Of a stretch of 64,000 nucleotides of DNA, positions 1 through 64,000 are shown one piece after another. Positions within the stretch are counted from its first letter, which is position 1. Every line of letters begins with the position of its first letter. Made by a program: the position numbers and the translations under genes. Source of the stretch: an uncultured Desulfurococcaceae archaeon (GTDB lineage Archaea; Thermoproteota; Thermoprotei_A; Sulfolobales; NBVN01). The stretch covers positions 313,595 to 377,594 of the forward strand of contig CAZXJO010000001.1 of the NCBI GenBank assembly GCA_964641155.1, given 5' to 3'. The notes beneath the pieces are model-generated. The model saw only the letters and a list, made by a program, of their open reading frames with translations, searched no databases and was not told where the DNA came from.

Positions 1-2
1 CA

Positions 3-1190
3 TACACTGGTTACAACATGGAGGACGCATTGATAATTAATAAGTCGTCCATAGAAAGGGGCTTAGCTAGGTCCACGTTCTTCAGAGAGTACTCCACTGA
101 GGAGAGGAAGTACCTCGGGGGTCAGGAGGACCGGATAGAGGTGCCTGACTCAAATGTAAGGGGTTATAGGGGGAGGGACAGCTACGCATTACTTGATGAG
201 GACGGCATAATAGCTCCTGAAGTGGAGGTCTCAGGAGGCCATGCATTGGTGGGTAAGACATCACCGCCCAGGTTCCTTGAGGAGTATAAGGAGTTCGGAA
301 TTGCTGGGGGTTCTAGGAGGGATACCTCGCTGACCTTAAGGTACGGTGAGAGGGGCGTGGTTGACTCTGTGGTGATAACTGTCAGCGGTGAGGGGAATAA
401 GCTGGTGAGGGTCAGGGTGAGGGACCTCAGGATTCCTGAGATAGGTGATAAGTTCGCATCAAGACACGGTCAGAAAGGCGTTATAGGGTTGGCGGTGCCT
501 CAATACGATATGCCCTACACAGTTGATGGGATCACGCCCGACCTCGTGATAAACCCCCACGCGTTGCCGTCCAGGATGACGATCGGGCAGTTAATTGAGT
601 CGATTGCTGGTAAGGTGGCTGCGTTAAGTGGTAGGTTCGTGGATGGTACGTCATTCTACGGTGAGAAGGTTGAGGACCTAAGCAAGGAACTAGTTATCCG
701 TGGTTATCCAGCTGATGGGACGGAGCCCATGTATGACGGTAGGACGGGCGAGCTCATACATACGCCGGTGTTTATAGGGGTGGTTTACTATCAGAGATTG
801 CACCATATGGTTGCTGATAAAATACATGCCAGGCCGAGGGGGCCTGTCCAGATACTGACTAGGCAGCCTACTGAGGGCAGGGCTAGGGAGGGAGGTTTGA
901 GGTTTGGTGAGATGGAGAGGGACTGCATAATAGGTCACGGCGCTGCGGCGTTACTGAGGGAGAGACTCACTGAGAGTTCTGACAAAACAGTGGTTTACGT
1001 ATGTGAGGAATGTGGCCTGATAGGGTGGTATGATAGGAGGAAGGGCAGGTACGTCTGCCCAGTCCACGGTGAAAAAGGCAGGTTACATCCCGTGACCATC
1101 TCTTACGCATTTAAACTGCTTCTCCATGAGTTGATGAGCATGTTAATCTATCCCAAGTTGATCTTGGGAAGCAGGTATGAGGTGAGGTAG
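3..1190 (+). CDS. rpo2: RNA polymerase subunit Rpo2 (B), C-terminal part; gene begins before the window
   Basis: Frame is open from base 3 (TGYNMEDA). Conserved motifs [24 protein letters not shown] and a C-terminal Zn site CEECG...CPVH. Confidence 0.98.
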
Positions 1191-1191
1191 T

Positions 1192-3837
1192 ATGAGTGAG
1201 GAGAAAATCATTAAGGGAATTAAGTTCGGTTTGCTATCCCCCGAGATGATTAGGAAGATCTCAGTTACGGCTATCGTAACTGCGGACGTCTATGATGAGG
1301 ATGGGCTGCCGTTTGAAGGAGGTATAATGGACCCGCGCCTGGGTGTTATTGAGCCGGGTCAGAAGTGCGTTACATGCGGGAACTCAATAATTTCGTGCCC
1401 CGGGCACTTCGGTCATTTAGAGCTTGCTAAGCCCGTCATTCATGTGGGGTTCGTCAAACACATATACAACATTTTAAGGGCAACATGCAGACATTGCGGT
1501 AGGTTGAAGATCCCTGATGAGGAGTTTAATAGGTACTTAGACCTGCTTAAGAGGCTTGAGGGTAGGTGGCCACTACTGGCTAGGAGTCTCACAGACTACG
1601 TTAGGCGGAAAGCGATAAGGGTTATGGAATGCCCTCACTGCGGTAGTAGGCAGTTTAAAATCAAGTTGGAGAAGCCTACGTCATTTATAGAGGAGGGGGG
1701 CGAGGGTCCTAGGAGGCTCTGGCCTACGGACGTCCGCGCCAGGTTGGAGAGGGTTAGTGATAGGGACTTAAGGTTGATGGGTTACGATCCGGAGCTGGCG
1801 AGGCCTGAGTGGATGGTTATAACGGTGCTTCCAGTACCGCCCATAAGTGTTAGGCCCTCAATACTTTTAGAGACGGGTATCAGGTCTGAGGACGACTTAA
1901 CCCATAAACTCGTGGACATCATTAGAACCAACGATAGGTTGAGGGAGAGCATAAATGCAGGAGCTCCTGAGGTAATAATCGAGGATCTATGGGACTTACT
2001 CCAATATCACGTAACCACGTATTTCGATAACGAAGTTCCGGGGGTCCCACCAGCTAAGCATAGGTCTGGGAGGGCCTTGAGGACTTTAGCTCAAAGGCTT
2101 AGGGGGAAGGAGGGTAGGTTTAGAGGTAACCTATCAGGTAAACGTGTGGACTTCTCTGCCAGAACGGTGATAAGCCCTGACCCCAACTTAAGCATTAACG
2201 AGGTTGGGGTCCCTGAGGAAGTAGCTAAGGTGCTCACCGTGCCTGAGCGTGTCACGCGGTGGAACCTAGAGGAGTTGAGGATGCATGTGTTGAACGGCCC
2301 TTACAGGCATCCGGGAGCGAATTACGTAATAGACCCTAATGGGAGGAGGATAGATTTGAGGTACATTAAGGATTTGAAGGCGATTGCCGAAAACTTAAAG
2401 CCCGGTTACATAGTTGAGAGGCATTTGAAGGACGGTGACATAGTGCTGTTTAATAGGCAACCCTCACTACATAGGATGTCGATCATGGCACACATCGTTA
2501 AGGTATTGCCGGGCAGGACATTCAGGCTGCATCTAGCGGTGTGCCCGCCCTACAACGCGGACTTCGACGGTGATGAGATGAACCTCCACGTACCTCAGAG
2601 CGAGGAAGCCAGGGCTGAGGCCAGGGTCTTACTCCTCGTACAGGAACACGTCCTATCGCCAAGGTATGGAGGGCCTATAATAGGCGGTATCCAAGACTAC
2701 ATAAGTGGTGCCTACTTACTCTCATCTAAGACTACCTTACTGACTAAGGAGCAGGTATCAGAGTTGCTCTCAGGCTCTGGTTATGAAGGACCCATACCGG
2801 AGCCGGCTGTTCTATCGCCGAAGGTTTTGTGGAGTGGGAAGCAGATTATAACTCTACTCCTCCCGGCAGACTTCAACTTCAAGGGAAGGGCTAACATATC
2901 TGCAGGGCCTCTAAGGTGTGATGATTATAAGTGCTTCTGGGATTCCTACGTGGTCGTTAAGAGGGGTAAGCTGTTGATGGGTGTTCTTGATAAGAAGACT
3001 TTAGGTGCGCAGCAATCTGAGAGCCTACTTCACTGGATCACTAGGGAATACGGGAATGATTTCGGCAGGAAATTCATGGACAGTATATTCAAGATCTTCT
3101 TGAGGTTTATTGAGATGCGTGGCTTCACGATGTCGTTGAAGGACGTAACGCCTCCTCCTAAGGCTGTGGAGGAAATCAATAACGTGATAGAGGAAGCTAA
3201 GAAAAAGGTGTTCGAACTAGTTGAGCAGTATAGGGAGGGTAAGTTGGAGCCTATCCCGGGTAGGACTATGGAGGAATCGCTTGAGATCAGGATCATGGAG
3301 GTGTTAGCTGACGCCAGAGATAGTGCTGGTGAGATAGCTACTCGATATTTGGATCCGTTCAACAACGTCTTCATTATGGCGAGAACTGGCGCGAGGGGTA
3401 ACATACTTAACATCACGCAGATGGCGGCGCTCCTCGGACAACAATCGGTTAGAGGTGAGAGGATTAGGAGGGGATACGACCAGAGGACGTTACCTCACTT
3501 CAAGCCAGGCGACATGGGCCCTGAGGCGAGGGGGTTTGTCAGGAATTCCTTCGTTAAAGGACTAACACCTGTTGAGATGTTCTTCCACGCAGCGGGAGGT
3601 CGTGAAGGACTGGTGGACACTGCTGTGAGGACCTCCCAGAGCGGCTACATGCAGAGGAGGTTAATAAACGCCTTGCAAGACCTCAGAGTGGACTACGACT
3701 TAACTGTGAGGACTCCTAATAACTCCATAGTTCAGTTCACATACGGTGATGACGGCGTTGATCCCAGCAAGTCATCGTATGGAAGCGCTGTCAACATAGA
3801 CAGAATTATTGAGAGAGTTATCGGGTGGAGGCTATGA
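1192..3837 (+). CDS. rpo1N: RNA polymerase subunit Rpo1N (A')
   Basis: Catalytic NADFDGD motif, N-terminal Zn-binding [23 protein letters not shown] bridge helix, operon position. Confidence 0.99.
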
Positions 3838-5015
3838 ACGCGACTGAGGAAGAACTACTTGAAATATTGGAGCCGGCTAAGCAAGTGCTCCCACCTAAAA
3901 TATATAACGAACTCTACGAGAAGGTGAAGGGATTACCCCTCACTAAGGAGGAGCTACGCAGGATAGCAGACCTAACAGTTAATGAGTACTTAAATGCTTT
4001 AGTGGAGCCTGGGGAGCCCATAGGCACTGTTGCGGCGCAGTCTGTTGGTGAACCCGGCACGCAGATGACTTTACGAACGTTCCACTACGCTGGTGTTAGG
4101 GAGTTAAACGTCACCTTAGGACTTCCAAGACTTATCGAGTTGGTTGACGCTAGGAAGTTACCTGAAACCCCCATAATGGTCATACATCTGGATGAGGAGC
4201 ATAGGTATGAGAGGGAGAGGGCATTAGAGGTTGCTAGGAGGATAGAAGCGACGAGGCTTGAGAACGTGATCGCTAGGATCGATATAGATCTAGTGACGTC
4301 ATCCATAATAATAGACTTGGACCCTGAGATGATGAAGGATAAAGGTGTTACGTCTGCTGACGTCGTTAAGGCATTGAGTAAGGTTAAGGCCGTATCTCAG
4401 GGGGTGAGGGTTGATGAAGACGATGGGAATAGGATTTACGTGGAGTTACCGTCGAATTATGACTTCATGAAGATTCAGAAACTACGTGATAGGATCCTGA
4501 AGATTAAGCTGAAAGGTATTAAAGGGATCAACAGGGTTATAGTTCAGAGGAGGGGTAATGAATACGTGCTGATAACTGATGGCACCAACTTGGATGCAGT
4601 TCTCAAGGTGGACGGAGTAGATCCAAGGAGGGTCTTCACTAACAGTATATATGAGGTTGAAAACGTGCTTGGCATTGAGGCCGCCAGACAGGCATTAATT
4701 AACGAAATACATAACGTCCTCGAGGAGCAGGGACTGGACGTGGATATGAGGCATGTGATGTTGGTTGCCGATATGATGACCTTAACAGGCACTGTGAAGC
4801 AGATTGGGAGGCACGGCATAGCTGGTGAGAAGACCAGTGTCCTCGCCAGAGCCTCGTTCGAGGTAACTGTTAAGCACCTCTTCGATGCGTCGGCTAGAGG
4901 GGAATTAGATGAGCTTAAAGGCGTTGCGGAGAATGTAATTATAGGGCAGCTAGCCCCTGTAGGTACGAACCTAGTCAACCTGGCAATGAATCCCACACTG
5001 GCTAGGTCTAAGTGA
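3834..5015 (+). CDS. rpo1C: RNA polymerase subunit Rpo1C (A'')
   Basis: [13 protein letters not shown] trigger loop, GLPRL, RASFE. ATG at 3834 overlaps the rpo1N stop (ATGA). Confidence 0.99.
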
Positions 5016-5026
5016 GGTGGTAAGAA

Positions 5027-5344
5027 GTGTCAACAATATCAAAGGAACTGGAAAACGAGATAAAGAACGTGTTAAAGTCAGGCAAGGCAGTACTAGGTTT
5101 CAACAGGTCTTTGAAGGCTATTATGTTGGGTAAGGCCAAAGCCGTAGTGGTGGCAAGTAAGATACCTAAGAGCTACGACGACGACATTAGGAGGTATGCC
5201 AGCCTAAGCAACATACCGGTGATAAACTTCACAGGTAGTAGTAGGGACTTAGGGTTGGTTTGTGGTAAGCCCTTCCCGGTAACGGTCATTGCGATATTAG
5301 ATTTGGGGGGTAGTAGGTTATTAGAATTCATGCATTCGGGGTGA
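5027..5344 (+). CDS. rpl30e: 50S ribosomal protein L30e
   Basis: L7Ae/L30e family pattern (G.S.DLG.VCGKPF.V); canonical position after rpo1C. Confidence 0.95.
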   Translation: MSTISKELENEIKNVLKSGKAVLGFNRSLKAIMLGKAKAVVVASKIPKSYDDDIRRYASLSNIPVINFTGSSRDLGLVCGKPFPVTVIAILDLGGSRLLEFMHSG

Positions 5345-5350
5345 TGAGGA

Positions 5351-5785
5351 GTGCCTGAAGTTAAAATAACATCAGACGAGTTAAGGTACATAGCGTTGCT
5401 CCAGGACCTCACAGGTGTTTCAGTACATGACTGCATAGTGGATGAGGAGAGTAACTCCATAATCTACATCGTATCGCCTGGGCAAGCAGGGCTGGCGGTG
5501 GGTAAGGGTGGCATTAACGTTAAGAGGCTGTCTAAAATCCTAGGTAAGAGGGTTGAAGTGATCGAATACGCGGACAATCTCGAGGACTTAGTCCGTAACA
5601 TCTTCCTCCCGGCTAGGGTTTTAAGCACTCGATTAGTTACTTCATTGAACGGTAAGAAGGTACTTTACGTTGCCGTAGACCCCAAGGACAAGGGAGTTGC
5701 TATAGGTAAGGATGGCAGGAACGTGGCTAAGGCTAAGTTAGTGTTGAAGAGGTATTACGACATTGAGTCCGTCAGCATCGTTTGA
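5351..5785 (+). CDS. nusA: Archaeal NusA (two KH domains)
   Basis: Two KH GxxG loops (AVGKGG, AIGKDG); canonical operon position. Confidence 0.96.
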   Translation: MPEVKITSDELRYIALLQDLTGVSVHDCIVDEESNSIIYIVSPGQAGLAVGKGGINVKRLSKILGKRVEVIEYADNLEDLVRNIFLPARVLSTRLVTSLNGKKVLYVAVDPKDKGVAIGKDGRNVAKAKLVLKRYYDIESVSIV

Positions 5786-5832
5786 TAAATTTTTAAAGTA
5801 CAGTAGCAAGAATCCCTAAAGGTAGTTAAGTA

Positions 5833-6276
5833 ATGCCGGGTAAGAAAGCACCAAGCGGTCTGTACGCGGCTAGAAAACTATCGATGAAGAGACTTAAATT
5901 TAGGTGGAGTCAGAGGGAGTTCAGGGTTAGGATGATGAAGATTAAGGAAAAGTACGATCCCTTGGAAGGCTCCCCAATGGCTAGGGGCATAGTCCTAGAG
6001 AAAGTCGGTGTTGAATCACGTCAACCCAATTCAGCCCTTAGAAAGTGTGTGAGGGTTCAGTTAGTTAAGAACGGGAAGGTGGTGACGGCGTTCGTCCCCT
6101 ACGACGGTGGTATAACCTTCATAGATGAACATGATGAGGTGTTAATCGCAGGTATAGGTGGTACTAGGGGCAAGTCCATGGGTGACTTACCTGGGGTTAG
6201 GTATAAGGTCATAGCAGTTAACGGGGTCTCCTTAACTGAGCTGTTAAAGGGGAAGAAGCAGAAACCCGTTAGGTAG
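5833..6276 (+). CDS. rps12: 30S ribosomal protein S12 (uS12)
   Basis: [16 protein letters not shown] and [10 protein letters not shown] motifs. Confidence 0.99.
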
Positions 6277-6291
6277 TCAGGGTGCTAGGTC

Positions 6292-6891
6292 ATGAGCGTT
6301 CAATCAGACACTGCTAACTCACCACCAGCACCTCTTTTGGTGTTCGGTAAGTGGTCATATGAGGGGGTTGTGGTCAGAGACCCAAGCCTTAAGAAGTACA
6401 TATCGTTGAAGCCTGTCTACCTACCGCATACTGGTGGGAGACATGAACATAGAAGGTTCGGTAAGGCGGAGACACCCATCGTTGAGAGGCTGATCAACAA
6501 GCTTATGAGGCCTGGAAGGAACACCGGTAAGAAACACCTAGCCTACAACATAGTTAAAACGTCTTTCGAGTTAGTGAACTTGAGGACTGGTGAGAACCCT
6601 CTCCAAGTGCTTGTGAGGGCTGTGGAGAACGCGGCCCCACGTGAGGAGACGACTAGAATAATGTATGGTGGTATAATTTATCACGTAGCTGTTGATGTCT
6701 CACCGCAGAGAAGGGTTGACATAGCTCTGAAGAACTTAGTTGACGGGGCTAGGTTAGCATCCTTTAGGAGTCAGAAATCTATTGAGGAATGTTTGGCGGA
6801 CGAGCTAATCGCTGCAGCCAACAACGACCCTAAGAGCTATGCCATTGCTAAGAAAGAAGAAGTTGAGAGGATAGCGCTAAGTTCCAGGTAG
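6292..6891 (+). CDS. rps7: 30S ribosomal protein S7 (uS7)
   Basis: [22 protein letters not shown]-terminal ERIALSSR. Confidence 0.98.
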
Positions 6892-6928
6892 TGACTTTTT
6901 AAACCGCCACCCGCGTCGGTAGTACGTT

Positions 6929-7312
6929 ATGGGAAGGATTAAATCTTTAGTTAAGATTGATGATAAGGGAAGGGTGACGATACCACAACATATTAGGGAG
7001 CCCTTAGGCGTAGGTCCGGGGATGTATTTCGAGGTTGTAGCTGATTTGGAGGGGAGGCAAATAGTCTTGAAGCCCTTGTTTAGGGGGAGGGCTGAAGGTG
7101 TGACTGTTGAAGTTAGGGTGAGGCTTAATGAGATTAAGGAAGTGGAGGGAATAATTAACAAATGTGTTGACGGTGGATATGATGTGATCTCATTAAACTG
7201 CTTATATGGTGAGGCATACGAATGCACGTTAAACATATACGCGATAGATGATGCTCAGGCAAGTAAGTTGAGGGAACTTCTAAGCGAGTATGAAGTGGTT
7301 ATAAATCCCTAA
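6929..7312 (+). CDS. AbrB/MazE/SpoVT-family DNA-binding protein with an extra C-terminal alpha/beta (possibly ACT-like) domain
   Basis: N-terminal VKIDDKGRVTIPQHIRE.LG swapped-hairpin motif. Confidence 0.8.
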   Translation: MGRIKSLVKIDDKGRVTIPQHIREPLGVGPGMYFEVVADLEGRQIVLKPLFRGRAEGVTVEVRVRLNEIKEVEGIINKCVDGGYDVISLNCLYGEAYECTLNIYAIDDAQASKLRELLSEYEVVINP

Positions 7313-7453
7313 GCGTTAACGTCTAAGACGTTCCGCCGCTGTATTTCCTGTTGGAGCCATAGGTGTCCGGGCTCCACATCCGGGCGTAGATGGCGTTGAA
7401 CTCATAACGTTTATAACTTCACCCGTTATTCATAATTCGGAGGTTGAATTACA

Positions 7454-8662
7454 ATGTATCTAGTCCATAGGTTAATTACAACCCCGACGTTCTTCTACAT
7501 GCCTAAGAGGGTGGTGTTCGAGGTAAACGGCGCTCTGAAATTGAGCAACGAACTCCAACTACTAGGAATTGAGAAAGGGTCTAAGGTCCTCCTAGTCCTA
7601 GACCCAGCCATTAAGGGTTTGGAACACACTGTTAAGACCCTTAAGAGCTTGGAGGAGGGCGGTTACTCAGTTGATGTGTACACTGATGTGGAGTACGAGC
7701 CCAGCATAGATTGTTTGAGGAGGGCGGCCAGCTATATAAGGAAGGACAGCTTTAAGGCGGTGATAGGTATTGGAGGCGGTTCTACGTTGGACATAGCTAA
7801 GGTCAGTGCTGCGGCTAAGGACAACCCGGATAAGGATGTTGAGGAGTTCATAGGTATGGACAAGATACCTAAGAGGTTGACTCCAGTTATAACCTTACCG
7901 ACCACGGCCGGAACAGCCTCCGAAGTGAGCAGATACACAGTGTTCACTAAGGGTGTGGGTAAGGTAGGGATTAACGGTTACAACGTCATCCCGGACATAG
8001 CTGTAGTAGATCCTGTTTTCACTTACACTCTGCCCGCTAAAGTTACTGCCGGCACGGGTCTTGACGCATTAAGTCATGCTGTAGAAGGTATGATATCCTT
8101 AGATGCTACTCCGATGTCAGACGCGCTAGGACTTGTATCAGTTGAACTGGTGTTCAAGTATTTGAGGAGGGCCTACTATAAAGGCAGCGATGCTGAGGCG
8201 AGGTACTTCATGTCATTGGCGGCTACATCTGCAGGAGCACCGCTGAACATCGGAAGGACTGTTCTGGGACACAGTATTTCGCAGACGTTCGGCCCGCAGT
8301 TCAAGGTACATCACGGAACAGCCTGCGGTATGGCGTTACCATATGTAATGGAGTTCTACCTACCGGCGGTGCCGGAGAAGTTAGCTGCGATAGCTAAGGC
8401 TGCTGGTGTGGACACCGCCAAACTAGGGGTCAGGGAAGCGGCCGAGGAAGCTGTGAAAGTAACTTGGAAACTTGTTGAGGACTTAGACGTACCCCTAAGC
8501 CTGAGGGACGTGGGTATTTCGAAGTCGGAGCTAGAAACCCTCGCGGAAAGAAGTGTTAAGGAGTGGCCGAGACCTAACAGCCCCATAGAGCTCACCAAGG
8601 AGAGAGTCCTTAAAGTAGTTGAAGCCATGTATGAAGGAAGGCTGATGAAGATCAAGTTGTGA
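7454..8662 (+). CDS. Iron-containing (family III) alcohol dehydrogenase
   Basis: GGGSTLD, PTTAGTASE, DALSHAVE, HSI...HHG metal ligands; GGAGG Shine-Dalgarno upstream. Confidence 0.92.
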   Translation: MYLVHRLITTPTFFYMPKRVVFEVNGALKLSNELQLLGIEKGSKVLLVLDPAIKGLEHTVKTLKSLEEGGYSVDVYTDVEYEPSIDCLRRAASYIRKDSFKAVIGIGGGSTLDIAKVSAAAKDNPDKDVEEFIGMDKIPKRLTPVITLPTTAGTASEVSRYTVFTKGVGKVGINGYNVIPDIAVVDPVFTYTLPAKVTAGTGLDALSHAVEGMISLDATPMSDALGLVSVELVFKYLRRAYYKGSDAEARYFMSLAATSAGAPLNIGRTVLGHSISQTFGPQFKVHHGTACGMALPYVMEFYLPAVPEKLAAIAKAAGVDTAKLGVREAAEEAVKVTWKLVEDLDVPLSLRDVGISKSELETLAERSVKEWPRPNSPIELTKERVLKVVEAMYEGRLMKIKL

Positions 8663-8825
8663 GTACATAATTGAAACCTTCAAACCCATTTGTTTTTCTG
8701 TACGTAGGGACTCACAACTTCTGACAACTTAGGACGATCACCAATTACTACATGCATGCCTCAGGAACTTATTTAAAAGTTATTGATGTAAAAATCTTCG
8801 TTTAGTTTCTGTTAACATGGAGGGG

Positions 8826-9053
8826 TTAGCTCGTTGATATTGAGAATGTAGGACACGAGTTCTTAGCGGTTTCAACGCAGTCCCTTAGCGATTCCTCCAC
8901 CTCGCCCTCAGTCACTTTGCCCCCTACTCTAGATTGCGCTACTATCTGAGACTTCCCGTCTTCTCCAGCCTCGAAGACCTGTGGGCATAGTGAGTAACAT
9001 ACGCCGCACGCAATGCATGTTTCCTGATTTATACTGACCTTAAATGATGCCAT
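8826..9053 (-). CDS. Single-cluster [4Fe-4S] ferredoxin
   Basis: CIACGVCYSLCP plus a distal C and CP; 75 aa. Confidence 0.9.
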   Translation of the reverse strand: MASFKVSINQETCIACGVCYSLCPQVFEAGEDGKSQIVAQSRVGGKVTEGEVEESLRDCVETAKNSCPTFSISTS

Positions 9054-9161
9054 ACCGGCTACCTCACTCTATTAAATGAAGGGTTGGTAAAATAAATTTT
9101 ACCTTCGGTAAGCTAATAGCGCTCTAAAATTTAAAAGGTGTTAGTATTAACTAATTACTCG

Positions 9162-9235
9162 GGGCCCGTAGCTCAGCCAGGTAGAGCGCCGGGCTCATAA
9201 CCCGGTGGTCCGGGGTTCGAATCCCCGCGGGCCCA
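9162..9235 (+). tRNA. tRNA with CAT anticodon, probably tRNA-Ile2 (agmatidine-modified) rather than Met
   Basis: Cloverleaf: GGGCCCG/CGGGCCC acceptor, CCGGG-CTCATAA-CCCGG anticodon arm (CAT at 9196-9198), GTTCGAATC T loop. The GGGCCC acceptor matches archaeal Ile2 as recalled. An elongator-type Met is present elsewhere (42621-42710). Confidence 0.9.
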
Positions 9236-9241
9236 CTATGA

Positions 9242-10156
9242 TTAAGCCGTAGAGGTTAGGAGCCTGAACTTCTCAAGCAGTTTAAGGGAGTCCTCGGCGA
9301 GTAGGTAGATGAGGTGTTCTAATCCCGGAGGTCCTAGATCTATGATGGCGTCCGGACAGATCTTCAACCTACTTAACTCGTTAGAAACCAACGAGAGCAC
9401 CGTTTCAAGTGACCTGCTTTCATAAGGCCCTATGGTAACTACGTTTAATTTAAGCTTCCTTATGCGGTCTTCGATCTCCTTCGAATACTTTATGTTCGCA
9501 GCGCTTCTGATGTTCGGAAAGTACTTCATAACTTCCAGCAGGAGTGATGCCATGAACTTACTGCTGCCGTAAGTGGGCTCTGAGACAGCTCTAACTGTGT
9601 TGAATACCTTAACAACCCGTCCAGGTATCCCAACAACCTCAGAAATGGACCTCGCATTAGGTCTGGCCTCAACTATGTTCATCCCGACCTCGGGGACTAA
9701 CATTTGTACGTTCTGCATGACCTCTAAATTCTCCAAAACGTACTTAACCCTCTGAACTATTTCATCACTGACCCCAGGAGTTAAGTAGTGACATATGTTA
9801 CAGTTTCCGAGTCCACGTACTAAGGTCCTGTGCGCCTTACACAGCCTGCCTTCCTTGAGCTTAGTCAGCAGGAATATGGTTAAATATGATGTGGCGTCCC
9901 CTAACCTCTTACCCAGAATGTAGTTGGCGACTACCTCAGCCACGCTCTCCACCTCACCCTCATCAATACCCAACCCCCTGAGCTTACTTATGTAGTACTG
10001 CGGGGGCTTTGAGAGGTACTTAGATACGAGTGCCTGCGACACGTATAAGGCCCTAGCTATTTGCCTCTGACTTAACCCCCTACCACTCAAGTTCCAAGCT
10101 ACCAACCCCTTAATGTAAGGTAGAACACTGTTTACGGCGTCGAATGGGGTTGACAT
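9242..10156 (-). CDS. HTH + thiamine-phosphate synthase (ThiN)-like domain protein (ThiR-like regulator)
   Basis: N-terminal HTH (LSQRQIARALYVSQALVSKYL), CKAH/CNIC motif, C-terminal ThiN-like segment (LVPEVGMNIV, GIPGRVV, RSAANIKY). Confidence 0.75.
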   Translation of the reverse strand: MSTPFDAVNSVLPYIKGLVAWNLSGRGLSQRQIARALYVSQALVSKYLSKPPQYYISKLRGLGIDEGEVESVAEVVANYILGKRLGDATSYLTIFLLTKLKEGRLCKAHRTLVRGLGNCNICHYLTPGVSDEIVQRVKYVLENLEVMQNVQMLVPEVGMNIVEARPNARSISEVVGIPGRVVKVFNTVRAVSEPTYGSSKFMASLLLEVMKYFPNIRSAANIKYSKEIEDRIRKLKLNVVTIGPYESRSLETVLSLVSNELSRLKICPDAIIDLGPPGLEHLIYLLAEDSLKLLEKFRLLTSTA

Positions 10157-10176
10157 TAAGGCACCGGCGTATCAGT

Positions 10177-11088
10177 TCATTGCGGAACGTCTAACTTCAA
10201 ATACGTTGTCAGTTCTTTATACCTATTCCTAACGGTTACTTCCGTGACTCCAGCTACTTGAGCTACGTCTTTCTGGGTCCTTCTCTCGTCAAGCATTTGA
10301 GCCGCTATGTATACCGCAGCTGCTGCAAGTCCCGCTGGGTCCTTACCGGCGGTAAGCCCAGCCTCCTTAGCCTTCTCTATTAGTTCCGATGCCTTCTTAA
10401 CGACACTGCCGCTTAAACCTAGGGCTGAGGCGATCCTAGGCACGAAGTCGGTGGGGTCGGATATGGGTATCTTGATGCTTAGTTCCCTTACCAACAACCT
10501 ATAACATCTGGCGACCTCCTTCTTGCTGGTCTTGGTGTATTGTGAGATCTCATCCAAAGTCCTAGGTATTTTATAAACCCTGCATGCGACGTATAGCGCG
10601 GCGGCAACGATCGATTCTATAGCCCTCCCCCTAACAGCACCCCTTTCGACAGCCTTCCTGTAAATAGATGCTGCATGTTCTTTAACAGCCCTAGGAAGAC
10701 CTAACTGGTCAGCGATCCTCTCAAGTTCGGCGGCAGCCTGAGTTATGTTCCTATCAATGCTGTCCTGAATCCTAGTCCTGATCTGCCACTTCCTCCACCT
10801 CATGACCTCCAACCTCCTCTTAATCTCCAACCTCTTACCCATAGCGTCCCTGTCCCTCCAATCAATGACTGTTGAGAGTCCGCCATCGTGGATGGTAGGC
10901 GATAAGGGTGATCCGGTCCTACTCCTCCTATCCCTCTCCTCGGGCGTGAATGCCCTCCACTCAGGACCCTGATCTATGACCCTCTCCTCAATAACCTCAC
11001 CGGTGTTTAGACAAATGTATTCACCCCTACTCTCATCGTAAATTATTTTATCAGGTGGGCATTTGGAATCTACAACCTTCTCAGGCAT
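10177..11088 (-). CDS. tfb: Transcription initiation factor IIB (TFB)
   Basis: GPEWRAF B-reader, two cyclin repeats (RGR.IES..AA.LY; [12 protein letters not shown]; [15 protein letters not shown]). ATG at 11088 is preceded by the GTGAGG SD. Confidence 0.98.
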
Positions 11089-11214
11089 AGACCTCACCTC
11101 ACATAAGGTACATTTTTAAACCTTACTGCCTTTTAAACTTTACGTCCCGCCGCTTATAAGTATTAATGAAAAATAATGAACACTTAAAAACATGCAACCT
11201 AGAAAATTACGGAA

Positions 11215-11292
11215 GCCGCCGTAGCTCAGCCCGGTATGAGCGCCGGCCTTGTAAGCCGGTGGTCGCGGGTTCGAATCCCGCCGGCGGCTCCA
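11215..11292 (+). tRNA. tRNA-Thr(TGT), CCA encoded
   Basis: GCCGCCG/CGGCGGC acceptor, CCGGC-CTTGTAA-GCCGG anticodon arm, GTTCGAATC, T73-CCA. Confidence 0.97.
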
Positions 11293-11596
11293 CACCGCTA
11301 GGCGGATATGCACGTCACTGGTATTTAACATCCTTAACGTCTAGGCAGTTGTGGCTGGGAGGCTCATCACTTACATCGAAGACGTATGACTTGCGGACCT
11401 CCGTCCACGCTTCCGGCAACAATATCCAGAAGGGTCGACCTTTTCTCGGCGGCTGTGACTGTTGAAGCTCCCGACAGCGGATAAGAGCAATCTTTAGGCA
11501 CCTAAGTTGAGTGCTGTGTCCGTCTATACATCATATACCTCTAGACACTCCAGTGAACCCAAACTTCTAAGGAGGGCAAGTTCTCAGTAACTGCAC

Positions 11597-13738
11597 TCAC
11601 TTGGTCGTCTTATACCTCCTTAAATTAACGAAGTATAGCGCTAGGTATATTAAGACAGCTATGGCGCTCACTAAGAAAGCTCCGAGTTTTAGCATCACGG
11701 CTGAGGCGTAAACTAAGACACTCAGTGAAGTAATTGCTATTCGCTGGGTCCTACCTAGTGGGCCTCCTAACCACCCCACAACACCTGAGCTTAGGAATAG
11801 CATTGTTAACACGAGGACTGAGACTCCGTTGATGAAGGAGGTTATGGTGGTTAGGTCCCATTGTTGCGCTGGCAGTATAAGCAACGATGGATTTGTGGCA
11901 AATACGTAGGGAACTAAGTAACCGGCTATGGCATAGGCAGATGCGTTAAATGCTGTCTTCCAAAAGTTTGACTTAGCTAATGCGGCCCCCGCATACGTTG
12001 CGAGAGCCACAGGCGGTGTGAGATCAGCTAGTATGCCGAAATAGAAGGCAAACATGTGAGCAACTAGGAGCGCTGATTTAAACGGTAAGCTGCTCCATTC
12101 GGCGATAGCTCTTCCTAAGGCGACGCCTGAAATGGTCGTTGTGATTATGTAATTTGCCGTTGTGGGGACGCCCATGCCAAGTATGAGGCTTATGAACATA
12201 ACGCTTATCATTAGTAAGAATATGTTACCTCCCACGATATCTATTAACCTGTACCCTACTAACGTGGCCCAACCGGTCATAGTTAAAACCCCTTGAATCA
12301 TTCCAGCGATGGAGCCGGCTAGGAAGACTGAGGCCGAGGTCCTCAAAGCTGAGTTAAAGGCATCGATGACGTTGCTTACTAGTTCTTTTCCTCCCCTGAT
12401 CAAGGATCCGACAGCGATTGCAATCAGCAATGAGAGAACTCCTGAGAAGTATAATGAAGCGCTGACGGAGATCCCTGAGATGTAAGCCAGTAATGCGGCA
12501 GCAATGACCGCGGACATGTATATGATTTTAGAGCCTAAGGTGATGTGTGGCTTCGCAAACCATGCGGCAACTATTGCTGCGCCTAAGGACCCTGTAACAG
12601 CGTACTGAGGTTCTAGTCCCACGAGGAGGAGGTAGGTTATTAAAGGAATGGGCGCCAATAAGTAAATCTTACTAGCCAATTCCTTAAATGAGGGGAGTTT
12701 CTCGCCGCGGAGCGGTTTAATTCCCAATTTTTTTGTGACCCTATCCACGAATATGTATATTGATGCGAAATACGCTATTGCCGGAATCACGGCGGCAATT
12801 ATTATATCCCTATAAGGCCTCCCTAAGAACTCGGCCATTATGAATGCTGCAGCACCCATGATGGGAGGCATTAACTGTCCCCCAGTTGATGCAGCCGGCT
12901 CCACAGCGCCGGCTACCTCAGGTGGGTACCCAGCCCTCTTCATTAGTGGTATTGTAAAAGTACCTGTTGTTAGGACGTTAGCTACGGAACTCCCCGAAAT
13001 GGTACCTAGGAAAGCGCTTGCGAGTACTGCCGTCTTGGCCGGACCTCCGGACCTGCCACCAACAGCACTCAATATTAGCTCGGTTATGTATTTCCCGACA
13101 TCCATCTTTTCAAGTATCGCCCCGAAGAAAATGAACGCAAAAACATACGAGGTCATCACGAAGAGGGGTATTGAGAATATACCCTCCCTAGAGTAATACA
13201 TGTGGTTGAGCAGTAATCTAAGGTTAAAGCCTTCATAGTAAAATCCCAAAAATATTATAACCGAGGCTATTACCGGTAACGCAATGCCTAAGGACCTCCT
13301 AGCAGCCTCGAATAAGAGTATGATAGCGATGACAGGCATTACGATCCTATCAGGAGTTAACTCAAGGTACCCTAACCTGATTATTTCGGGGTATGTGATG
13401 AATAAGTAGAAGAACGATATGAAGGCAAGGGATCCGAGGACATAATCATATACAGGAATCCTCTCCCCAATGCCCTTTCTTAGGGGTTTGATGGTGTAGA
13501 TGGCTACCAACAGAATACCCATTAGGAAAGCCATGCTTTGCTGGAGGTCTGGGGCGTAAAGAAGGATTAATATCTTAACCCCGATCTTCTCTAACATGCT
13601 GTAAAGCACGAAGTTAAAACCCATGACGACGAAGAATTCGTAAAGTGTGAAGATTGCGGCTAAGGCGAGGACGAATTTATGGGAAGCACCCTTCCTGGCC
13701 CTCTCAACAACTGCTAGAGCATCACTCATGGAGGACAC
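11597..13738 (-). CDS. TRAP transporter fused 4TM/12TM permease
   Basis: GTISGSSVANV, EPAASTGGQLMPPIMGAAAFIMAEF, GMGVPTTANY, ADLTPPVA motifs; many TM helices. Confidence 0.95.
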   Translation of the reverse strand: MSSMSDALAVVERARKGASHKFVLALAAIFTLYEFFVVMGFNFVLYSMLEKIGVKILILLYAPDLQQSMAFLMGILLVAIYTIKPLRKGIGERIPVYDYVLGSLAFISFFYLFITYPEIIRLGYLELTPDRIVMPVIAIILLFEAARRSLGIALPVIASVIIFLGFYYEGFNLRLLLNHMYYSREGIFSIPLFVMTSYVFAFIFFGAILEKMDVGKYITELILSAVGGRSGGPAKTAVLASAFLGTISGSSVANVLTTGTFTIPLMKRAGYPPEVAGAVEPAASTGGQLMPPIMGAAAFIMAEFLGRPYRDIIIAAVIPAIAYFASIYIFVDRVTKKLGIKPLRGEKLPSFKELASKIYLLAPIPLITYLLLVGLEPQYAVTGSLGAAIVAAWFAKPHITLGSKIIYMSAVIAAALLAYISGISVSASLYFSGVLSLLIAIAVGSLIRGGKELVSNVIDAFNSALRTSASVFLAGSIAGMIQGVLTMTGWATLVGYRLIDIVGGNIFLLMISVMFISLILGMGVPTTANYIITTTISGVALGRAIAEWSSLPFKSALLVAHMFAFYFGILADLTPPVALATYAGAALAKSNFWKTAFNASAYAIAGYLVPYVFATNPSLLILPAQQWDLTTITSFINGVSVLVLTMLFLSSGVVGWLGGPLGRTQRIAITSLSVLVYASAVMLKLGAFLVSAIAVLIYLALYFVNLRRYKTTK

Positions 13739-13762
13739 CCACTAAAATAAGCTATGTCTTGT

Positions 13763-14287
13763 TTATAAAAATAAAAGTGATTTTATAGCGAGTTCCAGCT
13801 TAGTTAATAAGTATTGAATTCCGGTGACTTCAACCACGCTCAGCTCAACCTCCCCACCATCTTTAATTTCGTACCCGTTTACAGTGAGTCTCCAATCCAT
13901 CATGAACTCCGTGTTTACCGTAAAATTCCTCTCCATGCAGTACTTAACATCAGTTACCACGTAATTACCTCCCCTCACTTCAACAACTCCGTTGAGGTGT
14001 TTGAGGTCCTCAAGGGAGGCTGGCGTCCCAGCCCCACCTACGGGCCATACTACCTCCCTAATGCATATCCGGTCGAGGCGTACTTCGTATACTTCACGTA
14101 CCTCAGTTGTGAGGTGGCTGTGTTTAAAAGTTAGCGTTATATTACTCACAGGCACTTCGAAGAAGAGCACCTCTCTATCATCGACAACAACTTTGAGGAC
14201 CTTAATAACTGTTGCATTAGCTAATGATACCAAGAAGACCGCGAAGAATATGAAAAACAGTGTTGGTTTACTTCCCAAAGGAATCAA
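13763..14287 (-). CDS. DUF1850-like accessory protein of TAXI-TRAP systems
   Basis: N-terminal TM, F.HS...V.E.Y and GAG.P motifs; lies between the TAXI and permease genes. Confidence 0.7.
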   Translation of the reverse strand: MIPLGSKPTLFFIFFAVFLVSLANATVIKVLKVVVDDREVLFFEVPVSNITLTFKHSHLTTEVREVYEVRLDRICIREVVWPVGGAGTPASLEDLKHLNGVVEVRGGNYVVTDVKYCMERNFTVNTEFMMDWRLTVNGYEIKDGGEVELSVVEVTGIQYLLTKLELAIKSLLFL

Positions 14288-15429
14288 GGCCGTAGGTCCT
14301 TCGGTATGCTCATACCTTTGCTTTCGTAGAACTTTATAGCTCCGGGATGTAGTGGCACACTCATACCCTTCAGGGCTTTATCTAGGGAGATCTCCTCAGC
14401 CCTGGCATGAGCCTTCTTTAACTCGTCTAGGTGGTCGAAGATCACCTCCAAGAACTTACTTACGATATCCTCAGGGATGTCACTCCTGGCGGCGACTATG
14501 GCCATAACTGCAAGCGTTTTTGCGTCTTCTGGCTGTCCTGGATAGGCCCCTGCCGGGATCACTCCTGACACGAAGAATTTATACTCCTGCATCAGCTTCT
14601 GAGCTACGTCATCAGGTATGCTGAGCAACTTAATAGGTGTTGTAGTACCTAGCTGTACGATTGCCGATGTACCTATCCCAGTACAGATAACTATCCCGTC
14701 CACCTGACCCAATTTGAGGGCTTCAGCCCCTTGGTTATAGTCTAAATACTGGGGTGTCAATTTATCCCATATCCCCGCACCCCTTAAGAGTATCTCAGCC
14801 TCAACGGCCGCACCACTTCCCGGGGCGCCGACAGCTACCCTCTTACCAGCGAGGTCGTAAAGGTTATTAATGCCGCTGTCAGCCCTTACTATTATGTGGA
14901 TGTATTCAGGGTATAGTGAGAGAACACCCCTTATGTTTGTTACGGCACTCCCGTTAAACATGTACACCCCTGCAATCGCGTAATAAGCTACGTCATTCTG
15001 GATCAATGCGAATTCAGCATCCTTAGCCCCTAGGGCTCGAGCATTAGACACCGAAGCACCACTAGTTACCGACGTAGCAGTTATGATCCCACCTGAGTAC
15101 TTGTTCATTAATTCAGCCATGGCCGACCCTAACGGGTAGTATACACCTCCCGTCCCGCCTGTGAATATCCTTATTCTGTAAGGGGTCGCCGGCGTAGTAG
15201 TTGGTGTTGGAGTCGGTGACGCAGTTACTGTAACAGTCCTAGTTACGGTGGTCGTCACGGTAACGGTAGCCCCTCCCGGAGCACCTGCTGTGACGGTCTG
15301 GGTAACCGTAGCCGTGACAGTCTTAGGAGGTGGAACGGCTGAAGAACCTGCAAAATAACCAGCAACACCCGCGACAACTATCAAGATGATGAGAATGCCT
15401 GTCAAAGACTTAGATAATTGGGCACCCAA
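14284..15429 (-). CDS. TAXI-family TRAP solute-binding protein with N-terminal membrane anchor and Thr/Pro-rich linker
   Basis: TGGTGGVYYP, TSGASVSN, LYPEYIHI, VAVGAPGSG, PLHPGA.KFY; TTG start. Confidence 0.95.
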   Translation of the reverse strand: MGAQLSKSLTGILIILIVVAGVAGYFAGSSAVPPPKTVTATVTQTVTAGAPGGATVTVTTTVTRTVTVTASPTPTPTTTPATPYRIRIFTGGTGGVYYPLGSAMAELMNKYSGGIITATSVTSGASVSNARALGAKDAEFALIQNDVAYYAIAGVYMFNGSAVTNIRGVLSLYPEYIHIIVRADSGINNLYDLAGKRVAVGAPGSGAAVEAEILLRGAGIWDKLTPQYLDYNQGAEALKLGQVDGIVICTGIGTSAIVQLGTTTPIKLLSIPDDVAQKLMQEYKFFVSGVIPAGAYPGQPEDAKTLAVMAIVAARSDIPEDIVSKFLEVIFDHLDELKKAHARAEEISLDKALKGMSVPLHPGAIKFYESKGMSIPKDLRP

Positions 15430-15662
15430 ACCCTAATACCTCCAGAGGTTCTTAACCATCACACTTTATAAACTTTTCATAATTCTAACAAACTCGAAGT
15501 GGTTGGTACATCAAACGATGTTTAACACCGTCGATCCCTTCAGTACCTCACCAACCTCGCGTTAGAAGTATCGTAAATGCACTCAACCTTTAACCATGAA
15601 GCACTGGAATTCCACATAACCCTACACACATCCCAATAAGCTCTATCGCACGAGGGTATCAC

Positions 15663-17066
15663 CTACGACGATGACTTCTGACACGATTCAACCCTCCCCC
15701 TCAGTAACTCAACCACTTTCTTGATGTGATTCTCTAACTCAGCTGAGGATATTACAATCACCTTCCCCTTCGTTACTATGCGTAAAACGTATTTGCTGCA
15801 CAACTTATCAGCACATACTGCACTGATGAAATGGTCTGCTAACAATTTGCTGAGTTTATTCATTTTAGGATCTACTCGACTGCCACATCTGACTACGCCA
15901 ATACCTTTCCGCTTTAGGTTGAGTAATTCATTGAATAATGTAACTGTGTAGTCCTGTAGGTCTTCTGAGTACTCCATACTGAATATAGATACGTCATGAA
16001 ATATTACGGCGGAAGGGTTAACTTCTTCAATTAGGGTGAGTTCTTTTGCCAGGCATTCAGTAGCACTGTATGCGGTTGGATTGATGGAAGCAACAACAAC
16101 TCTGTCGAGGACGTACTTAACCGTGACTTCGTCCGCACCATACAGACGGAGGCTCTCCTCGAGGAATGTCTTCACATGTTCCTCTGGGAAATTATACTCA
16201 ACAAACAATATCCTTCCATCATCACCGGCGATGTATGTTAAAACGGTGTACAGCAGTAGTGGTGAGAGCGATAGCTCAGGTGGGTAATCTATGTATACGG
16301 TTGAGGCGGGGCCTTCGGCCTCAACAACTTGCACTCCCATACTGTGAAATAGGAGTCTCCTCTTCTTAACGGCCTTAATCTCTGAGGGTATTGTCGGCGG
16401 GTAGAATTCCAGACCCTTCCCACTCCTAATTGAGAAAGGTATTTCCGCTACCGTGAGTTCATGACCTCTAACCTTTCTAACTTCCATATACCTCGTAACG
16501 AGCCCCCTAACAATCCTGCGTTTGAGTACTAGCACAGCATCCGCTACGAACTCCGACCCGCCAAGTCCTACGTGCTCTTGTTCGGGTGGTATTTCCGATA
16601 TTAGAACCACAGTCGCGTTCATCGATCTCTGAAGCTCCCAGAAATAGTTCTGAAGAAATACTCGCACCTTAGCGTCCTCCCTAAAGCTTTCAAGGACGGC
16701 CGTCACAGAATCTACGACGACCACTTTCGGCTTGAAATCCAATAAGATCTTTGATACCCCATCAAAGAGCTCCCGCACTACCTCCTCATTTCCCGGTACA
16801 GGAAACTTAACGAACCTAAACAATCCCCTATCCTCATAAAACTTAAGCTCTACACCAACATTGGCTAACTGATTGAATAACCTCTCCTTATCCTCCTGAA
16901 AGGATATGTAGAGAGACCTACAACCGTTTTGCAGTGCATGCACGCACATGAACGCTGATATAGTGGTCTTACCTGAACCCGGATGACCGGCTATTAACAC
17001 AAGCCCGCACTCCCTAACGAAGTCCCCGATCACGGTGACCAAGTAATCTATGCCTTGCACATCCAC
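15663..17066 (-). CDS. KaiC/RecA-superfamily ATPase; N-terminal domain intact, C-terminal half degenerate
   Basis: Walker A GHPGSGKT, SFQE, Walker B VVVDS, EFVADAV, KVRG (R-finger region). Confidence 0.85.
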   Translation of the reverse strand: MDVQGIDYLVTVIGDFVRECGLVLIAGHPGSGKTTISAFMCVHALQNGCRSLYISFQEDKERLFNQLANVGVELKFYEDRGLFRFVKFPVPGNEEVVRELFDGVSKILLDFKPKVVVVDSVTAVLESFREDAKVRVFLQNYFWELQRSMNATVVLISEIPPEQEHVGLGGSEFVADAVLVLKRRIVRGLVTRYMEVRKVRGHELTVAEIPFSIRSGKGLEFYPPTIPSEIKAVKKRRLLFHSMGVQVVEAEGPASTVYIDYPPELSLSPLLLYTVLTYIAGDDGRILFVEYNFPEEHVKTFLEESLRLYGADEVTVKYVLDRVVVASINPTAYSATECLAKELTLIEEVNPSAVIFHDVSIFSMEYSEDLQDYTVTLFNELLNLKRKGIGVVRCGSRVDPKMNKLSKLLADHFISAVCADKLCSKYVLRIVTKGKVIVISSAELENHIKKVVELLRGRVESCQKSSS

Positions 17067-17435
17067 GGACTAACACCAGTCGATTTTCAAACTAGGTAGA
17101 TAATTCAGAAAATATAAAAATTTACTTTTAAAAATAAGGAATGGACTGTCCGTATGTTTACTTATGTATATCTTCCCACCTCTCAATCCGCATCGTAAGA
17201 ACCTGAGTACGCCATAGGTCTGCCAGCAAGTGCTAATTGAGCTTCCCTGAGAAAGTTCTATTAACTTCCCTCCTTCAGGTATTGGGTTTATTGGAGTGTC
17301 TGGAGACGTATGATGTGTGGACGAACGCGGTACTTACTTTAAGTGTCTGGGTTGCCCTCAGGCACCACAAGTGGGTTAAGTTGTTAAATCAGGTTTATAT
17401 TAGTTGTACCTTATAGCCTCATGGTGATTTAGAAA

Positions 17436-18419
17436 ATGAGGGTGGGTATTTACGGTTTTGGGGCTATAGGGAGGCTTCTAGCTCTTACAGCTATTGAAAG
17501 GGGTCATGAAGTTGTAGGAGCTGTTGATGTAAGGGAGGACCTCGTCGGTAAGGACGTAGGTTCCGTATTGGGTGTAGGTAACTTAGGCACGTTCGTCAGC
17601 AATAGTGTCAGCTCATTAGCTGATGCTGATGTAGTCCTCCATGCTACGGGGTCCTTACTGGATAGAGTGTACGACCAGTTGATAAGCATTGTTAGGATGG
17701 GTCTCCCGGTGGTGTCTACGTGTGAGACCCTCTCATACCCTTACTACAGATACCCGGTCTTGGCGAGGGACTTGGATAGGTTGGCTAGGGACTACGGCTC
17801 AGCCGTCATCGGGGCAGGTGTTAATCCAGGTTACATATGGGATGCCTTAGTGGTTACGTTTGGTGCTATAGTCCCAGTCATCAGGAAAATAACTGCCGTC
17901 AGATCGTTTGACGCAGCTAGTAGGAGGGAGCCCTTTAGGAAGAAAGTGGGCTTAGGACTTAAACCTGAGGAATTCAGTAAAGCATTATCTGAGGGAAAAT
18001 TGACGGCCCACGTAGGGTATGCCGAGTCGATATATCTGATATGTAGTGCCGCAGGAGTGCAGCCAAGTAAGGTTATCGAGTTTCAAGAACCTGTCATAGC
18101 TCAGAGCAGGGTTGAATCGTCGGGCGTAGTCGTTGAGGGCGGTTACGTGGCAGGTATTAAAGGTGTTGGTGCAGGATACATAGGAGAGGAAGAGTTCATC
18201 AGGCTAGAATTCCTGGCGTATGTAGGTGCACCTGAATACGATGAGATCATCATAGAGGGTAAGGACCACGTGATTAGGTGGAGATGTACCGGTATTCAAG
18301 GAGATAGGGCCACAGCGTCGGCAGTCCTCAGCGTGGCTGAGAACGTGTATTCATTAACCCCGGGGCTACACTTAATAACCGAGTTAGTGCCTTTCAGAAT
18401 ACGAATGGCTAAGAGGTAA
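17436..18419 (+). CDS. NAD(P)-dependent oxidoreductase of the DapB-like/2,4-diaminopentanoate dehydrogenase (Ord) family
   Basis: Rossmann GFGAIG, DVVLHATGS, VVSTCE, G.GVNPG; substrate unknown. Confidence 0.75.
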   Translation: MRVGIYGFGAIGRLLALTAIERGHEVVGAVDVREDLVGKDVGSVLGVGNLGTFVSNSVSSLADADVVLHATGSLLDRVYDQLISIVRMGLPVVSTCETLSYPYYRYPVLARDLDRLARDYGSAVIGAGVNPGYIWDALVVTFGAIVPVIRKITAVRSFDAASRREPFRKKVGLGLKPEEFSKALSEGKLTAHVGYAESIYLICSAAGVQPSKVIEFQEPVIAQSRVESSGVVVEGGYVAGIKGVGAGYIGEEEFIRLEFLAYVGAPEYDEIIIEGKDHVIRWRCTGIQGDRATASAVLSVAENVYSLTPGLHLITELVPFRIRMAKR

Positions 18420-18548
18420 AAGATACAGATGAGGGCATTTACCTCCGAAAAGGAAATTGATTAAATGATAACTGTCCCAAGAGATACGTTTTTACGCGAC
18501 CTACGCACTTCATGGTCGTTCAGGGTTCTCGTCTGAGGGTGCCGGCCT

Positions 18549-19768
18549 TCAGAGCGAAGGTGAGGTCAGCACTTCTTTACATGTTTTTGCCAGTCGTTTA
18601 ATGCCTTCAACGATCTCCTCCTCACTCGGATATGAGAAGTTTAACCTCATAGCATTCTTAACACTTCTGTCTACATAGAAGGCCTCGCTCGGGACGTACA
18701 CTACACCGTTCTCTACTGCTCTGTCAAGCATGAGTGTTGTGTCTAACGTTCTTGGACCGGATACCCAGACAAACATACCTCCTTCAGGTTTAGTCCATTC
18801 AAATCCTTTAGGCATGTGTTCATCTAAGGCGTTTAACATCGCCTTTAACCTGGATTTGTAGAACGCCCTTATTTTAGGAATGTGTTGTTCTAAGTAACCC
18901 CTCCTAATGTACTCCGCAGCTACGTACTGGCAAAGGGTGCTGGTATGTAGGTCTCGGCGTTGTTTAACTATTTCGAATTTCCTGATGGTTTCAGGGTCTG
19001 CTACGACCCACCCTACCCTGAGCCCCGGTGCTAGGATTTTTGAGAAGCTACCGCAGTAGATGACCCTACCCTCAGAGTCCCAGTACTTTATCGGTGGGGG
19101 GCTCTCCCCAGAGTAGGTTAACTCGCGGTACGCATCGTCTTCTATGATGAGGAAGTCGTACATGCTGGCGAGTTCCAGGAGATACTTCCTCCTATCACTA
19201 CACATACTAACCCCTGTCGGGTTATGGAAAGTGGGCATAGTGTAAACAAGCTTTACCGCCCTCCCCTCGGCCTTCAACCCCTTAAGCACGCCTTCAAGAA
19301 CATCGACCAACATTCCGTCACCGTCGAGGGGGATTTGAAGGAATTTGGGGTCGTACTGTTCAAAGGCATCGATAGCGTTTGTATATGTTGGCGCTTCAAC
19401 AACCACGACATCCCCTGGATCTAGAAATACCGCCCCAGCTAGGTCAAGCGCCTGCGCAGAACCGGTCGTTATTAACACATCAATGTCTGATGAAGTGATT
19501 CCGTACCTCCTCCCAATAAAGCTCTTAACACCATCTATGAGTCCTGGAAACCCTTGAGTTGGTCCATACTGAAGGACTATGTCCTTATGTTCTTCAATGG
19601 CCTCAGCAACGAGTTCCTTAATAATTTTGACAGGGAAGGTGTCGGGGTGGGGTCTGCCCCCAGTTAGAGTGATGATGTCCCCCTACCAGGATACTTCTTC
19701 ACCAGCTCCCTAATCACTGACGGCCTCATTCTTAATACACTGCTAGAGAAATACCTCCTCTCAGACAC
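18549..19768 (-). pseudogene. PLP-dependent class I aminotransferase (aromatic/2-aminoadipate type) interrupted by a -1 frameshift at a G5 run
   Basis: GGAGGT SD then GTG at 19768 gives VSERRYFSSSVLRMRPSVIRELVKKYPGRG, which hits TAA at 19666-19664. The neighbouring frame continues DIITLTGGRPHPDTFP...ITTGSAQALD...PTFHNPTG...EDDAY...SFSKILAPGLRVG to the stop at 18549. Confidence 0.85.
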
Positions 19769-20050
19769 GGTAATACCTCCCTCAACCCCTCTGCCTACGT
19801 GTCTAACTTATGCCGAGCATTTATAAATTGATTACACCTCCTACAGGCAGTTCCGCTGCTTGAGGTATGTCGGAAACCCTACGCGGCCTACGCACCTCAA
19901 CAGCTGAGCTGTCATGGTAGACTCATCCCATAGTTTTCATCACCTTCAAACGAACACACGTCTAAGAGGCGATAACGGAGTGACCACATGATGTATTAAA
20001 AACAGTTGGTGTGAGTAGGTGTAGCTCTGAGTGTGGATGTGAATGTGTTC

Positions 20051-20458
20051 CTAAGCATCTCCCAGTGAGGCCTTTCTGTTAACCATCGTGGTTAATGTTT
20101 TATAGACGTATTCATCGATGAGTACGTCATTGCCGTTTACGAGTATCTTAAGGCCTTCGAAGGGGTTTATAGGTGGCTCCGGTAGGTTTGGGTCAGGTTT
20201 CTCCCTACCTACGTAGATCCATTTAATGTTTCCGCTGCGGCCTTTAACAATCCTGTACCAGTACCTGCCGAAGTAGAGGTACTTCATGTTTAGGTCCTTC
20301 TTAATCACGAAGTGTATGGGCTTTAGGTAGTAGCCGGTGTCCTTGATCAACGAGTTGTATTCGTAAATCCTACGTCTGTAGGGTAGGAATAACTCCATGA
20401 TTAGTTGGTAGCCATCCTTCAGCGTCACGTAGTTCTTAACCATAGTAGCCGTCCACAA
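20051..20458 (-). CDS. Hypothetical protein, aromatic/basic rich (possible nucleic-acid binding)
   Basis: Plausible composition; YFGRYWY...WIYVG beta-sheet pattern; co-oriented with neighbours. Confidence 0.6.
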   Translation of the reverse strand: MWTATMVKNYVTLKDGYQLIMELFLPYRRRIYEYNSLIKDTGYYLKPIHFVIKKDLNMKYLYFGRYWYRIVKGRSGNIKWIYVGREKPDPNLPEPPINPFEGLKILVNGNDVLIDEYVYKTLTTMVNRKASLGDA

Positions 20459-20485
20459 AAACTTGCTTATTGGTATTATAAGTGA

Positions 20486-20932
20486 CTATCCTTCATGCAT
20501 CCTGGAGAGTGAGAGCGCTTTCAACTTACCAAGCACTCTCTCGATTACTTCGTCCACGTATGCTTCCTTAATACCTTTACCTCTCAGCAAGTCTTTAATG
20601 TATGCCTCGACTAATGAGTAATTCTTAAATTCCTCATTGATCCTACGCCAGCTGATCCCCTTCAAAGCGATGCCTATCTCCTTGTCGTATGGTAGCAGAC
20701 CCTTAACCATTAAGAATGCGATGATAGGGTATCCGACGTAGTTCCTATAGAGGGTTCCGTTATCGTTGCTGTATGCCTCGCGGGTCGTCAAATCCACCCT
20801 AACTTTATACACCCTATCCCCCATTGATGAGGTTACCTCGGCTTCGTAATCACTTAACACTCTAACTCTACCATCGGCAACACACCCCAAAGCCTCTAAG
20901 ACCTTAACCCTGGGGGGCAGTTTTAGAAGCAT
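20486..20932 (-). CDS. Conserved hypothetical protein
   Basis: KVLEALG..ADGR...SS.G.R.Y.V...SNDNG...YPIIAFLM pattern; starts 2 nt after the gcvH stop. Confidence 0.7.
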   Translation of the reverse strand: MLLKLPPRVKVLEALGCVADGRVRVLSDYEAEVTSSMGDRVYKVRVDLTTREAYSNDNGTLYRNYVGYPIIAFLMVKGLLPYDKEIGIALKGISWRRINEEFKNYSLVEAYIKDLLRGKGIKEAYVDEVIERVLGKLKALSLSRMHEG

Positions 20933-20933
20933 C

Positions 20934-21371
20934 TCACTTCTCGCTGCTCACAATTTTACTCGCATATTCTTCAGGCTTTAGCAGTTCGTTAATTTCCTGA
21001 GGTCTTAACACCTCGAGCTTGAAGAGCCAGCCCTCATTATACGGGTCTGTGTTAATTAACTCCGGGTGGAGTGTTAAGGACTCGTTCACCTCCAAAACCT
21101 TACCGCTGAGAGGGGAGTACACATCACTCACAGCCTTCACCGACTCTATGATCGCGGCGCTCTCACCTTTACTGACGTACCTACCAATCTCAGGCAATTC
21201 CACGTTGACTATCTGCCTCAGTTTTTTCTGAGCGTAATCGCTCACACCGACCACAGCGATGCTACCCTCGACCCTAACCCACTCATCACTCTCACTGTAC
21301 CTTATGTTCTCCCCTACCTTTATCATGTACTCACCTAACGGCGTCTTAACAACCAAGTAGTCTCCAACCAT
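20934..21371 (-). CDS. gcvH: Glycine cleavage system H protein
   Basis: VGVSDYAQ, lipoyl-lysine IESVKAVSDVYSP, INTDPY.EGWL. Confidence 0.97.
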   Translation of the reverse strand: MVGDYLVVKTPLGEYMIKVGENIRYSESDEWVRVEGSIAVVGVSDYAQKKLRQIVNVELPEIGRYVSKGESAAIIESVKAVSDVYSPLSGKVLEVNESLTLHPELINTDPYNEGWLFKLEVLRPQEINELLKPEEYASKIVSSEK

Positions 21372-21383
21372 TGTTTTAGCACC

Positions 21384-22490
21384 CTAGATAAGTGGGAAAT
21401 CAGATAATTTAATTTCATATCCCCTATCCCTAACAACCACATCCATGCTGTAGCCTAAGTACGCATGTGATGTCTTGACATATCCCATCCCCACACACCT
21501 CTCAGCTGTTGGGGAGTAGCAGCCGCTTGTCACCTCCCCGACAACCTCGCCGCCTGCTAAGATTTTATATCCGTGCCTGGGTATAACCTTAACACCTTTC
21601 TTCAACTTAAAGCCCAGCCTCAACCTCCTAACACCCTTTACATACGCATCCCAAACTTCCCTGCAACCAATGCATTCCTCCTTACCCTTTGTGAGGGCCA
21701 TCCAGTACCTGGCCTCGATGGGGTTTACGTCCTCGCTGATGTCACTCCCATATAACACGTAACCCATCTCAGTCCTCAGAATGTCACGCGCCACCAGACC
21801 GGCTGGCTTAATCCCCATTCTAAGGAGTTCTCTGTAGATTTTAACACCGTTAGGTGTGTCGGACCATATTTCGAATCCGTATGACCTGACTTCCTCACCG
21901 GTCCAGCCACTACGGCTCACTAGAAACGCATCAGCATCACCTACCTTAACCCCTAGAACGAAGTTCAACAACTTCATATAGCTCAGATCCTTAACCCCTA
22001 AGGACTCGAGGAGTTCAAGCGATTTAGGTCCTTGAACAGCTATCAATACCGAGCTATCGGTCAGATCCTCAATCGTTAAGTCGTTGCCTGAGATGCCTAA
22101 ATCCTCTTTGAGGCTCATCATCCACTGGATGTTTTTATCCTTGTTAACTGCGTTGCAAACCATTAACCACTCAATGTCGCTTAACTTGTAGATCATTACG
22201 TCATCCTTGATGCCCCCGGACTTATTGAGTATTAACGCCGGTCCAGACATTTCCCCCGGCTTAAGCGGGCTTAAATCCTTAGTTACCAGTTTCTGGAGGA
22301 ATTCGTAGGACTTAACCCCTTTGATGAGTAACCTACCCATGTGACTTACGTTGAAAACACCTGCCCTAAGTCTGACCTCCTTGCATTCACTGATGGGGTC
22401 TCCGAAGTCGAGGGGTGTTAGCCATCCGGCGAATGAGCCTAAATTGGCGCCGTAAGACCTCTCAACATCTATTAATGGGGAATACTTCAT
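21384..22490 (-). CDS. gcvT: Glycine cleavage system T protein (aminomethyltransferase)
   Basis: FAGW..P, VSHMG, DDVMIY, AVQGPKS, SGWTGE...GFEI, LRTEMGY, VTSG.YSP. Confidence 0.95.
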   Translation of the reverse strand: MKYSPLIDVERSYGANLGSFAGWLTPLDFGDPISECKEVRLRAGVFNVSHMGRLLIKGVKSYEFLQKLVTKDLSPLKPGEMSGPALILNKSGGIKDDVMIYKLSDIEWLMVCNAVNKDKNIQWMMSLKEDLGISGNDLTIEDLTDSSVLIAVQGPKSLELLESLGVKDLSYMKLLNFVLGVKVGDADAFLVSRSGWTGEEVRSYGFEIWSDTPNGVKIYRELLRMGIKPAGLVARDILRTEMGYVLYGSDISEDVNPIEARYWMALTKGKEECIGCREVWDAYVKGVRRLRLGFKLKKGVKVIPRHGYKILAGGEVVGEVTSGCYSPTAERCVGMGYVKTSHAYLGYSMDVVVRDRGYEIKLSDFPLI

Positions 22491-22554
22491 TTAAACCACA
22501 AACGAGTTATTTACTTGAAAATTATTAAGTCCTATTAATCTAATTAGTTAGGAT

Positions 22555-23946
22555 TTGAGGTTGCCTCACCAGTGGATACCTAACTCCTCCCCCGCTATTA
22601 AGAAGTTCTTAATGGACTCCATAGGCATTGCAGACATTTCAGAGTTGTTTAACGATGTTCCCAGAAATTTGTTGCTCAGTAGTGAGTTGAAGGTAGGTTT
22701 AGGGAGACCTTTAAGTGAGCTGGAGGTTAAGCGCTATTTCAAGAGCCTGATCTCTAAGAACAAGGTGTTCAGAGATCCACCGCCATTCACTGGCGGTGGC
22801 GTCTGCGCGCATTACGTTCCGGCAGTAGTTAAGCACATCATTAGTAGAGCTGAGTTCTACACTGCGTACACACCTTACCAGCCGGAGATCTCGCAAGGCA
22901 TCCTTCAGGCGTTGTTCGAGTATCAGAGCATGGTCGCTGAACTATACGGGGTTGACGTGGTTAACGCATCGATGTATAATGGTAGTACGGCAGCCGCTGA
23001 GGCGGTTAGGATGGCTTTAAGAATCAATAGAAGGAGGAAGGTCTTAGTACCGCTTAACGTTAATCCCGAAGTCTATGAGGTTATTAAGACCTGGTCTTTA
23101 GGTATGGGAATAGTCATCGGGAGGGTGGGTTATGAAAGGTCGGAAGGTGGTGTTAGCATTGACGAAGTAGAGGATAAGCTTAAGGGGGGTGATGTGAGTT
23201 CACTCTATGTAGAGACGCCTAACTACTTCGGTTGTATTGAAACCCGTTTAAAGGAGTTAGCGGAGCTGACCCATAAATACGGTGCATTGCTCATAGTTAA
23301 CGCATTACCGGTGTCTTTAGGTGTCTTAGAAGCTCCTGGGAGGTTAGGCGCCGACATAGTTGTGGGGGATGCCCAGTCCTTAGGGTTGGGGATGAATTTC
23401 GGTGGACCGACTGCAGGCATCTTAGGAATTAAGGATGAGAAGTTGGTCAACCAACTGCCTGGCAGATTAGTGGGCGCTACCTTAGATGCCAATGGTAAAC
23501 TGGGCTACACGATGATACTGCAAGCAAGAGAACAGCATATAAGGAGGGAGAGGGCGACATCTAACATCACGACAAACAGCTCTTTAATGGCTATCGCGTC
23601 AGCCGTTTACCTAAGCTTGCTCGGGTCTGAGGGTATTAGGAAGCTCGGGGAGGCCATACTGCTAAGGACGTACTACGCCATTAAGAGGTTCTCAAACGTT
23701 AACGGTGTTGAACTGGCGTTCCCCAAAGGTAAGTACTTCAGGGAAATCACCCTAACCTTCAAGAAGGGTTCCTACAGCGAGTTAAGTCGCAAGTTACTTG
23801 AGGCAGGGATATTGGGCGGTAAGTACATAGGTAGTGAGTTCCCGGAGCTCGGGGAGGCGTGTGTGATGTGCTTCACAGAACTTCACAGTAAGTCCGACAT
23901 AGACATGCTCGTTTCGAACATTGAGGATTTGTTGGGTGGTCGTTGA
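22555..23946 (+). CDS. gcvPA: Glycine dehydrogenase (decarboxylating) subunit 1
   Basis: YTAYTPYQPEISQG.LQALFEYQS, NASMYNG, REQHIRRERATSNITTN; TTG start. Confidence 0.97.
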   Translation: MRLPHQWIPNSSPAIKKFLMDSIGIADISELFNDVPRNLLLSSELKVGLGRPLSELEVKRYFKSLISKNKVFRDPPPFTGGGVCAHYVPAVVKHIISRAEFYTAYTPYQPEISQGILQALFEYQSMVAELYGVDVVNASMYNGSTAAAEAVRMALRINRRRKVLVPLNVNPEVYEVIKTWSLGMGIVIGRVGYERSEGGVSIDEVEDKLKGGDVSSLYVETPNYFGCIETRLKELAELTHKYGALLIVNALPVSLGVLEAPGRLGADIVVGDAQSLGLGMNFGGPTAGILGIKDEKLVNQLPGRLVGATLDANGKLGYTMILQAREQHIRRERATSNITTNSSLMAIASAVYLSLLGSEGIRKLGEAILLRTYYAIKRFSNVNGVELAFPKGKYFREITLTFKKGSYSELSRKLLEAGILGGKYIGSEFPELGEACVMCFTELHSKSDIDMLVSNIEDLLGGR

Positions 23947-25475
23947 TGTGGAGGCAAGCTTGTTGGGATGAGGAGCTTTTGCTCAAGTTAGGCTGGTACG
24001 GAAAGCCAACGTTCTATTTCGGGGATGTTGATGAGTTCCTCAAGGAAGTCGGGGATGTGAGGAACTTACTACCTGAGAACGTTGTGAGGTCCGAACCGCC
24101 TCAAATCCCGAACATATCCGAAGTCGAGGTTGTGAGGCATTTCGCCAGGCTGAGTCAGATGAGTTATGGTGTGGATCTGGGGCCTGTACCCTTGGGTTCC
24201 TGCACCATGAAGTACAATCCTAAGATATGTGAGGAATTGGCAGGTGACGAACACGTAGTTGACCTACATCCGTATCAACCCGAGGACACTGTTCAAGGCA
24301 TTCTAGCGGTCATGTACTCGTTGCAGAACTGGTTGGCAGAACTTACAGGTATGGATGAGTGCTGCCCTCAACCACCAGCAGGTGCCTCGGGTGAGTTGAC
24401 GGGGGCACTAATGATTAGGAAGTACCACAACGATAGGGGTGAGGCCTTTAGGGATGAGATGATAATACCAGACAACGCCCACGGGAGCAACCCGGCAAGC
24501 GCTGCAATGGCTGGATTCAAAGTTGTTAGAATACCGACCTCAGATTCCGGTGAGGTAGACGTTAATGCACTTAAAAGTGTTCTAAGCAGCAGAACTGCTG
24601 GCATAATGCTAACTAACCCCAACACCTTAGGGATATTCGAGAGCAGGATAACTGAGATAGCTGATATGGTACACGGGGCGGGGGGCCTCCTATACTACGA
24701 TGGCGCGAACTTAAACGGTATATTAGGTGTTGTGAGGCCTGGTGATATGGGTTTCGACATAGTCCACCTCAACGTACATAAGACCTTTGGAGCACCACAT
24801 GGTGGTGGAGGGCCTGGTGCCGGAGTGGTGTGTGCTAAGGGAGAGTTAGTTGATTACCTGCCGGTACCCACTGTAGGATTTGATGGTGTTAGGTACTTCC
24901 TTAACTACAGTAGGAGAAGAAGTATTGGTAGGGTCTCCCAGTTCTACGGCAACGTGATCCCTCTGGTTAAGGCATATCTCTACATACTGACTTTAGGTCC
25001 TAACATAAGGGAGGTTAGCGAAGTTGCGGTGCTGAACACTAATTACTTCATCAAGTTGATTGAGGGTGTGAAGGGGGTCTCAATACCCTACGGTAGGAAT
25101 AGGTTTAGGAAGCATGAAGTTGTGATAAGCTTTGAGAACCTACTTAAGGATACCGGGGTTAGTGCTGAGGATGTAGCTAAGGCATTGATAGATAAGGGAG
25201 TTCACGCACCCACAATATACTTCCCACTCATCGTTAACGAGGCGCATATGGTTGAATTCACTGAAAGTGAGACTAAGGAAAACATAGAGGCGTACGCAGA
25301 GTTATATAAGAGGATAGTTGAGGAGGCGTATAATGACTCGGCAAAGTTGAAGGAGTACCCGAAGAATACATCGGTCAGCAGGCTGAATTTAGGATTGGCG
25401 AACCACCCATTGACTAGGTCTCCGACGTCTAAGTTCTTAAGTAGGTTGGGTAGGGATGTTAAACTTGGTGATTAA
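23943..25475 (+). CDS. gcvPB: Glycine dehydrogenase (decarboxylating) subunit 2
   Basis: PLGSCTMKYNP, AHGSNPASA, DGANLN, PLP lysine HLNVHKTF, PHGGGGPG. Confidence 0.97.
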   Translation: MMWRQACWDEELLLKLGWYGKPTFYFGDVDEFLKEVGDVRNLLPENVVRSEPPQIPNISEVEVVRHFARLSQMSYGVDLGPVPLGSCTMKYNPKICEELAGDEHVVDLHPYQPEDTVQGILAVMYSLQNWLAELTGMDECCPQPPAGASGELTGALMIRKYHNDRGEAFRDEMIIPDNAHGSNPASAAMAGFKVVRIPTSDSGEVDVNALKSVLSSRTAGIMLTNPNTLGIFESRITEIADMVHGAGGLLYYDGANLNGILGVVRPGDMGFDIVHLNVHKTFGAPHGGGGPGAGVVCAKGELVDYLPVPTVGFDGVRYFLNYSRRRSIGRVSQFYGNVIPLVKAYLYILTLGPNIREVSEVAVLNTNYFIKLIEGVKGVSIPYGRNRFRKHEVVISFENLLKDTGVSAEDVAKALIDKGVHAPTIYFPLIVNEAHMVEFTESETKENIEAYAELYKRIVEEAYNDSAKLKEYPKNTSVSRLNLGLANHPLTRSPTSKFLSRLGRDVKLGD

Positions 25476-26596
25476 GTGAAGTTCTGAACCCTCATCACTA
25501 CCTCCTCGTTCCAGCCCACTATAACCCTGATGTAACCCTCAAGCTTCCTGTCAAGCTCTGCGTCCCCTGTATCGATCCTCAAGGACTTCAATCCAAGGAC
25601 CTTTTCACGGGTTGCTATTACGATGATGTTTGACCATCCTACAGCCCTGAGCACGGAGGGTGATATCTGCTGATTACCCCTACCAAGTATGAAGCCTTGC
25701 CTACCTATAGGTGTCAGCAGTATCTTGGCCTTCCCATAAACCTTCAACAACTTCAGTATTTCCTCTTCATTCAAGTCCTTACCGACTAATCTACCGTTAA
25801 AGAAGGCGTCAACACCTAACAACGTCTTATTAACACCTAACCTATCCGCTACTGCTTTAATGGTCGAGCCGGGACCTAATAAGTATAGGGTATCTGGCTC
25901 GATGATGTTTTCGACCACGTATTCGGCTACTTCATCCTTATCCGCCTCCGAACTACTGCTGAAGTCCTTAGAAGGTACTAACAATCCCTTACACTGCGGC
26001 ACCTTAGCGATACCGTAAACTCTGGTTCTAATGACGTCATCTTTCAATGACGCTTCATCAACATCCGCTATCTCACCTAACTCTATTTGGGCATCTCCTC
26101 CGATGAATGAGGCCACGATCTCTGCAGCGGCTTCGGGGCTTGAGGCGAACACCCCAGAATACATCTTAACGCCTGAAGGTACGCCCAGTATGGGGAGTGA
26201 AGTGTTAACGACGTCGAATACGTCCCTAGCTGTGCCGTCACCGCCCACAAAAACTATTAAACCTACGCGCTCTCTAATCATCAGCTCACACGAACGTATC
26301 GTGTCCGCCCTGGAAGTTGTCTCACCGATATTGAGATCCAACACCTTAGCACGTTTGAAGAACTCCCTAACGTAATCCCAGCCCATACCTTTAGGGGGGA
26401 CTACAAGCGTTAAATCATCTGCATACTCCCTCAGCTTCCTAAGGAATCTAAGGGCTCTGTGAGGGGCTACGGGCTTACTCCCCCTCCTTATAGCCTCCAC
26501 GTATAGGTCCCCATCAGTCCCCTTCAACCCGACGCTACCTCCCATACCGGCTATGGGGTTCACTAAGAAGCCCACAGCGACATTACTTTCGCTCAA
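25472..26596 (-). CDS. ATP-NAD/AcoX kinase-family protein
   Basis: NPIAGMGG.VGLKGTD, GGDGTARD, SGVKMYSGVF, GRGNQQISP. The TTG at 26596 is a more plausible start than 26692. Confidence 0.85.
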   Translation of the reverse strand: MSESNVAVGFLVNPIAGMGGSVGLKGTDGDLYVEAIRRGSKPVAPHRALRFLRKLREYADDLTLVVPPKGMGWDYVREFFKRAKVLDLNIGETTSRADTIRSCELMIRERVGLIVFVGGDGTARDVFDVVNTSLPILGVPSGVKMYSGVFASSPEAAAEIVASFIGGDAQIELGEIADVDEASLKDDVIRTRVYGIAKVPQCKGLLVPSKDFSSSSEADKDEVAEYVVENIIEPDTLYLLGPGSTIKAVADRLGVNKTLLGVDAFFNGRLVGKDLNEEEILKLLKVYGKAKILLTPIGRQGFILGRGNQQISPSVLRAVGWSNIIVIATREKVLGLKSLRIDTGDAELDRKLEGYIRVIVGWNEEVVMRVQNFT

Positions 26597-26671
26597 CCCA
26601 CACACCCACAGGTATAATACTACAGCTACGTTATTAAGGAGTCTTAGTCGAGTGCCACCTCGGTGGTTCCC

Positions 26672-27313
26672 ATGCGATGCACTTACTGCCACTCAACGAA
26701 CGTTGTGTGGGACTATGAGAGGGGGTGTGTAGTGTGTGGCGACTGCGGAACCGTGATAGACGTGATATACCAGTTCCACACACCTTTTAACCAGCGAGGA
26801 AACCATGAATTTAGGTCTTCGAAGAAGGTTAGACAGAACCCGTCACTCAACAAGCACACAAGGATGTACTTAAAGCTTGTTAGGAAGGCTTCCGAGCACG
26901 GCCTGGTAGTAGATAACGACGTTTTTAAGAGGTATTCCTCAGGTCACTCACAGTTGGTGAAGGTGTTTAAGAAGCCTAACGTGGACCTCAACAGGTTAAC
27001 CTCAGGTGAGCACGTGAAGCTGGTCTTGGACGTGATGAGAAAGTATCCTAGACTGGTGTCAAGGACTGATAGAGCTAAGGTGGCTCTGGCTAAGATTGCA
27101 TTGAGCATGCTTTCAGAGGACGGTCTAGATGTTAGGAAGCTGAGCAGTGAGTTAAGCATTAGTGAGGTACATCTGCGTAGGTTGCAGAAGATCGTGCTGG
27201 AAGAGTTCGAGTTCCTAGACGACGTTAGGACCTCGCTCCTCAACAACGCCAAAGAAGTGCACCGCCTGACCCCCTCACCCCTTAGGAGTGAGGCCTCCAG
27301 CTGTAATACCTAA
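26672..27313 (+). CDS. TFIIB-type zinc-ribbon protein with an unrelated helical C-terminus
   Basis: CTYC...VVWDYERGCVVCGDCGTVI ribbon; no recognisable B-reader or cyclin-repeat motifs; C-terminal HTH-like segment. Confidence 0.75.
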   Translation: MRCTYCHSTNVVWDYERGCVVCGDCGTVIDVIYQFHTPFNQRGNHEFRSSKKVRQNPSLNKHTRMYLKLVRKASEHGLVVDNDVFKRYSSGHSQLVKVFKKPNVDLNRLTSGEHVKLVLDVMRKYPRLVSRTDRAKVALAKIALSMLSEDGLDVRKLSSELSISEVHLRRLQKIVLEEFEFLDDVRTSLLNNAKEVHRLTPSPLRSEASSCNT

Positions 27314-27444
27314 CGTAAAAGGTGTAAGATGTTTCGGGTGTTGAACGATTTTGTATCATAGATGCTGAGTCAGGGTTTCGATATCCGTTAAGCTTATAAA
27401 CTAGCTTTCTCACAATGCATTGATTAGGAGGATATAATAGAAAG

Positions 27445-27861
27445 ATGGCTCAAACCCAGATCGTAGGGGTAAGTGATCACGTATTAAACCCAGAGGGAAT
27501 TGTCGGTAAGCACATATTTGCAAACCTCTACGACTTAGACCCAAGCCCTATCGGGGACGAAGAATTCCTCAGGAACTTGGTCAGGGAGGCTGCACGTCTA
27601 GCCAACATGACATTAGTTGAGTTGAAGTCATGGAAGGTTGAAGGCATTAAAGGAGGGGTCTCGGTGCTGGCACTAATTACCGAATCCCACATAGCGCTAC
27701 ATACGTGGGTCGAGTACAGGTACGCCACATTAGATATTTATACATGCGGCGAGAGGAGCGATCCTTGGACCGCGTTCGAATATGTAATTTCTGCGTTGAA
27801 ACCTAAAACATTTAAAGTCAACTATTCGGATAGGTCATCAATCCCACCGAGGCAGTTCTAA
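27445..27861 (+). CDS. Pyruvoyl-dependent decarboxylase proenzyme (AdoMetDC family; likely the crenarchaeal arginine decarboxylase paralog)
   Basis: E-SH self-cleavage motif, [22 protein letters not shown]-terminus. Confidence 0.9.
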
Positions 27862-28002
27862 ACAATAAACACGTTTTTCCCTCAATAGCATGAGCTTAAG
27901 CATTTTCGGCACAGGGCGCTTTTGACAAGTCATGTCTGAAGCTGAGCCATCGATTACTTCGTGACATCTGACCACTTTGCTACTGAGCAATTAAGCCGGA
28001 AG

Positions 28003-28106
28003 TGGAGCCGCCGCCGGGATTTGAACCCGGGACCTCCGCCTTACCAGGGCGGCGCCTAGTGTTTCGGCGTGGTACGCCGAAAGTCCACCCGCTGAGCTAC
28101 GGCGGC
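28003..28106 (-). tRNA. tRNA-Thr(GGT) with a 28-nt non-canonical intron in the D stem (28056-28083); CCA encoded
   Basis: Removing CTTTCGGCGTACCACGCCGAAACACTAG restores GCTC/GAGC and CCGCC-CTGGTAA-GGCGG. The junctions form a bulge-helix-bulge. Confidence 0.95.
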
Positions 28107-28304
28107 TCCACACACCTTACAATACGAGGTAAACTATATATGTTTTTATTTTGATATATACCGATGGCCATGACCCAACTCCTAACTCAAGCCTGCGGTT
28201 CTTCCTGAGGGCTTGTCGAAGGTGCTCAACATCAAAAAGGTGGGGGTTTCTATAAAGAAGAAAAACATTATGTGTTTGTTTAATCCTTTGGCTCTTCCTT
28301 TCGA

Positions 28305-29069
28305 CTACTTAAGGACTCCTAAAGCCTTAAACGCGTCAGTGTATCCTCTTATCATGTAGGCTATGTCATGTCTTAAGGCTATAAAGTTAAATCCTTTCTT
28401 AACCTTATCTAAAGCGTCCTGCGGGTCCGAGGTCATTATGCCGGCTATCTTACCAGCGGCTTTAGCGGCGTTTAAGATCTTACCCACTGCAGCTATGTAT
28501 CTTGGGTTGTTGAACTCCTGGAATATCCCCAGCGATGCTGAAAGGTCGTTAGGACCTATGAATACGCCGTCAATTCCGTCAACCGCGACTATTTCCTCAA
28601 TTTTGTTGAGTCCTTCCTCCGTCTCTATCTGAACTATTACCAGGATGTCCTCGTTGGCTTTCTTGAAGTATTCTTTAGCGCTCTGGAAGCCGTACATGAT
28701 GCACCTTCTAGGTCCCACACCTCTAATACCTTGCGGGGGATATTTACATGCCTTAACTGCTTGTATTGCTTCTTCTTTATTGCTTACTTGGGGTACTACA
28801 ATCCCTTGCGCGCCGGTGTCCAAAACCCTCTTAATTATTACGAAGTCATTCCACGGGACCCTAACGAGTGGTACAACGTTCGTGAATCTTAAGGGCATCA
28901 TTAAGAATTCCACGTCCTTAACATCTAATGGTGTGTGTTCCATATCTATGACGAACCAGTCAAATGGTAAGTTGGATAAGGCCTCAGTAACTTCCGGGTA
29001 TCCCAAGGTGATCCAGGTGCCGTAGGTTACCTCACCCTTAGATACTTTCTCCTTAACCCTGTTAACCAT
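28305..29069 (-). CDS. HpcH/HpaI-family class II aldolase
   Basis: DWFVIDMEH, LVRVP, KRVLD.GAQG, YPPQGIRG, VQIET, FIGPNDLS. Confidence 0.92.
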   Translation of the reverse strand: MVNRVKEKVSKGEVTYGTWITLGYPEVTEALSNLPFDWFVIDMEHTPLDVKDVEFLMMPLRFTNVVPLVRVPWNDFVIIKRVLDTGAQGIVVPQVSNKEEAIQAVKACKYPPQGIRGVGPRRCIMYGFQSAKEYFKKANEDILVIVQIETEEGLNKIEEIVAVDGIDGVFIGPNDLSASLGIFQEFNNPRYIAAVGKILNAAKAAGKIAGIMTSDPQDALDKVKKGFNFIALRHDIAYMIRGYTDAFKALGVLK

Positions 29070-29531
29070 TGAATCACCACACTAATCTAACTCCGAAAAA
29101 TAAAAAGTTAACATGGAACGTCGGTAGTTCATCGTGGCTGACCGACCGAACCAGCCTTGAGGTTCGCCGTTCGCGGAGTTTTTACCGCTCACTTCGATAG
29201 GGATGGTTCGAGGGCTCCAGAATCGGTAGGTGTAGTAAGGGAGGGGAGCTGTGGCATAGGGACGTTGTTGCATGTTGGAACCTGTTTTTCAGAGCTCTGG
29301 GAGGTGATGGGAGCAACGCTCCAAGCCCCTCAGAGCTAGGCGTAGATGTGTCCCGCATGCCGTTCGGGGTGAACGCCGCCCATGACCCCACAGAGGTACC
29401 GAAAACCCTGTGGACGAGGTGGAAGTCCCTAGATGCAATAAACAAACATGAACACATATCAACGAGCATCTAGGGACAAACGTTGGTGAAGCTAACGATG
29501 GAGGAGGACTACGTAAAAATGACGGGAGGTA

Positions 29532-30449
29532 CTATGAATCCCGAGCACGACGAATCTCTGCATAGATCATGGCAATTACTTCGTTGATTATTTTAGCAGC
29601 TACTGCGGAGGATGTCGTCGATGGGTCATAATGTGGGGAAAGTTCTACCACGTCAAAAGCTATGAACCTCTCATCAACTACCGCCTGGAGGATGTCGAGC
29701 AGCTCGGTGGGTGAGATCCCCTCAGGCTCAGGTGTTGTAACGCCTGGAGCGTAAGCCGGGTCGAGGACATCTAGATCAACGCTCAGGTACACCTTAGAGC
29801 AATCCTCTAGCGATTTAGCTATGTTCCTACTAATTTCTCTGAAGCCTAGGTTCTTAATGTGTGCTGAGGTAAAGTACCTGATACCCAAGGACTTCAGGTC
29901 CTTATATTCCTCGTACGAAATCGCTCTAACGCCGACTAAGCTGACCTTATTGCCTCCCAACAATTCATATATCCTCCTATTCACACATGCATGACTGGTC
30001 TTACTCCCCAAATACTCGTACCTGAAGTCGCTATGTGAATCGAAGCAGAGGTAACATAAATCACTTCCCAAAGCTTTTACCACCCCCTTCACAACGCCTA
30101 GAGTTGAAGTATGCTCACCGCCTATAGCCACTGTCCTTAACCCGTCGCCGATCAATTCTGAGAAAACGTTCTCGATGATGTTCAGAGCCCTGGGCACGTC
30201 CCCATGAGGCATTACCACGTCGCCCAAGTCCGCTATAGGGATGTCCTCAACGTTTACCAACGATCTGAGTGAGAATAACTCCAGTGACTGGGAAACCAGT
30301 CTGACATGTAGTGGGGCAAACCTACATCCAGGCCTGAAGCTTGATGTGGAGTCTAAGGGAACCCCAACTACTGCGAAGAGGGGCTTATCAGCCTTCGAGC
30401 TAATCCCGTTAAATACGTAGGGGGTTTTAGCTATGTAGAGTTCCTTCAT
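29532..30449 (-). CDS. speB: Agmatinase (ureohydrolase family)
   Basis: GCRFAP, GGEHT, DSHSD, SVDLDVLDP.YAPGV.TPEP.G. Confidence 0.92.
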   Translation of the reverse strand: MKELYIAKTPYVFNGISSKADKPLFAVVGVPLDSTSSFRPGCRFAPLHVRLVSQSLELFSLRSLVNVEDIPIADLGDVVMPHGDVPRALNIIENVFSELIGDGLRTVAIGGEHTSTLGVVKGVVKALGSDLCYLCFDSHSDFRYEYLGSKTSHACVNRRIYELLGGNKVSLVGVRAISYEEYKDLKSLGIRYFTSAHIKNLGFREISRNIAKSLEDCSKVYLSVDLDVLDPAYAPGVTTPEPEGISPTELLDILQAVVDERFIAFDVVELSPHYDPSTTSSAVAAKIINEVIAMIYAEIRRARDS

Positions 30450-30633
30450 TCGAACCCGACCTCATGGTGGACGGTGTTCTCGAGTGCCAAACCATTCACC
30501 AACTAATGAGAGGCTGTTCACTCACTAAATATTTTGCTATTACTGTCCCTCATCCCAAACCTTAAGGTGAGGACTCCGGTGAGGCATTGGATTCTGTTTA
30601 TAAGGGATTCAACCCTATTTACTTATATGGTCT

Positions 30634-32373
30634 GTGAAGATGGGTGTGAGCGATAAGTATGATAAGGTTGTCGAACTGGCTAAGAGGAGGGGGTTTTTCT
30701 GGCCGTCGTATGAGATTTACGGCGGTGTGGCGGGTTTATACGACTTAGGCCCTCTAGGTACGTTGCTTAAGAATAGGATCGTTGAGAAGTGGCGGGAATG
30801 GTTCGTGAGGAGGCATCAGGATCTGGTCGTAGAGATTGAAACGCCCATGATCACGCCTTACAAGGTCTTAGAGGCAAGCGGGCATGTAAAGCACTTCACG
30901 GATCCGGTGGTCGAGTGTCTGAGGTGTGGTAGGAAGTTTAGGGCTGACCAACTTATTGAGGAGCGCTTGAACATCAAGGTGGAAGGGATGGACGTTGATG
31001 AAATCACTAAGGTCATACGTGAGGGTGAAGTTAAATGTCCTGCATGCGGTGGCGACCTAAGCGATGCGAGGCTGTTTAACCTCCTTTTCACGACAACTAT
31101 AGGTCCTTACTCCCAGGACGTGGGATATTTAAGACCTGAATCAGCTCAAGGAATATTCACATCGTTTAAGCGTGTTTACGAGGCATTCAGGGAGAGATTG
31201 CCAATAGGTATAGCACAGATCGGTAGGGTTGCGAGGAACGAGATCTCACCTAGGCAAGGCATGGTGAGGCTTAGGGAGTTCACCATAATGGAGGTCGAGT
31301 TCTTCTTCGACCCTGAGAACCCCTCATGCGACCTACTAGATAGGTGTGAGGGTAAGTTAAGACTGTTAACAGCCGATGAAAGGGTTAAGGGAGTTAATGA
31401 CCCCTTCGAGTTAGGTGTTAAGGAGGCCTTAGAACTTGGGGTCATTAAAACGCCTTGGACAGCTTATTGGATGTGCATTGCGAGGAACTTCGTTAAGGAG
31501 TTGGGTATCCCGGAGAGCCAGATGTACTTTGAAGAGAAACTACCTCATGAAAAAGCGCATTACTCAGCACAAACCTTCGACCAATTAGTTAGGATCAGTA
31601 GGTGGGGATGGATTGAGGTTTCAGGACATGCCTACAGAACCGATTACGACCTATCCATGCATATGAAGCACAGCGGTCAGGACCTTAGGGTGTTTAAGAG
31701 ATATGATAAACCAGTCATAGTCAAAACTCAAAAAGTGATTGTTAATAAGGCGCTAATAGGTAAGATGTTTAAGGAAAGATCAGCAGATGTGTTGAACGCT
31801 TTGTCATCCATTGACTTAAACACTTTAAGGTCTTTACTTGCGGATGGTGGGGAATACGTGAGACTTGGTGACTTCCTAATACCTAGGGACGCGATCACCG
31901 TTCAGGAGGTATCTGAGAAAATAAGTGGGAAGCACATAATACCCCACGTTGTTGAGCCCTCCTTCGGTGCTGAGAGGTTGTTGCTGGTCGTTCTAGATAA
32001 TTCGTATAGTGAGGAAGAGGGTAGGGTAGTTCTAAGGCTGCCGAGGGATTTAGCACCCATCCAAGTGGCTGTGTACCCATTAGTTAACGAGAGGGCTTTG
32101 GAGTTAAGGGCTAGGCAGATGTATGATGAGTTTGTTAAGAGTGGGTTCTACGTCATTTATGACGACTCCGGATCCATCGGTAGGAGGTACGCAAGGGCTG
32201 ACGAGATCGGGGTCCCAGTAGCTGTGACGGTAGACCACCAAACGTTAGAAGACTCCACGGTAACCCTACGTGACAGGGATTCTAAGGCTCAAATCAGGGT
32301 TAAAGAGGATGAAGTGGTTGCGAAGGTGGCAAGCTTCCTCTCAAGCTCTTTAGACATAACGCAGCTCAAGTAG
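30634..32373 (+). CDS. glyS: Glycine--tRNA ligase (class II, archaeal/eukaryotic type)
   Basis: RRGFFWPS, LRPESAQG, RNEISPRQG..RLREF, EPSFGAER, anticodon domain SIGRRYARADE.G.P. Confidence 0.98.
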   Translation: MKMGVSDKYDKVVELAKRRGFFWPSYEIYGGVAGLYDLGPLGTLLKNRIVEKWREWFVRRHQDLVVEIETPMITPYKVLEASGHVKHFTDPVVECLRCGRKFRADQLIEERLNIKVEGMDVDEITKVIREGEVKCPACGGDLSDARLFNLLFTTTIGPYSQDVGYLRPESAQGIFTSFKRVYEAFRERLPIGIAQIGRVARNEISPRQGMVRLREFTIMEVEFFFDPENPSCDLLDRCEGKLRLLTADERVKGVNDPFELGVKEALELGVIKTPWTAYWMCIARNFVKELGIPESQMYFEEKLPHEKAHYSAQTFDQLVRISRWGWIEVSGHAYRTDYDLSMHMKHSGQDLRVFKRYDKPVIVKTQKVIVNKALIGKMFKERSADVLNALSSIDLNTLRSLLADGGEYVRLGDFLIPRDAITVQEVSEKISGKHIIPHVVEPSFGAERLLLVVLDNSYSEEEGRVVLRLPRDLAPIQVAVYPLVNERALELRARQMYDEFVKSGFYVIYDDSGSIGRRYARADEIGVPVAVTVDHQTLEDSTVTLRDRDSKAQIRVKEDEVVAKVASFLSSSLDITQLK

Positions 32374-32468
32374 CCCCTCAGCAGTCGGTGTTTAGGCAAT
32401 GGAGGTAGACCTTTAAAGCCGCGCGACGTCTTTAATCCTTAAATAATTCTCAACCCGAATTTAATACG

Positions 32469-32831
32469 GTGAACCCGCTGTCTGGGACGCAGGGTGAGGA
32501 GAAGACAGCCAAGAGGGATATAAAGTCATTAGTGGCTGTAGTTCCTCCTCCACAGTCGCTAATGGATAAGCAGTCAAAACCAAAGGAAAGGAGGATTAGG
32601 TTGAAGTACAGCGAATCAGTGAAACCTGATGAATTACGCGTACCTAAAGCACTTGCCGATGAGTTAGGGATTAAGGACTCGGTCTGCGTCGTGGTTGGTG
32701 GAAGGAGGGTTGCAGGATTTAAGCCCGTAGTGGACGAGAAACTACCCCCTAACGAAGTGTTAGGGAACCCAGAGGTTATGAAGTCTAAGGGAATAGCCGA
32801 CAACAGCATAGTAACGGTCAGAGGCTCCTAA
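32469..32831 (+). CDS. Conserved hypothetical protein; C-terminal part resembles a double-psi beta-barrel (Cdc48 N-domain-like)
   Basis: Duplicated pattern LRVPKALADELGIKDSVCVVV / VLGNPEVMKSKGIADNSIVTVR. Confidence 0.55.
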   Translation: MNPLSGTQGEEKTAKRDIKSLVAVVPPPQSLMDKQSKPKERRIRLKYSESVKPDELRVPKALADELGIKDSVCVVVGGRRVAGFKPVVDEKLPPNEVLGNPEVMKSKGIADNSIVTVRGS

Positions 32832-33272
32832 ATGGCATATCTTGACGTACTTAAAGAAGTTCAGGAAACTACGCTGACCCATGAGAGGCTTTTAAATAGG
32901 TTGAGATCTGAGTTAAGTAAGTTCAGTAGGGGTTCCTCAGGGGAGGAGTCCGTTAAGGAGTTAGTGGAGGATCTGAGGCATAATAGAAGGGCCTACCTCA
33001 ACCTAACCGTCCTCATATACGGGAAAGGAAAGGCTCCAAATAGCTTAAGCGAAGACGTCTACACGTTACTTGAATACAACATTCTAGTAGCCTTCAACAA
33101 CGAGCTAGAGTTGCTGAGCAAGGTATCTAAGTACGTGCGGGAAGGTAGGATGAAGCTTATGTCGTTGGAGGACTTACTCAACGACATAGAGACGGTAAAC
33201 AACATAATCAATCACTTCAGTAGAGCCATCAACGCAGCTAGGTCTGGGAAAGGCGTTCCAAACCCTGAGTAG
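32832..33272 (+). CDS. Hypothetical alpha-helical protein
   Basis: Start abuts the upstream stop (TAAATG); helical amphipathic composition. Confidence 0.65.
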   Translation: MAYLDVLKEVQETTLTHERLLNRLRSELSKFSRGSSGEESVKELVEDLRHNRRAYLNLTVLIYGKGKAPNSLSEDVYTLLEYNILVAFNNELELLSKVSKYVREGRMKLMSLEDLLNDIETVNNIINHFSRAINAARSGKGVPNPE

Positions 33273-33338
33273 GGTTAACTCAGCTAATGCAATACACATA
33301 TATATCCGGTTAGAACTTCATAGTGTGGTAATGTCATT

Positions 33339-34031
33339 ATGAGTGAGGAGGCTTTGAGGCTTGAGTTGGGTATTGGAAGTAATGAGAGCATAGCTGAGTC
33401 AAACATCGTTGAGAGAGTTAAGGGACTTATCAGGGACGTGATGGCGGAGTTTAGGGAAGTGATGAGCCAGATCAAAGACTTAAGTGAGGGCAAGCTGGAA
33501 GTAGTTAAGGTAAGGCATGAGAGGATAAGAAGCATTAAGAACAGCATTGAGAACAACACAATAACGATCGTAGATTACATTACTAGGGTTTCACCCGCCT
33601 TAATCCATAAGGACATATACGTATCAATAGTTAACGGCATATTGAGGTGCGCTGAGAGCTGTGAGGCTACTTCGTACAGAGCTTTTGCCCTCTCAATTAA
33701 AGGTCAGACCAAGATAAGCGACATGCTCTACCTGCTTCTGGAGTCGATGATCAAGGGCAGTATTAACATGTTGGAGGAGCTTGACAACATGCTCACCTTA
33801 ATTTCCGTGAATCCGCGGAAGGTTGGGGAGGTATACAATAGCGTAGTAAAGTTGGAGGACAGCGTTGATGATTTCTACAGGCACGCGTTGGTTGAGGTGG
33901 TGAAGTCTAAGGAACTTGACGCCGGTAGCTTAGTCCTCATGAAGGAGTTAATCGATAAGTTAGAGGATGCGGCGGACCATTTAAAGGACGTAGGCACCAA
34001 CTTAAGGTATATATCACTCCACAGGATTTGA
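33339..34031 (+). CDS. DUF47/PhoU-like helical-bundle protein
   Basis: Two repeats; LEDSVDDFYR and KLEDAADHLKD acidic motifs. Confidence 0.8.
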   Translation: MSEEALRLELGIGSNESIAESNIVERVKGLIRDVMAEFREVMSQIKDLSEGKLEVVKVRHERIRSIKNSIENNTITIVDYITRVSPALIHKDIYVSIVNGILRCAESCEATSYRAFALSIKGQTKISDMLYLLLESMIKGSINMLEELDNMLTLISVNPRKVGEVYNSVVKLEDSVDDFYRHALVEVVKSKELDAGSLVLMKELIDKLEDAADHLKDVGTNLRYISLHRI

Positions 34032-34573
34032 AAATGATTAAAGCGCAGCTAGTTGGTTCTAAATTAATAGTCTTTGAAGTAAGCGCAGCCAGGACTATCT
34101 TCTCTAAGGGGTTTTTCGGTAAGCCATTGGGTGTTAAAAAACCTAAGACCACAGACATTAACTCACCGTTAGAGTTGTCCTTGGTTGAGGGTATGTATCT
34201 GCTTGAGAATAACGTTATCTACGTAGAACACATGGGTAGGGTCTTAGGGTTGGAGGATTTAAGAGCTATAGCTAATGAGAGGATAGCTAACTTCGACGAC
34301 CTCTACCATGTGTATAAGGAGTTGAGGAGGGAGGGATTCGTAGTTCGCTCCGGTCTCAAGTACGGGGCGGACTTCGCCGTCTACAGGTCCAGGCCAGGCT
34401 TGGAACACGCCCCATACTTAGTTAAGGTCGTGAGATTTGATAGTTCTGTGGACCCAGGTGACCTAGTAGGGTGGGGGAGGTTGTCACATAGCGTTAGGAA
34501 GAAACTGCTGATAGCTGTTGTCTATCCCGATAAAGAGGTTGACTACATAATGTTTAAATGGTTTAAACCGTAG
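34028..34573 (+). CDS. endA: tRNA splicing endonuclease, catalytic subunit
   Basis: GLKYGADFAVY (Tyr), LEHAPYLV (His), SVRKKLL (Lys); N-terminal FFGKPLGVKKPK loop. Confidence 0.95.
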   Translation: MKMIKAQLVGSKLIVFEVSAARTIFSKGFFGKPLGVKKPKTTDINSPLELSLVEGMYLLENNVIYVEHMGRVLGLEDLRAIANERIANFDDLYHVYKELRREGFVVRSGLKYGADFAVYRSRPGLEHAPYLVKVVRFDSSVDPGDLVGWGRLSHSVRKKLLIAVVYPDKEVDYIMFKWFKP

Positions 34574-34602
34574 GTATTAAATAGGAAGTACAGCAGTGTC
34601 AG

Positions 34603-35007
34603 GTGGGCCTCTTGGAAACGACAGACAGGCAGCAGAGGTTCGGAAGACACCAGGAAAGTGATAGGGAATTAAAGCCCCTACCCATAGGTAAGTCATGTAA
34701 CCAACTGTGTCCGTTCTTTAAATGCTCTAAAGGCGCCATAGTGTTCACTAACAAAGTTGTTAAGGGCCACGTGCAGAAATCAGCTATGTGTAGGTGGATC
34801 GGGGATCAGTGCTTAGGTTATAAATGCCAGTTCGGTTATTGCGAGCGGAGGGCGTTGCTGCCGAACGGTATATGCACTTTAGCAGTGAAGTTCAGTGAGG
34901 GGAGTGAGGACTTTTTCAAGGAAGTGGAGAAGGCTGAGTTAGGTGGCGGTAAGGTTAGAGACATTCTTGGCCGAAGAACTGGGCGCAAAGACGCCTTCCT
35001 TGAGTAG
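34603..35007 (+). CDS. Cys-rich hypothetical (metal-binding) protein
   Basis: 8 cysteines in C..LCPFFKC and CRW...C...KC...YC...C clusters; the 3' end overlaps the convergent ubiX by 53 nt. Confidence 0.7.
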   Translation: MGLLETTDRQQRFGRHQESDRELKPLPIGKSCNQLCPFFKCSKGAIVFTNKVVKGHVQKSAMCRWIGDQCLGYKCQFGYCERRALLPNGICTLAVKFSEGSEDFFKEVEKAELGGGKVRDILGRRTGRKDAFLE

Positions 35008-35581
35008 CCCCACCACTCCAACGTGTGTAGAGGTTGTTTTCAATACCCACCACGTCCAAAGCCTTCCCAACAACGTATTCTATCAAGTCCTTAACGTTCT
35101 CAGGGCCTGGGTAAAACGCCGGCGCCGCCGGTAGTATCGTTGCACCGGCTATTGAGGCTTTAAGCATGTTAAATATGTCTAACGTGCTTATGGGGGTTTC
35201 CCTGATAACCAACACGAGGGGTTTCCTCAACCTAAGGAAGTTTACAGCCGTCCTAACCAGTAGGTTATCTTGGTAGGAACTAGCAATAGATGCGAGGGTC
35301 TTCAACGAGCAAGGTGCAATAATCATAGAGTTGAAGTTGTGCAGTGCTGATGTGCTCGCGAGGGAGGAGCTTAATTCATCATCCATGAAGACTTCCTTAC
35401 ATCTAGACCTGATGATGTTTAAGAACGCTTCACTGCTGCAGCACTCCTGCTCAGCTACCTTGAGGGCGTTCTTAGTAACTATCGCGAAGACCTCAGACCC
35501 GTTAAGATGGTTTAGGTAGTCTATGAGCCTTAACCCATAGATAACACCGCTAGCGCCGCTGATACCTACCACTACCCTCAA
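34955..35581 (-). CDS. ubiX: UbiX flavin prenyltransferase
   Basis: GISGASG, IAPCSLKTL, DNLL.R, RETP, PAAPAFY, RW. Confidence 0.93.
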   Translation of the reverse strand: MRVVVGISGASGVIYGLRLIDYLNHLNGSEVFAIVTKNALKVAEQECCSSEAFLNIIRSRCKEVFMDDELSSSLASTSALHNFNSMIIAPCSLKTLASIASSYQDNLLVRTAVNFLRLRKPLVLVIRETPISTLDIFNMLKASIAGATILPAAPAFYPGPENVKDLIEYVVGKALDVVGIENNLYTRWSGGATQGRRLCAQFFGQECL

Positions 35582-35620
35582 TCCCTTAACTCACCTTTAT
35601 AAACGCGGTAACACGACTTA

Positions 35621-35680
35621 AATATGTGATGAGGCTCGAAAGGTCGGATCGGTGAAGAGCCCGTGCAGGGCTGAAATATT
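35621..35680 (+). ncRNA. Box C/D guide sRNA
   Basis: C GTGATGA (35626-32), 12-nt guide, D' CGGA (35645-48), C' GTGAAGA (35652-58), 12-nt guide, D CTGA (35671-74), terminal AATAT/ATATT stem; intergenic. Confidence 0.88.
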
Positions 35681-35719
35681 CCTTATTTAACTTCCCCACC
35701 GCTAACATTACCTGGGTAG

Positions 35720-36646
35720 GTGCGTGGCCTAATGGATGAGGAGGTGGTTAGTAAGTATCTAAGGGCCGGGGAAATCGCTTGGAGGGTTAAGCAATTCATA
35801 TATAGTTACCTGAGGCCGGGCGTTAAACTGCTCGAACTAGCGAACACCGTCGAGGGCGTGATTAAGGAACTAGGAGGGCAGCCAGCATTCCCCGTGAATA
35901 TATCAGTTAACGCTGTGGCAGCTCATAAAACACCCCTACTCGATGAGGTAGGATCTGTGATGGAGGGTGATGTGGTCAAAATTGACATAGGTGTGCACTG
36001 CGACGGATACATAGCTGACACAGCCATAACCATATCCTACAATGATAGGTTCGATTTACTCGTAGATAGTGCGAGGGAAGCGTTGGAGAGGTCTTTAAAC
36101 GTTGTCGGAGAAGGTGTTAGGTTTTCAGATGTTGGAAGCGTTATAGAGGAGACCGCCAAGAGGTATGGGTTTAAACCTATTAAGAATTTAGGAGGTCATA
36201 GCTTGGGGAGGTACTTAATACATGCAGGTGATGTAATACCCAATTATAACGACATGTTTCAGTTGGGAAGGTTTAAGAGGGGTGGGGCATATGCTATCGA
36301 ACCGTTCGTATCCGATGGTAGGGGTTACGTAGTTGAATCTGATGAGGTCAACATATACGCATTAACTAGGACTAAATTCAAAGGTCTAACAGAGCTGGAG
36401 CTCCGAGTAGTCAATCACATCTTAGATAAGTTCAAGACCCTACCGTTCTGTGAGAGGTGGTTGGTCCACGAAACCAGGTTACCGGTAAACATGTTGAGGG
36501 AGGTCCTAAACTCATTAGCACATAAAAACGTAGTTAGGAAATATCCAATACTTCAAGAAGCGTCGAGCGCGGCGCGTGTGGCACAATTTGAGGAAACAGT
36601 TTTAATAGGTGACGACGTCTTAGTGATAACGAACCCTAAGCACTGA
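35720..36646 (+). CDS. map: Methionine aminopeptidase type II
   Basis: AFPVNIS, KIDIGVH.DGYIADTA, NLGGH, AIEPF, AQFEET. Confidence 0.96.
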   Translation: MRGLMDEEVVSKYLRAGEIAWRVKQFIYSYLRPGVKLLELANTVEGVIKELGGQPAFPVNISVNAVAAHKTPLLDEVGSVMEGDVVKIDIGVHCDGYIADTAITISYNDRFDLLVDSAREALERSLNVVGEGVRFSDVGSVIEETAKRYGFKPIKNLGGHSLGRYLIHAGDVIPNYNDMFQLGRFKRGGAYAIEPFVSDGRGYVVESDEVNIYALTRTKFKGLTELELRVVNHILDKFKTLPFCERWLVHETRLPVNMLREVLNSLAHKNVVRKYPILQEASSAARVAQFEETVLIGDDVLVITNPKH

Positions 36647-36968
36647 TACAATGTTCCACTGTTGACCTTCATCCCTTCTTCACGTGCTGGGCATAGGTCT
36701 GAAGCACCCTCAAAATCGACCACTAGTTCGGCAGTAAACAAGCTTCACATCATTACGGAAAAGAATTCATAGCTTCTCAACCCTAACGGAGTTGCTGTGG
36801 CGGGTCTAAACCAGTGTGGGTCCTCAGACGTACGGGGTGGGGGTTGACATACCTACTGCTAGTCACTTTGGGACATCTAAACAGTGCATGCAGAACTACA
36901 GGCGCAGCCCCCCGCCCTGATGAAAGTATATATTGAGGTTTAAATATGGCTTTAAGGAGGATGCGTAA

Positions 36969-38066
36969 ATGGACGCAGGAAGTTCAAGCGACACCTGGTA
37001 CCTGTTACTGCTTTTAATGTTTGCAATATCATTCATACTTAACTTCACTGACGTACCTCAAAGAATTCAGTTGTGGAGGTTCGCGTCATATATAAGACGT
37101 AGGTTGGTGCAGATGGATGAAATCGAAGGTGATGTAAGGCGTAGGCTGATAAACTACCTAAGTAAGTTGAACGTAGGTGCTCCTAAAGAGGTTGTGGATA
37201 ACTTCATCAATAACTACTTCCTGATAGAACCGGTTGACATAGAGCCTATAGACATTATTAGGAGGCTTTCTCACCTGATTAACGTCAGGGATGCTAACGT
37301 TAAGTCATACGCTGAGAAGTACATGTTAGGTATCCAAAAATCCGAAAGGTATAACGCAATTGTTGCTCTGGAGATCGCATCAGCGATTAACTCAGTTAAT
37401 AAAGTATTGAAGCATTACTTCAAGCTAGGCTTGAAGAACAATAATTGGGTATTGCTCATGCAGCTAGCTCTTGAGATGCCCAACATAATCAGGATCGTTA
37501 ACTCGTACAGCAAGGCATTAGACGCTTTCTTCTCGGGAACACCTATAGGTGATGGTGCGGGACCCCTACTCGTTAGGTACTTGGTTGGTGGCGCTAGCCC
37601 GAAGCAACTAGTTGAGGACACGGTGTATTACGAAGCAACCATTAACGGCAGGCGGGTTTACGCCATAAAGGCTGAGGGTCCTGGGGCGACTGTAGGTAGG
37701 CCTGGGGAAGCTGTTGAGAAGCTGGTTGAGATGTTGGGTGGTAATGTTGCGAGGATAATCACCGTTGACGCGGCCCTGAAGCTGGAGATAGAGGAAACTG
37801 GGGAGGTAGCTGAAGGTGTGGGAGCTGCTATTGGGGACGTAGGGCCTGAGAAGATAGGTATCGAAAGGGCTGCAACCAAGTATGGAATACCGTTGGATGC
37901 AGTAGTTATTAAGATGTCGCTGGAGGAAGCAATAAACACTATGACTAAGGAAGTCTACGAAGGTGTTTTAAAGGCTCTCGAGAGGGTTAAGAACATAATA
38001 AATGGTGTGAGTGAGGGAAGCTCCGTGATAGTCGTCGGGGTAGGTAACAGTGTAGGGGTGCTATAA
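36969..38066 (+). CDS. DUF1512-like protein with N-terminal TM helix
   Basis: PIGDGAGP, KAEGPG..VG.PG, TVDAALKLE.E.TG.VAEG.GAAIG, GVGNSVGV. Confidence 0.75.
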   Translation: MDAGSSSDTWYLLLLLMFAISFILNFTDVPQRIQLWRFASYIRRRLVQMDEIEGDVRRRLINYLSKLNVGAPKEVVDNFINNYFLIEPVDIEPIDIIRRLSHLINVRDANVKSYAEKYMLGIQKSERYNAIVALEIASAINSVNKVLKHYFKLGLKNNNWVLLMQLALEMPNIIRIVNSYSKALDAFFSGTPIGDGAGPLLVRYLVGGASPKQLVEDTVYYEATINGRRVYAIKAEGPGATVGRPGEAVEKLVEMLGGNVARIITVDAALKLEIEETGEVAEGVGAAIGDVGPEKIGIERAATKYGIPLDAVVIKMSLEEAINTMTKEVYEGVLKALERVKNIINGVSEGSSVIVVGVGNSVGVL

Positions 38067-38368
38067 TGGTTCAGTTACGTGGCGCCTTAGACGTGTTCAC
38101 GTTGGTTATGTTAATCGTTACCGTGGTCCTCGTCGTCTACACCATAGCTATGATGCTTATGCAGAAGGGTAAAAGTAAGACAACCGCAAGCCCTAAGGTA
38201 ATCACTAAGGTGAGGTGTGTGCAGAACGACTATGATGTGGAGAAGGAGTTCAGCAAAGGCGATTATGTGGGGTTGGAGGTAGGGAAGTGTCCGAAATGTG
38301 GTAGTACCTTAACCATCGATGCCATATACATGGTTGGCAGTGTTAAGGAGAAGGAACCCTCTTTATAG
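38066..38368 (+). CDS. Small membrane-anchored zinc-ribbon protein
   Basis: N-terminal TM helix; C-terminal CPKCG; start overlaps the upstream stop. Confidence 0.7.
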   Translation: MVQLRGALDVFTLVMLIVTVVLVVYTIAMMLMQKGKSKTTASPKVITKVRCVQNDYDVEKEFSKGDYVGLEVGKCPKCGSTLTIDAIYMVGSVKEKEPSL

Positions 38369-38440
38369 CGCATGATTGCGGTCCTAGGGGTCATACACCT
38401 ATTATAACTCCACTTCTTAGATTAGATACTGGGATTAAGG

Positions 38441-39289
38441 TTGAAGGTTCTGCAGTATTTGGTGGAATCCGTCGACCTAAGCGTGTATTCGTACGTTAAG
38501 CCAGGAGCACCCCATAGATATTCCATACATGACCAGGACCTTCATAAGTACTTAAAGACTGTGACAACGTCCCTGAACACATATATTCAAGCAATCAACG
38601 TAGGTGAGTCGATAGCTAGGGGTTCGCTTGGGATACCGTCAGCAAACTTAGGTAAGTTCTTGTCGCAATCTATATCATCATCTTTCAGTAAGTTGACGTC
38701 AAACGCCGTGGTTGAGTTACACCTGATGTTAATCCCTGCCACCATCGCTGTCTCATACACGTTAACTAGTGAGCGTGTGATGAACTTGAGTACTTTTAGG
38801 AAGACAATCATGTCGCTGATGATGTACTCAGATGTTAAGGACACCCTCGAACTGTACTCAACACTTAAGAAGTTAGGGAGGTACGAACGTCTTTTACTGG
38901 AGTTGGGTATTAGTGAAGGGGTTATCAGGACTAACTCCATGAACTTACGCAACATGTACATATTGTTGAGTAGGAAGGTGTTACCGCTCAGCATGCTAAT
39001 TGATAAGTTGGACGTCGTAGTGGGTATGGCAGGTAGGTTTATTAAAACCTATGAGGAGACCTACGACTACAACTTAGCTACGGTCTCCTCGTACATGTAT
39101 GGGTTGGAAGCTCTTTACAACATTTCATTCGGACAGGAACTCTTCAAAGAACGTGGCATCATGAACAAGCTCCTCAAGCTTGATAAGGAGTTTAGGGGTA
39201 AGGGCCGCGATTTCACCGAGTTAATACCTGCGTTATGTGTTTCCACACTGCTATCGCTGAGCAGTTTAGATCGTACGAGCAGGGATTAA
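38441..39289 (+). CDS. CitG-like (triphosphoribosyl-dephospho-CoA synthase family) protein
   Basis: KPGAPHRY..D motif near the N-terminus and N.G..L..IP pattern; divergent from the canonical family. Confidence 0.55.
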   Translation: MKVLQYLVESVDLSVYSYVKPGAPHRYSIHDQDLHKYLKTVTTSLNTYIQAINVGESIARGSLGIPSANLGKFLSQSISSSFSKLTSNAVVELHLMLIPATIAVSYTLTSERVMNLSTFRKTIMSLMMYSDVKDTLELYSTLKKLGRYERLLLELGISEGVIRTNSMNLRNMYILLSRKVLPLSMLIDKLDVVVGMAGRFIKTYEETYDYNLATVSSYMYGLEALYNISFGQELFKERGIMNKLLKLDKEFRGKGRDFTELIPALCVSTLLSLSSLDRTSRD

Positions 39290-39321
39290 CCACCCTTAGG
39301 ACTAAGGGGACGTCAGTCCTC

Positions 39322-40062
39322 CTATTTGATGTAGGTTGTAAGGTCTTTGGATTGACCGACGTTTATGACTGTTATCCCCTTCCTAGCAGGTAGGGACACA
39401 TTACACACTCTGACACCATCTAACACTGCCTCTAAAACCCTGGAGTTATGTGCGTGCGCGTGTATTGCTACATCTGGTTTGGCGTCTTTCAGAACATCCT
39501 CTAAACTCCTAGACCCCATGAAGGGAAGTACCTTCTCAGGCTCGCCCTTAACGGTAGCAAATGTTGGGGCGTAATGTGATACATATATCGTTACATCTGC
39601 AACCTTCTTCACGTCGATGAGTAGTTTCCTAATAATTGCGGGTCTCTCCCTATACACGCGTTCAAGGACTGGCCTATTCTTCCTCTGCCAATACGTGAGC
39701 TTTTCGAGTACCCCCCTACTGCCTATGATACTTACCTTCAGGTCATTGACGTAGATCATGGCAAGCGAGTCATTAAGCCATAGAACTTCAGGATATTCGT
39801 TAATGAACTTCTCCTCAACTTCGTGGAATTCCTCATTCCCGAAGACAGCTACTATCGGCACATCCCTAAATCTAGACCTAACGCTGTCCACTATCATTCT
39901 AAGCTCCTTAGTGTTACCTTCATCAACCATGTCACCCGCGAATACTATTAGGTCGGGTCTGGAGTTTATCAACGACTTAAGGGAGGCTAGGAACAGGTTG
40001 AAGTACCTATTGCCGTGGACATCACCCACAGCGTAGACCTTAACCGACGGCATCGTACCCAT
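39322..40062 (-). CDS. Calcineurin-like metallophosphoesterase
   Basis: DVH, GDMVD, GNEE, SHY, HAHAH motifs. Confidence 0.9.
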   Translation of the reverse strand: MGTMPSVKVYAVGDVHGNRYFNLFLASLKSLINSRPDLIVFAGDMVDEGNTKELRMIVDSVRSRFRDVPIVAVFGNEEFHEVEEKFINEYPEVLWLNDSLAMIYVNDLKVSIIGSRGVLEKLTYWQRKNRPVLERVYRERPAIIRKLLIDVKKVADVTIYVSHYAPTFATVKGEPEKVLPFMGSRSLEDVLKDAKPDVAIHAHAHNSRVLEAVLDGVRVCNVSLPARKGITVINVGQSKDLTTYIK

Positions 40063-40210
40063 CTATAGTTGTTGTAGTTAACTAAATTTAATCTAATAGC
40101 ATCAAGGGTATATAAAGGTGTGTCTGAGTAGGAACTGCGGCCAATTGAATTGATGAGATCTTAGCATTTATAAGCCCTCCACATACAATGTACGTAGGAG
40201 GTAGGAGGGA

Positions 40211-40423
40211 ATGGTCAAGCTACTTGGGACGAATTCGGCGGGGCACCTTGGTTGGGTGCTCAAGCGCTGCAACATATGTAATAGGAAATTAGTGGTAGGT
40301 AATGATGCCGTGTACGCGTGTCCTAAATGCGGCTCAACTGCTAACGTCTATTACTGCCTAGCCGACTATAAAAGGCTTCGCGGTAAATGCCCGTACTGCA
40401 AAAGCGATTTAGTACCGATTTAG
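40211..40423 (+). CDS. Small Cys-rich zinc-finger protein (CxxC, CPxCG, C..D, CPxC)
   Basis: Motif pattern in 70 aa; GGAGGG SD. Confidence 0.75.
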   Translation: MVKLLGTNSAGHLGWVLKRCNICNRKLVVGNDAVYACPKCGSTANVYYCLADYKRLRGKCPYCKSDLVPI

Positions 40424-40442
40424 AGCTCTCGGGTAGAGTTCT

Positions 40443-40775
40443 TTGGCTTCTTTGAAGGGTGTTAAGGAGTTACTTATAGATGGGCAACTTAGGATTAACA
40501 TCATAGAGTTAGGTAGTGAGGTGTTGGTAAGTGCCGATGTTCCAGCCATGCGTTGGTGTTACGAAACCTCAGGCGAATTGTCCATAGATGGCGTTAAGAT
40601 TGTCTATGCGTCTCTGAAGGTGCCCGGGATAGGGGTGGTAGAGGTTGCGGGATGTAAAGTTATCGACAGCCTCAGAGCTATCAACATCAAATATAAGGTA
40701 GAGTGTACGGATGCTGCAGTAGATACTTATCGTAAGATAGTCGAGTATATGGATAAGTTCTGTAGTGAGTCATGA
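40443..40775 (+). CDS. Hypothetical protein
   Basis: TTG-started ORF, co-oriented, plausible composition. Confidence 0.55.
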   Translation: MASLKGVKELLIDGQLRINIIELGSEVLVSADVPAMRWCYETSGELSIDGVKIVYASLKVPGIGVVEVAGCKVIDSLRAINIKYKVECTDAAVDTYRKIVEYMDKFCSES

Positions 40776-40837
40776 GGCACTTTATAACTTAACAGTTTAA
40801 AACAACCCTTATTAGTAATTTCGTAGGTGTTCACGTA

Positions 40838-41350
40838 ATGTTCAAGGACCTCAACGTGGATTTAAACGACCTCAAAGCGCATGCCTCGAACTTAATTGCC
40901 GGCGCCGAAGTTACCACGGTGTCAGCCGGGGGAGTTAAAAGCCTAAATATCTTAACTCCGAGCGGCCTCTTATTCGATTTAAGGGTAACTAACGTGTCCG
41001 CTGAGGTTTACCTTAACCTATGTATTGAAGGATATGAGAGCTTAGAAAGTTTACTCACTGAGATCGGTCTAGGCTTTACTTTTAAATTAATTAAAGAACT
41101 GCGCGATGTGTTTAAATCACTGCCAAAATCACTAATAATCTCCAAGGCAATACCTTCAGGCATCACCTACCTAATCCTAGAGCCCACCAACACGTTTCCA
41201 CCGGTTAAGGGAGTCTTGAGGGGAGGTGAAATTGCTGTGACAGCGCCTTCGTGCTCAGTAATCAACGGTAAGGTGGAGTGCGCTGAGGCAAAGTACTTAC
41301 CAATAGTTAGCGCGGTCGCTAATACTCTAAAAGAGTTCACGTTAACCTAA
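40838..41350 (+). CDS. Hypothetical protein
   Basis: 170-aa ORF with an AT-rich promoter region upstream. Confidence 0.65.
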   Translation: MFKDLNVDLNDLKAHASNLIAGAEVTTVSAGGVKSLNILTPSGLLFDLRVTNVSAEVYLNLCIEGYESLESLLTEIGLGFTFKLIKELRDVFKSLPKSLIISKAIPSGITYLILEPTNTFPPVKGVLRGGEIAVTAPSCSVINGKVECAEAKYLPIVSAVANTLKEFTLT

Positions 41351-41611
41351 CCCCACCTATGCTGAGGAGGTCGTTAACTCAATCACTACCGTTCGGGTGT
41401 GAACTTCTCCCAACTAAATGAAACCAGGGACAAACGGTAACATACCGTAGACGGTGGTGGAAATAAACTCTTCGATCTTAATACGTTATTAATAGTCATG
41501 TGGGGGAGGTACTAGCAGTGACACCCCAGCTAATAACTCATACCAGCGTTACAACAGACCTACCACATTTAAACGATTAATGAACAGTAGTGTACTCTCA
41601 GGAGATATGCC

Positions 41612-42121
41612 TTGAGTGATGCAGTCACTTCAGTCTCTGAGGAGTCCATCTTCAGCGAGGCATCGTACGTCGAAGTGATAGCTGATGATCTTGTGAGGAC
41701 GGCCTCCGTAATAGGTATTCTTAAAAGCATTGGTGAGGAGTGTGATGAGTTGATAGGGGTTCTCAAATTCCTAACTTCAGAACTTGTGATGGAGCTACAC
41801 ACAAATAAGTATGTTGATGGGCTTGCTGCGGAGTTACGCGATGCTATTAAGGTCTCCCTCTGGGAGGTTGGGGACGAATTTAAGCTGTCAACGCTCATCA
41901 ACGACGTCGTGTCGTTAGGTTTGATGGTTAGGGAAGGTTTCAACGACCCAGAACTAGCGAAGGAGGTGTTGGAGGAGTTCGCGGATACGTTTTCCCTACA
42001 GTTAAGCAGGTGTGATATTGTTAGGGAGGTTATGGAGAGCGGTGATCCGGCACTAATCCTTCAAACGGTATTGGTGGGTCTCACACTAGCTGTGGGTGGG
42101 CTCAACTACGAAGGTGGTTAA
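41612..42121 (+). CDS. Hypothetical acidic helical protein
   Basis: Strong amphipathic/acidic composition; coupled to the downstream zinc-finger gene. Confidence 0.65.
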   Translation: MSDAVTSVSEESIFSEASYVEVIADDLVRTASVIGILKSIGEECDELIGVLKFLTSELVMELHTNKYVDGLAAELRDAIKVSLWEVGDEFKLSTLINDVVSLGLMVREGFNDPELAKEVLEEFADTFSLQLSRCDIVREVMESGDPALILQTVLVGLTLAVGGLNYEGG

Positions 42122-42437
42122 TTTGTCCAGAGTTGATGTGCTGTCGGAGAGGCTCATAGAGTTTGTGGCTAGGGCTGCGTCAAGGATAAGTTACGACCAA
42201 CGTAAGTTGGTAGCTATATCCGGTACCTCAATGCACGGAATAGTGCTTAAGGTGATCGGCAGGGTGTCTGAGTGGGTTTCTGAGGACAGGGGTGGTTTAC
42301 TCTGGTGTAGACTATGTGGTAGGGGTTCTTTCACTAAGAGGGGTCTTTACCTACATTTAGTTAGGGTTCATAACTTCGAGATTAAGAGCATAATCGAAGA
42401 TGAACTGCGTAGGGAGCTGAAGACAGCCCAGAGATAA
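42096..42437 (+). CDS. C2H2-type zinc-finger protein (probable start TTG 42123)
   Basis: CRLCGRGSFTKRGLYLHLVRVH; GGTGGT SD precedes the TTG at 42123. Confidence 0.8.
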   Translation: MGSTTKVVNLSRVDVLSERLIEFVARAASRISYDQRKLVAISGTSMHGIVLKVIGRVSEWVSEDRGGLLWCRLCGRGSFTKRGLYLHLVRVHNFEIKSIIEDELRRELKTAQR

Positions 42438-42439
42438 TG

Positions 42440-42458
42440 CGCGGTGGTCAAAACCGCG
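42440..42458. repeat. GC-rich hairpin between convergent transcription units (possible terminator/processing site)
   Basis: CGCGGT-N7-ACCGCG immediately after the stop of the C2H2 gene. Confidence 0.35.
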
Positions 42459-42523
42459 TGAACGGGTAGCAAAACATGGAAAGAACTGTTGGATAGATGT
42501 TAGGAGGTTCTAGGTTAGGTGGT

Positions 42524-42579
42524 CATTCAGGGATGGAGGCGCTCATCAACTCACGTTTGGAGTCACTAATCATCCCATG
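42524..42579 (-). ncRNA. Candidate box C/D guide sRNA
   Basis: Minus strand: C GGGATGA (42576-70), guide, D' GTGA (42554-51), C' TTGATGA (42549-43), 12-nt guide GCGCCTCCATCC, D CTGA (42530-27), CAT/ATG terminal stem. Confidence 0.6.
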
Positions 42580-42620
42580 TATAGTTGGCTAAACACTCAG
42601 ATTTAAGTCTATCACGTAAG

Positions 42621-42710
42621 TGCCGCCGCGGGGATTTGAACCCCGGACCTCCGGATCTCCCAGATGGGCCGTATGAGTCCGGCGCTCTGACCAGACTAAG
42701 CTACGGCGGC
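42621..42710 (-). tRNA. tRNA-Met(CAT), elongator type, with a 15-nt canonical 37/38 intron (42657-42671)
   Basis: GCCGCCG/CGGCGGC acceptor, CCGGA-CTCATA[intron]A-TCCGG; the intron TGGG pairs with CTCA to form a BHB. Confidence 0.95.
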
Positions 42711-42796
42711 ACCACTCTAGAATAAATGAATCACAGATTTAAGTTTTATGAGTCCCGCGTTCTTGAGGTTCGGAGAAGCACTGAATGCGGTGAATT

Positions 42797-42923
42797 GGGC
42801 GGGACCCCAACTTGGGAGGGCTGCGAGACCTCTCGGATCTCACAGCCCTTCCCAACGTGGCTAGCTTAACTTCCGGGATCTGACGAGTCCGGGTGTTTCC
42901 TAGCCACTATGGTCGGGGCCGCC
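42797..42923 (-). rRNA. rrf: 5S rRNA (stand-alone)
   Basis: Minus strand GGCGGCCCCGACCAUAGUGGCUAGGAAACACCCGG...CCGGAAGUUAAGCUAGCCACG...GAGAUCCGAGAGGUCUCGCAGCCC; helices I-V can be paired. Ends are approximate. Confidence 0.95.
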
Positions 42924-43047
42924 ACATTTGATAGTACTTCAGTGGTTTTTAAGTGTTAATCAATTTCAGCTTTCGCTTAGAACATATGTCCTCAGCCACC
43001 TTATCCCCTGGGTAACCTTTCAGAGGTTGGGGAATGGGTGAAGTTAG

Positions 43048-43160
43048 TGGTAGCCGGGCGGGGATTCGAACCCCGGTCACGGGGGTTCCCCAACAATTCC
43101 AGATTCGGGGATAGCCCTTAGCTACCTGCCCCGCATCCTTGACCGCTAGACGACCCGGCT
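43048..43160 (-). tRNA. tRNA-Gln(CTG) with two introns: 24 nt at 32/33 (43104-43127) and 13 nt at 37/38 (43086-43098); CCA encoded
   Basis: AGCCGGG/CCCGGCT acceptor. Removing both inserts gives CGGGG-CTCTGGC-CCCCG, and both junction pairs fit bulge-helix-bulge geometry. Confidence 0.92.
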
Positions 43161-43272
43161 TCAATTAAATTATATCGAAGTTCGATTATTAAGTTTTAAC
43201 GTCGAGTTTGATTGCTAAGTCCTAACATCAAGTTTAATTATTAAGCTTTGATGTTAAGTACCTCAGGGATAG

Positions 43273-44769
43273 ATGATGTCATGGGTTGACGAGTACGTTA
43301 AGACTCTTTTCACCTTAAGAGATAGCGAGCTGTACGTAGTTGCTTCAGGACTAACCACGTCAGGTCCAGCACACATGGGTACGATAATGGAGCTTTTAAT
43401 ACCTTACACAGTATCTAAGGCTATTAAGACGCACGGCCGGAAGTCCTACTTCATATTCATAGCTGACACTATGGACTCCTTAGACAGCATACCCTCGCAA
43501 CTCGCCACGTTCTCGGAGCTGAGGGAGTTCCTCGGGATGCCGTTGTGTAAGGTCTTAGACCCGTACGGGTGTCATGATAGTTACGGGTACCACTTCCTTG
43601 ACGAGGTATTGGGTCTGATGAAGAAGCTCGCGATCGAGTGCGACGAGGTTCTAACAGCTGACAAACTATACCTCGAGGGTTGGTACGACGACTATGCAAG
43701 GCTTTTCTTCAACAGATTGGATGAAGTTAGGAACGTCTTAGAGACAACATCGTTTAGGAAGTTACCTCCAAATTGGTTAGGGATCGTCAAACCCATATGC
43801 GGTAGGTGCGGTAGGAACGACAGCACCTCCGTCACGTCATTCCATGACGACGTCATAACGTATGAGTGCGGTAGTTGCGGTTTCAAAGGCAGCATGCATT
43901 TAGAAGACCGTAAGTGGAAGCTCCTTTGGAGACTTGATTGGCCGTCAAGGCAGGACTTCCTCGGCGTTGACGTTGAAGGTGGTGGCGTCGACCACTTCAC
44001 CAAGGGGGGCTCTTGGGACACTGCGACTGAGATCCATAGGAAGATATTCGGTAAAGAACCCCCTGTGGGCTTCAAGTTCGGCTTCGTCCTCATAGAGGGT
44101 AAGAAGATGAGTAAAAGTAAGGGTTTGGGGTCGCTCTCAGATATCATGAGGTTCGTACACCCTGCCGTAATCAAGTATTTCCTACTAAAACATGATTTGG
44201 AGGAGAACAGGAACTTAAGAATGGACCCTAAGTTCCTCTTATCGCTCTACGAGGAATACAAATTGGTGGGTGATGGGAAGTATCAGGATGTGAAGCAGCT
44301 TAGGGCTTGGGAGTTAAGCGGTGGGGTTAGGTGGAACACCTCATTCGGTGAGCTACTGGTATACTACCAGATATATAAGGATTGGGAAACTATTTCAGGG
44401 TTGACTAAGGATTACGAATCCGTCGCTGAGCTGAAATCATATGTGGAGGAATGGATTAAGAATAACTTACTACCAGACGAGTACGATGTCCAACTCAGGC
44501 CGTCACCACCACCCCCCTCCACTGAGGACCTAATACTGGAATTATCTGAGTCGTTAGATGAAAGTATGAGCGATGTTGACATCCACAATAAGATTTACGA
44601 AATATCTAGGAGTAAGGGGAAGGACCCTTCAGAGCTCTTCAAAGCAATCTACTTAATGCTTTTCGGCAAGCCTAAGGGGCCTAAGCTGGGTAGGTTCATT
44701 AAGGTATTAGGTGTTAATCGATTTAAGAACATCGTGAGGGAGGTTCTCAACTCCCCGAAGAATCTGTGA
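43273..44769 (+). CDS. lysS: Lysine--tRNA ligase, class I
   Basis: SGLTTSGPAHMG (HIGH-like), D.MDSL, KL.WRLDWP.R, KKMSKSKG, C-terminal G.PKGPKLG. Confidence 0.96.
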   Translation: MMSWVDEYVKTLFTLRDSELYVVASGLTTSGPAHMGTIMELLIPYTVSKAIKTHGRKSYFIFIADTMDSLDSIPSQLATFSELREFLGMPLCKVLDPYGCHDSYGYHFLDEVLGLMKKLAIECDEVLTADKLYLEGWYDDYARLFFNRLDEVRNVLETTSFRKLPPNWLGIVKPICGRCGRNDSTSVTSFHDDVITYECGSCGFKGSMHLEDRKWKLLWRLDWPSRQDFLGVDVEGGGVDHFTKGGSWDTATEIHRKIFGKEPPVGFKFGFVLIEGKKMSKSKGLGSLSDIMRFVHPAVIKYFLLKHDLEENRNLRMDPKFLLSLYEEYKLVGDGKYQDVKQLRAWELSGGVRWNTSFGELLVYYQIYKDWETISGLTKDYESVAELKSYVEEWIKNNLLPDEYDVQLRPSPPPPSTEDLILELSESLDESMSDVDIHNKIYEISRSKGKDPSELFKAIYLMLFGKPKGPKLGRFIKVLGVNRFKNIVREVLNSPKNL

Positions 44770-44845
44770 CATGCAACATCTTAGTAGGGACTTCATATAG
44801 GTTTAAAAACCCCAAAACCATTTACACTCGTCTATCGTATCGGAG

Positions 44846-45286
44846 TTGAAATACGTGATGGAAAGCGGTAAGGTAAACGTAATAGATCTAAAGCCAGGAA
44901 TGGAAGACGTGCACGTCGTCGTGCGCGTTCTCGAAGCGGGCAACCCCAAAGTCATAAGAACTAAGGCAGGGGAGAGGACGATTAGTGAGGCCTTAGTCGG
45001 TGATGGTACTGGTAAAGTCAAGCTCACGTTATGGGGCCGTGTTGCTGGAACCATTAACAAGGGTGAGGTAATTGAGGTTGTTGGTGGTTGGACATCTGTG
45101 TTCAGGAATGAAGTGCAGTTAAACGTAGGTGGCCGTGGTAAGGTAAACAAGGTTGACACCTCATTAGCTCCGGAAAGTGATGAAATACCTGACGCGATGC
45201 CTAAAGCGCCTGAGCAGGGTGGTGAAGGGGGCTTTAGGAGGTTACCCCCGAGAGGCGGTAGGGGTAGGTCAAGGGGTTGGAGATGA
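44846..45286 (+). CDS. ssb: Crenarchaeal single-stranded DNA-binding protein (single OB fold, Gly/Arg tail; probable ATG at 44858)
   Basis: KVNVIDLKPG..., VGDGTGKVKLTLWG, LNVGGRG, RGGRGRSRG tail. Confidence 0.92.
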   Translation: MKYVMESGKVNVIDLKPGMEDVHVVVRVLEAGNPKVIRTKAGERTISEALVGDGTGKVKLTLWGRVAGTINKGEVIEVVGGWTSVFRNEVQLNVGGRGKVNKVDTSLAPESDEIPDAMPKAPEQGGEGGFRRLPPRGGRGRSRGWR

Positions 45287-45600
45287 GTCAAGGTACCGCA
45301 ACCTACGACAGGGTTAAGGAGCTTAAACCGTTAAAGAAAGGCAGTGAGCTGGGGTTTGACGGTCAAAACTACCTGGTAGCGTTGAGTGAGAACGACGTAT
45401 ATGCGCTGGCGTCAGGCGCTTACTACGTGTGGAGCCTCTGCAGCGGTGAGAAGACTGTGGAGCAGTTAGTAAAGGATATAACTATTGAACTATCAAGCGT
45501 CCCGGAAAGTAAGGAGAATATAAAAGAAGAGGAATTAAGAGAACCTGTAGCCATGATATTGGAGCAGCTGGCTAGGGTAGGTTTGATTTCATATACGTGA
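45277..45600 (+). CDS. PqqD/RRE-like protein (probable ATG at 45283, overlapping the ssb stop)
   Basis: VYAL...AYYVWSLCSGEKTVEQLV...L....V..ILEQLARVGLI pattern typical of the PqqD winged helix. Confidence 0.7.
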   Translation: MEMSQGTATYDRVKELKPLKKGSELGFDGQNYLVALSENDVYALASGAYYVWSLCSGEKTVEQLVKDITIELSSVPESKENIKEEELREPVAMILEQLARVGLISYT

Positions 45601-45663
45601 ATACCGGTTAAGTAAATCCAATTCCTCTCAACGTTTTTTACAAGTTCTACACAATGCTAGAGC

Positions 45664-46128
45664 TTAGGCGTAACACGCGTCGATTAAGCTAATCTTGCTC
45701 GGCGGTACCCCACCACCAGCTAATTTACTGATTATGTGGTTAACTACATCTGATGCACATGTAAATTTGTAGAGGTGGGTCTTATCACTTCTGAGGTCGC
45801 TGCAGCCGAAACCTTCTACGGCAGGTTCGAAGCACTCGTCCGTCCCGATAAGTCTCGCCAGGAACGACTCGCTCAGTGTGTCATCGTGAACCGCTATTGC
45901 TTTAGCGATATCCACGAACTCACTAACTGTTAAGTAATCTATATGCCAGAAAGGCTTCTTACCCCTTAAACAGTGTCTGAGGACACGTTTGCGGACGCCG
46001 CCGGGACCCCTCCCAGAACCTATGTAGACGTAAACCCCCTCTTCAAGATATACGACCCCTAACCGGCCTACACCGACCGCTAGACCTCTTCTCAAGTTAA
46101 TTATTAAGCAGTATAAGCCACGCACCAT
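45664..46128 (-). CDS. GIY-YIG nuclease family protein (DUF123-like)
   Basis: GLYCL, GVYVYIGSG, RVLRH, WHIDYL, GFGCSD..HL. Confidence 0.85.
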   Translation of the reverse strand: MVRGLYCLIINLRRGLAVGVGRLGVVYLEEGVYVYIGSGRGPGGVRKRVLRHCLRGKKPFWHIDYLTVSEFVDIAKAIAVHDDTLSESFLARLIGTDECFEPAVEGFGCSDLRSDKTHLYKFTCASDVVNHIISKLAGGGVPPSKISLIDACYA

Positions 46129-46220
46129 GCGTTACATACACTCCATGGCCAGGAATCCCCACGGCCTAACCGGAGAATAGATCTCAAATACGTTTATTTG
46201 GTTATTTCAGCTGGGGCTAA

Positions 46221-46475
46221 TTAGGATGTTGCCTCGATTAATTGTTCACTGGATCCCAACCCACTAACTTTAATTAACGTATCGCTTTCCCTCTCCAGGG
46301 CAATTAGTAGTTTGTTACCGAGCTCGCTTAACCTGTAGACTCTATAATTACCTTTGGAGTTCACTAGCTCTACGATGTTAAGTGCTTCTAGAATGTGGAA
46401 GGTTGCCAGTACTTCGTACCTAGGCAGTCCTGTGGCTGAAACAACATCTCCTGGAGTAACTACCCTATCTTTCAT
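46221..46475 (-). CDS. Winged-helix DNA-binding protein (frame open to a CTG at 46517)
   Basis: TPGDVVSATGLPRYEVLA.F.ILEALNIV...YRLSELG wHTH pattern; divergent from the pilin gene. Confidence 0.75.
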   Translation of the reverse strand: MKDRVVTPGDVVSATGLPRYEVLATFHILEALNIVELVNSKGNYRVYRLSELGNKLLIALERESDTLIKVSGLGSSEQLIEATS

Positions 46476-46580
46476 ACTTGAAAGTATCTGTTTAAGTCTA
46501 AGTCTGAACTCGTTCAGTTAGACCACCGGTAAGTAGGGTAGGCGTTCACATACCTAAAAAGCTTACAGCTAATCAGTGAC

Positions 46581-46600
46581 AGCGTTCGAACGCTTTATAA
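46581..46600 (+). promoter_or_regulatory. 14-bp perfect palindrome abutting a TATA box upstream of the pilin operon
   Basis: AGCGTTCGAACGCT (46581-46594) overlapping TTTATAA (46594-46600). Confidence 0.6.
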
Positions 46601-46631
46601 GTGGGGTAAATGTATTGGGGGTGTAGTTCGG

Positions 46632-47093
46632 GTGGGTGGAAAGTATGTGGGAAATAAATTGATGCGGGGTGTAAGTGATTTAATAATAGTTCTGGCACTG
46701 ATCTCGGTGGCAATACCTGTAACCATCGCAGTTCAGCACTGGCTATCCTCCCAAGTGGGTAGGGTGACCGCGTACTCAATCGCACCTAAGGTCACTGCCA
46801 GCTTAGTGTCAATGGACTACAGGGGCAACAACTTCACCGCTGTAGTTAAAGTTGTTAACAGGGGGGTGAACGAATTAAATCTGAGTAACATTAACGTTAC
46901 TGCCTTACTATCGAACGGAACCACTACCTCGGTAAAGTCTGAGACCATCTCAGGTGGGGAAACTTTAAGTCCTAATGGTGAGGCAACAATGCTACTGACA
47001 ATACCCAATATAGATTCCAAAGTGGTAGTGATCGTGCTGGAGTTCAAAGATGTTTCAGGTAGTAAGGTACCTGTGGAATTAGTGGTGAGTTAA
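46632..47093 (+). CDS. Type IV pilin-like protein with a class III signal peptide (start at 46632 or ATG 46662)
   Basis: RG|VSDLIIVLALISVAIPVTIAV cleavage site and hydrophobic helix, followed by a beta-rich Ig-like body with N-x-S/T sequons. Confidence 0.88.
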   Translation: MGGKYVGNKLMRGVSDLIIVLALISVAIPVTIAVQHWLSSQVGRVTAYSIAPKVTASLVSMDYRGNNFTAVVKVVNRGVNELNLSNINVTALLSNGTTTSVKSETISGGETLSPNGEATMLLTIPNIDSKVVVIVLEFKDVSGSKVPVELVVS

Positions 47094-47144
47094 TCAGCCG
47101 TTTTTCTTGTTTAAGGGAAAACAGGTTTCAAAAGGCGATCATTT

Positions 47145-48446
47145 TTGAACGATTTCGAAGTTATCGACGAATACAAAGTAGGTATAGCAAGCGTTAAGAT
47201 AGTTAAGTACTCCAACAACACATACCAGTACTTAGTAGAGGAAGTAATCGGCAAGGATGTTGAGGAGGTGATTTCCAAAAACGTCGACGTCATATTGAAT
47301 TCCATCCCTTCCGGGGCCGTCCTAGACGAACTAACGCTTTCCAGGGTGGTCTCGGAGGTCCTCAACATCCGTAGAGATGATATTGCTAAGTTCATTTACG
47401 CCTTAAGGAAGGAGTTAAAGTATAAGAAGTTTCAAGTGTTGATCGATGACCCGTTCATAGAGGACATCACTGTTGCGGGGGTGGGGCCCGTATGGGTGAG
47501 GCATAGTAAGGTTTTGAAGGCGGACCCCGAGGCTGATTACATTCAGACGAACATAGTCTTAAGTGACCAAGAGGAGGTCTTTAAATACATTAATCTATTT
47601 GCTGAGAAGGCCAACAAATTGATAACGAAGTCATCACCTATATTGGATGCTAACCTGCCTGACACCGATGGAGGGCATAGAATACACTTAGTCCTCCATG
47701 AGATAAGCCTAGGCAGGCCTGAAATAACCATCAGGAAGAAGAGGAGTTACAGCGCACTAAGCGTTAAATCGTTAATTGACGATGGGGTCATGCCTGAAGC
47801 GGTAGCTAAGTATTTAAACGCTTTAGTGAGGGCTAGGGGCAGCATCATGATAGTGGGACCTCCTGGCTCCGGTAAGACGACGTTGCTTAGGGCGTTACTC
47901 TACGACTTCGTACCGAGTTCGTGGAAGACGGTCATCATTGAAGACACTCCTGAGATAGACCCACTACCGCAAAGCAATTGGATTAGGTACGTAGTCCCCA
48001 CATCCTCTGCAGCAACTAACTACTTAGACCAGTTCGCGTTGTCCAAGGCCGCTTTAAGAGCGTCCGTTAACAAGTACATAGTGATCGGGGAGACTAGAGG
48101 GGCTGAGACCCAAGTACTGGTTCAAGCAATGAACATGGGCTTAGGAGGTCTCACCACGTTCCACGGGGGTAACGTGAGGGAAGCAATTATAAGGCTCACA
48201 GGGCCTCCCATAAACCTAAGCAATTACCAAGTCTGCATGTTCTGGTCCTTCGTAACGATTAACTACGTATTCACCGGTAAGTCTGTTAGGAGGGCCGTGG
48301 TCAGCATCGATGAACCTCTATATGACAGTGAGACGGACAACATAATACTTAACAACATCTACACGTTCGGAGATGAAGTAAATTACGAGGAGTTGATTAA
48401 GAGGAGTATTAGGCTCAAGAACGTCGGAACTGCGTTCAGTCATTAA
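47145..48446 (+). CDS. Type II/IV secretion (pilus assembly) ATPase, VirB11/TadA family
   Basis: DPFIEDI, SPILDANL, ITIRK, Walker A GPPGSGKTT, IEDTPE, GETRGAE, TTFHG. Confidence 0.92.
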   Translation: MNDFEVIDEYKVGIASVKIVKYSNNTYQYLVEEVIGKDVEEVISKNVDVILNSIPSGAVLDELTLSRVVSEVLNIRRDDIAKFIYALRKELKYKKFQVLIDDPFIEDITVAGVGPVWVRHSKVLKADPEADYIQTNIVLSDQEEVFKYINLFAEKANKLITKSSPILDANLPDTDGGHRIHLVLHEISLGRPEITIRKKRSYSALSVKSLIDDGVMPEAVAKYLNALVRARGSIMIVGPPGSGKTTLLRALLYDFVPSSWKTVIIEDTPEIDPLPQSNWIRYVVPTSSAATNYLDQFALSKAALRASVNKYIVIGETRGAETQVLVQAMNMGLGGLTTFHGGNVREAIIRLTGPPINLSNYQVCMFWSFVTINYVFTGKSVRRAVVSIDEPLYDSETDNIILNNIYTFGDEVNYEELIKRSIRLKNVGTAFSH

Positions 48447-48466
48447 CTAAGGGGTAGGTAGTTACC

Positions 48467-49954
48467 ATGAAATCCCTCCTGGAAAGTTACGTGAGGGGGA
48501 TTCAGAGTCTTAGGATTAGGGCAGGCTTGACGATATTGGATTGGAGGATGTTCCTAAGGTCTACTGCCAAGGACTTTTTAATCAGCTCAGCTGTGTTAGG
48601 GTCTTTACTCACCTCCGTAGGTATCCTATCCGGTGTTGATACGAATCAAATTTTGTTGTTGACTGCTTTCTCCATTGTTACCGCTGCGTTATTCCCTTAC
48701 ATGAAGTATAGGTTGTTGGCGAGAGCCCGCGGCAAGATGCTGGAAAACGAGTTAACGTACTTCATAATCTCTGAGGCTATCACCGCTACGGACTCCACCG
48801 AATTAATCAGCGATGTATGCGAGTTAACCGGTTGGGAAGGAGTTTTCCCCACCTTAAGCAGGGAGGGGTTGAGACTGAAGGTTTATAGGAAGTTCCTGAC
48901 CTTACTTGAGGCAGTTAACCTCTACGTTAAGTACTTACCATCCGAGTTCGTTTCCAGGCTTTTAAGTGACTACGTCCTCACGGTTTCCAGGGGTATTGTT
49001 GGTTCGTGGCTCTCACACACTTCAACCGAACTCCTCCGCAAGCTCGGAGGTGATACAAAAGCGTTCACTAAGCTAAGGACAACCACCGTCCTAGTTATCG
49101 GCATATTGGTCAGTTACTTACCGACTCTAATGTTTTCCCTCTCAGTAATCTCCGGTAGCAGGCACCTAACATCGGCAATTACTTTGACGCCCCTACTAGT
49201 GATAGCCTCGGCAGCTGTCCTTCCACGCAACACACAACATCTGAGGACGTACCTCAAATTCGGTAGGAAAGCCAACCTACTTACCTATGCCTCTTACGGA
49301 GCCGCGCTCTACACGGCCTACCAAATCTTCTCAGGCTCGACAAAAGTTGAATACCTGGTGATTACTACGTCGGTTCTGTTTTTAATCAACGGTGTCATAG
49401 GCATACGCAGATTTTACGGCGTGATTTATGAGATCTATGAAATACCTAAGATTATCCATATGTTCGCTGAGACGCCTCACATTCTAATAAACCCCGTCAG
49501 TGCTTTGAAGGATGTTTTAAGTAGGTGCAAGTCCAAGAGTTGGAAGGGGTTGGGGGCCAACCTAGATCTAAACAGCGTTTCGAGCGGTGTGAACATGCTT
49601 AACTCATGGCTGGGTAGGTACACTTACTACGTATTGACTAAGTCCATGGTTAACGGTTCTTTAAGTAAGGAACTGCTGCTGAGTTTAAGGGTCATCACAC
49701 TGGACATGTTGGAAGACCTTAAGCAGTACTTCGTAAGTACCGTACCCCTCATCGCGATGTCATTGATGGTACCCTGGCTCATGAATTCGATGATCTCATT
49801 AGCTGGGGTCGAAGCGTTAGGCTACGGATTCCACGTTTACCTATTAACCATAAGTTACTCCCTCTACGTCGATTACGTAATTTTCAACACGCCTAAAATC
49901 ACTGCCGTTTCAGCCGCGACACTGCTTTTATTAGGTACTATTTGGGTGGGTTAG
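48467..49954 (+). CDS. TadC/PilC-like multi-pass membrane platform protein (divergent)
   Basis: Two repeats of TM helices plus a cytoplasmic helical domain (LENELTYFII; EIPKIIH.FAE); directly follows the ATPase. Confidence 0.7.
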   Translation: MKSLLESYVRGIQSLRIRAGLTILDWRMFLRSTAKDFLISSAVLGSLLTSVGILSGVDTNQILLLTAFSIVTAALFPYMKYRLLARARGKMLENELTYFIISEAITATDSTELISDVCELTGWEGVFPTLSREGLRLKVYRKFLTLLEAVNLYVKYLPSEFVSRLLSDYVLTVSRGIVGSWLSHTSTELLRKLGGDTKAFTKLRTTTVLVIGILVSYLPTLMFSLSVISGSRHLTSAITLTPLLVIASAAVLPRNTQHLRTYLKFGRKANLLTYASYGAALYTAYQIFSGSTKVEYLVITTSVLFLINGVIGIRRFYGVIYEIYEIPKIIHMFAETPHILINPVSALKDVLSRCKSKSWKGLGANLDLNSVSSGVNMLNSWLGRYTYYVLTKSMVNGSLSKELLLSLRVITLDMLEDLKQYFVSTVPLIAMSLMVPWLMNSMISLAGVEALGYGFHVYLLTISYSLYVDYVIFNTPKITAVSAATLLLLGTIWVG

Positions 49955-52366
49955 TTGAAGCTCCCGGATTTGATAACTACTGTAGATCTTTACGAGATGT
50001 TGGGGGCGGAGGGCTTTAAGGGGTTCGTCAATCGGTGGGTTTTAATTAAGAACGTACCTCTTAACAAGGTAATTGTCAGACCCATCGTTAGTAGCTTTGA
50101 CGAATCACCAAGCTTGGTCATCAGCGAGGACATGAAGGTGGCGTGTAATGGGATGTGGTTGGTCAGAGACAACGGTAATTCTAAGGTGTACTTACGTGAC
50201 GGGAGCGAGTTACGTATAGATTGCGTGGTGTACAGCTTAGGTGATGGTTCACTGCTGAAGGTTTGTGATGACGTGCTAAGTAGTCTTAACCCGGCCACCG
50301 GGGACGAGGAGATCCTTATGAGGGGGTGTGATGACGTTGAAGTTAAGGGTTTAGGTAGTTCACCATTAGTGGTCATCCGTAATGGTGGTAGGAGATACCT
50401 CCTAGCACCTCATTTTGAGGACAAAGTGGCGGAAGTGCAGGACCTCCACTACGCGGACTCATGTACCACGGCGTTGACTGTGTTTAAGCATAGGAGGAAG
50501 TACTACGCGGCAATTAATTTTAAGTACCTGAACCTAGGTAAGACCTACGAACTCGATAAGTGCACCGCAGTAGAAGGGGTGTTGGTTGGTGATGGTTTAG
50601 GGGTTGTGAACTGTTCAGGTAACAGCTACTTAATATCCATTGATGAAATGCTGAAGATGCCGCTCCCGCTGGAGCCGGTAGCGCACGTACACCACGAGTA
50701 CGTGCTGTATGACAGTAAATTCGGAGTACTCATCAGGTTTGATGGACAGAACTTCAATCACTTACTACTCCTACCTAAACCTAAGGTTGTGGGGAAACTT
50801 CGTAGTGGTGAGTTGGTGGTGATTTCTAACGGCAGCCCTTACGTAATCACAGGTAACGTGTTTAAAGCTCTGGCGGGCTACAGAGTGTTAAATGGTCACG
50901 CAGATGATGAATACATAGTCTTAAGGAGTTTGAGGTCCTTAGACCTCTACAGGATGGTTGACTACATCTCTTCATATAGGCCGTTGGAATGCAGCTTAAT
51001 TAAGGAGAAGCTGATCTGCATTCATGGCGGGAATGCCCTAATTTACGATCTAACCGAACTCCACGACGTTGACATACGCATCGATAAGACTGACTTAAGC
51101 GTTGATAGCTACCCAATACTTGAGGTAACTCCTTGGTCCAGCAATTCGCAGCTCACAGTCAAGGGGCCGGTGACTATATCGCCGGAACCCCTCACCATGT
51201 CCCCTAAGTCGAAGCACTTCAACGTTAAGCCAACAATCCTTGGCAGGGAGTTAACGTTTAAAGCTACCCTAGATGCTGTGCTGGCTCAGGTTGCTAAGGA
51301 GCTCAAGATAAGGGCTAGTAGGGTTGAGCTTAAAGAACTCGTCGTCGGGGAGGTCAAGCATTCCTTAAACGGATGTATGGAGGGGACAGAGGATAACACC
51401 TTAGTACGTATGAGGTTGAAGGTTCTCAACCCAACCCCTGAGGAGGTCCAGCTACACATAACCTACTTAGAAGATGGTGGTGAAGTTCTTAAGAGACGAT
51501 CACAAGCTCTCAAACCTGGACTCAACGAGTTAGTCGTCGCCGATACCTTAAAGGCCAGCAGTGATGGTTTACGGATACTGATAACATATAAATGGTTTAA
51601 CCGCAATGAGGACCTCGCCTTAATCACTTTGAACCTAAGGGAGTACTTGGTTGAGGACCCAGTAAGCAGTTTAGAGAGTAAGGTTGAGGTGGTGGGCAGT
51701 TGCTCCTCCAAGTTAGTTGTAACTCCCTCATTTAGGACTGGTGTTGAGTTGCCGGTAAATGTGAGCGTGACGTGTTCGAACAATAAGGTTTTCCGGGGTG
51801 TTAACAGTGTGGTGTTAAATGAGTGCTCACTGCCCGCCGTCGTGGAGTTCAGATATGGTTACGGCGGAGTCGTTTGGAGAAAGTACCACATAATGAGAGG
51901 GGAGTCGTTAATTAACGTGAGTTTAAGCCCTGGAGACGATTTTGAGCTGATGGTTAATGAGGGCAGTAAATGTGTTGAGGGCTTCCTCCTAAACGATGTT
52001 GACCTAAACGTGAGGTTCGTCCGCCCAGTCAAACATATACTCGTTGAGCCCTACGTCATCGACGGCAACAAGGTCGGGTTAAGATTATCATGTAGTCTGT
52101 CGGCTGAGGGCACGGTGTTCGCTCTTATCGGAGGCAGGGTCACCTCCCTAGTAGGTAATGGAGGTGTTTTAGAGATTGATGTGAGGGACCCCATCATCAA
52201 CGACCTCAAAGTCATAGTATTTAGCGGCGGCATCAAGGAAACGTATTCCGTGGATAACGTGGCCTTAATTAAGAAGTACTTCGAACTCGGCGTCAACACA
52301 GCAACACTTCTTAAGAGTAGGCTAGTAGTTTGGGGTGGGTGTGGAAATATCTTCGGGAACCATTAA
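49955..52366 (+). CDS. Large hypothetical beta-rich protein (possible propeller + Ig-like domains)
   Basis: 803-aa ORF whose TTG abuts the upstream TAG; short alternating beta strands; about 16 Cys; no signal peptide or TM helix visible. Confidence 0.8.
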   Translation: MKLPDLITTVDLYEMLGAEGFKGFVNRWVLIKNVPLNKVIVRPIVSSFDESPSLVISEDMKVACNGMWLVRDNGNSKVYLRDGSELRIDCVVYSLGDGSLLKVCDDVLSSLNPATGDEEILMRGCDDVEVKGLGSSPLVVIRNGGRRYLLAPHFEDKVAEVQDLHYADSCTTALTVFKHRRKYYAAINFKYLNLGKTYELDKCTAVEGVLVGDGLGVVNCSGNSYLISIDEMLKMPLPLEPVAHVHHEYVLYDSKFGVLIRFDGQNFNHLLLLPKPKVVGKLRSGELVVISNGSPYVITGNVFKALAGYRVLNGHADDEYIVLRSLRSLDLYRMVDYISSYRPLECSLIKEKLICIHGGNALIYDLTELHDVDIRIDKTDLSVDSYPILEVTPWSSNSQLTVKGPVTISPEPLTMSPKSKHFNVKPTILGRELTFKATLDAVLAQVAKELKIRASRVELKELVVGEVKHSLNGCMEGTEDNTLVRMRLKVLNPTPEEVQLHITYLEDGGEVLKRRSQALKPGLNELVVADTLKASSDGLRILITYKWFNRNEDLALITLNLREYLVEDPVSSLESKVEVVGSCSSKLVVTPSFRTGVELPVNVSVTCSNNKVFRGVNSVVLNECSLPAVVEFRYGYGGVVWRKYHIMRGESLINVSLSPGDDFELMVNEGSKCVEGFLLNDVDLNVRFVRPVKHILVEPYVIDGNKVGLRLSCSLSAEGTVFALIGGRVTSLVGNGGVLEIDVRDPIINDLKVIVFSGGIKETYSVDNVALIKKYFELGVNTATLLKSRLVVWGGCGNIFGNH

Positions 52367-54074
52367 ATTAGAAGATGTTAAGGTACTCAACAACGGCATA
52401 ATAATTTTCAGGAAATCTGATGATGAGGTCTGCGGTAAGAAGGTCGTTAAGGTCAGCAACATCATCACATCGATTAACGACTTGAGCGAGCAGGAAGTCC
52501 TCAAATACTTGAAGACCTACTTCAACTCCCTCAACCTTGGTTTCCCGATAGAGGTGAGGGCGGTTTTCAAACCTTTAGATAAGGAGAAAATAGTGTCGGA
52601 GGTTAACAAGAAAATTCAGAACTTGCTGATAACCATTGAGGTCAACCCATCCAACGTTAAGGCTAGATCGGACCTCGACAAGCTTATGAGGTTTAAGGAG
52701 AGAATTTCAAAGCATGGGATACAGCCCTACGACGTACTCGCATACTACGTAGTCGAGGCATGCGGTGAGTCGGAGGAGGACGTCATTAAGTTACTTGATG
52801 TAAGGACCGCACTCCTTATGAAGACCTTAGAATCCCTAGGGATTATGACCAACGAGTTGAAAGGTGTGGAGGGTAGGGTCCTACTTCAGATGTTTTTTCG
52901 GGGTCATACCTACGGACCATATGATTTAATCCTAACTAAACTCCTCAGATGGAGGTATCACTCAAGGATTGCGTCAACAACTCTAGCAGTTCTCAACCCA
53001 CACATAATAAGCACGCGTACCAGGTTCGAGCTAAGGAGCGCGGGGGTGTACGTTGGGACCAACATAGTTACTTCTGAGGATGTCTACTGGAACGTTGAGA
53101 AGTGCTTAAACCCTCACGTCTTGGTGGTGGGTCCTTCAGGTATAGGGAAGACTGAGACGTTGATAACGTTATTGTTGGGGGTCTCCAACACCTACTCCAC
53201 TAGGATCGTTGTAGTGGACGTTAAGAACGAATACAGGGAAAGGTTGTTGAGGAGGGGTTATAGGGTCGGGGTACTCAACCTAGGTGTTGACGTAGGGTTA
53301 GGCATCAGCCATCTGACGAGGTTAGTACCCAAGACGTTTAGGGCTGCATATCTGACGGAAATGGTCAGCGACTCAATGTTCTTAAGTAGTGATAAGGAAA
53401 TCACAGCAACTCTTTACAGGGTCTTCAACGATGCCTTAGAATTCGTTGAAGATGGTTCTACCAATTTCTGGGGTGTTATTAAGGACGTTACCTCCTCTGT
53501 GGAGAACGAGTACGTGCAGTACAAGCTTATGCGTATGGTGACCACGGTTGAGTCCTTAGATCGTGGCACACCCCTGATTAATCCCCTAGCCGACTCAGAA
53601 CGGATAACTGTGGTAAACCTCTCGAACGTATCGATGTTGGGGGTGGATTACCTAAACTTATCCATGTCCGTCCTCTTCAACACCATTCAATTGCTCTACA
53701 TGGGTAACGTAAGTGAAAGCCGTCCCCCCAAGGTCCAAGTGGTAGTTGATGAGGCATGGCAGTTCCTACTTCACAGGGTTCCCCTACTTCTCAAACTGCT
53801 TAAATTGGGCAGGGGTTACGGCGTGTCAGTGGCGTTGGCGACTCAGAGCCTTCACGACCTAGGTGAGTTGAGTAAGGAATACGTGGAGAACGCGGGTTTA
53901 CTCATAGCCCTACCTTCACCGGACGCAGCGTACTGGAAAGAACTTTCGAAGTACATGAGGATCTCGTATGATGAAGTACGGAGTTATACGCTGATGTTGG
54001 GTAAGGGGGACGCGTTAATACGCATCCTACCTGACCCTAGGCCTATACCAACTAGGTTAAATCATGAAAGTTAG
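52335..54074 (+). CDS. VirB4/HerA-like (FtsK-HerA superfamily) ATPase
   Basis: NPHVLVVGPSGIGKT, VVDVKNEY, Walker B VVVDEAW, GRGYGVSVALATQS; N-terminal non-ATPase domain; start overlaps the upstream gene. Confidence 0.88.
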   Translation: MGVEISSGTIKLEDVKVLNNGIIIFRKSDDEVCGKKVVKVSNIITSINDLSEQEVLKYLKTYFNSLNLGFPIEVRAVFKPLDKEKIVSEVNKKIQNLLITIEVNPSNVKARSDLDKLMRFKERISKHGIQPYDVLAYYVVEACGESEEDVIKLLDVRTALLMKTLESLGIMTNELKGVEGRVLLQMFFRGHTYGPYDLILTKLLRWRYHSRIASTTLAVLNPHIISTRTRFELRSAGVYVGTNIVTSEDVYWNVEKCLNPHVLVVGPSGIGKTETLITLLLGVSNTYSTRIVVVDVKNEYRERLLRRGYRVGVLNLGVDVGLGISHLTRLVPKTFRAAYLTEMVSDSMFLSSDKEITATLYRVFNDALEFVEDGSTNFWGVIKDVTSSVENEYVQYKLMRMVTTVESLDRGTPLINPLADSERITVVNLSNVSMLGVDYLNLSMSVLFNTIQLLYMGNVSESRPPKVQVVVDEAWQFLLHRVPLLLKLLKLGRGYGVSVALATQSLHDLGELSKEYVENAGLLIALPSPDAAYWKELSKYMRISYDEVRSYTLMLGKGDALIRILPDPRPIPTRLNHES

Positions 54075-54163
54075 TTGAGTCCGAAAACGCATCAGCCTTA
54101 ATCAACGCTGCCGTGAAGAACCCCCAGCATATTTAAACGAGTCTAAGACTGAGGAATATACTT

Positions 54164-54901
54164 GTGGGAGGCTTGGCAGTCCTTAACGCGGTCTTGATGG
54201 CGGTCTCCGTTAACGTATTGCTGATGACAGCATATTTCATCATATTCCTCAACACGGGTTTGGACGTGTATGAGGCCTCCTTACTAGCTCCCTTAGTTGT
54301 CTCGGCCTCAAACGTCCTGGGTAGGTTTAACCTCCCGGTTGGTGGGGTAATGCTAAGTAACGAATTGAGGAAGGCCAGTGTTATCAAATTGAATAGAGAC
54401 TACCTCATTCAATCACTGAGGTTTAGAGCTGTCCGCAACATCTCCATCGAATTCAACTTAGGTGGTGCCTTGGTTCCCTTCATTATATCTTCGTCATTAC
54501 TTATCAACTACGTGGCGTCTTACGGCATAACTGCGCTGTCAGCTATCTTAGTACTCATAACATTTTCAACGTTGTTAATCAACAGGATTTCCGTAGTCAT
54601 TAAGGGCTTAGGTTTGGCTGTCCCAGTAACCATTGCTTCATTGATGATATCCTCCCTCTGCCTGGTCTTCGAGACTATTGTTGGTGGTTATGAACCGTTG
54701 GGTACGGGCGTCTCGTACTTAGTGGCTTACGCATCGATCCTGTTGGGGGTCGACCTAATGAATTTGGGTAAGATAACACTCTACGATGCTAGGAAATTAA
54801 TTATCGGTGGTTTGAGGGTCTACGACGCCTTATCGCTGATGCCCGCTACATCAGTTATAATCACTCACTTAATTCGGACGGTTATTTACCCCCGCATCTG
54901 A
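54164..54901 (+). CDS. DUF1614-like multi-pass membrane protein
   Basis: FNLP, FNLGGALVP, G.AVP, LLGVDLMNL, IIGG...YD.L motifs; about 6-7 TM helices. Confidence 0.7.
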   Translation: MGGLAVLNAVLMAVSVNVLLMTAYFIIFLNTGLDVYEASLLAPLVVSASNVLGRFNLPVGGVMLSNELRKASVIKLNRDYLIQSLRFRAVRNISIEFNLGGALVPFIISSSLLINYVASYGITALSAILVLITFSTLLINRISVVIKGLGLAVPVTIASLMISSLCLVFETIVGGYEPLGTGVSYLVAYASILLGVDLMNLGKITLYDARKLIIGGLRVYDALSLMPATSVIITHLIRTVIYPRI

Positions 54902-54908
54902 GCGAGCC

Positions 54909-55145
54909 CTAACTCGTAAGCACCACAAGCAGTTCATGTTTCTTTAAAGTCGTCACAACGGTCTTAGAGAGCCTCACCACTTCCTCACCTTTTAAGCCCT
55001 CCACAATTACCTTAAACTCGTAAAATCCGGGGATTAACGTCGGAGGCGTGCTCACACCTTCAATAACGGTCTTAACCATTACATCGTCATGTGACCACAC
55101 AACACTTAGCCCAACCCTGGCGTAGTCACCTCCGTAGCTTTCCAT
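54909..55145 (-). CDS. Hypothetical protein (frame open upstream to 55235)
   Basis: Protein-like reading continues 30 codons upstream of the ATG with no stop. Confidence 0.55.
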   Translation of the reverse strand: MESYGGDYARVGLSVVWSHDDVMVKTVIEGVSTPPTLIPGFYEFKVIVEGLKGEEVVRLSKTVVTTLKKHELLVVLTS

Positions 55146-55293
55146 TAGCTGTTTAATTAGTTCGTTGATGCCTAAGGAAACTTTTTCAGGGCTCTCAGAC
55201 CTTACTGTGTAGATAACTTTAAACGTTTTGAAACCCTAGGTAGTCTACAGATACGACGCTTAAAAACAATGTTAGGATGGAGATGAGGTCTGG

Positions 55294-55518
55294 ATGAACT
55301 ATATAGTTTCCACTCCTTCAGATGTGAAGAAACTAATGAAAGATCTCTCCAGCAAGTTAAAATGCGGAGAGAGAGTTGAGATAACCTTAACCAATGAGGA
55401 ATTGATAGCTTTAGTCCCACCCGAAGCTATTTCCAGGGGGCTCTCAGTTGTTGACGCTTATGAGTTCGGAGGTAACATAATCGTAACTGTCGAGAACAGG
55501 TTCGTTAAGTGTAAGTAA
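55294..55518 (+). CDS. Small SirA/TusA-like fold protein lacking the CPxP motif
   Basis: L..GE.VEI..TN...+P......G..VV......GG...+.+E pattern; GAGGT SD. Confidence 0.5.
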   Translation: MNYIVSTPSDVKKLMKDLSSKLKCGERVEITLTNEELIALVPPEAISRGLSVVDAYEFGGNIIVTVENRFVKCK

Positions 55519-55539
55519 GCGTTGTCGTTGGGGTAGGAC

Positions 55540-56022
55540 ATGTCTAAGAAGGCTGAGCACATCGACGAAGTTGACAGGTCGATATTGAGGTTACTGCTTA
55601 GCAATGGGAGGATCCCGTATAGGAGAATTGCTGATGAGTTGAACTTAAGTGAGTCGACGATCTACTTAAGGATTAGGAAATTGAGCAAGTTAGGCATTTT
55701 AAAGGGGTTCACCGTCAACGTAGATTTAAGTAAGTTAGGGTTCATTGTAGTGGCCTACATACTGTTGAAGGTATCCCCCAAGAACTATGAGGACTCATTG
55801 AAGCGGATAGCTAATCACCCAGGAGTTGTTGAGGCCTACGAAGTATCAGGGGAGCATCAGGTGTTGGTTAAGGCCGTGGCAGCGGATAACAGAGAGCTAG
55901 CTAAGATAGTTGATGGCTTAGGCAGCATAGGCGGTTTGGTGGAGGTTAAGGTCTTATACGTCCTCAGAACATTGCGAACCCCACATGAAGCGGTTGAAAT
56001 AATCTCGCAGTCCACGACCTAG
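55540..56022 (+). CDS. Lrp/AsnC-family transcriptional regulator
   Basis: DEVDRSILRLL..NGR.PY..IA.EL.LSEST...RI.KL...G; C-terminal EAYEVSGE RAM domain. Confidence 0.93.
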   Translation: MSKKAEHIDEVDRSILRLLLSNGRIPYRRIADELNLSESTIYLRIRKLSKLGILKGFTVNVDLSKLGFIVVAYILLKVSPKNYEDSLKRIANHPGVVEAYEVSGEHQVLVKAVAADNRELAKIVDGLGSIGGLVEVKVLYVLRTLRTPHEAVEIISQSTT

Positions 56023-56027
56023 GTAAC

Positions 56028-56918
56028 TCAACTTTTAAGTAGCTTTATCACGTACTCAGCTATTTTCTCACTAGGGTTTATCCCCGTAGCTGACATGAAC
56101 CCCGACCACTGAGGTGCGGCATTAACCTCGAACATTACGAAACCACCATCAACTTCACCTATGTCGATCCCCGCATAGTGAAGTTTTAAAGCGTTAACCG
56201 CTTTAAGAGACATATCGATAACTTCATCGCTTAACCTCTCTATCTTCTCAGCCCGCGCACCTTGAGCTATGTTAGTTTTCCAACTACCGTTGGGTGCGTA
56301 CCTGTAGTAGCCGCCTAACACCTCATCACCGACGACGAAGACCCTAATATCTCTACCGGGTTTAGGCACATACTTTTGGATGTATACTGGTTGGCCGTGT
56401 GTTAACCAAGTCTTAGCTATGGTGAAAACTATGTCAGGATCTGACGTTCTAACAGATCCGTACCCCATGCTACCCATCATAGGTTTAATAACTACATCAC
56501 CCCACTTCCTACATATCTCAACCGCGGAGAACACCTCCTCAACTACAGCGGTGGGAGGTACCCCCACACCGGCTGACTTAAGGGCCATTATGGATGCGTA
56601 CTTATCACGAGCCCTCAACATGGACTCTATGGGATTGATGATTAAAGTTCCTGAGAGCTCCAGCTGTCTTATGATGTCGGCACGTCTGAAGACCTGTTCC
56701 AAGGTTGCTATGAAGCCCAGACTCCGTATGATCAACGCGTCCATAGGCTCCCCTACCTCGTTGCCGTACATGATCTTAATTCCATCATCGTCCATTATTG
56801 AGGCTAGCCTTGAAATCCTCAGATATGAGCTCTCAACACCCCTCTTCATGAAGGCGAGCATTAACTGCCTAGAACTCAATGTCGGCACCGGGGAGTCATG
56901 AACTATACCAACCCTCAT
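56028..56918 (-). CDS. RimK-family ATP-grasp ligase (MptN/methylotroph Orf5-like glutamate ligase)
   Basis: RDKY, VIKP..GSMG.G, YIQKYV..PGRDIRVFV, WKTNIAQG, FEVNAAPQW.G; adjacent to the RFAP synthase. Confidence 0.88.
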   Translation of the reverse strand: MRVGIVHDSPVPTLSSRQLMLAFMKRGVESSYLRISRLASIMDDDGIKIMYGNEVGEPMDALIIRSLGFIATLEQVFRRADIIRQLELSGTLIINPIESMLRARDKYASIMALKSAGVGVPPTAVVEEVFSAVEICRKWGDVVIKPMMGSMGYGSVRTSDPDIVFTIAKTWLTHGQPVYIQKYVPKPGRDIRVFVVGDEVLGGYYRYAPNGSWKTNIAQGARAEKIERLSDEVIDMSLKAVNALKLHYAGIDIGEVDGGFVMFEVNAAPQWSGFMSATGINPSEKIAEYVIKLLKS

Positions 56919-56971
56919 TTGAAGACCACCCCAACCACTTACTGATGCGGGTAGGCAGTTTAAATAAGTTC

Positions 56972-57943
56972 CTAAGCAACGTTCGCGTAGACTGAGACCT
57001 GGTGCCCTAACTTAGCTACGTTAGTGACCCATAACCTAACACTCAGCCCTTTCCTATCCGCAAAGCTCAATATCGATGATTTCACACTTAACGCGTTGGC
57101 GTATCTATTGGTGAAGCCGTAGATTGCGGGTCCCCAACTGCTCTGACCAACACCCCTAATCCCCCCTTCCACCATTAAAGTCGCCAGCTCTTCACATACA
57201 TCGTACGCGAATAAACCCCCTTGATACTTACTGAAGTACTCCCCAGTCAACGCCTGTATGGTGGAGAGCGCTTTGGTGAATGTGTTGAAGTCCTTCAAGC
57301 TGAGGGACGTTAATAACATTACCAACTCCCTGTAGAGCGTATCCTGCTTCGGGAACGCCTCAGCCGCACTGATGATTTCAGCCTCCTCACCTTCGCTCAA
57401 CCCCCTAACACCTTCAGGTAACGCCACGACCAAGTACCAATTATCCGGTACTTCATATACGTGGAGCAGTTTAGGGTACCTCGCAGATCTGTCCCTAACG
57501 TCTAAACCTGAGTCAACCACTAGATTACCGTAGAAGAACGAGTAAATACCGACTCCCGAGATCTTCCTGCCGAGTAAGTCAATGATGCGTGTTAAATCAG
57601 GTTCCACACCCAAGTAGTTAGTAAGCGCTAAGTAAGTAGCCAATATGATTCTAGTCCTCGAGCCCAGCCCGACGTGGTGGCCTATAAGACCTCTTACCTC
57701 TATATCAGCTCCGCCCACCTTGAGCAACTTAGTTAAGGAGGTTACCAGATCCTCACACGGTTTGGTGGCACACCTAACCCTCAGCTCCGGACTACTGCGG
57801 ACGAGCACCGTTATGTTGGGCTCCTCAACTGATACTCCTACGGAGCCGTACATGTATGGGTAGTCGTAGAACCTGTAGAAACCTAGGTGTAGTCTGAAGC
57901 CTGCCTTAACCTCTACCGCTAAGTCACTACCTCTCACAGGCAT
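56972..57943 (-). CDS. Beta-ribofuranosylaminobenzene 5'-phosphate synthase family (GHMP fold)
   Basis: RLHLGF, HVGLGSRT, SGVGIY.F..GNLVVDSG, GVGQSSWGP. Confidence 0.88.
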   Translation of the reverse strand: MPVRGSDLAVEVKAGFRLHLGFYRFYDYPYMYGSVGVSVEEPNITVLVRSSPELRVRCATKPCEDLVTSLTKLLKVGGADIEVRGLIGHHVGLGSRTRIILATYLALTNYLGVEPDLTRIIDLLGRKISGVGIYSFFYGNLVVDSGLDVRDRSARYPKLLHVYEVPDNWYLVVALPEGVRGLSEGEEAEIISAAEAFPKQDTLYRELVMLLTSLSLKDFNTFTKALSTIQALTGEYFSKYQGGLFAYDVCEELATLMVEGGIRGVGQSSWGPAIYGFTNRYANALSVKSSILSFADRKGLSVRLWVTNVAKLGHQVSVYANVA

Positions 57944-58020
57944 CTAGTCCTGCATCACCCTCAGCAGTTGATGTTCCTGCAGGGCTTAAATATGGTGATT
58001 CAGGTCGCGCTAAGTCCTGA

Positions 58021-58713
58021 TTAGCGGAGCTTTGACTCCAACTTCAGAAGGTTCAGTAACCTCTCAGCCCACTTAAACTTCCTCAACTTCGTCGGCGTTG
58101 CATGCGAGTCAGCCGCCATCGTCGGCTTAGAGTACTTACCCACTAACCCACTTCTCAAGTCAAATCCCACTAACTTTATGGTCCTAGCTCCGAAAAAGTT
58201 CGCTAGGTAAGCGGCTCTATCACCGTCCGTGAAGCCCCCGTAAATCCTCAGCTTACCAACCTGAACACATTGGGTGGTGCCTAGCAAGCGACCCTCTATG
58301 GACGCCACGTAACGTAACAGCTTATCTACGTTATCACCATGGGCATGAACCACGTAGACCACATCCTCGTACTTTAGGTCCTCAGGCCTCAACCCATCTA
58401 AGTCTGTTACCACTACATGTGGCCTGAAACCGGCTTCCAAGCAACACCTCATAGCCCCATCAGCTGCGATAAGGGCGTCGGGCTCAACATCCAAAGACAT
58501 GAGCTCCTCAAGACATTTAGGCCCTGCACCAACTACGTAAACCTCTCCACCCCCTATCAATTCCTTGAGGTATCTCTCCACCTCGTAAATAACCTCTAAC
58601 CCAGGGAGGAGCATGTTAAGGATCTGTGATGCATGGTAATCATCTGAGTAGCTGAAGCCCATGTCCGAGCGTATGTAGTCATATATGTGGGACCACCTAA
58701 CACTATCCCTCAA
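58021..58713 (-). CDS. mptE: 6-hydroxymethyl-7,8-dihydropterin pyrophosphokinase (MptE-like)
   Basis: Y..IR.D.GF....D, VGAGP, AADGA, VVTDLDG, VHAHGDN, GGFTDGDRA, GFD, KL.WAE. Confidence 0.85.
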   Translation of the reverse strand: MRDSVRWSHIYDYIRSDMGFSYSDDYHASQILNMLLPGLEVIYEVERYLKELIGGGEVYVVGAGPKCLEELMSLDVEPDALIAADGAMRCCLEAGFRPHVVVTDLDGLRPEDLKYEDVVYVVHAHGDNVDKLLRYVASIEGRLLGTTQCVQVGKLRIYGGFTDGDRAAYLANFFGARTIKLVGFDLRSGLVGKYSKPTMAADSHATPTKLRKFKWAERLLNLLKLESKLR

Positions 58714-58805
58714 AACTGTTCCCTCAGCTGTTTTTACCAGACTTTACGAATTTATGGTACTTTTATAACTGGTTACGCCCTTCTGATAGTAGAGTGAGGT
58801 AGTAA

Positions 58806-59453
58806 ATGACGGATGAGTCCTGCGGACTGTTAGGACGGTACCTGAGGTACGGTCACCACGAATCCTTAGTAACCACTGTGGATATTGATGGACGCCCCAA
58901 CGTTGCTCCTATGGGGGTTGAATTAGCCGGGAATAACGTAATCTTAAAGCCCTACATAACTACGAGGACCTACGCCAACATAGTGAGGTCTGGAGAGGCT
59001 GTCGTGAACGTGACTTCCGACGCATTGCTTTACTATTATGCCCTCTTCAATCCTGAGAGGATTAAGTACGGAAAATCGAGGTTGGTTAAGCCGCCTAGGG
59101 TTTTAGGGAACGTGGATCTGTACGCGGAGTGCGCCGTCGTGGAGGTCACTCCACGCGGTGATGTAGGATTAACTTCGTTAAGGCCCCTATGTTGCCACAG
59201 GGGCAGCGGTAGTAAGCTGGCCTTCAGCAGAGCTAATTCCTCAGTTATTGAGGCCTTAGTCCACTACACTAAGCTCCTCCACTTCGTGAACACGGGTAAC
59301 CTAGAAGAAGCCAGGCTTAGGTACTCAGCCATTGAGGCCGCGCGCGGTATTGTCTTAAAGGTAGGTAATGAGGTGCTTAGAAAAGTCATTGATGATATAT
59401 GGGTTAAGAGTTTGCAACTGGTTGGAGGGCATAGCCCGTTAGAGGGCTTTTGA
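58806..59453 (+). CDS. DUF447-like protein (split-barrel flavin-binding fold)
   Basis: ESLVTT...PNVAPMGV, TY.N, FSRA...VIEA.VHYT. Confidence 0.8.
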   Translation: MTDESCGLLGRYLRYGHHESLVTTVDIDGRPNVAPMGVELAGNNVILKPYITTRTYANIVRSGEAVVNVTSDALLYYYALFNPERIKYGKSRLVKPPRVLGNVDLYAECAVVEVTPRGDVGLTSLRPLCCHRGSGSKLAFSRANSSVIEALVHYTKLLHFVNTGNLEEARLRYSAIEAARGIVLKVGNEVLRKVIDDIWVKSLQLVGGHSPLEGF

Positions 59454-59463
59454 GGCGGCGGGT

Positions 59464-61164
59464 ATGCAGGCATTAATTCTGGGATTCCTGGTAGGGCTCC
59501 TGATGGGCTTCATAGACACGTACGGGTACGCCATCACTGGGTACACAACCGCTGAGTTATCACCTATTACGTCATCAATAATCATCTACACCCTTTACCT
59601 ACTCATTTTCAGGAGGAAGATACCTCTGCTTGAACACTTCCTAGCAACCATAGTTGCTACAGGCTTCTCAATAACCACAACGATAACTTCAGGTATGTAC
59701 ATAACGTACACCATGCTTTCGAAGGTTTCAGAACCAACGCGGATCCGCCTCCCAAGCTGGACCTACTTCAAGGAATCCATGGACTTCAACACCTTTTTCT
59801 TCTACCTGTTTGCCACATCCGTAACTGTTTCAGGTGTCTTAATAGCCTACGCCTTCCACAAGCACTTCATAGAAAGGGAAAAGCTTCCCTTCCCAATAGG
59901 CATAGCCCTGACGCTGGCGGTCTCCGTAGTTAGGCTCCTGAGGTCCAAGAACGTCATCATACCAGTGTTGGTTGGGTTTTTCCTGGAGTTACTTTACTTA
60001 GCCGCGGCACCACCAGCGATAGACCTAACACCTATGACGCATTCTGTTTTTCCCGGAACATCATTGGCAATTTCGTTGGACTTCATGGTTTTATTAATAG
60101 CCCTCCTAATGCCCCTAAACACGTCGTTGGGTGTGGGTTTAGGTAACATAGCTATGTACACTATAGTGACGTCTTACCTGGTGTACTCGGGTCTGTTCAG
60201 GCCATTACCAGTTGCCACAGCTCAGGAGTTAGCCGTCTCGGCCTCACCGCTTACTGCTTCCATCCTGGTAGGCTCTATAATCACTGCCACAGCATTCTAC
60301 ACCCTTCATGAGCGTAGACTGTACTCATCAACTATTAAGTACTTGATCATGTCTAAGTACGAGCTCAAGAGGTTGGCCGTAGCATTATTAATACTGGCGT
60401 CGACGTTAGTAACCCCCCTACTGATCTATCCCGACATGCTTAACCCAGTAACAGCCTTATTAATGATTCTCTTAATCCCTCTTTACGTCTTCATAACTCT
60501 TATGACCATAAGGGCGACCGGTGAGACCGGAACTACCTCCCAATCAACCCTCCCCCTAGTAACGCTGACTTTATTCGGCTCCGGTTGCAGGGGGGCGGTT
60601 CCATACGTGTTCTTAGACCCTTACACAGGTGTGCCGATGCCTCAATTCGTGGCGGGTACGTCTACGGCTATGGCTAAGTCAGCTAAGTTACTAGGTGTTG
60701 ATGTTGAGCTTACGTCATACATCTTAGCTGCCTCCATGCTGTTGAGCGCGCCCATAACCCTCATGTACGGGCACCTACTCCTAAGCATATACGGTGTTGA
60801 GTCAGCTAAGTTCAACTTAGTCCGTTGGCTACCCACAGTCACTTGGATGAAGTCCATATATTCAGGTGATTTAAGCGCCTTCAGCCTTGAGGCGGTGTTG
60901 GTGGGTGTTGCGGTTTCGCTGACTTTGGGGGTTCTATTCAGACTCACCAGGGTAGGTATATCGCTGTTCTCGGTAATGTTAGGCATAACGTTGACGCCGG
61001 ATGTGGCCTTTCTCTTCATAATAGCAAGCTTGATCAAGTACCTAGCGTTAAGACTGGGTAGTGAGGTATATGAGTTCCTCCTAGTTAACGTTGCACTAGG
61101 GCTCGCCGGCTGCGGCATAGCGATAGCCGCGCACACCTTACTAACAATGAGCTCGGTGATCTGA
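59464..61164 (+). CDS. OPT-family oligopeptide transporter-like membrane protein
   Basis: Many TM helices, EKLPFP.G.A, RATGETG; OPT-like pattern. Confidence 0.65.
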   Translation: MQALILGFLVGLLMGFIDTYGYAITGYTTAELSPITSSIIIYTLYLLIFRRKIPLLEHFLATIVATGFSITTTITSGMYITYTMLSKVSEPTRIRLPSWTYFKESMDFNTFFFYLFATSVTVSGVLIAYAFHKHFIEREKLPFPIGIALTLAVSVVRLLRSKNVIIPVLVGFFLELLYLAAAPPAIDLTPMTHSVFPGTSLAISLDFMVLLIALLMPLNTSLGVGLGNIAMYTIVTSYLVYSGLFRPLPVATAQELAVSASPLTASILVGSIITATAFYTLHERRLYSSTIKYLIMSKYELKRLAVALLILASTLVTPLLIYPDMLNPVTALLMILLIPLYVFITLMTIRATGETGTTSQSTLPLVTLTLFGSGCRGAVPYVFLDPYTGVPMPQFVAGTSTAMAKSAKLLGVDVELTSYILAASMLLSAPITLMYGHLLLSIYGVESAKFNLVRWLPTVTWMKSIYSGDLSAFSLEAVLVGVAVSLTLGVLFRLTRVGISLFSVMLGITLTPDVAFLFIIASLIKYLALRLGSEVYEFLLVNVALGLAGCGIAIAAHTLLTMSSVI

Positions 61165-61165
61165 G

Positions 61166-62752
61166 TTGTTGGAAATCATCGCACCGCTGGTTTATTTGTC
61201 TGTTCTCACGTTCATAGTGTACCATGTCATCAAGGCGTTTAAGACCTCGCATCACGAGTTGAGGGAGGAAATCGCTGAACTCCGCAAAGACATTTCATCG
61301 AGGTTGGTGGTTACCTATAAGGTGGTTGCGGGATTCATACGTACCCCACTATTAATGCTGGCATTGCTCATGCTCTCAGCCTGCATGATGCTCTCCGCAC
61401 TTTCCACCCACTACACCCTGGCCGTGAGCTCCAGGTGTGTTGGTGAGACTGGCATGCACGCCATCTACGTGGGGTTTAAAGAGCCGGTTCCAGTGAGCGA
61501 GGTTGATGAGTATTTGAAGGGGTTCGAGCATGCTGACGTCTACGTGAGGTACGTGCTCAATCGTAGGTTGGTGTTGAGTCTTGACGGGGAGGAGCTGCGG
61601 ATATATGCCTTAGTTGGTTTACCGCCGTGTAAATCCGGAAGACTACTGGGTCTGAAAATTGACGACAGCACGCTCGTGGTAGGTGGTGACGAACCCCGCA
61701 GCTACGTATTGACACACATCGACGTTAACTACACCTTAATCACTGTGAACCCAAAAACCCTGGAGGAAGTCACAATATTCTATAGGATACCTCTACTCCC
61801 TGTGGAGGCCTACTTAGGAACTAAGCCGGTGACTGTACCATCAGATAAGGTTTTGATTACAACCCCGTCCACCGCCTCAAAGCTAATTGGATTATCAGAA
61901 ACAGTTACGACTGATTTAGTCATAGAACTCACTGCTGACGGTTTAGAAGCCGCTGACCTGAAGTTGCTTAATGAATTAGCGAGCAGATATGGAGCCGTTG
62001 TTATGATTTTAAGGAACGATGTCCTCGAGACCTTAAGCGGTTATGGATTACCCACGACTGAGTCATTGACCTCAGCACTTATTTCAGCACTCATCTCCTC
62101 AATAATACTGTCAGCTACGTTCTCGGCCCTACAACCTAGGGTGAGGCAAGCGTACAGTAAGTTAAGCAGTATCGGTCTCCAACCTTGGAACTTCACAACC
62201 ATTTTAACGATCTTCGTAGCGGCTCTCATCACCTCGGTGGGTGTTTCAATGATCGTTATGATCGATCGGTTGTTCGGCACGCATTCAGCTTTAAACTCAT
62301 TTATAACTTTCATAGCCTCAGCCACAACCTCCGTCGTGTTCGCCAGTAAGAAGGTGTTTAACGTAGGTGCTGTTGAAGCTGTCCCGGTACCGACGTCAAC
62401 TAAGTTTAACTTGATAATTAGGGGGTCGAACGCGTGTGAGGTTCTAGGACGTGTTTCCGAATTACTCAGGGAGGAGGATTTCTTTGAACTTAAGGATCTG
62501 GACATGAGGTGTGAGCGTTCTGAGGGGTTCCTGCATGCTTCTTGCAGGTTTAAGGGTTCGTGGGGCATAGGTGTTGACCTGGACGTTTTTGTTGGTAAGT
62601 ACGGGGATGACGGTGTGGAGTTGTCTTTTAACATATCCGCTTGGAGTGTTGAGGAACTCTCGGAGAAGCAGCTTGAAAGCGTTCTAAGACTCTTCCAATC
62701 TAAGATATTGGGTGGTGTTGAGGTGTGGGCCTCAGTCCAGGGTGCTTGGTAG
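61166..62752 (+). CDS. FtsX/MacB-like ABC permease
   Basis: TM, large extracytoplasmic domain, TM, R.R.....SIGL loop, three TMs, soluble C-terminal domain. Confidence 0.55.
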   Translation: MLEIIAPLVYLSVLTFIVYHVIKAFKTSHHELREEIAELRKDISSRLVVTYKVVAGFIRTPLLMLALLMLSACMMLSALSTHYTLAVSSRCVGETGMHAIYVGFKEPVPVSEVDEYLKGFEHADVYVRYVLNRRLVLSLDGEELRIYALVGLPPCKSGRLLGLKIDDSTLVVGGDEPRSYVLTHIDVNYTLITVNPKTLEEVTIFYRIPLLPVEAYLGTKPVTVPSDKVLITTPSTASKLIGLSETVTTDLVIELTADGLEAADLKLLNELASRYGAVVMILRNDVLETLSGYGLPTTESLTSALISALISSIILSATFSALQPRVRQAYSKLSSIGLQPWNFTTILTIFVAALITSVGVSMIVMIDRLFGTHSALNSFITFIASATTSVVFASKKVFNVGAVEAVPVPTSTKFNLIIRGSNACEVLGRVSELLREEDFFELKDLDMRCERSEGFLHASCRFKGSWGIGVDLDVFVGKYGDDGVELSFNISAWSVEELSEKQLESVLRLFQSKILGGVEVWASVQGAW

Positions 62753-63153
62753 CTGTTAAAGTCATGATTAGGGGTAGGGGGATTTACATATCATCAACTG
62801 TATCACTCTTACTGCTGTATTATTCAGTATTCGTGAAAAACCCGCAGGTAATGGACCTACTCATCTTGATGAGCGTGTTAAATGTGTTGACAGCAGTCCT
62901 ATCGGATTCCGATGGTCACAACACCTTATTCTACACATTAAGGATTTCTGGGGCCAAGCCCTCAACCGTTACGGCCTACATAGTAACGGTATCCGTACTC
63001 GTATCCCTCATAAGTTCGGTACCGGTTGCGGTGGGAGGGGACTTCTTCAAGGAGTTACTGGTCTTAACCGTTGATGTCTCATCATCCGTAGCTCTCCTCC
63101 ACTTAACTCACTTAAGGATTAAGAAGCACCTCACGTCACTTACCTCTTGGTAA
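62725..63153 (+). CDS. Small multi-pass membrane protein (FtsX-like fragment)
   Basis: 4 hydrophobic segments; TLRISGAKPS loop resembling the FtsX G-loop; overlaps the upstream gene. Confidence 0.5.
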   Translation: MGLSPGCLVAVKVMIRGRGIYISSTVSLLLLYYSVFVKNPQVMDLLILMSVLNVLTAVLSDSDGHNTLFYTLRISGAKPSTVTAYIVTVSVLVSLISSVPVAVGGDFFKELLVLTVDVSSSVALLHLTHLRIKKHLTSLTSW

Positions 63154-63384
63154 GTGGGGATATGAAGTTGCTTCTGTGTAACGTAAATTATTTGTCACTT
63201 AGGGTCTGTGCCCGGTTGGAGGTTAAGCCTGAATAAGTGCGGGTCGGTAAGTACCGGATTGGTGTGGGCTTCACCACTTCACGGCGGAAGCCCACGAATG
63301 AGGAAGGATGAAAAATAACGCAAGGCCGGAACGGTATAATATTAACTTCCGGGATCTAATTAGTGGTAAGTGAGGTGGTGGGTG

Positions 63385-64000
63385 ATGTCAGACATCTCTG
63401 TGATGCTTAGGGATGTATGGAAGAGCTATAAGTTCGGCAGTGAGGTAGTGACCGTTTTGAAGAACGTTAACGTGTTCTTCAGGCGAGGTGAGATGGTAGG
63501 TATCTACGGCCCCAGCGGGTCAGGTAAGACCACGTTGCTCAGGGTTGTAGCGGGTCTCGAGAGACCTGATAGGGGTGATGTGATAGTCGGTGGATACAAC
63601 TTAAACCTACTAGACGAGGTAGGCCTATCGATGATTAGGAACTCTATAGTCAGTTACATACCCCAAGATTACGGGCTGGTTGAGACGTTAACAGTTTTCG
63701 AGAACGTGGAACTTCCACTACTTATCTCAGGGGTAGATAAGTTAAGTAGGTTGAAGAGGGTTTCGGAGGTCGTAGAGTACATGGGTTTGAAGGGTAAGGA
63801 AAGGTTGAGGCCCACGCACCTGAGCGGTGGTGAGAGGCAGAGAGTAGCAATTGCGAGGGCGTTAGTCACCACCCCATCAGTGCTCCTGGCCGACGAACCC
63901 ACAGCAAACTTAGACTGGAGTAACGCAGTTAAGGTGATGGAGCTCTTCAGAAATGTCAGGACGGACTTTAACACAACCATAATAGTGGTCACACATGACC
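63385..64000 (+). CDS. ABC transporter ATP-binding protein (LolD/MacB type), truncated by the window end
   Basis: Read manually from ATG 63385: GPSGSGKTT, LSGGERQRVAIARAL, ADEPTANLD, VVTHD; SD GAGGTGGTG. Confidence 0.95.
   Translation, partial: MSDISVMLRDVWKSYKFGSEVVTVLKNVNVFFRRGEMVGIYGPSGSGKTTLLRVVAGLERPDRGDVIVGGYNLNLLDEVGLSMIRNSIVSYIPQDYGLVETLTVFENVELPLLISGVDKLSRLKRVSEVVEYMGLKGKERLRPTHLSGGERQRVAIARALVTTPSVLLADEPTANLDWSNAVKVMELFRNVRTDFNTTIIVVTHD

Follow-up and report, generated by a model that had tools for sequence, protein, structure and literature searches.

Sequential removal of nested introns from tRNA precursors is already described (PMC3728597, PMC3978253, PMC8450103). [quoted passage not shown] 2007 (RNA 13:671), Sugahara et al. 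2008 (MBE) and Tocchini-Valentini et al. 2009 (PNAS 106:20246). The crenarchaeal cases, as summarised in these papers and in PMC8450103, belong mostly to the Thermoproteales (Pyrobaculum, Thermofilum, Caldivirga) and have two close BHB introns, a second motif that arises after removal of the first intron and ligation of the exons, and relaxed motifs (hBH, HBh') for which a heterotetrameric EndA is expected. In the nuclear pre-tRNAs of Cyanidioschyzon merolae, too, the removal of several BHB introns from one precursor follows a reproducible sequence that ends with the 37/38 intron (PMC3728597). There, the motifs fold independently, and the order tracks their stability or position.

With these systems in mind, we analysed a tRNA-Gln(CUG) gene of 113 nt that lies on the minus strand of a 64,000-nt stretch of archaeal DNA, referred to as the window, and that is interrupted by two introns at standard positions 32/33 and 37/38. 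The gene resembles the nested crenarchaeal pre-tRNAs in each of the traits named above, including a predicted dependence of the second motif on removal of the first intron, and a heterotetrameric EndA would be expected here as well. A sequence-only reading of the window had noted that multi-intron tRNAs are best known from Thermoproteales; this agrees with the cases described, whereas the host of the present gene, judged by its relatives, is Desulfurococcales-like. Unlike in C. merolae, the order of removal would be imposed by mutually exclusive pairing. Altogether, we consider it likely that the gene encodes a functional tRNA-Gln(CUG) of a Desulfurococcales-like crenarchaeon and that its two BHB-type introns are spliced out by proteins, one always before the other.

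Gene model and intron motifs

Once both introns are taken out, a 76-nt sequence remains that is called tRNA-Gln(ctg) by ARAGORN and in which the canonical cloverleaf is restored (Table 1). This spliced product is identical in 76 of 76 positions to intronless tRNA-Gln(CUG) genes of related MAGs (L034, L045, L073 and L119), and the same 76-nt sequence scores 57.5 bits with RF00005 in L034 and L045, the gathering score being 29. A shift of the intron 2 junctions by one base leads to a product without match among the 146 related loci listed. The anticodon loop C-U-CUG-G-C comprises 7 nt with U33 and a purine at position 37, as in the intronless orthologues, and tRNA-Gln(UUG) genes with the same body differ from the spliced product in one base only (C34/U34). 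Exon 1, which is identical in more than 100 of the Desulfurococcales-type tRNA-Gln genes listed, contains the acceptor 5' strand, the D arm, the anticodon-stem 5' strand CGGGG and C32. Exon 3 contributes C38, the anticodon-stem 3' strand CCCCG, the variable loop UGAC, the T arm, the acceptor 3' strand, A73 and CCA.

Table 1. Features of the tRNA-Gln(CUG) gene and its surroundings, in positions of the window
Feature	Position	Strand	Remarks
tRNA-Gln(CUG) gene, two introns	43048..43160	-	113 nt; spliced product is ARAGORN tRNA-Gln(ctg)
Exon 1	43128..43160	-	33 nt, standard positions 1-32; AGCCGGGTCGTCTAGCGGTCAAGGATGCGGGGC
Intron 1	43104..43127	-	24 nt, at 32/33; AGGTAGCTAAGGGCTATCCCCGAA; HBh'-type BHB motif
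Exon 2	43099..43103	-	5 nt, TCTGG (U33 C34 U35 G36 G37), entire anticodon CUG
Intron 2	43086..43098	-	13 nt, at 37/38; AATTGTTGGGGAA; hBH (BHL)-type motif
Exon 3	43048..43085	-	38 nt, C38 to A73 plus CCA; CCCCCGTGACCGGGGTTCGAATCCCCGCCCGGCTACCA
T-loop motif	43062-43072	-	GGTTCGAATCC; inside exon 3
Encoded CCA	43048-43050	-	
Central helix H1, 5' strand	43130..43133	-	CGGG, C27-G30 of anticodon stem; pairs with CCCG
Central helix H1, 3' strand	43106..43109	-	CCCG near intron 1 3' end, followed by bulge AA|U33
Inner helix h' of intron 1 with loop	43110..43126	-	GGTAGC 43126-43121 / GCTATC 43115-43110
Central helix H2, 3' strand	43088..43091	-	GGGG, followed by bulge AA|C38
Promoter-like element	43186..43199	-	TTAAAACTTAATAA; A-rich BRE-like plus TATA-like box, -39 to -26 from mature 5' end
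5S rRNA	42920-42802	-	downstream of tRNA-Gln, same strand
tRNA-Met(CAU), Met or Ile2	42621-42710	-	canonical 15-nt 37/38 intron; downstream of 5S rRNA
Class I lysyl-tRNA synthetase	43273-44769		divergent; upstream of tRNA-Gln
tRNA-Thr(GGU)	28006-28106	-	28-nt non-canonical intron 28056-28083 at 23/24, D stem

Related loci were collected by scanning GTDB species genomes with a degenerate exon-1 pattern, which gave at least 119 loci, and by scanning metagenomes for exon 1 followed by 'AG', which added 27 loci. Nearly all of the at least 119 loci listed come from Desulfurococcales, Acidilobaceae, Pyrodictiaceae or Sulfolobales-labelled MAGs, and the tRNA-Gln body is almost the same throughout. 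The source run of the window, the subsurface metagenome X1, also provides an independent 108-nt Logan unitig, which spans positions 43056-43163 with 0 differences, both introns included. In the same run, word depth across 43036-43170 amounts to 140-395x at the tRNA-Gln exons and ~10x at introns and flanks; it follows that the tRNA-Gln exons are the same in many co-occurring organisms and that the introns are specific to lineages.

The gene model is as secure as sequence analysis allows, and the agreement goes far past anything that chance could produce. The identity as tRNA-Gln(CTG), the positions of both introns and the 5-nt anticodon exon, all proposed by the sequence-only reading, are borne out by intronless orthologues that are identical to the spliced product and by covariation within the intron family. 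Other architectures were discarded: all three exons are collinear within 113 nt, which argues against a split (trans-spliced) or permuted gene at 43048-43160, and a self-splicing group I intron would need a core of more than ~200 nt with P1-P9, whereas the introns measure 24 and 13 nt and gave no Rfam intron match.

Intron 1 has a BHB-type motif that borrows part of the anticodon stem. Its helix CGGG/CCCG, the bulges GC|A (G31-C32|A) on the 5' side and AA|U33 on the 3' side, and the inner helix GGTAGC/GCTATC had been anticipated, and each of these elements is found on the minus strand. The inner helix h' comprises 6-7 bp. Since the outer helix consists of at most one pair (G26-C34), the motif is of the HBh' type in Marck-Grosjean terms, and the junctions of intron 1 match this accepted relaxed BHB form. 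Within the full pre-tRNA, H1 is predicted with a pair probability of 0.99 at 37 C and 0.84 at 80 C.

Introns at 32/33 form a family. Among the matches listed, they occur in 27 genes of Desulfurococcales-like archaea that represent 21 distinct intron combinations (loci L004, L022, L076, L082 and L121-L146, from public MAGs and metagenomes); 16 of the 21 distinct genes also have a 37/38 intron (8 CUG, 8 UUG), and five have the 32/33 intron alone. The frame GC|A ... CCCG A(A/G/C)|U is invariant in 21 of the 21 distinct members listed, with the inner hairpin abutting both bulges. The relatives thus share with the window the exons, the intron position, the frame G31-C32|A, the hairpin, CCCG and A-N|U33, whereas the intron sequences themselves differ and the lengths range from 16 to 149 nt, with ~1.75 kb in L125. 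In these 21 distinct matches, the mean length of the inner helix is 6.7 bp in register and at most 2 bp once the 3' anchor has been moved by 1-3 nt. In alignment A1, which holds 17 distinct, loop-trimmed 32/33 introns, 95.4% of the inner-helix cells are paired compared to 80.9% in shuffles, a value that 0 of 500 shuffles reach; 25 cells are changed on both sides, and slid registers are at most 56% paired. H1, by comparison, does not vary among the 21 family members listed; as it is fixed by the exon, it says nothing about covariation.

The canonical archaeal 37/38 tRNA intron is, in the 2003 nomenclature of Marck and Grosjean, reportedly of the hBHBh' form. Intron 2 is like it in that the anticodon stem serves as outer helix and nucleotides 32-35 pair with the intron, and differs from it in that h' is absent and that, in the primary transcript, the other intron splits the central helix on its 5' strand. 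The GGGG of H2 pairs with C32 (43128) and U33-C34-U35 (43103-43101), giving CUCU/GGGG. Intron 2 has no real inner helix, so that a 9-nt hairpin loop holds the 5' cut site GG|A. What had been suggested for this intron hence stands in part: CUCU/GGGG, GG|A and AA|C are present, whereas the place of a closed 3-nt bulge at the 5' site is taken by the loop. In this shape, intron 2 matches the accepted relaxed BHB form hBH, with the anticodon stem as h, the bulge AA|C, CUCU/GGGG as H and the 5' site in the loop. As there is no inner helix, the motif depends on the anticodon stem, the bulge AA|C38 and the 4-bp helix.

The pairing scheme of intron 2 extends to a larger set of genes. Taking as H2 partners of nucleotides 32-35 the four intron bases before the last two intron bases, we found that the four pairs (C32, U33, N34 and U35) form in 68 of the 68 distinct 37/38-intron genes among the matches listed. 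In these 68 genes, the partner of nucleotide 34 covaries with the anticodon (C:G in 33, U:A in 26 and U:G in 9), and the 37/38 introns are 13-175 nt long, which places the 13 nt of the window at the short end. Compared to the 32/33-family relatives listed, too, intron 2 of the window is among the shortest.

Order of intron removal

In the primary transcript, the 5' strand of H2 (C32 | U33-C34-U35) is interrupted by intron 1, which sits between C32 and U33; as the sequence-only reading had stated, these two nucleotides become contiguous only once intron 1 is gone. Furthermore, H1 occupies C27-G30, and the intron-2 motif requires the same nucleotides for the anticodon stem, which is its outer helix. 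Because the H2 strand is split and the 5' strand of the anticodon stem is borrowed, the 32/33 and 37/38 motifs are mutually exclusive. As long as intron 1 is present, H2 has a pair probability of 0.00 in the window's gene and does not exceed 0.04 in any of the 16 double-intron genes listed; this holds at 37 C and 80 C alike and in either sequence context.

For the RNA from which intron 1 has been spliced, unconstrained folding was set aside; it gave low probabilities, since the model lets the anticodon stem mispair with the T stem, to which it is identical in sequence. We thus compared ensembles from constrained folding with the acceptor, D and T stems fixed, the nearest-neighbour model being poor on a full tRNA. 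Forcing the intron-1 motif in the precursor costs +1.8 kcal/mol at 37 C (+2.6 at 80 C). For the intron-2 motif, the cost is +12.4 kcal/mol at 37 C (+10.3 at 80 C) with intron 1 in place, and +1.7 kcal/mol at 37 C (+3.2 at 80 C) with intron 1 removed. In silico, the later motif is hence blocked until the earlier intron has been removed, as in the nested pre-tRNAs. Removal of the 32/33 intron first and the 37/38 intron second is well supported by these computations. The ordered splicing that had been proposed before follows from the geometry of the gene and is backed by constrained folding and pair probabilities, and it stays a prediction for the cell. Reads of the homologous double-intron gene L082 numbered 0 in three large hot-spring metatranscriptomes and one assembled metatranscriptome linked to it.

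In the mechanism that we propose, CCCG of intron 1 would pair in the primary transcript with C27-G30, the future 5' strand of the anticodon stem, and the resulting 4-bp helix, with bulges G31-C32|A and A-A|U33 and stacked on the 6-7 bp intron hairpin, would constitute the HBh' motif. Both bulges would be cut by the splicing endonuclease, which is expected to be of the broad-specificity (alpha-beta)2 type of Crenarchaeota, given the affiliation of the host (PMC4090602, PMC5829648); because the outer helix has at most one base pair, cleavage of intron 1 would depend on such a relaxed-specificity enzyme. An RtcB-type ligase would then join C32 to U33. Only after this removal of intron 1 could CGGGG pair with CCCCG (39-43) to give the anticodon stem, and only then could the contiguous C32-U33-C34-U35 pair with GGGG of intron 2. 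The second motif (hBH) would consist of the anticodon stem, the bulge A-A|C38 and the 4-bp helix, with the 5' cut after G37 in the loop, and a second cut-and-join would complete the 76-nt tRNA. As the two motifs cannot coexist, at no time would both ends of the 5-nt anticodon exon be free. Simultaneous cutting of both introns would presumably release and lose this exon, a loss that the exclusion would prevent.

The gene and its introns could also be as described while the order is not obligatory, that is, a relaxed endonuclease would also cut intron 2, or its 3' site, in the unprocessed precursor, such that both intermediates occur. Crenarchaeal (alpha-beta)2 enzymes indeed cut motifs with one proper bulge only (PMC3241643, PMC5829648, PMC4090602), and in the anticodon-arm-only context the anticodon stem, and not H1, dominates the predicted ensemble. 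Moreover, intron 1 ends in C (..GAC|U) in five relatives, including L123, L126, L138 and L140, several of which have an inner helix in intron 2; such a C could take the place of C32, so that the order may be looser in these relatives and may not hold strictly across the whole 32/33 family. In the window, however, intron 1 ends in A, which does not pair with the G opposite C32, and intron 2 relies wholly on the anticodon stem and a contiguous 4-bp helix. The 10-12 kcal/mol that its motif costs with intron 1 in place, and the loss of the freed anticodon exon if both introns were cut together, speak against this alternative as well. We thus regard a non-obligatory order as unlikely for the window's gene and favour removal of the 32/33 intron first.

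Beyond a fixed order, the mutual exclusion of the motifs might be a maintained device and not a by-product, in that the anticodon stem has one of its strands covered by each intron, CGGG by intron 1 and the opposite strand by intron 2, which would enforce two-step folding. In constrained folding, GGGG of intron 2 is predicted to pair in the precursor with CCCC of 39-42. If the exclusion were maintained, it could gate modification of the anticodon loop, or it could break up the target sequence of mobile elements active at tRNA-Gln in this lineage; signs of such elements at related tRNA-Gln loci are introns that bear homing-endonuclease genes, introns of kilobase size and candidate split halves. 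The idea is speculative, and we hold it to be rather improbable.

Genomic context and detection of the gene

The order of tRNA-Gln, 5S rRNA and tRNA-Met recurs in relatives of the window. The nearest locus among the matches listed, L139, is syntenic, with a 5S rRNA that is 96.6% identical and ~70-76% DNA identity over 12 kb, and its tRNA-Gln gene has both introns (23 and 14 nt), the sequences of which are unlike those of 24 and 13 nt in the window. Other 5S-adjacent tRNA-Gln loci among the matches listed have the 32/33 intron only (L121, L134, L136), the 37/38 intron only (L030, L046) or none (L072), and it follows from these mixed states that the two introns have been gained or lost independently. 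The best protein identity of the window to any of the compared loci listed is ~59%. Upstream of the gene, amid flanks that diverge, TTAAAACTTAATAA is kept with unchanged spacing in the window, L139, L121, L134 and L136; the element resembles an archaeal BRE/TATA promoter and may serve as such. Together with the conserved gene order, it speaks for expression of the tRNA-Gln gene.

Two further tRNA genes of the window were inspected. The CAU tRNA downstream of the 5S rRNA has the anticodon loop CUCAUA|A and shares its acceptor stem GCCGCCG with the tRNA-Thr at 28106; ARAGORN lists it as 'tRNA-???' in default mode and as Ser(cga) in intron mode. The motif of the tRNA-Thr(GGU) intron consists of H = GGUG/CACU, bulges GA|C and AG|G, and an 8-bp inner helix. 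This gene is missed by ARAGORN in default mode and scores 54.7 bits in Rfam, and its spliced form is called tRNA-Thr(ggt). This second non-canonical intron in the window shows that the host routinely uses relaxed motifs.

ARAGORN in default mode made no tRNA-Gln call at 43048-43160, and Rfam at gathering thresholds likewise missed the unspliced gene in the window. In intron mode (-i), ARAGORN reports from the unspliced sequence a tRNA-Pro (ggg) i(34,34) with a single 34-nt intron. The expectation that standard finders would miss or mis-call the gene was hence correct for both programs. A permissive Rfam tmRNA match (16.6 bits) and mascRNA matches were dismissed, as they reflect only the acceptor/T-arm module. 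An essential tRNA thus escapes both ARAGORN and the Rfam tRNA model, and annotation without an iterative archaeal intron search would score the genome as lacking tRNA-Gln(CUG). tRNAscan-SE 2.0 repeats its intron search for closely nested introns (PMC8450103).

That the standard finders pass over the gene would also fit a decaying or redundant tRNA pseudogene, the insertions of which are left unspliced. Likewise, no RNA sequencing run matching the window sequence was found in a search of such runs, the genome being known here from the window alone. On the other hand, the exons are 100% identical to functional-looking intronless genes, both splicing motifs are intact, and the promoter-like box is conserved. 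The architecture is, moreover, kept with compensatory changes in 16 distinct genes listed, including that of the nearest syntenic relative, L139. Decay is therefore very unlikely, and we retain the reading of a functional gene that is probably expressed. The tRNA-Pro(GGG) with a 34-nt intron, put forward by ARAGORN -i alone, has next to no probability, as it requires a shifted anticodon stem with a C-A mismatch, shows no BHB at its junctions and yields a product that matches 0 of the 146 related loci listed, whereas the two-intron product copies known genes exactly and its A1-U72 pair with A73 suits archaeal tRNA-Gln.

Related tRNA-Gln loci and implications

Homing-endonuclease genes are well known in archaeal rRNA BHB introns. 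Among the tRNA-Gln loci related to that of the window, three tRNA-Gln(UUG) genes, L008 (gene start 4624, +), L105 (-) and L107 (gene start 3082, +), have 37/38 introns of ~700 nt that are closed by long GC-rich stems and contain an antisense ORF with two LAGLIDADG motifs (Pfam Hom_end / LAGLIDADG_3). By these motifs, each of the three is a homing-endonuclease gene within a tRNA BHB intron, an arrangement for which we found no report in the literature.

A still larger insertion is present in L125 (-, gene start 468), a tRNA-Gln(UUG) gene with an intron of ~1.75 kb at 32/33 in the same frame as intron 1 of the window. Its inner helix comprises ~20 bp, and its sense strand has an ORF of 543 aa without Pfam match. 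The 5' junction of L125 also occurs in L021, L120, L122, L127 and L133.

At several loci, positions 1-37 of tRNA-Gln are followed by a GC-rich tail (e.g. ACCTCGGCCACCGCCCCC). This type occurs twice in one MAG (L055 and L091) and twice on one contig (L002 and L115), and is also found in L065, L050, L060, L079 (Ignicoccus pacificus DSM 13166), L097 and L098. In one MAG, a CUG and a UUG 5' half have an identical 18-nt tail. No 3' half of these orphan 5' halves was found within 3-7.7 kb or in the loci listed. An origin as att sites of integrated elements was considered and rejected, the antisense neighbour in L065 and L091 being MoaC and not an integrase. The orphan 5' halves are candidates for trans-spliced split tRNA-Gln, possibly with one common 3' half. 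L096 (+, gene start 2194) has a tRNA-Gln(CUG) in two parts, 5' and 3', that are separated by 1.98 kb and encoded on one strand. The junction sequences are GC-rich and complementary, and two antisense cellular genes (PfkB kinase, DeoC-family aldolase) are located between the parts; by its sequence, this locus may be either a giant intron or an adjacent split tRNA. Lastly, five tRNA-Gln(UUG) genes (L018, L023, L024, L033, L114) read GGGGC-CTTGG-CCCCC, such that C33 replaces the near-universal U; L023, L024, L033 and L114 are Acidilobaceae/Acidilobus MAGs, and L018 is labelled Thermoproteota.

In summary, the tRNA-Gln(CUG) gene of the window leaves the current understanding of nested tRNA introns unchanged, and its 32/33 plus 37/38 layout is, by sequence comparison, already present in at least 16 distinct public tRNA-Gln genes. 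With a precursor of 113 nt and an anticodon exon of 5 nt, the gene offers a compact substrate on which crenarchaeal endonuclease and ligase could be studied acting on mutually exclusive motifs. Furthermore, its syntenic orthologues with no intron, the 32/33 intron only, the 37/38 intron only or both introns form a natural series for the gain and loss of tRNA introns.

Follow-up and report, generated by a model that had tools for sequence, protein, structure and literature searches.

A conserved gene core of probable methanopterin-type pterin biosynthesis in an uncultured Desulfurococcaceae-like archaeon, and the RimK-family ligase beside it

Introduction

Methanogens synthesize tetrahydromethanopterin with a set of enzymes that comprises MptA or FolE, the pyrophosphokinase MptE, the RFAP synthase MptG, the DHPS-like protein MptH, a CitG-like protein and DmrX. 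A methanopterin-like one-carbon carrier for glycine cleavage represents an ordinary, described pathway type and is known in principle from sulfopterin in Sulfolobus. The sulfopterin of Sulfolobus solfataricus is a modified folate with an aminophenyl-tetrahydroxypentane unit made via RFAP chemistry, and the SHMT of this species is selective for it (PMC3697235, PMC3261824). In methylotrophs, genes once counted as part of the methanopterin pathway have since been reassigned. The first-pass annotation of the DNA analyzed here treated Orf5 and a DUF447-like Orf22 as established methanopterin genes, which is outdated: the Orf5 of Methylorubrum is the methylofuran polyglutamate ligase MyfB, and its Orf22 is MfnB rather than DUF447 (PMC8141765).

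Here we analyzed a stretch of 64,000 nucleotides (the window) from an uncultured, Desulfurococcaceae-like hot-spring archaeon, together with its genome and a survey of its class. In common with the methanogen pathway, the archaeon has genes for an MptE-type HPPK, an RFAP-synthase-like protein, DHPS-type and CitG-like proteins and DUF447; MptA and a DmrX-like gene occur in the same cluster in related families. Unlike methanogens, it has FolE (GCYH-IA) instead of MptA, neither MptD nor a full-length DmrX-like reductase was found in its genome, its RFAP-synthase-like protein is divergent, and the product would serve GcvT, SHMT and ThyX rather than methanogenesis. The sulfopterin system is likewise built on a crenarchaeal one-carbon carrier, and the surveyed Sulfolobaceae have RFAP synthase, DUF447, GcvT and an ortholog of the ATP-grasp ligase described below.

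Results

Conserved gene core

Four open reading frames, whose profile matches bore out the order proposed earlier, occupy the locus: a RimK-family ATP-grasp ligase (56028-56918, minus strand; TIGR00768), a beta-RFAP-synthase-like protein of the GHMP fold (56972-57943, minus strand; RFAP synthase models, below cut-off), an MptE-type 6-hydroxymethyl-7,8-dihydropterin pyrophosphokinase (58021-58713, minus strand; PF01973 and 8sd5) and, divergent to these three, a DUF447 protein (58806-59453, plus strand; DUF447_N). A neighbourhood comparison, one of the checks suggested in advance, found the DUF447-MptE-RFAP synthase core again in 12 related loci, so the arrangement is not a matter of chance; the core is conserved among Desulfurococcaceae-like relatives. 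In other Thermoprotei families it lies beside MptA, TIGR00284 DHPS-like, PTPS-like and DmrX-like genes and CitG. Specifically, in family f15 (loci L035 and L036) gcvH/T/PA/PB and the pterin genes run together without interruption, in the order CitG-DUF447 and, further along, MptE, a TIGR00284 DHPS-like gene (381 bits) and RFAP synthase, onward through MptA (PF02649, 224 bits), PTPS, a CofE-like and then an NAD-kinase-like gene, to GcvH-GcvT and finally GcvPA-GcvPB. In family f4 (L038), DUF447 is followed by MptE, a DmrX-like gene (TIGR02700, 174 bits), MptA and RFAP synthase, and in family f3 (L031), FolE is found between an OPT-like gene and DUF447, beside RFAP synthase. The profile matches, the conserved core and the classic methanopterin genes alongside it in relatives all support the assignment of the cluster to methanopterin-type pterin biosynthesis.

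The MptE-type protein scored 66.2 bits against PF01973 (curated cut-off 34.6) and matched, along its entire length, a solved 6-hydroxymethyl-7,8-dihydropterin pyrophosphokinase, 8sd5 (E 3e-32, residues 3-225 against 2-233). Its gene adjoins RFAP synthase in 12 loci; in f15 and f4 it has DHPS-like or MptA genes as neighbours. MptE would take the place of FolK; it clusters with pterin-pathway genes and is predicted to supply the cofactor's activated pterin moiety.

The DUF447 protein (family PF04289) reached 74.6 bits with DUF447_N against a cut-off of 24, and aligned with the solved DUF447 proteins 3b5m (1.6e-8), 2iml (1.9e-7) and 2ptf (6.7e-6). Across the class survey, DUF447 was confined to genomes with RFAP synthase, where it mostly stands beside RFAP synthase or CitG. 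We presume that it is a flavin-dependent reductase acting at some modified-folate step; a literature search for a link between DUF447 and methanopterin returned nothing.

A divergent RFAP-synthase-like protein

For the protein encoded at 56972-57943, the beta-RFAP synthase models were the only real family matches, and both scores fell below cut-off (NF040726, 92.4 against 328; TIGR00144, 89.2 against 113.5). Its syntenic orthologs in L036 (152.8) and L038 (155.8) lie above the TIGR00144 cut-off. Among solved structures, it matched the ForT/RFAP-synthase chains (E 5e-11), the closest being ForT, a C-nucleoside antibiotic enzyme. The protein has a GHMP-type phosphate-binding loop (PX3GLGSSAA-like; motif as defined in PMC6787355) and a C-terminal glycine-rich motif, and shares the motifs HxGLGSxT and GQSSWGP with the group-1 enzymes of Sulfolobaceae. 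In an alignment of 13 sequences that included these enzymes, H90, G92, L93, G94, T97, G266, S268, S269, G271 and P272 were invariant. However, identity to the Sulfolobaceae enzymes is only about 27%, and in the alignment the protein has no equivalent of the pABA-binding R26, one of the D19/R26 pABA-site residues that mark group 1: at the position of the arginine in the N-terminal Sulfolobaceae motif GR(F/I)DGG, the window protein and its relatives from f1, f15 and f4 carry Tyr or Met. These N-terminal D19/R26 regions are less prominent in RFAP synthase groups 2 and 3 (PMC6787355). The missing R26 equivalent weakens strict membership of group 1, not an RFAP-synthase-like function. Judged by these alignments, the protein is a divergent RFAP-synthase-like protein of a non-group-1 type, which probably couples p-aminobenzoate or 4-hydroxybenzoate to PRPP and so provides the arylamine-ribosyl half of the cofactor.

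Glycine cleavage and the genome-wide inventory

The window encodes the T, H and P (alpha and beta) proteins of glycine cleavage at 20934-25475. They are the products of gcvH (20934-21371, minus strand; GCV_H, 143 bits), gcvT (21384-22490, minus strand; GCV_T, 223 bits; TIGR00528, 259.5 against a cut-off of 235.85) and the two glycine decarboxylase subunit genes gcvPA (22555-23946, plus strand; GDC-P, 356.5 bits) and gcvPB (23943-25475, plus strand; GcvP2_C, 69.8 bits). Elsewhere, the genome has FolE (GCYH-IA, contig C2), SHMT, ThyX, PTPS/QueD, CitG and two DHPS-type genes (DHPS, 234.7 bits; TIGR00284, 345 bits). Profile searches of the genome, in which absences are provisional because it is 91% complete, did not give a complete folate pathway: FolC, DHFR, FolK (PF01288) and FolB were not found. 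Nor were MptA, MptD or a full-length DmrX-like reductase, the DmrX model matches being swamped by ferredoxin-domain proteins, and therefore neither the aldolase reaction nor the last reduction has an assigned gene. Of the genes named in the proposed check (folP, folC, mptA, mptD and dmrX), DHPS-type genes were present and the other four were not found. The presence of FolE, DHPS-type, SHMT, ThyX and gcv genes, taken with the absence of the four folate genes from the search results, makes a methanopterin-like carrier for glycine cleavage well supported, and the f15 pterin-gcv block adds to the plausibility of the earlier idea that the pterin serves this system.

Of the 151 class genomes, 130 carry RFAP-synthase-like genes and 131 carry GcvT. 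About 14 genomes have GcvT without RFAP synthase, so the coupling of the two is not universal. Such relatives, along with the sub-threshold scores, the unconserved R26 position and ForT as the nearest solved structure, would agree with another role, in which the RFAP-synthase-like protein is a C-glycoside synthase for a different aromatic acid, folate is salvaged or ordinary, and the cluster does not supply glycine cleavage. We consider this very unlikely in view of the operon-like linkage to MptE, and in other families to MptA, DHPS-like, PTPS-like, DmrX-like and gcv genes, the failure to find FolC and DHFR in the genome, and the syntenic orthologs that exceed the TIGR00144 cut-off.

Our preferred reading, to which we assign a probability of roughly 0.75, is that MptE, the RFAP-synthase-like protein and DUF447 form the core of an H4MPT-like modified-folate pathway for GcvT, SHMT and ThyX, and that the RimK-family ligase is separate from it. 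From the gene identities, synteny and distribution observed, we infer both the chemical steps and the cofactor structure. FolE (contig C2) would start from GTP, MptE would pyrophosphorylate 6-hydroxymethyl-dihydropterin, and the RFAP-synthase-like enzyme would form ribofuranosyl-aminobenzene phosphate from PRPP. The two halves would then be joined by a DHPS-type enzyme, for which the candidates are the TIGR01496 protein on contig C2 and the TIGR00284 protein on contig C1 (57758-59272). The presumed flavoprotein DUF447 and a CitG-type enzyme may contribute later on, to reduction and to the side chain. In this genome, which has no recognisable folate-specific genes, the reduced pterin would then accept one-carbon units for GcvT, SHMT and ThyX.

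The RimK-family ligase

The ATP-grasp gene is separated from its upstream neighbour by a 53-bp gap with a TATA-like element. Its product belongs to the RimK family (TIGR00768, 181.4 bits against a cut-off of 143.4) and matched PF08443 over 1-188 of 188, so that it has the full-length fold in common with MptN (MJ0620), MyfB (Orf5) and LysX/ArgX. The best named model was MptN_Meth (NF040720), with 230.7 bits against a cut-off of 350. This match agrees with a role within the pathway, in which the ligase extends the pterin side chain with an alpha-linked glutamate, the reaction by which MptN makes sarcinapterin, and so does gene position, since the ligase gene adjoins RFAP synthase in the window as well as in L003 and L004 and lies within 1-3 kb of it in other f1 and f3 genomes. 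However, sub-threshold MptN matches are, by the scores, generic in the RimK family: among ten family representatives, only P0189 passed the model (393.7). In a FastTree phylogeny of 145 sequences, the window ligase fell within a 46-tip clade (support 0.978). This clade stands apart from that of P0189 (0.993) and groups with LysX/ArgX at 0.878. The tree thus places it outside the clade of true MptN, the tetrahydromethanopterin:alpha-L-glutamate ligase, and nearer to LysX/ArgX. It is the third RimK-family paralog of the genome, distinct from its own LysX and ArgX; a LysX/ArgX role was rejected, as LysX (362.5 bits), an ArgX-like protein, LysW, LysY and LysJ are encoded on contig C7. In addition, the methylotroph homolog MyfB acts on methylofuran, not on a pterin (PMC8141765).

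The distribution of the ligase is also decoupled from that of the pterin genes. It is linked to RFAP synthase only in families f1 and f3, outside of which no pterin gene was found among its neighbours. Among families with RFAP synthase, an ortholog was present in just one of the 24 f7 genomes and was not found in f10, f11 or f17; conversely, f12, f14, f16 and seven f6 genomes have it without RFAP synthase or MptE. No coherent pathway emerged from the gene context of more distant members of the ligase clade (Bathyarchaeota and others), and the gene of about 300 amino acids beside the ATP-grasp gene matched only 'hypothetical protein' clusters. An Lrp/AsnC-type regulator gene (55540-56022, plus strand; Pfam and NCBIfam matches) adjoins the ligase ortholog in f1, f3, f12 and f15; its conserved association is with the ATP-grasp gene, not with the pterin genes.

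Two further observations favour glutamylation. The ligase is tightly linked to a CitG-superfamily gene in five families, the same pair as methylotroph orf5-orf7 (PMC3615186), and a need for a one-carbon carrier persists in genomes that have the ligase but no RFAP synthase, as they keep either ThyA-like genes or GcvT/SHMT/ThyX. Five of the carriers (G076, G115, G126, G112 and G022) lack RFAP synthase, MptE, GcvT, SHMT and ThyX and have ThyA-like genes, which makes it untenable that they are devoid of any pterin-dependent metabolism. On balance, the glutamylated pterin predicted in the first-pass annotation was not borne out: the idea is weak, we regard it as unlikely, and it is doubtful that the ligase belongs to the pterin pathway at all. 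Most likely, it is not a dedicated pterin enzyme and is part of a separate, widely conserved neighbourhood that abuts the pterin operon in this lineage. This neighbourhood contains the Lrp gene, a divergent CitG-like gene, a metallophosphoesterase, an AglH-like GT4 and a PNP-like gene.

The position of the ATP-grasp gene directly downstream of RFAP synthase would also suit the ATP- and aspartate-dependent conversion of the phenol beta-RFH-P to beta-RFSA-P, from which PurB then releases the aniline beta-RFA-P. We know of no gene assigned to this ligation. The step itself, with PurB as follow-up enzyme, is described in PMC3261824, which cites White 2011. Such a role is highly improbable for the present ligase, because most f7 genomes as well as f10, f11 and f17 have RFAP synthase without the gene, while genomes lacking RFAP synthase possess it. 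ATP-grasp enzymes, moreover, normally activate carboxylates, not phenols.

A remote CitG relative and its neighbours

CitG-family enzymes transfer triphosphoribosyl groups. The first-pass annotation placed a CitG-like gene at 38441, and this call stands as a distant relationship, although single-sequence Pfam and NCBIfam scans of the encoded protein (38441-39289, plus strand) gave no match, including PF01874. When an alignment of its family was compared with the Pfam-positive CitG proteins of the clade by hhalign, the two matched with 95.15% probability (E 2.9e-8, 260 columns), and PF01874 touched two of five family members weakly (best E 0.0012). By this profile-profile comparison the protein is a very remote CitG relative; the contrary view that the call was a misreading is contradicted by this match. 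A second, Pfam-detectable CitG is encoded on contig C3 (112984-113820), likewise with a metallophosphoesterase neighbour.

In f1, f3, f4, f6 and f12, members of the 38441 family and the ATP-grasp ortholog lie 0.1-10 kb apart, a neighbourhood of ligase and CitG-like gene that resembles methylotroph orf5-orf7 (PMC3615186). Convergent with the gene in the window is a calcineurin-like metallophosphoesterase (39322-40062, minus strand; PF00149, 60 bits), and the same pairing recurs in L023, L026 and L031. If the ligase did glutamylate a pterin, it may join these two genes as a tail-building module, which might re-tailor salvaged pterin in genomes without RFAP synthase. More generally, we suggest, quite tentatively, that the distinct RimK-family clade, the divergent CitG relative and the metallophosphoesterase could constitute a Thermoprotei-wide module, kept even where RFAP synthase and MptE have been lost. 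It would assemble the ribosyl-phosphate/glutamyl tail of the archaeal modified folate or of another, undescribed cofactor, or reshape this tail after salvage.

Conclusions

In its genome context, the preferred reading means that this uncultured archaeon would run its glycine/serine one-carbon metabolism, and probably thymidylate synthesis as well, on a methanopterin-type carrier, not on folate. Decades-old biochemistry on Sulfolobus and Pyrococcus reportedly agrees with a carrier of this type, and the sister family with pterin and gcv genes in one block offers a clean comparative argument. For annotation, glutamylated pterins should not be deduced from the label 'MptN-like' on a crenarchaeal RimK homolog. 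The linkage of the CitG-like family to the ATP-grasp gene in five families provides a lead, and the remaining steps of modified-folate biosynthesis have their best candidates in DUF447 and the divergent CitG-like family.

Pterin genes and glycine cleavage genes of the window

The cluster of four genes, all of them present with exactly the coordinates of the first-pass annotation, consists of a full-length RimK-family ATP-grasp gene (56028-56918, minus strand; TIGR00768, 181.4 bits, cut-off 143.4), a beta-RFAP-synthase-like gene (56972-57943, minus), an MptE-like gene (58021-58713, minus; PF01973, 66.2 against a cut-off of 34.6) and a DUF447 gene (58806-59453, plus; 74.6 against 24). The MptE-like protein aligns end to end with the solved 6-hydroxymethyl-7,8-dihydropterin pyrophosphokinase 8sd5 (E 3e-32), and the DUF447 protein is similar to the solved DUF447 proteins 3b5m, 2iml and 2ptf. 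GcvH, GcvT, GcvPA and GcvPB are encoded at 20934-25475. The description of the host as a crenarchaeon was also correct, since the MAGs closest to it among named relatives come from hot springs and carry the label Sulfolobales or Desulfurococcaceae archaeon.

For the protein of 56972-57943, the only models that matched were those of beta-RFAP synthase, both below cut-off (NF040726, 92.4 against 328; TIGR00144, 89.2 against 113.5), and solved ForT/RFAP-synthase chains matched at E 5e-11. We aligned 13 sequences, including Sulfolobaceae group-1 enzymes, using published motif definitions (PMC6787355). The family-invariant HxGLGSxT phosphate loop is retained, and the GQSSWGP motif is common to the window protein and the Sulfolobaceae group-1 enzymes. 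The arginine aligned with R26 of the group-1 pABA site is replaced by Tyr or Met in the window protein and in its relatives from families f1, f15 and f4 of the class Thermoprotei. Regions including the pABA site stand out less in groups 2 and 3, to which non-methanogenic archaea and the M. extorquens homolog belong (PMC6787355). Because the motifs are kept, the R26 equivalent is replaced and such regions are less marked in those two groups, we use the label RFAP-synthase-like and make no strict equivalog claim. Judged by sequence, the protein probably works like an RFAP synthase, a claim that covers neither curated-equivalog membership nor the aromatic substrate, and synteny suggests that it is orthologous to proteins passing TIGR00144.

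Twelve related loci share the core DUF447-MptE-RFAP synthase, frequently with reading frames that overlap, and in other families of the class its genes stand among textbook pathway genes. In family f15 (loci L035 and L036), a block begins with CitG-DUF447, continues with MptE, a TIGR00284 "DHPS-like" gene (381 bits), an RFAP synthase gene passing TIGR00144 (152.8 against 113.5), MptA/GCYH-IB (224 bits), a PTPS-like and a CofE-like gene and then an NAD-kinase-like gene, and ends with GcvH-GcvT followed by GcvPA-GcvPB. An f4 locus (L038) has DUF447, then MptE, a DmrX-like gene (TIGR02700, 174 bits), MptA and RFAP synthase, and in an f3 locus (L031) FolE adjoins DUF447 and RFAP synthase. Across 151 genomes of the class, RFAP-synthase-like genes occurred in 130, GcvT in 131 and DUF447 in 80; DUF447 was restricted to RFAP-synthase-positive genomes, mostly beside that gene. 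The core is thus a conserved part of methanopterin-type pterin biosynthesis.

An NAD-kinase-like gene (PF01513 and PF20143; 25472-26692, minus) adjoins gcvPB in the window. Its homologs, about 50% identical, separate the pterin genes from gcvH/T in f15 (L035:12218-13339 and L036:9916-11031), which makes it a conserved companion of the glycine cleavage genes.

Just upstream of the cluster lies a gene for a CedB-like DNA import ATPase (52335-54074, plus; NF041017, 296.7 bits, below the cut-off of 700), in the same place as in the related locus L003. OPT-like transporter and FtsX-like genes (59464-63153, plus) come after DUF447, a position kept in f1 and f3 relatives (L003-L008, L010, L031). The OPT-like assignment is a language-model lead (score 0.95; no Pfam match). 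These genes could serve precursor or cofactor transport, or reflect mere synteny.

Other pathway genes in the genome

The window covers positions 313595-377594 of contig C1. The genome (1.39 Mb, 11 contigs, 91% complete) also contains FolE, a TIGR01496 DHPS (234.7 bits), a TIGR00284 DHPS-like protein (contig C1:57758-59272, 345 bits), one PTPS/QueD, SHMT, ThyX and a Pfam-type CitG whose neighbours are an APRT-like gene and a metallophosphoesterase gene. A complete folate pathway would have spoken against the earlier reading; FolC, DHFR, FolK and FolB were not found, nor, among the methanopterin-type genes it had named, were MptA, MptD and a full-length DmrX-like protein. We say "not found" rather than "absent" because the genome is 91% complete. 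The obvious candidates for the aldolase step and for the last reduction, from the dihydro to the tetrahydro form, would be the PTPS-family protein and DUF447.

Close behind the TIGR00284 gene come a small ORF of 117 aa and a protein of 378 aa with only weak matches to radical-SAM activating enzymes (C1:57758-61061; L039:5759-9062). This may be a second pterin locus, possibly for a methylation step.

The RimK-family ATP-grasp ligase

The first-pass annotation had suggested a possibly glutamylated pterin, with the RimK homolog as the ligase, which was not borne out. In profile searches its top named model was MptN_Meth (230.7, cut-off 350), but a sub-cut-off MptN best match is generic, occurring in 9 of 10 RimK-family representatives from different clades; P0189, taken as a true MptN, alone passed (393.7). 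Contig C7 carries LysX, an ArgX-like gene, LysW, LysY and LysJ, so the window gene is a third paralog. In a tree of 145 sequences it falls in a 46-tip clade (support 0.978), separate from the P0189/MptN clade (0.993) and joining the LysX/ArgX clade at 0.878. The LysW-type carrier-protein cluster on C7 is complete (34900-41200, L018; LysX, ArgX-like, LysW, LysY/ArgC, LysJ), which was unexpected in a 1.4-Mb Desulfurococcaceae-like genome.

The ATP-grasp gene directly adjoins RFAP synthase in genus-level relatives only (L003, L004), and an AglH-like GT4 gene intervenes in other f1 and f3 genomes. Among the loci compared outside f1 and f3 no pterin genes were among its neighbours, nor was a pterin gene context seen for distant clade members. 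The 53-bp gap upstream of the gene contains a TATA-like element, which weakly suggests a promoter of its own. Other genes that recur around the ATP-grasp gene encode an Lrp-type regulator, a PNP_UDP_1 phosphorylase-family protein (65-77% identical across families), a protein of about 300 aa and, in Sulfolobaceae, GGPP synthase; together they form no coherent pathway. In f6 and Sulfolobaceae (L024, L025, L026, L027, L028) the PNP_UDP_1 and 300-aa proteins make an operon-like unit with the ATP-grasp gene; no PNP-like gene was found in the genome under study.

At an ortholog threshold of E <= 1e-45, counterparts occurred in 103 of 151 class genomes. The ortholog of Sulfolobus acidocaldarius is about 48% identical. 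Of the RFAP-synthase-positive families, f7 had a counterpart in a single genome out of 24, and f10, f11 and f17 had none. Conversely, f12, f14, f16 and seven f6 genomes carry the ATP-grasp gene without RFAP synthase above noise and without MptE, apart from G022 of f16, where MptE gave one weak match; in five such genomes tested, DHPS was below cut-off. A dedicated pterin-glutamylating role is therefore disfavoured by the third-paralog status, the position outside the MptN clade, the limited adjacency and the decoupled distribution. The methylotroph precedent invoked earlier is also outdated: Orf5 has turned out to be the methylofuran polyglutamate ligase MyfB, and Orf22 to be MfnB instead of a DUF447 protein (PMC8141765).

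The pairing with a CitG-like gene leaves some room for a pterin role of the ligase. The CitG-like gene proposed at 38441 (38441-39289) proved real but very remote: single-sequence profile scans gave no match, while its family alignment matched the clade's Pfam-type CitG proteins (95% probability, E 2.9e-8, 260 columns). The family occurs in 78 of 151 genomes. In f1, f3, f4, f6 and f12 its gene and the ATP-grasp ortholog are 0.1-10 kb apart and often direct neighbours, the same pairing as orf5-orf7 of methylotrophs (PMC3615186). The CitG-like gene is mostly convergent with a metallophosphoesterase gene (here 39322-40062). ATP-grasp carriers lacking RFAP synthase keep either GcvT, SHMT and ThyX or a ThyA-like gene, so the ligase may act on a salvaged carrier. 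All told, we consider a role in building the pterin tail unlikely and some other acceptor more probable.

A CofE-like protein (PF01996, F420-0:gamma-glutamyl ligase family, 43 bits) is encoded within the f15 pterin-gcv block (L036:8941-9813, minus), with a gene of equal size at the equivalent position in L035 (11241-12125, minus). As a candidate pterin glutamyl ligase, the L036 protein is preferable to the RimK homolog; blastp found no homolog in the genome under study.

C1 metabolism across the class

The nearly complete genomes G063, G130 and G015 have GcvT and SHMT, with ThyX in both genomes tested (G063, G130), and none of RFAP synthase, MptE or DHPS above cut-off; their C1 carrier could come from salvage or an undescribed pathway. 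ThyX co-occurs with GcvT and SHMT (G063, G130 and the genome under study), whereas a ThyA-like gene is found in genomes without GcvT, SHMT, ThyX and RFAP synthase (G076, G115, G126, G112, G022), a complementary pattern.

The earlier interpretation holds for the pterin pathway and its tie to glycine cleavage but not for glutamylation by the ATP-grasp ligase. The main inference is not new, because Sulfolobales are already described in the literature as using a folate analogue combining folate and methanopterin features; in this crenarchaeon, a methanopterin-like pterin pathway tied to glycine cleavage is well supported.
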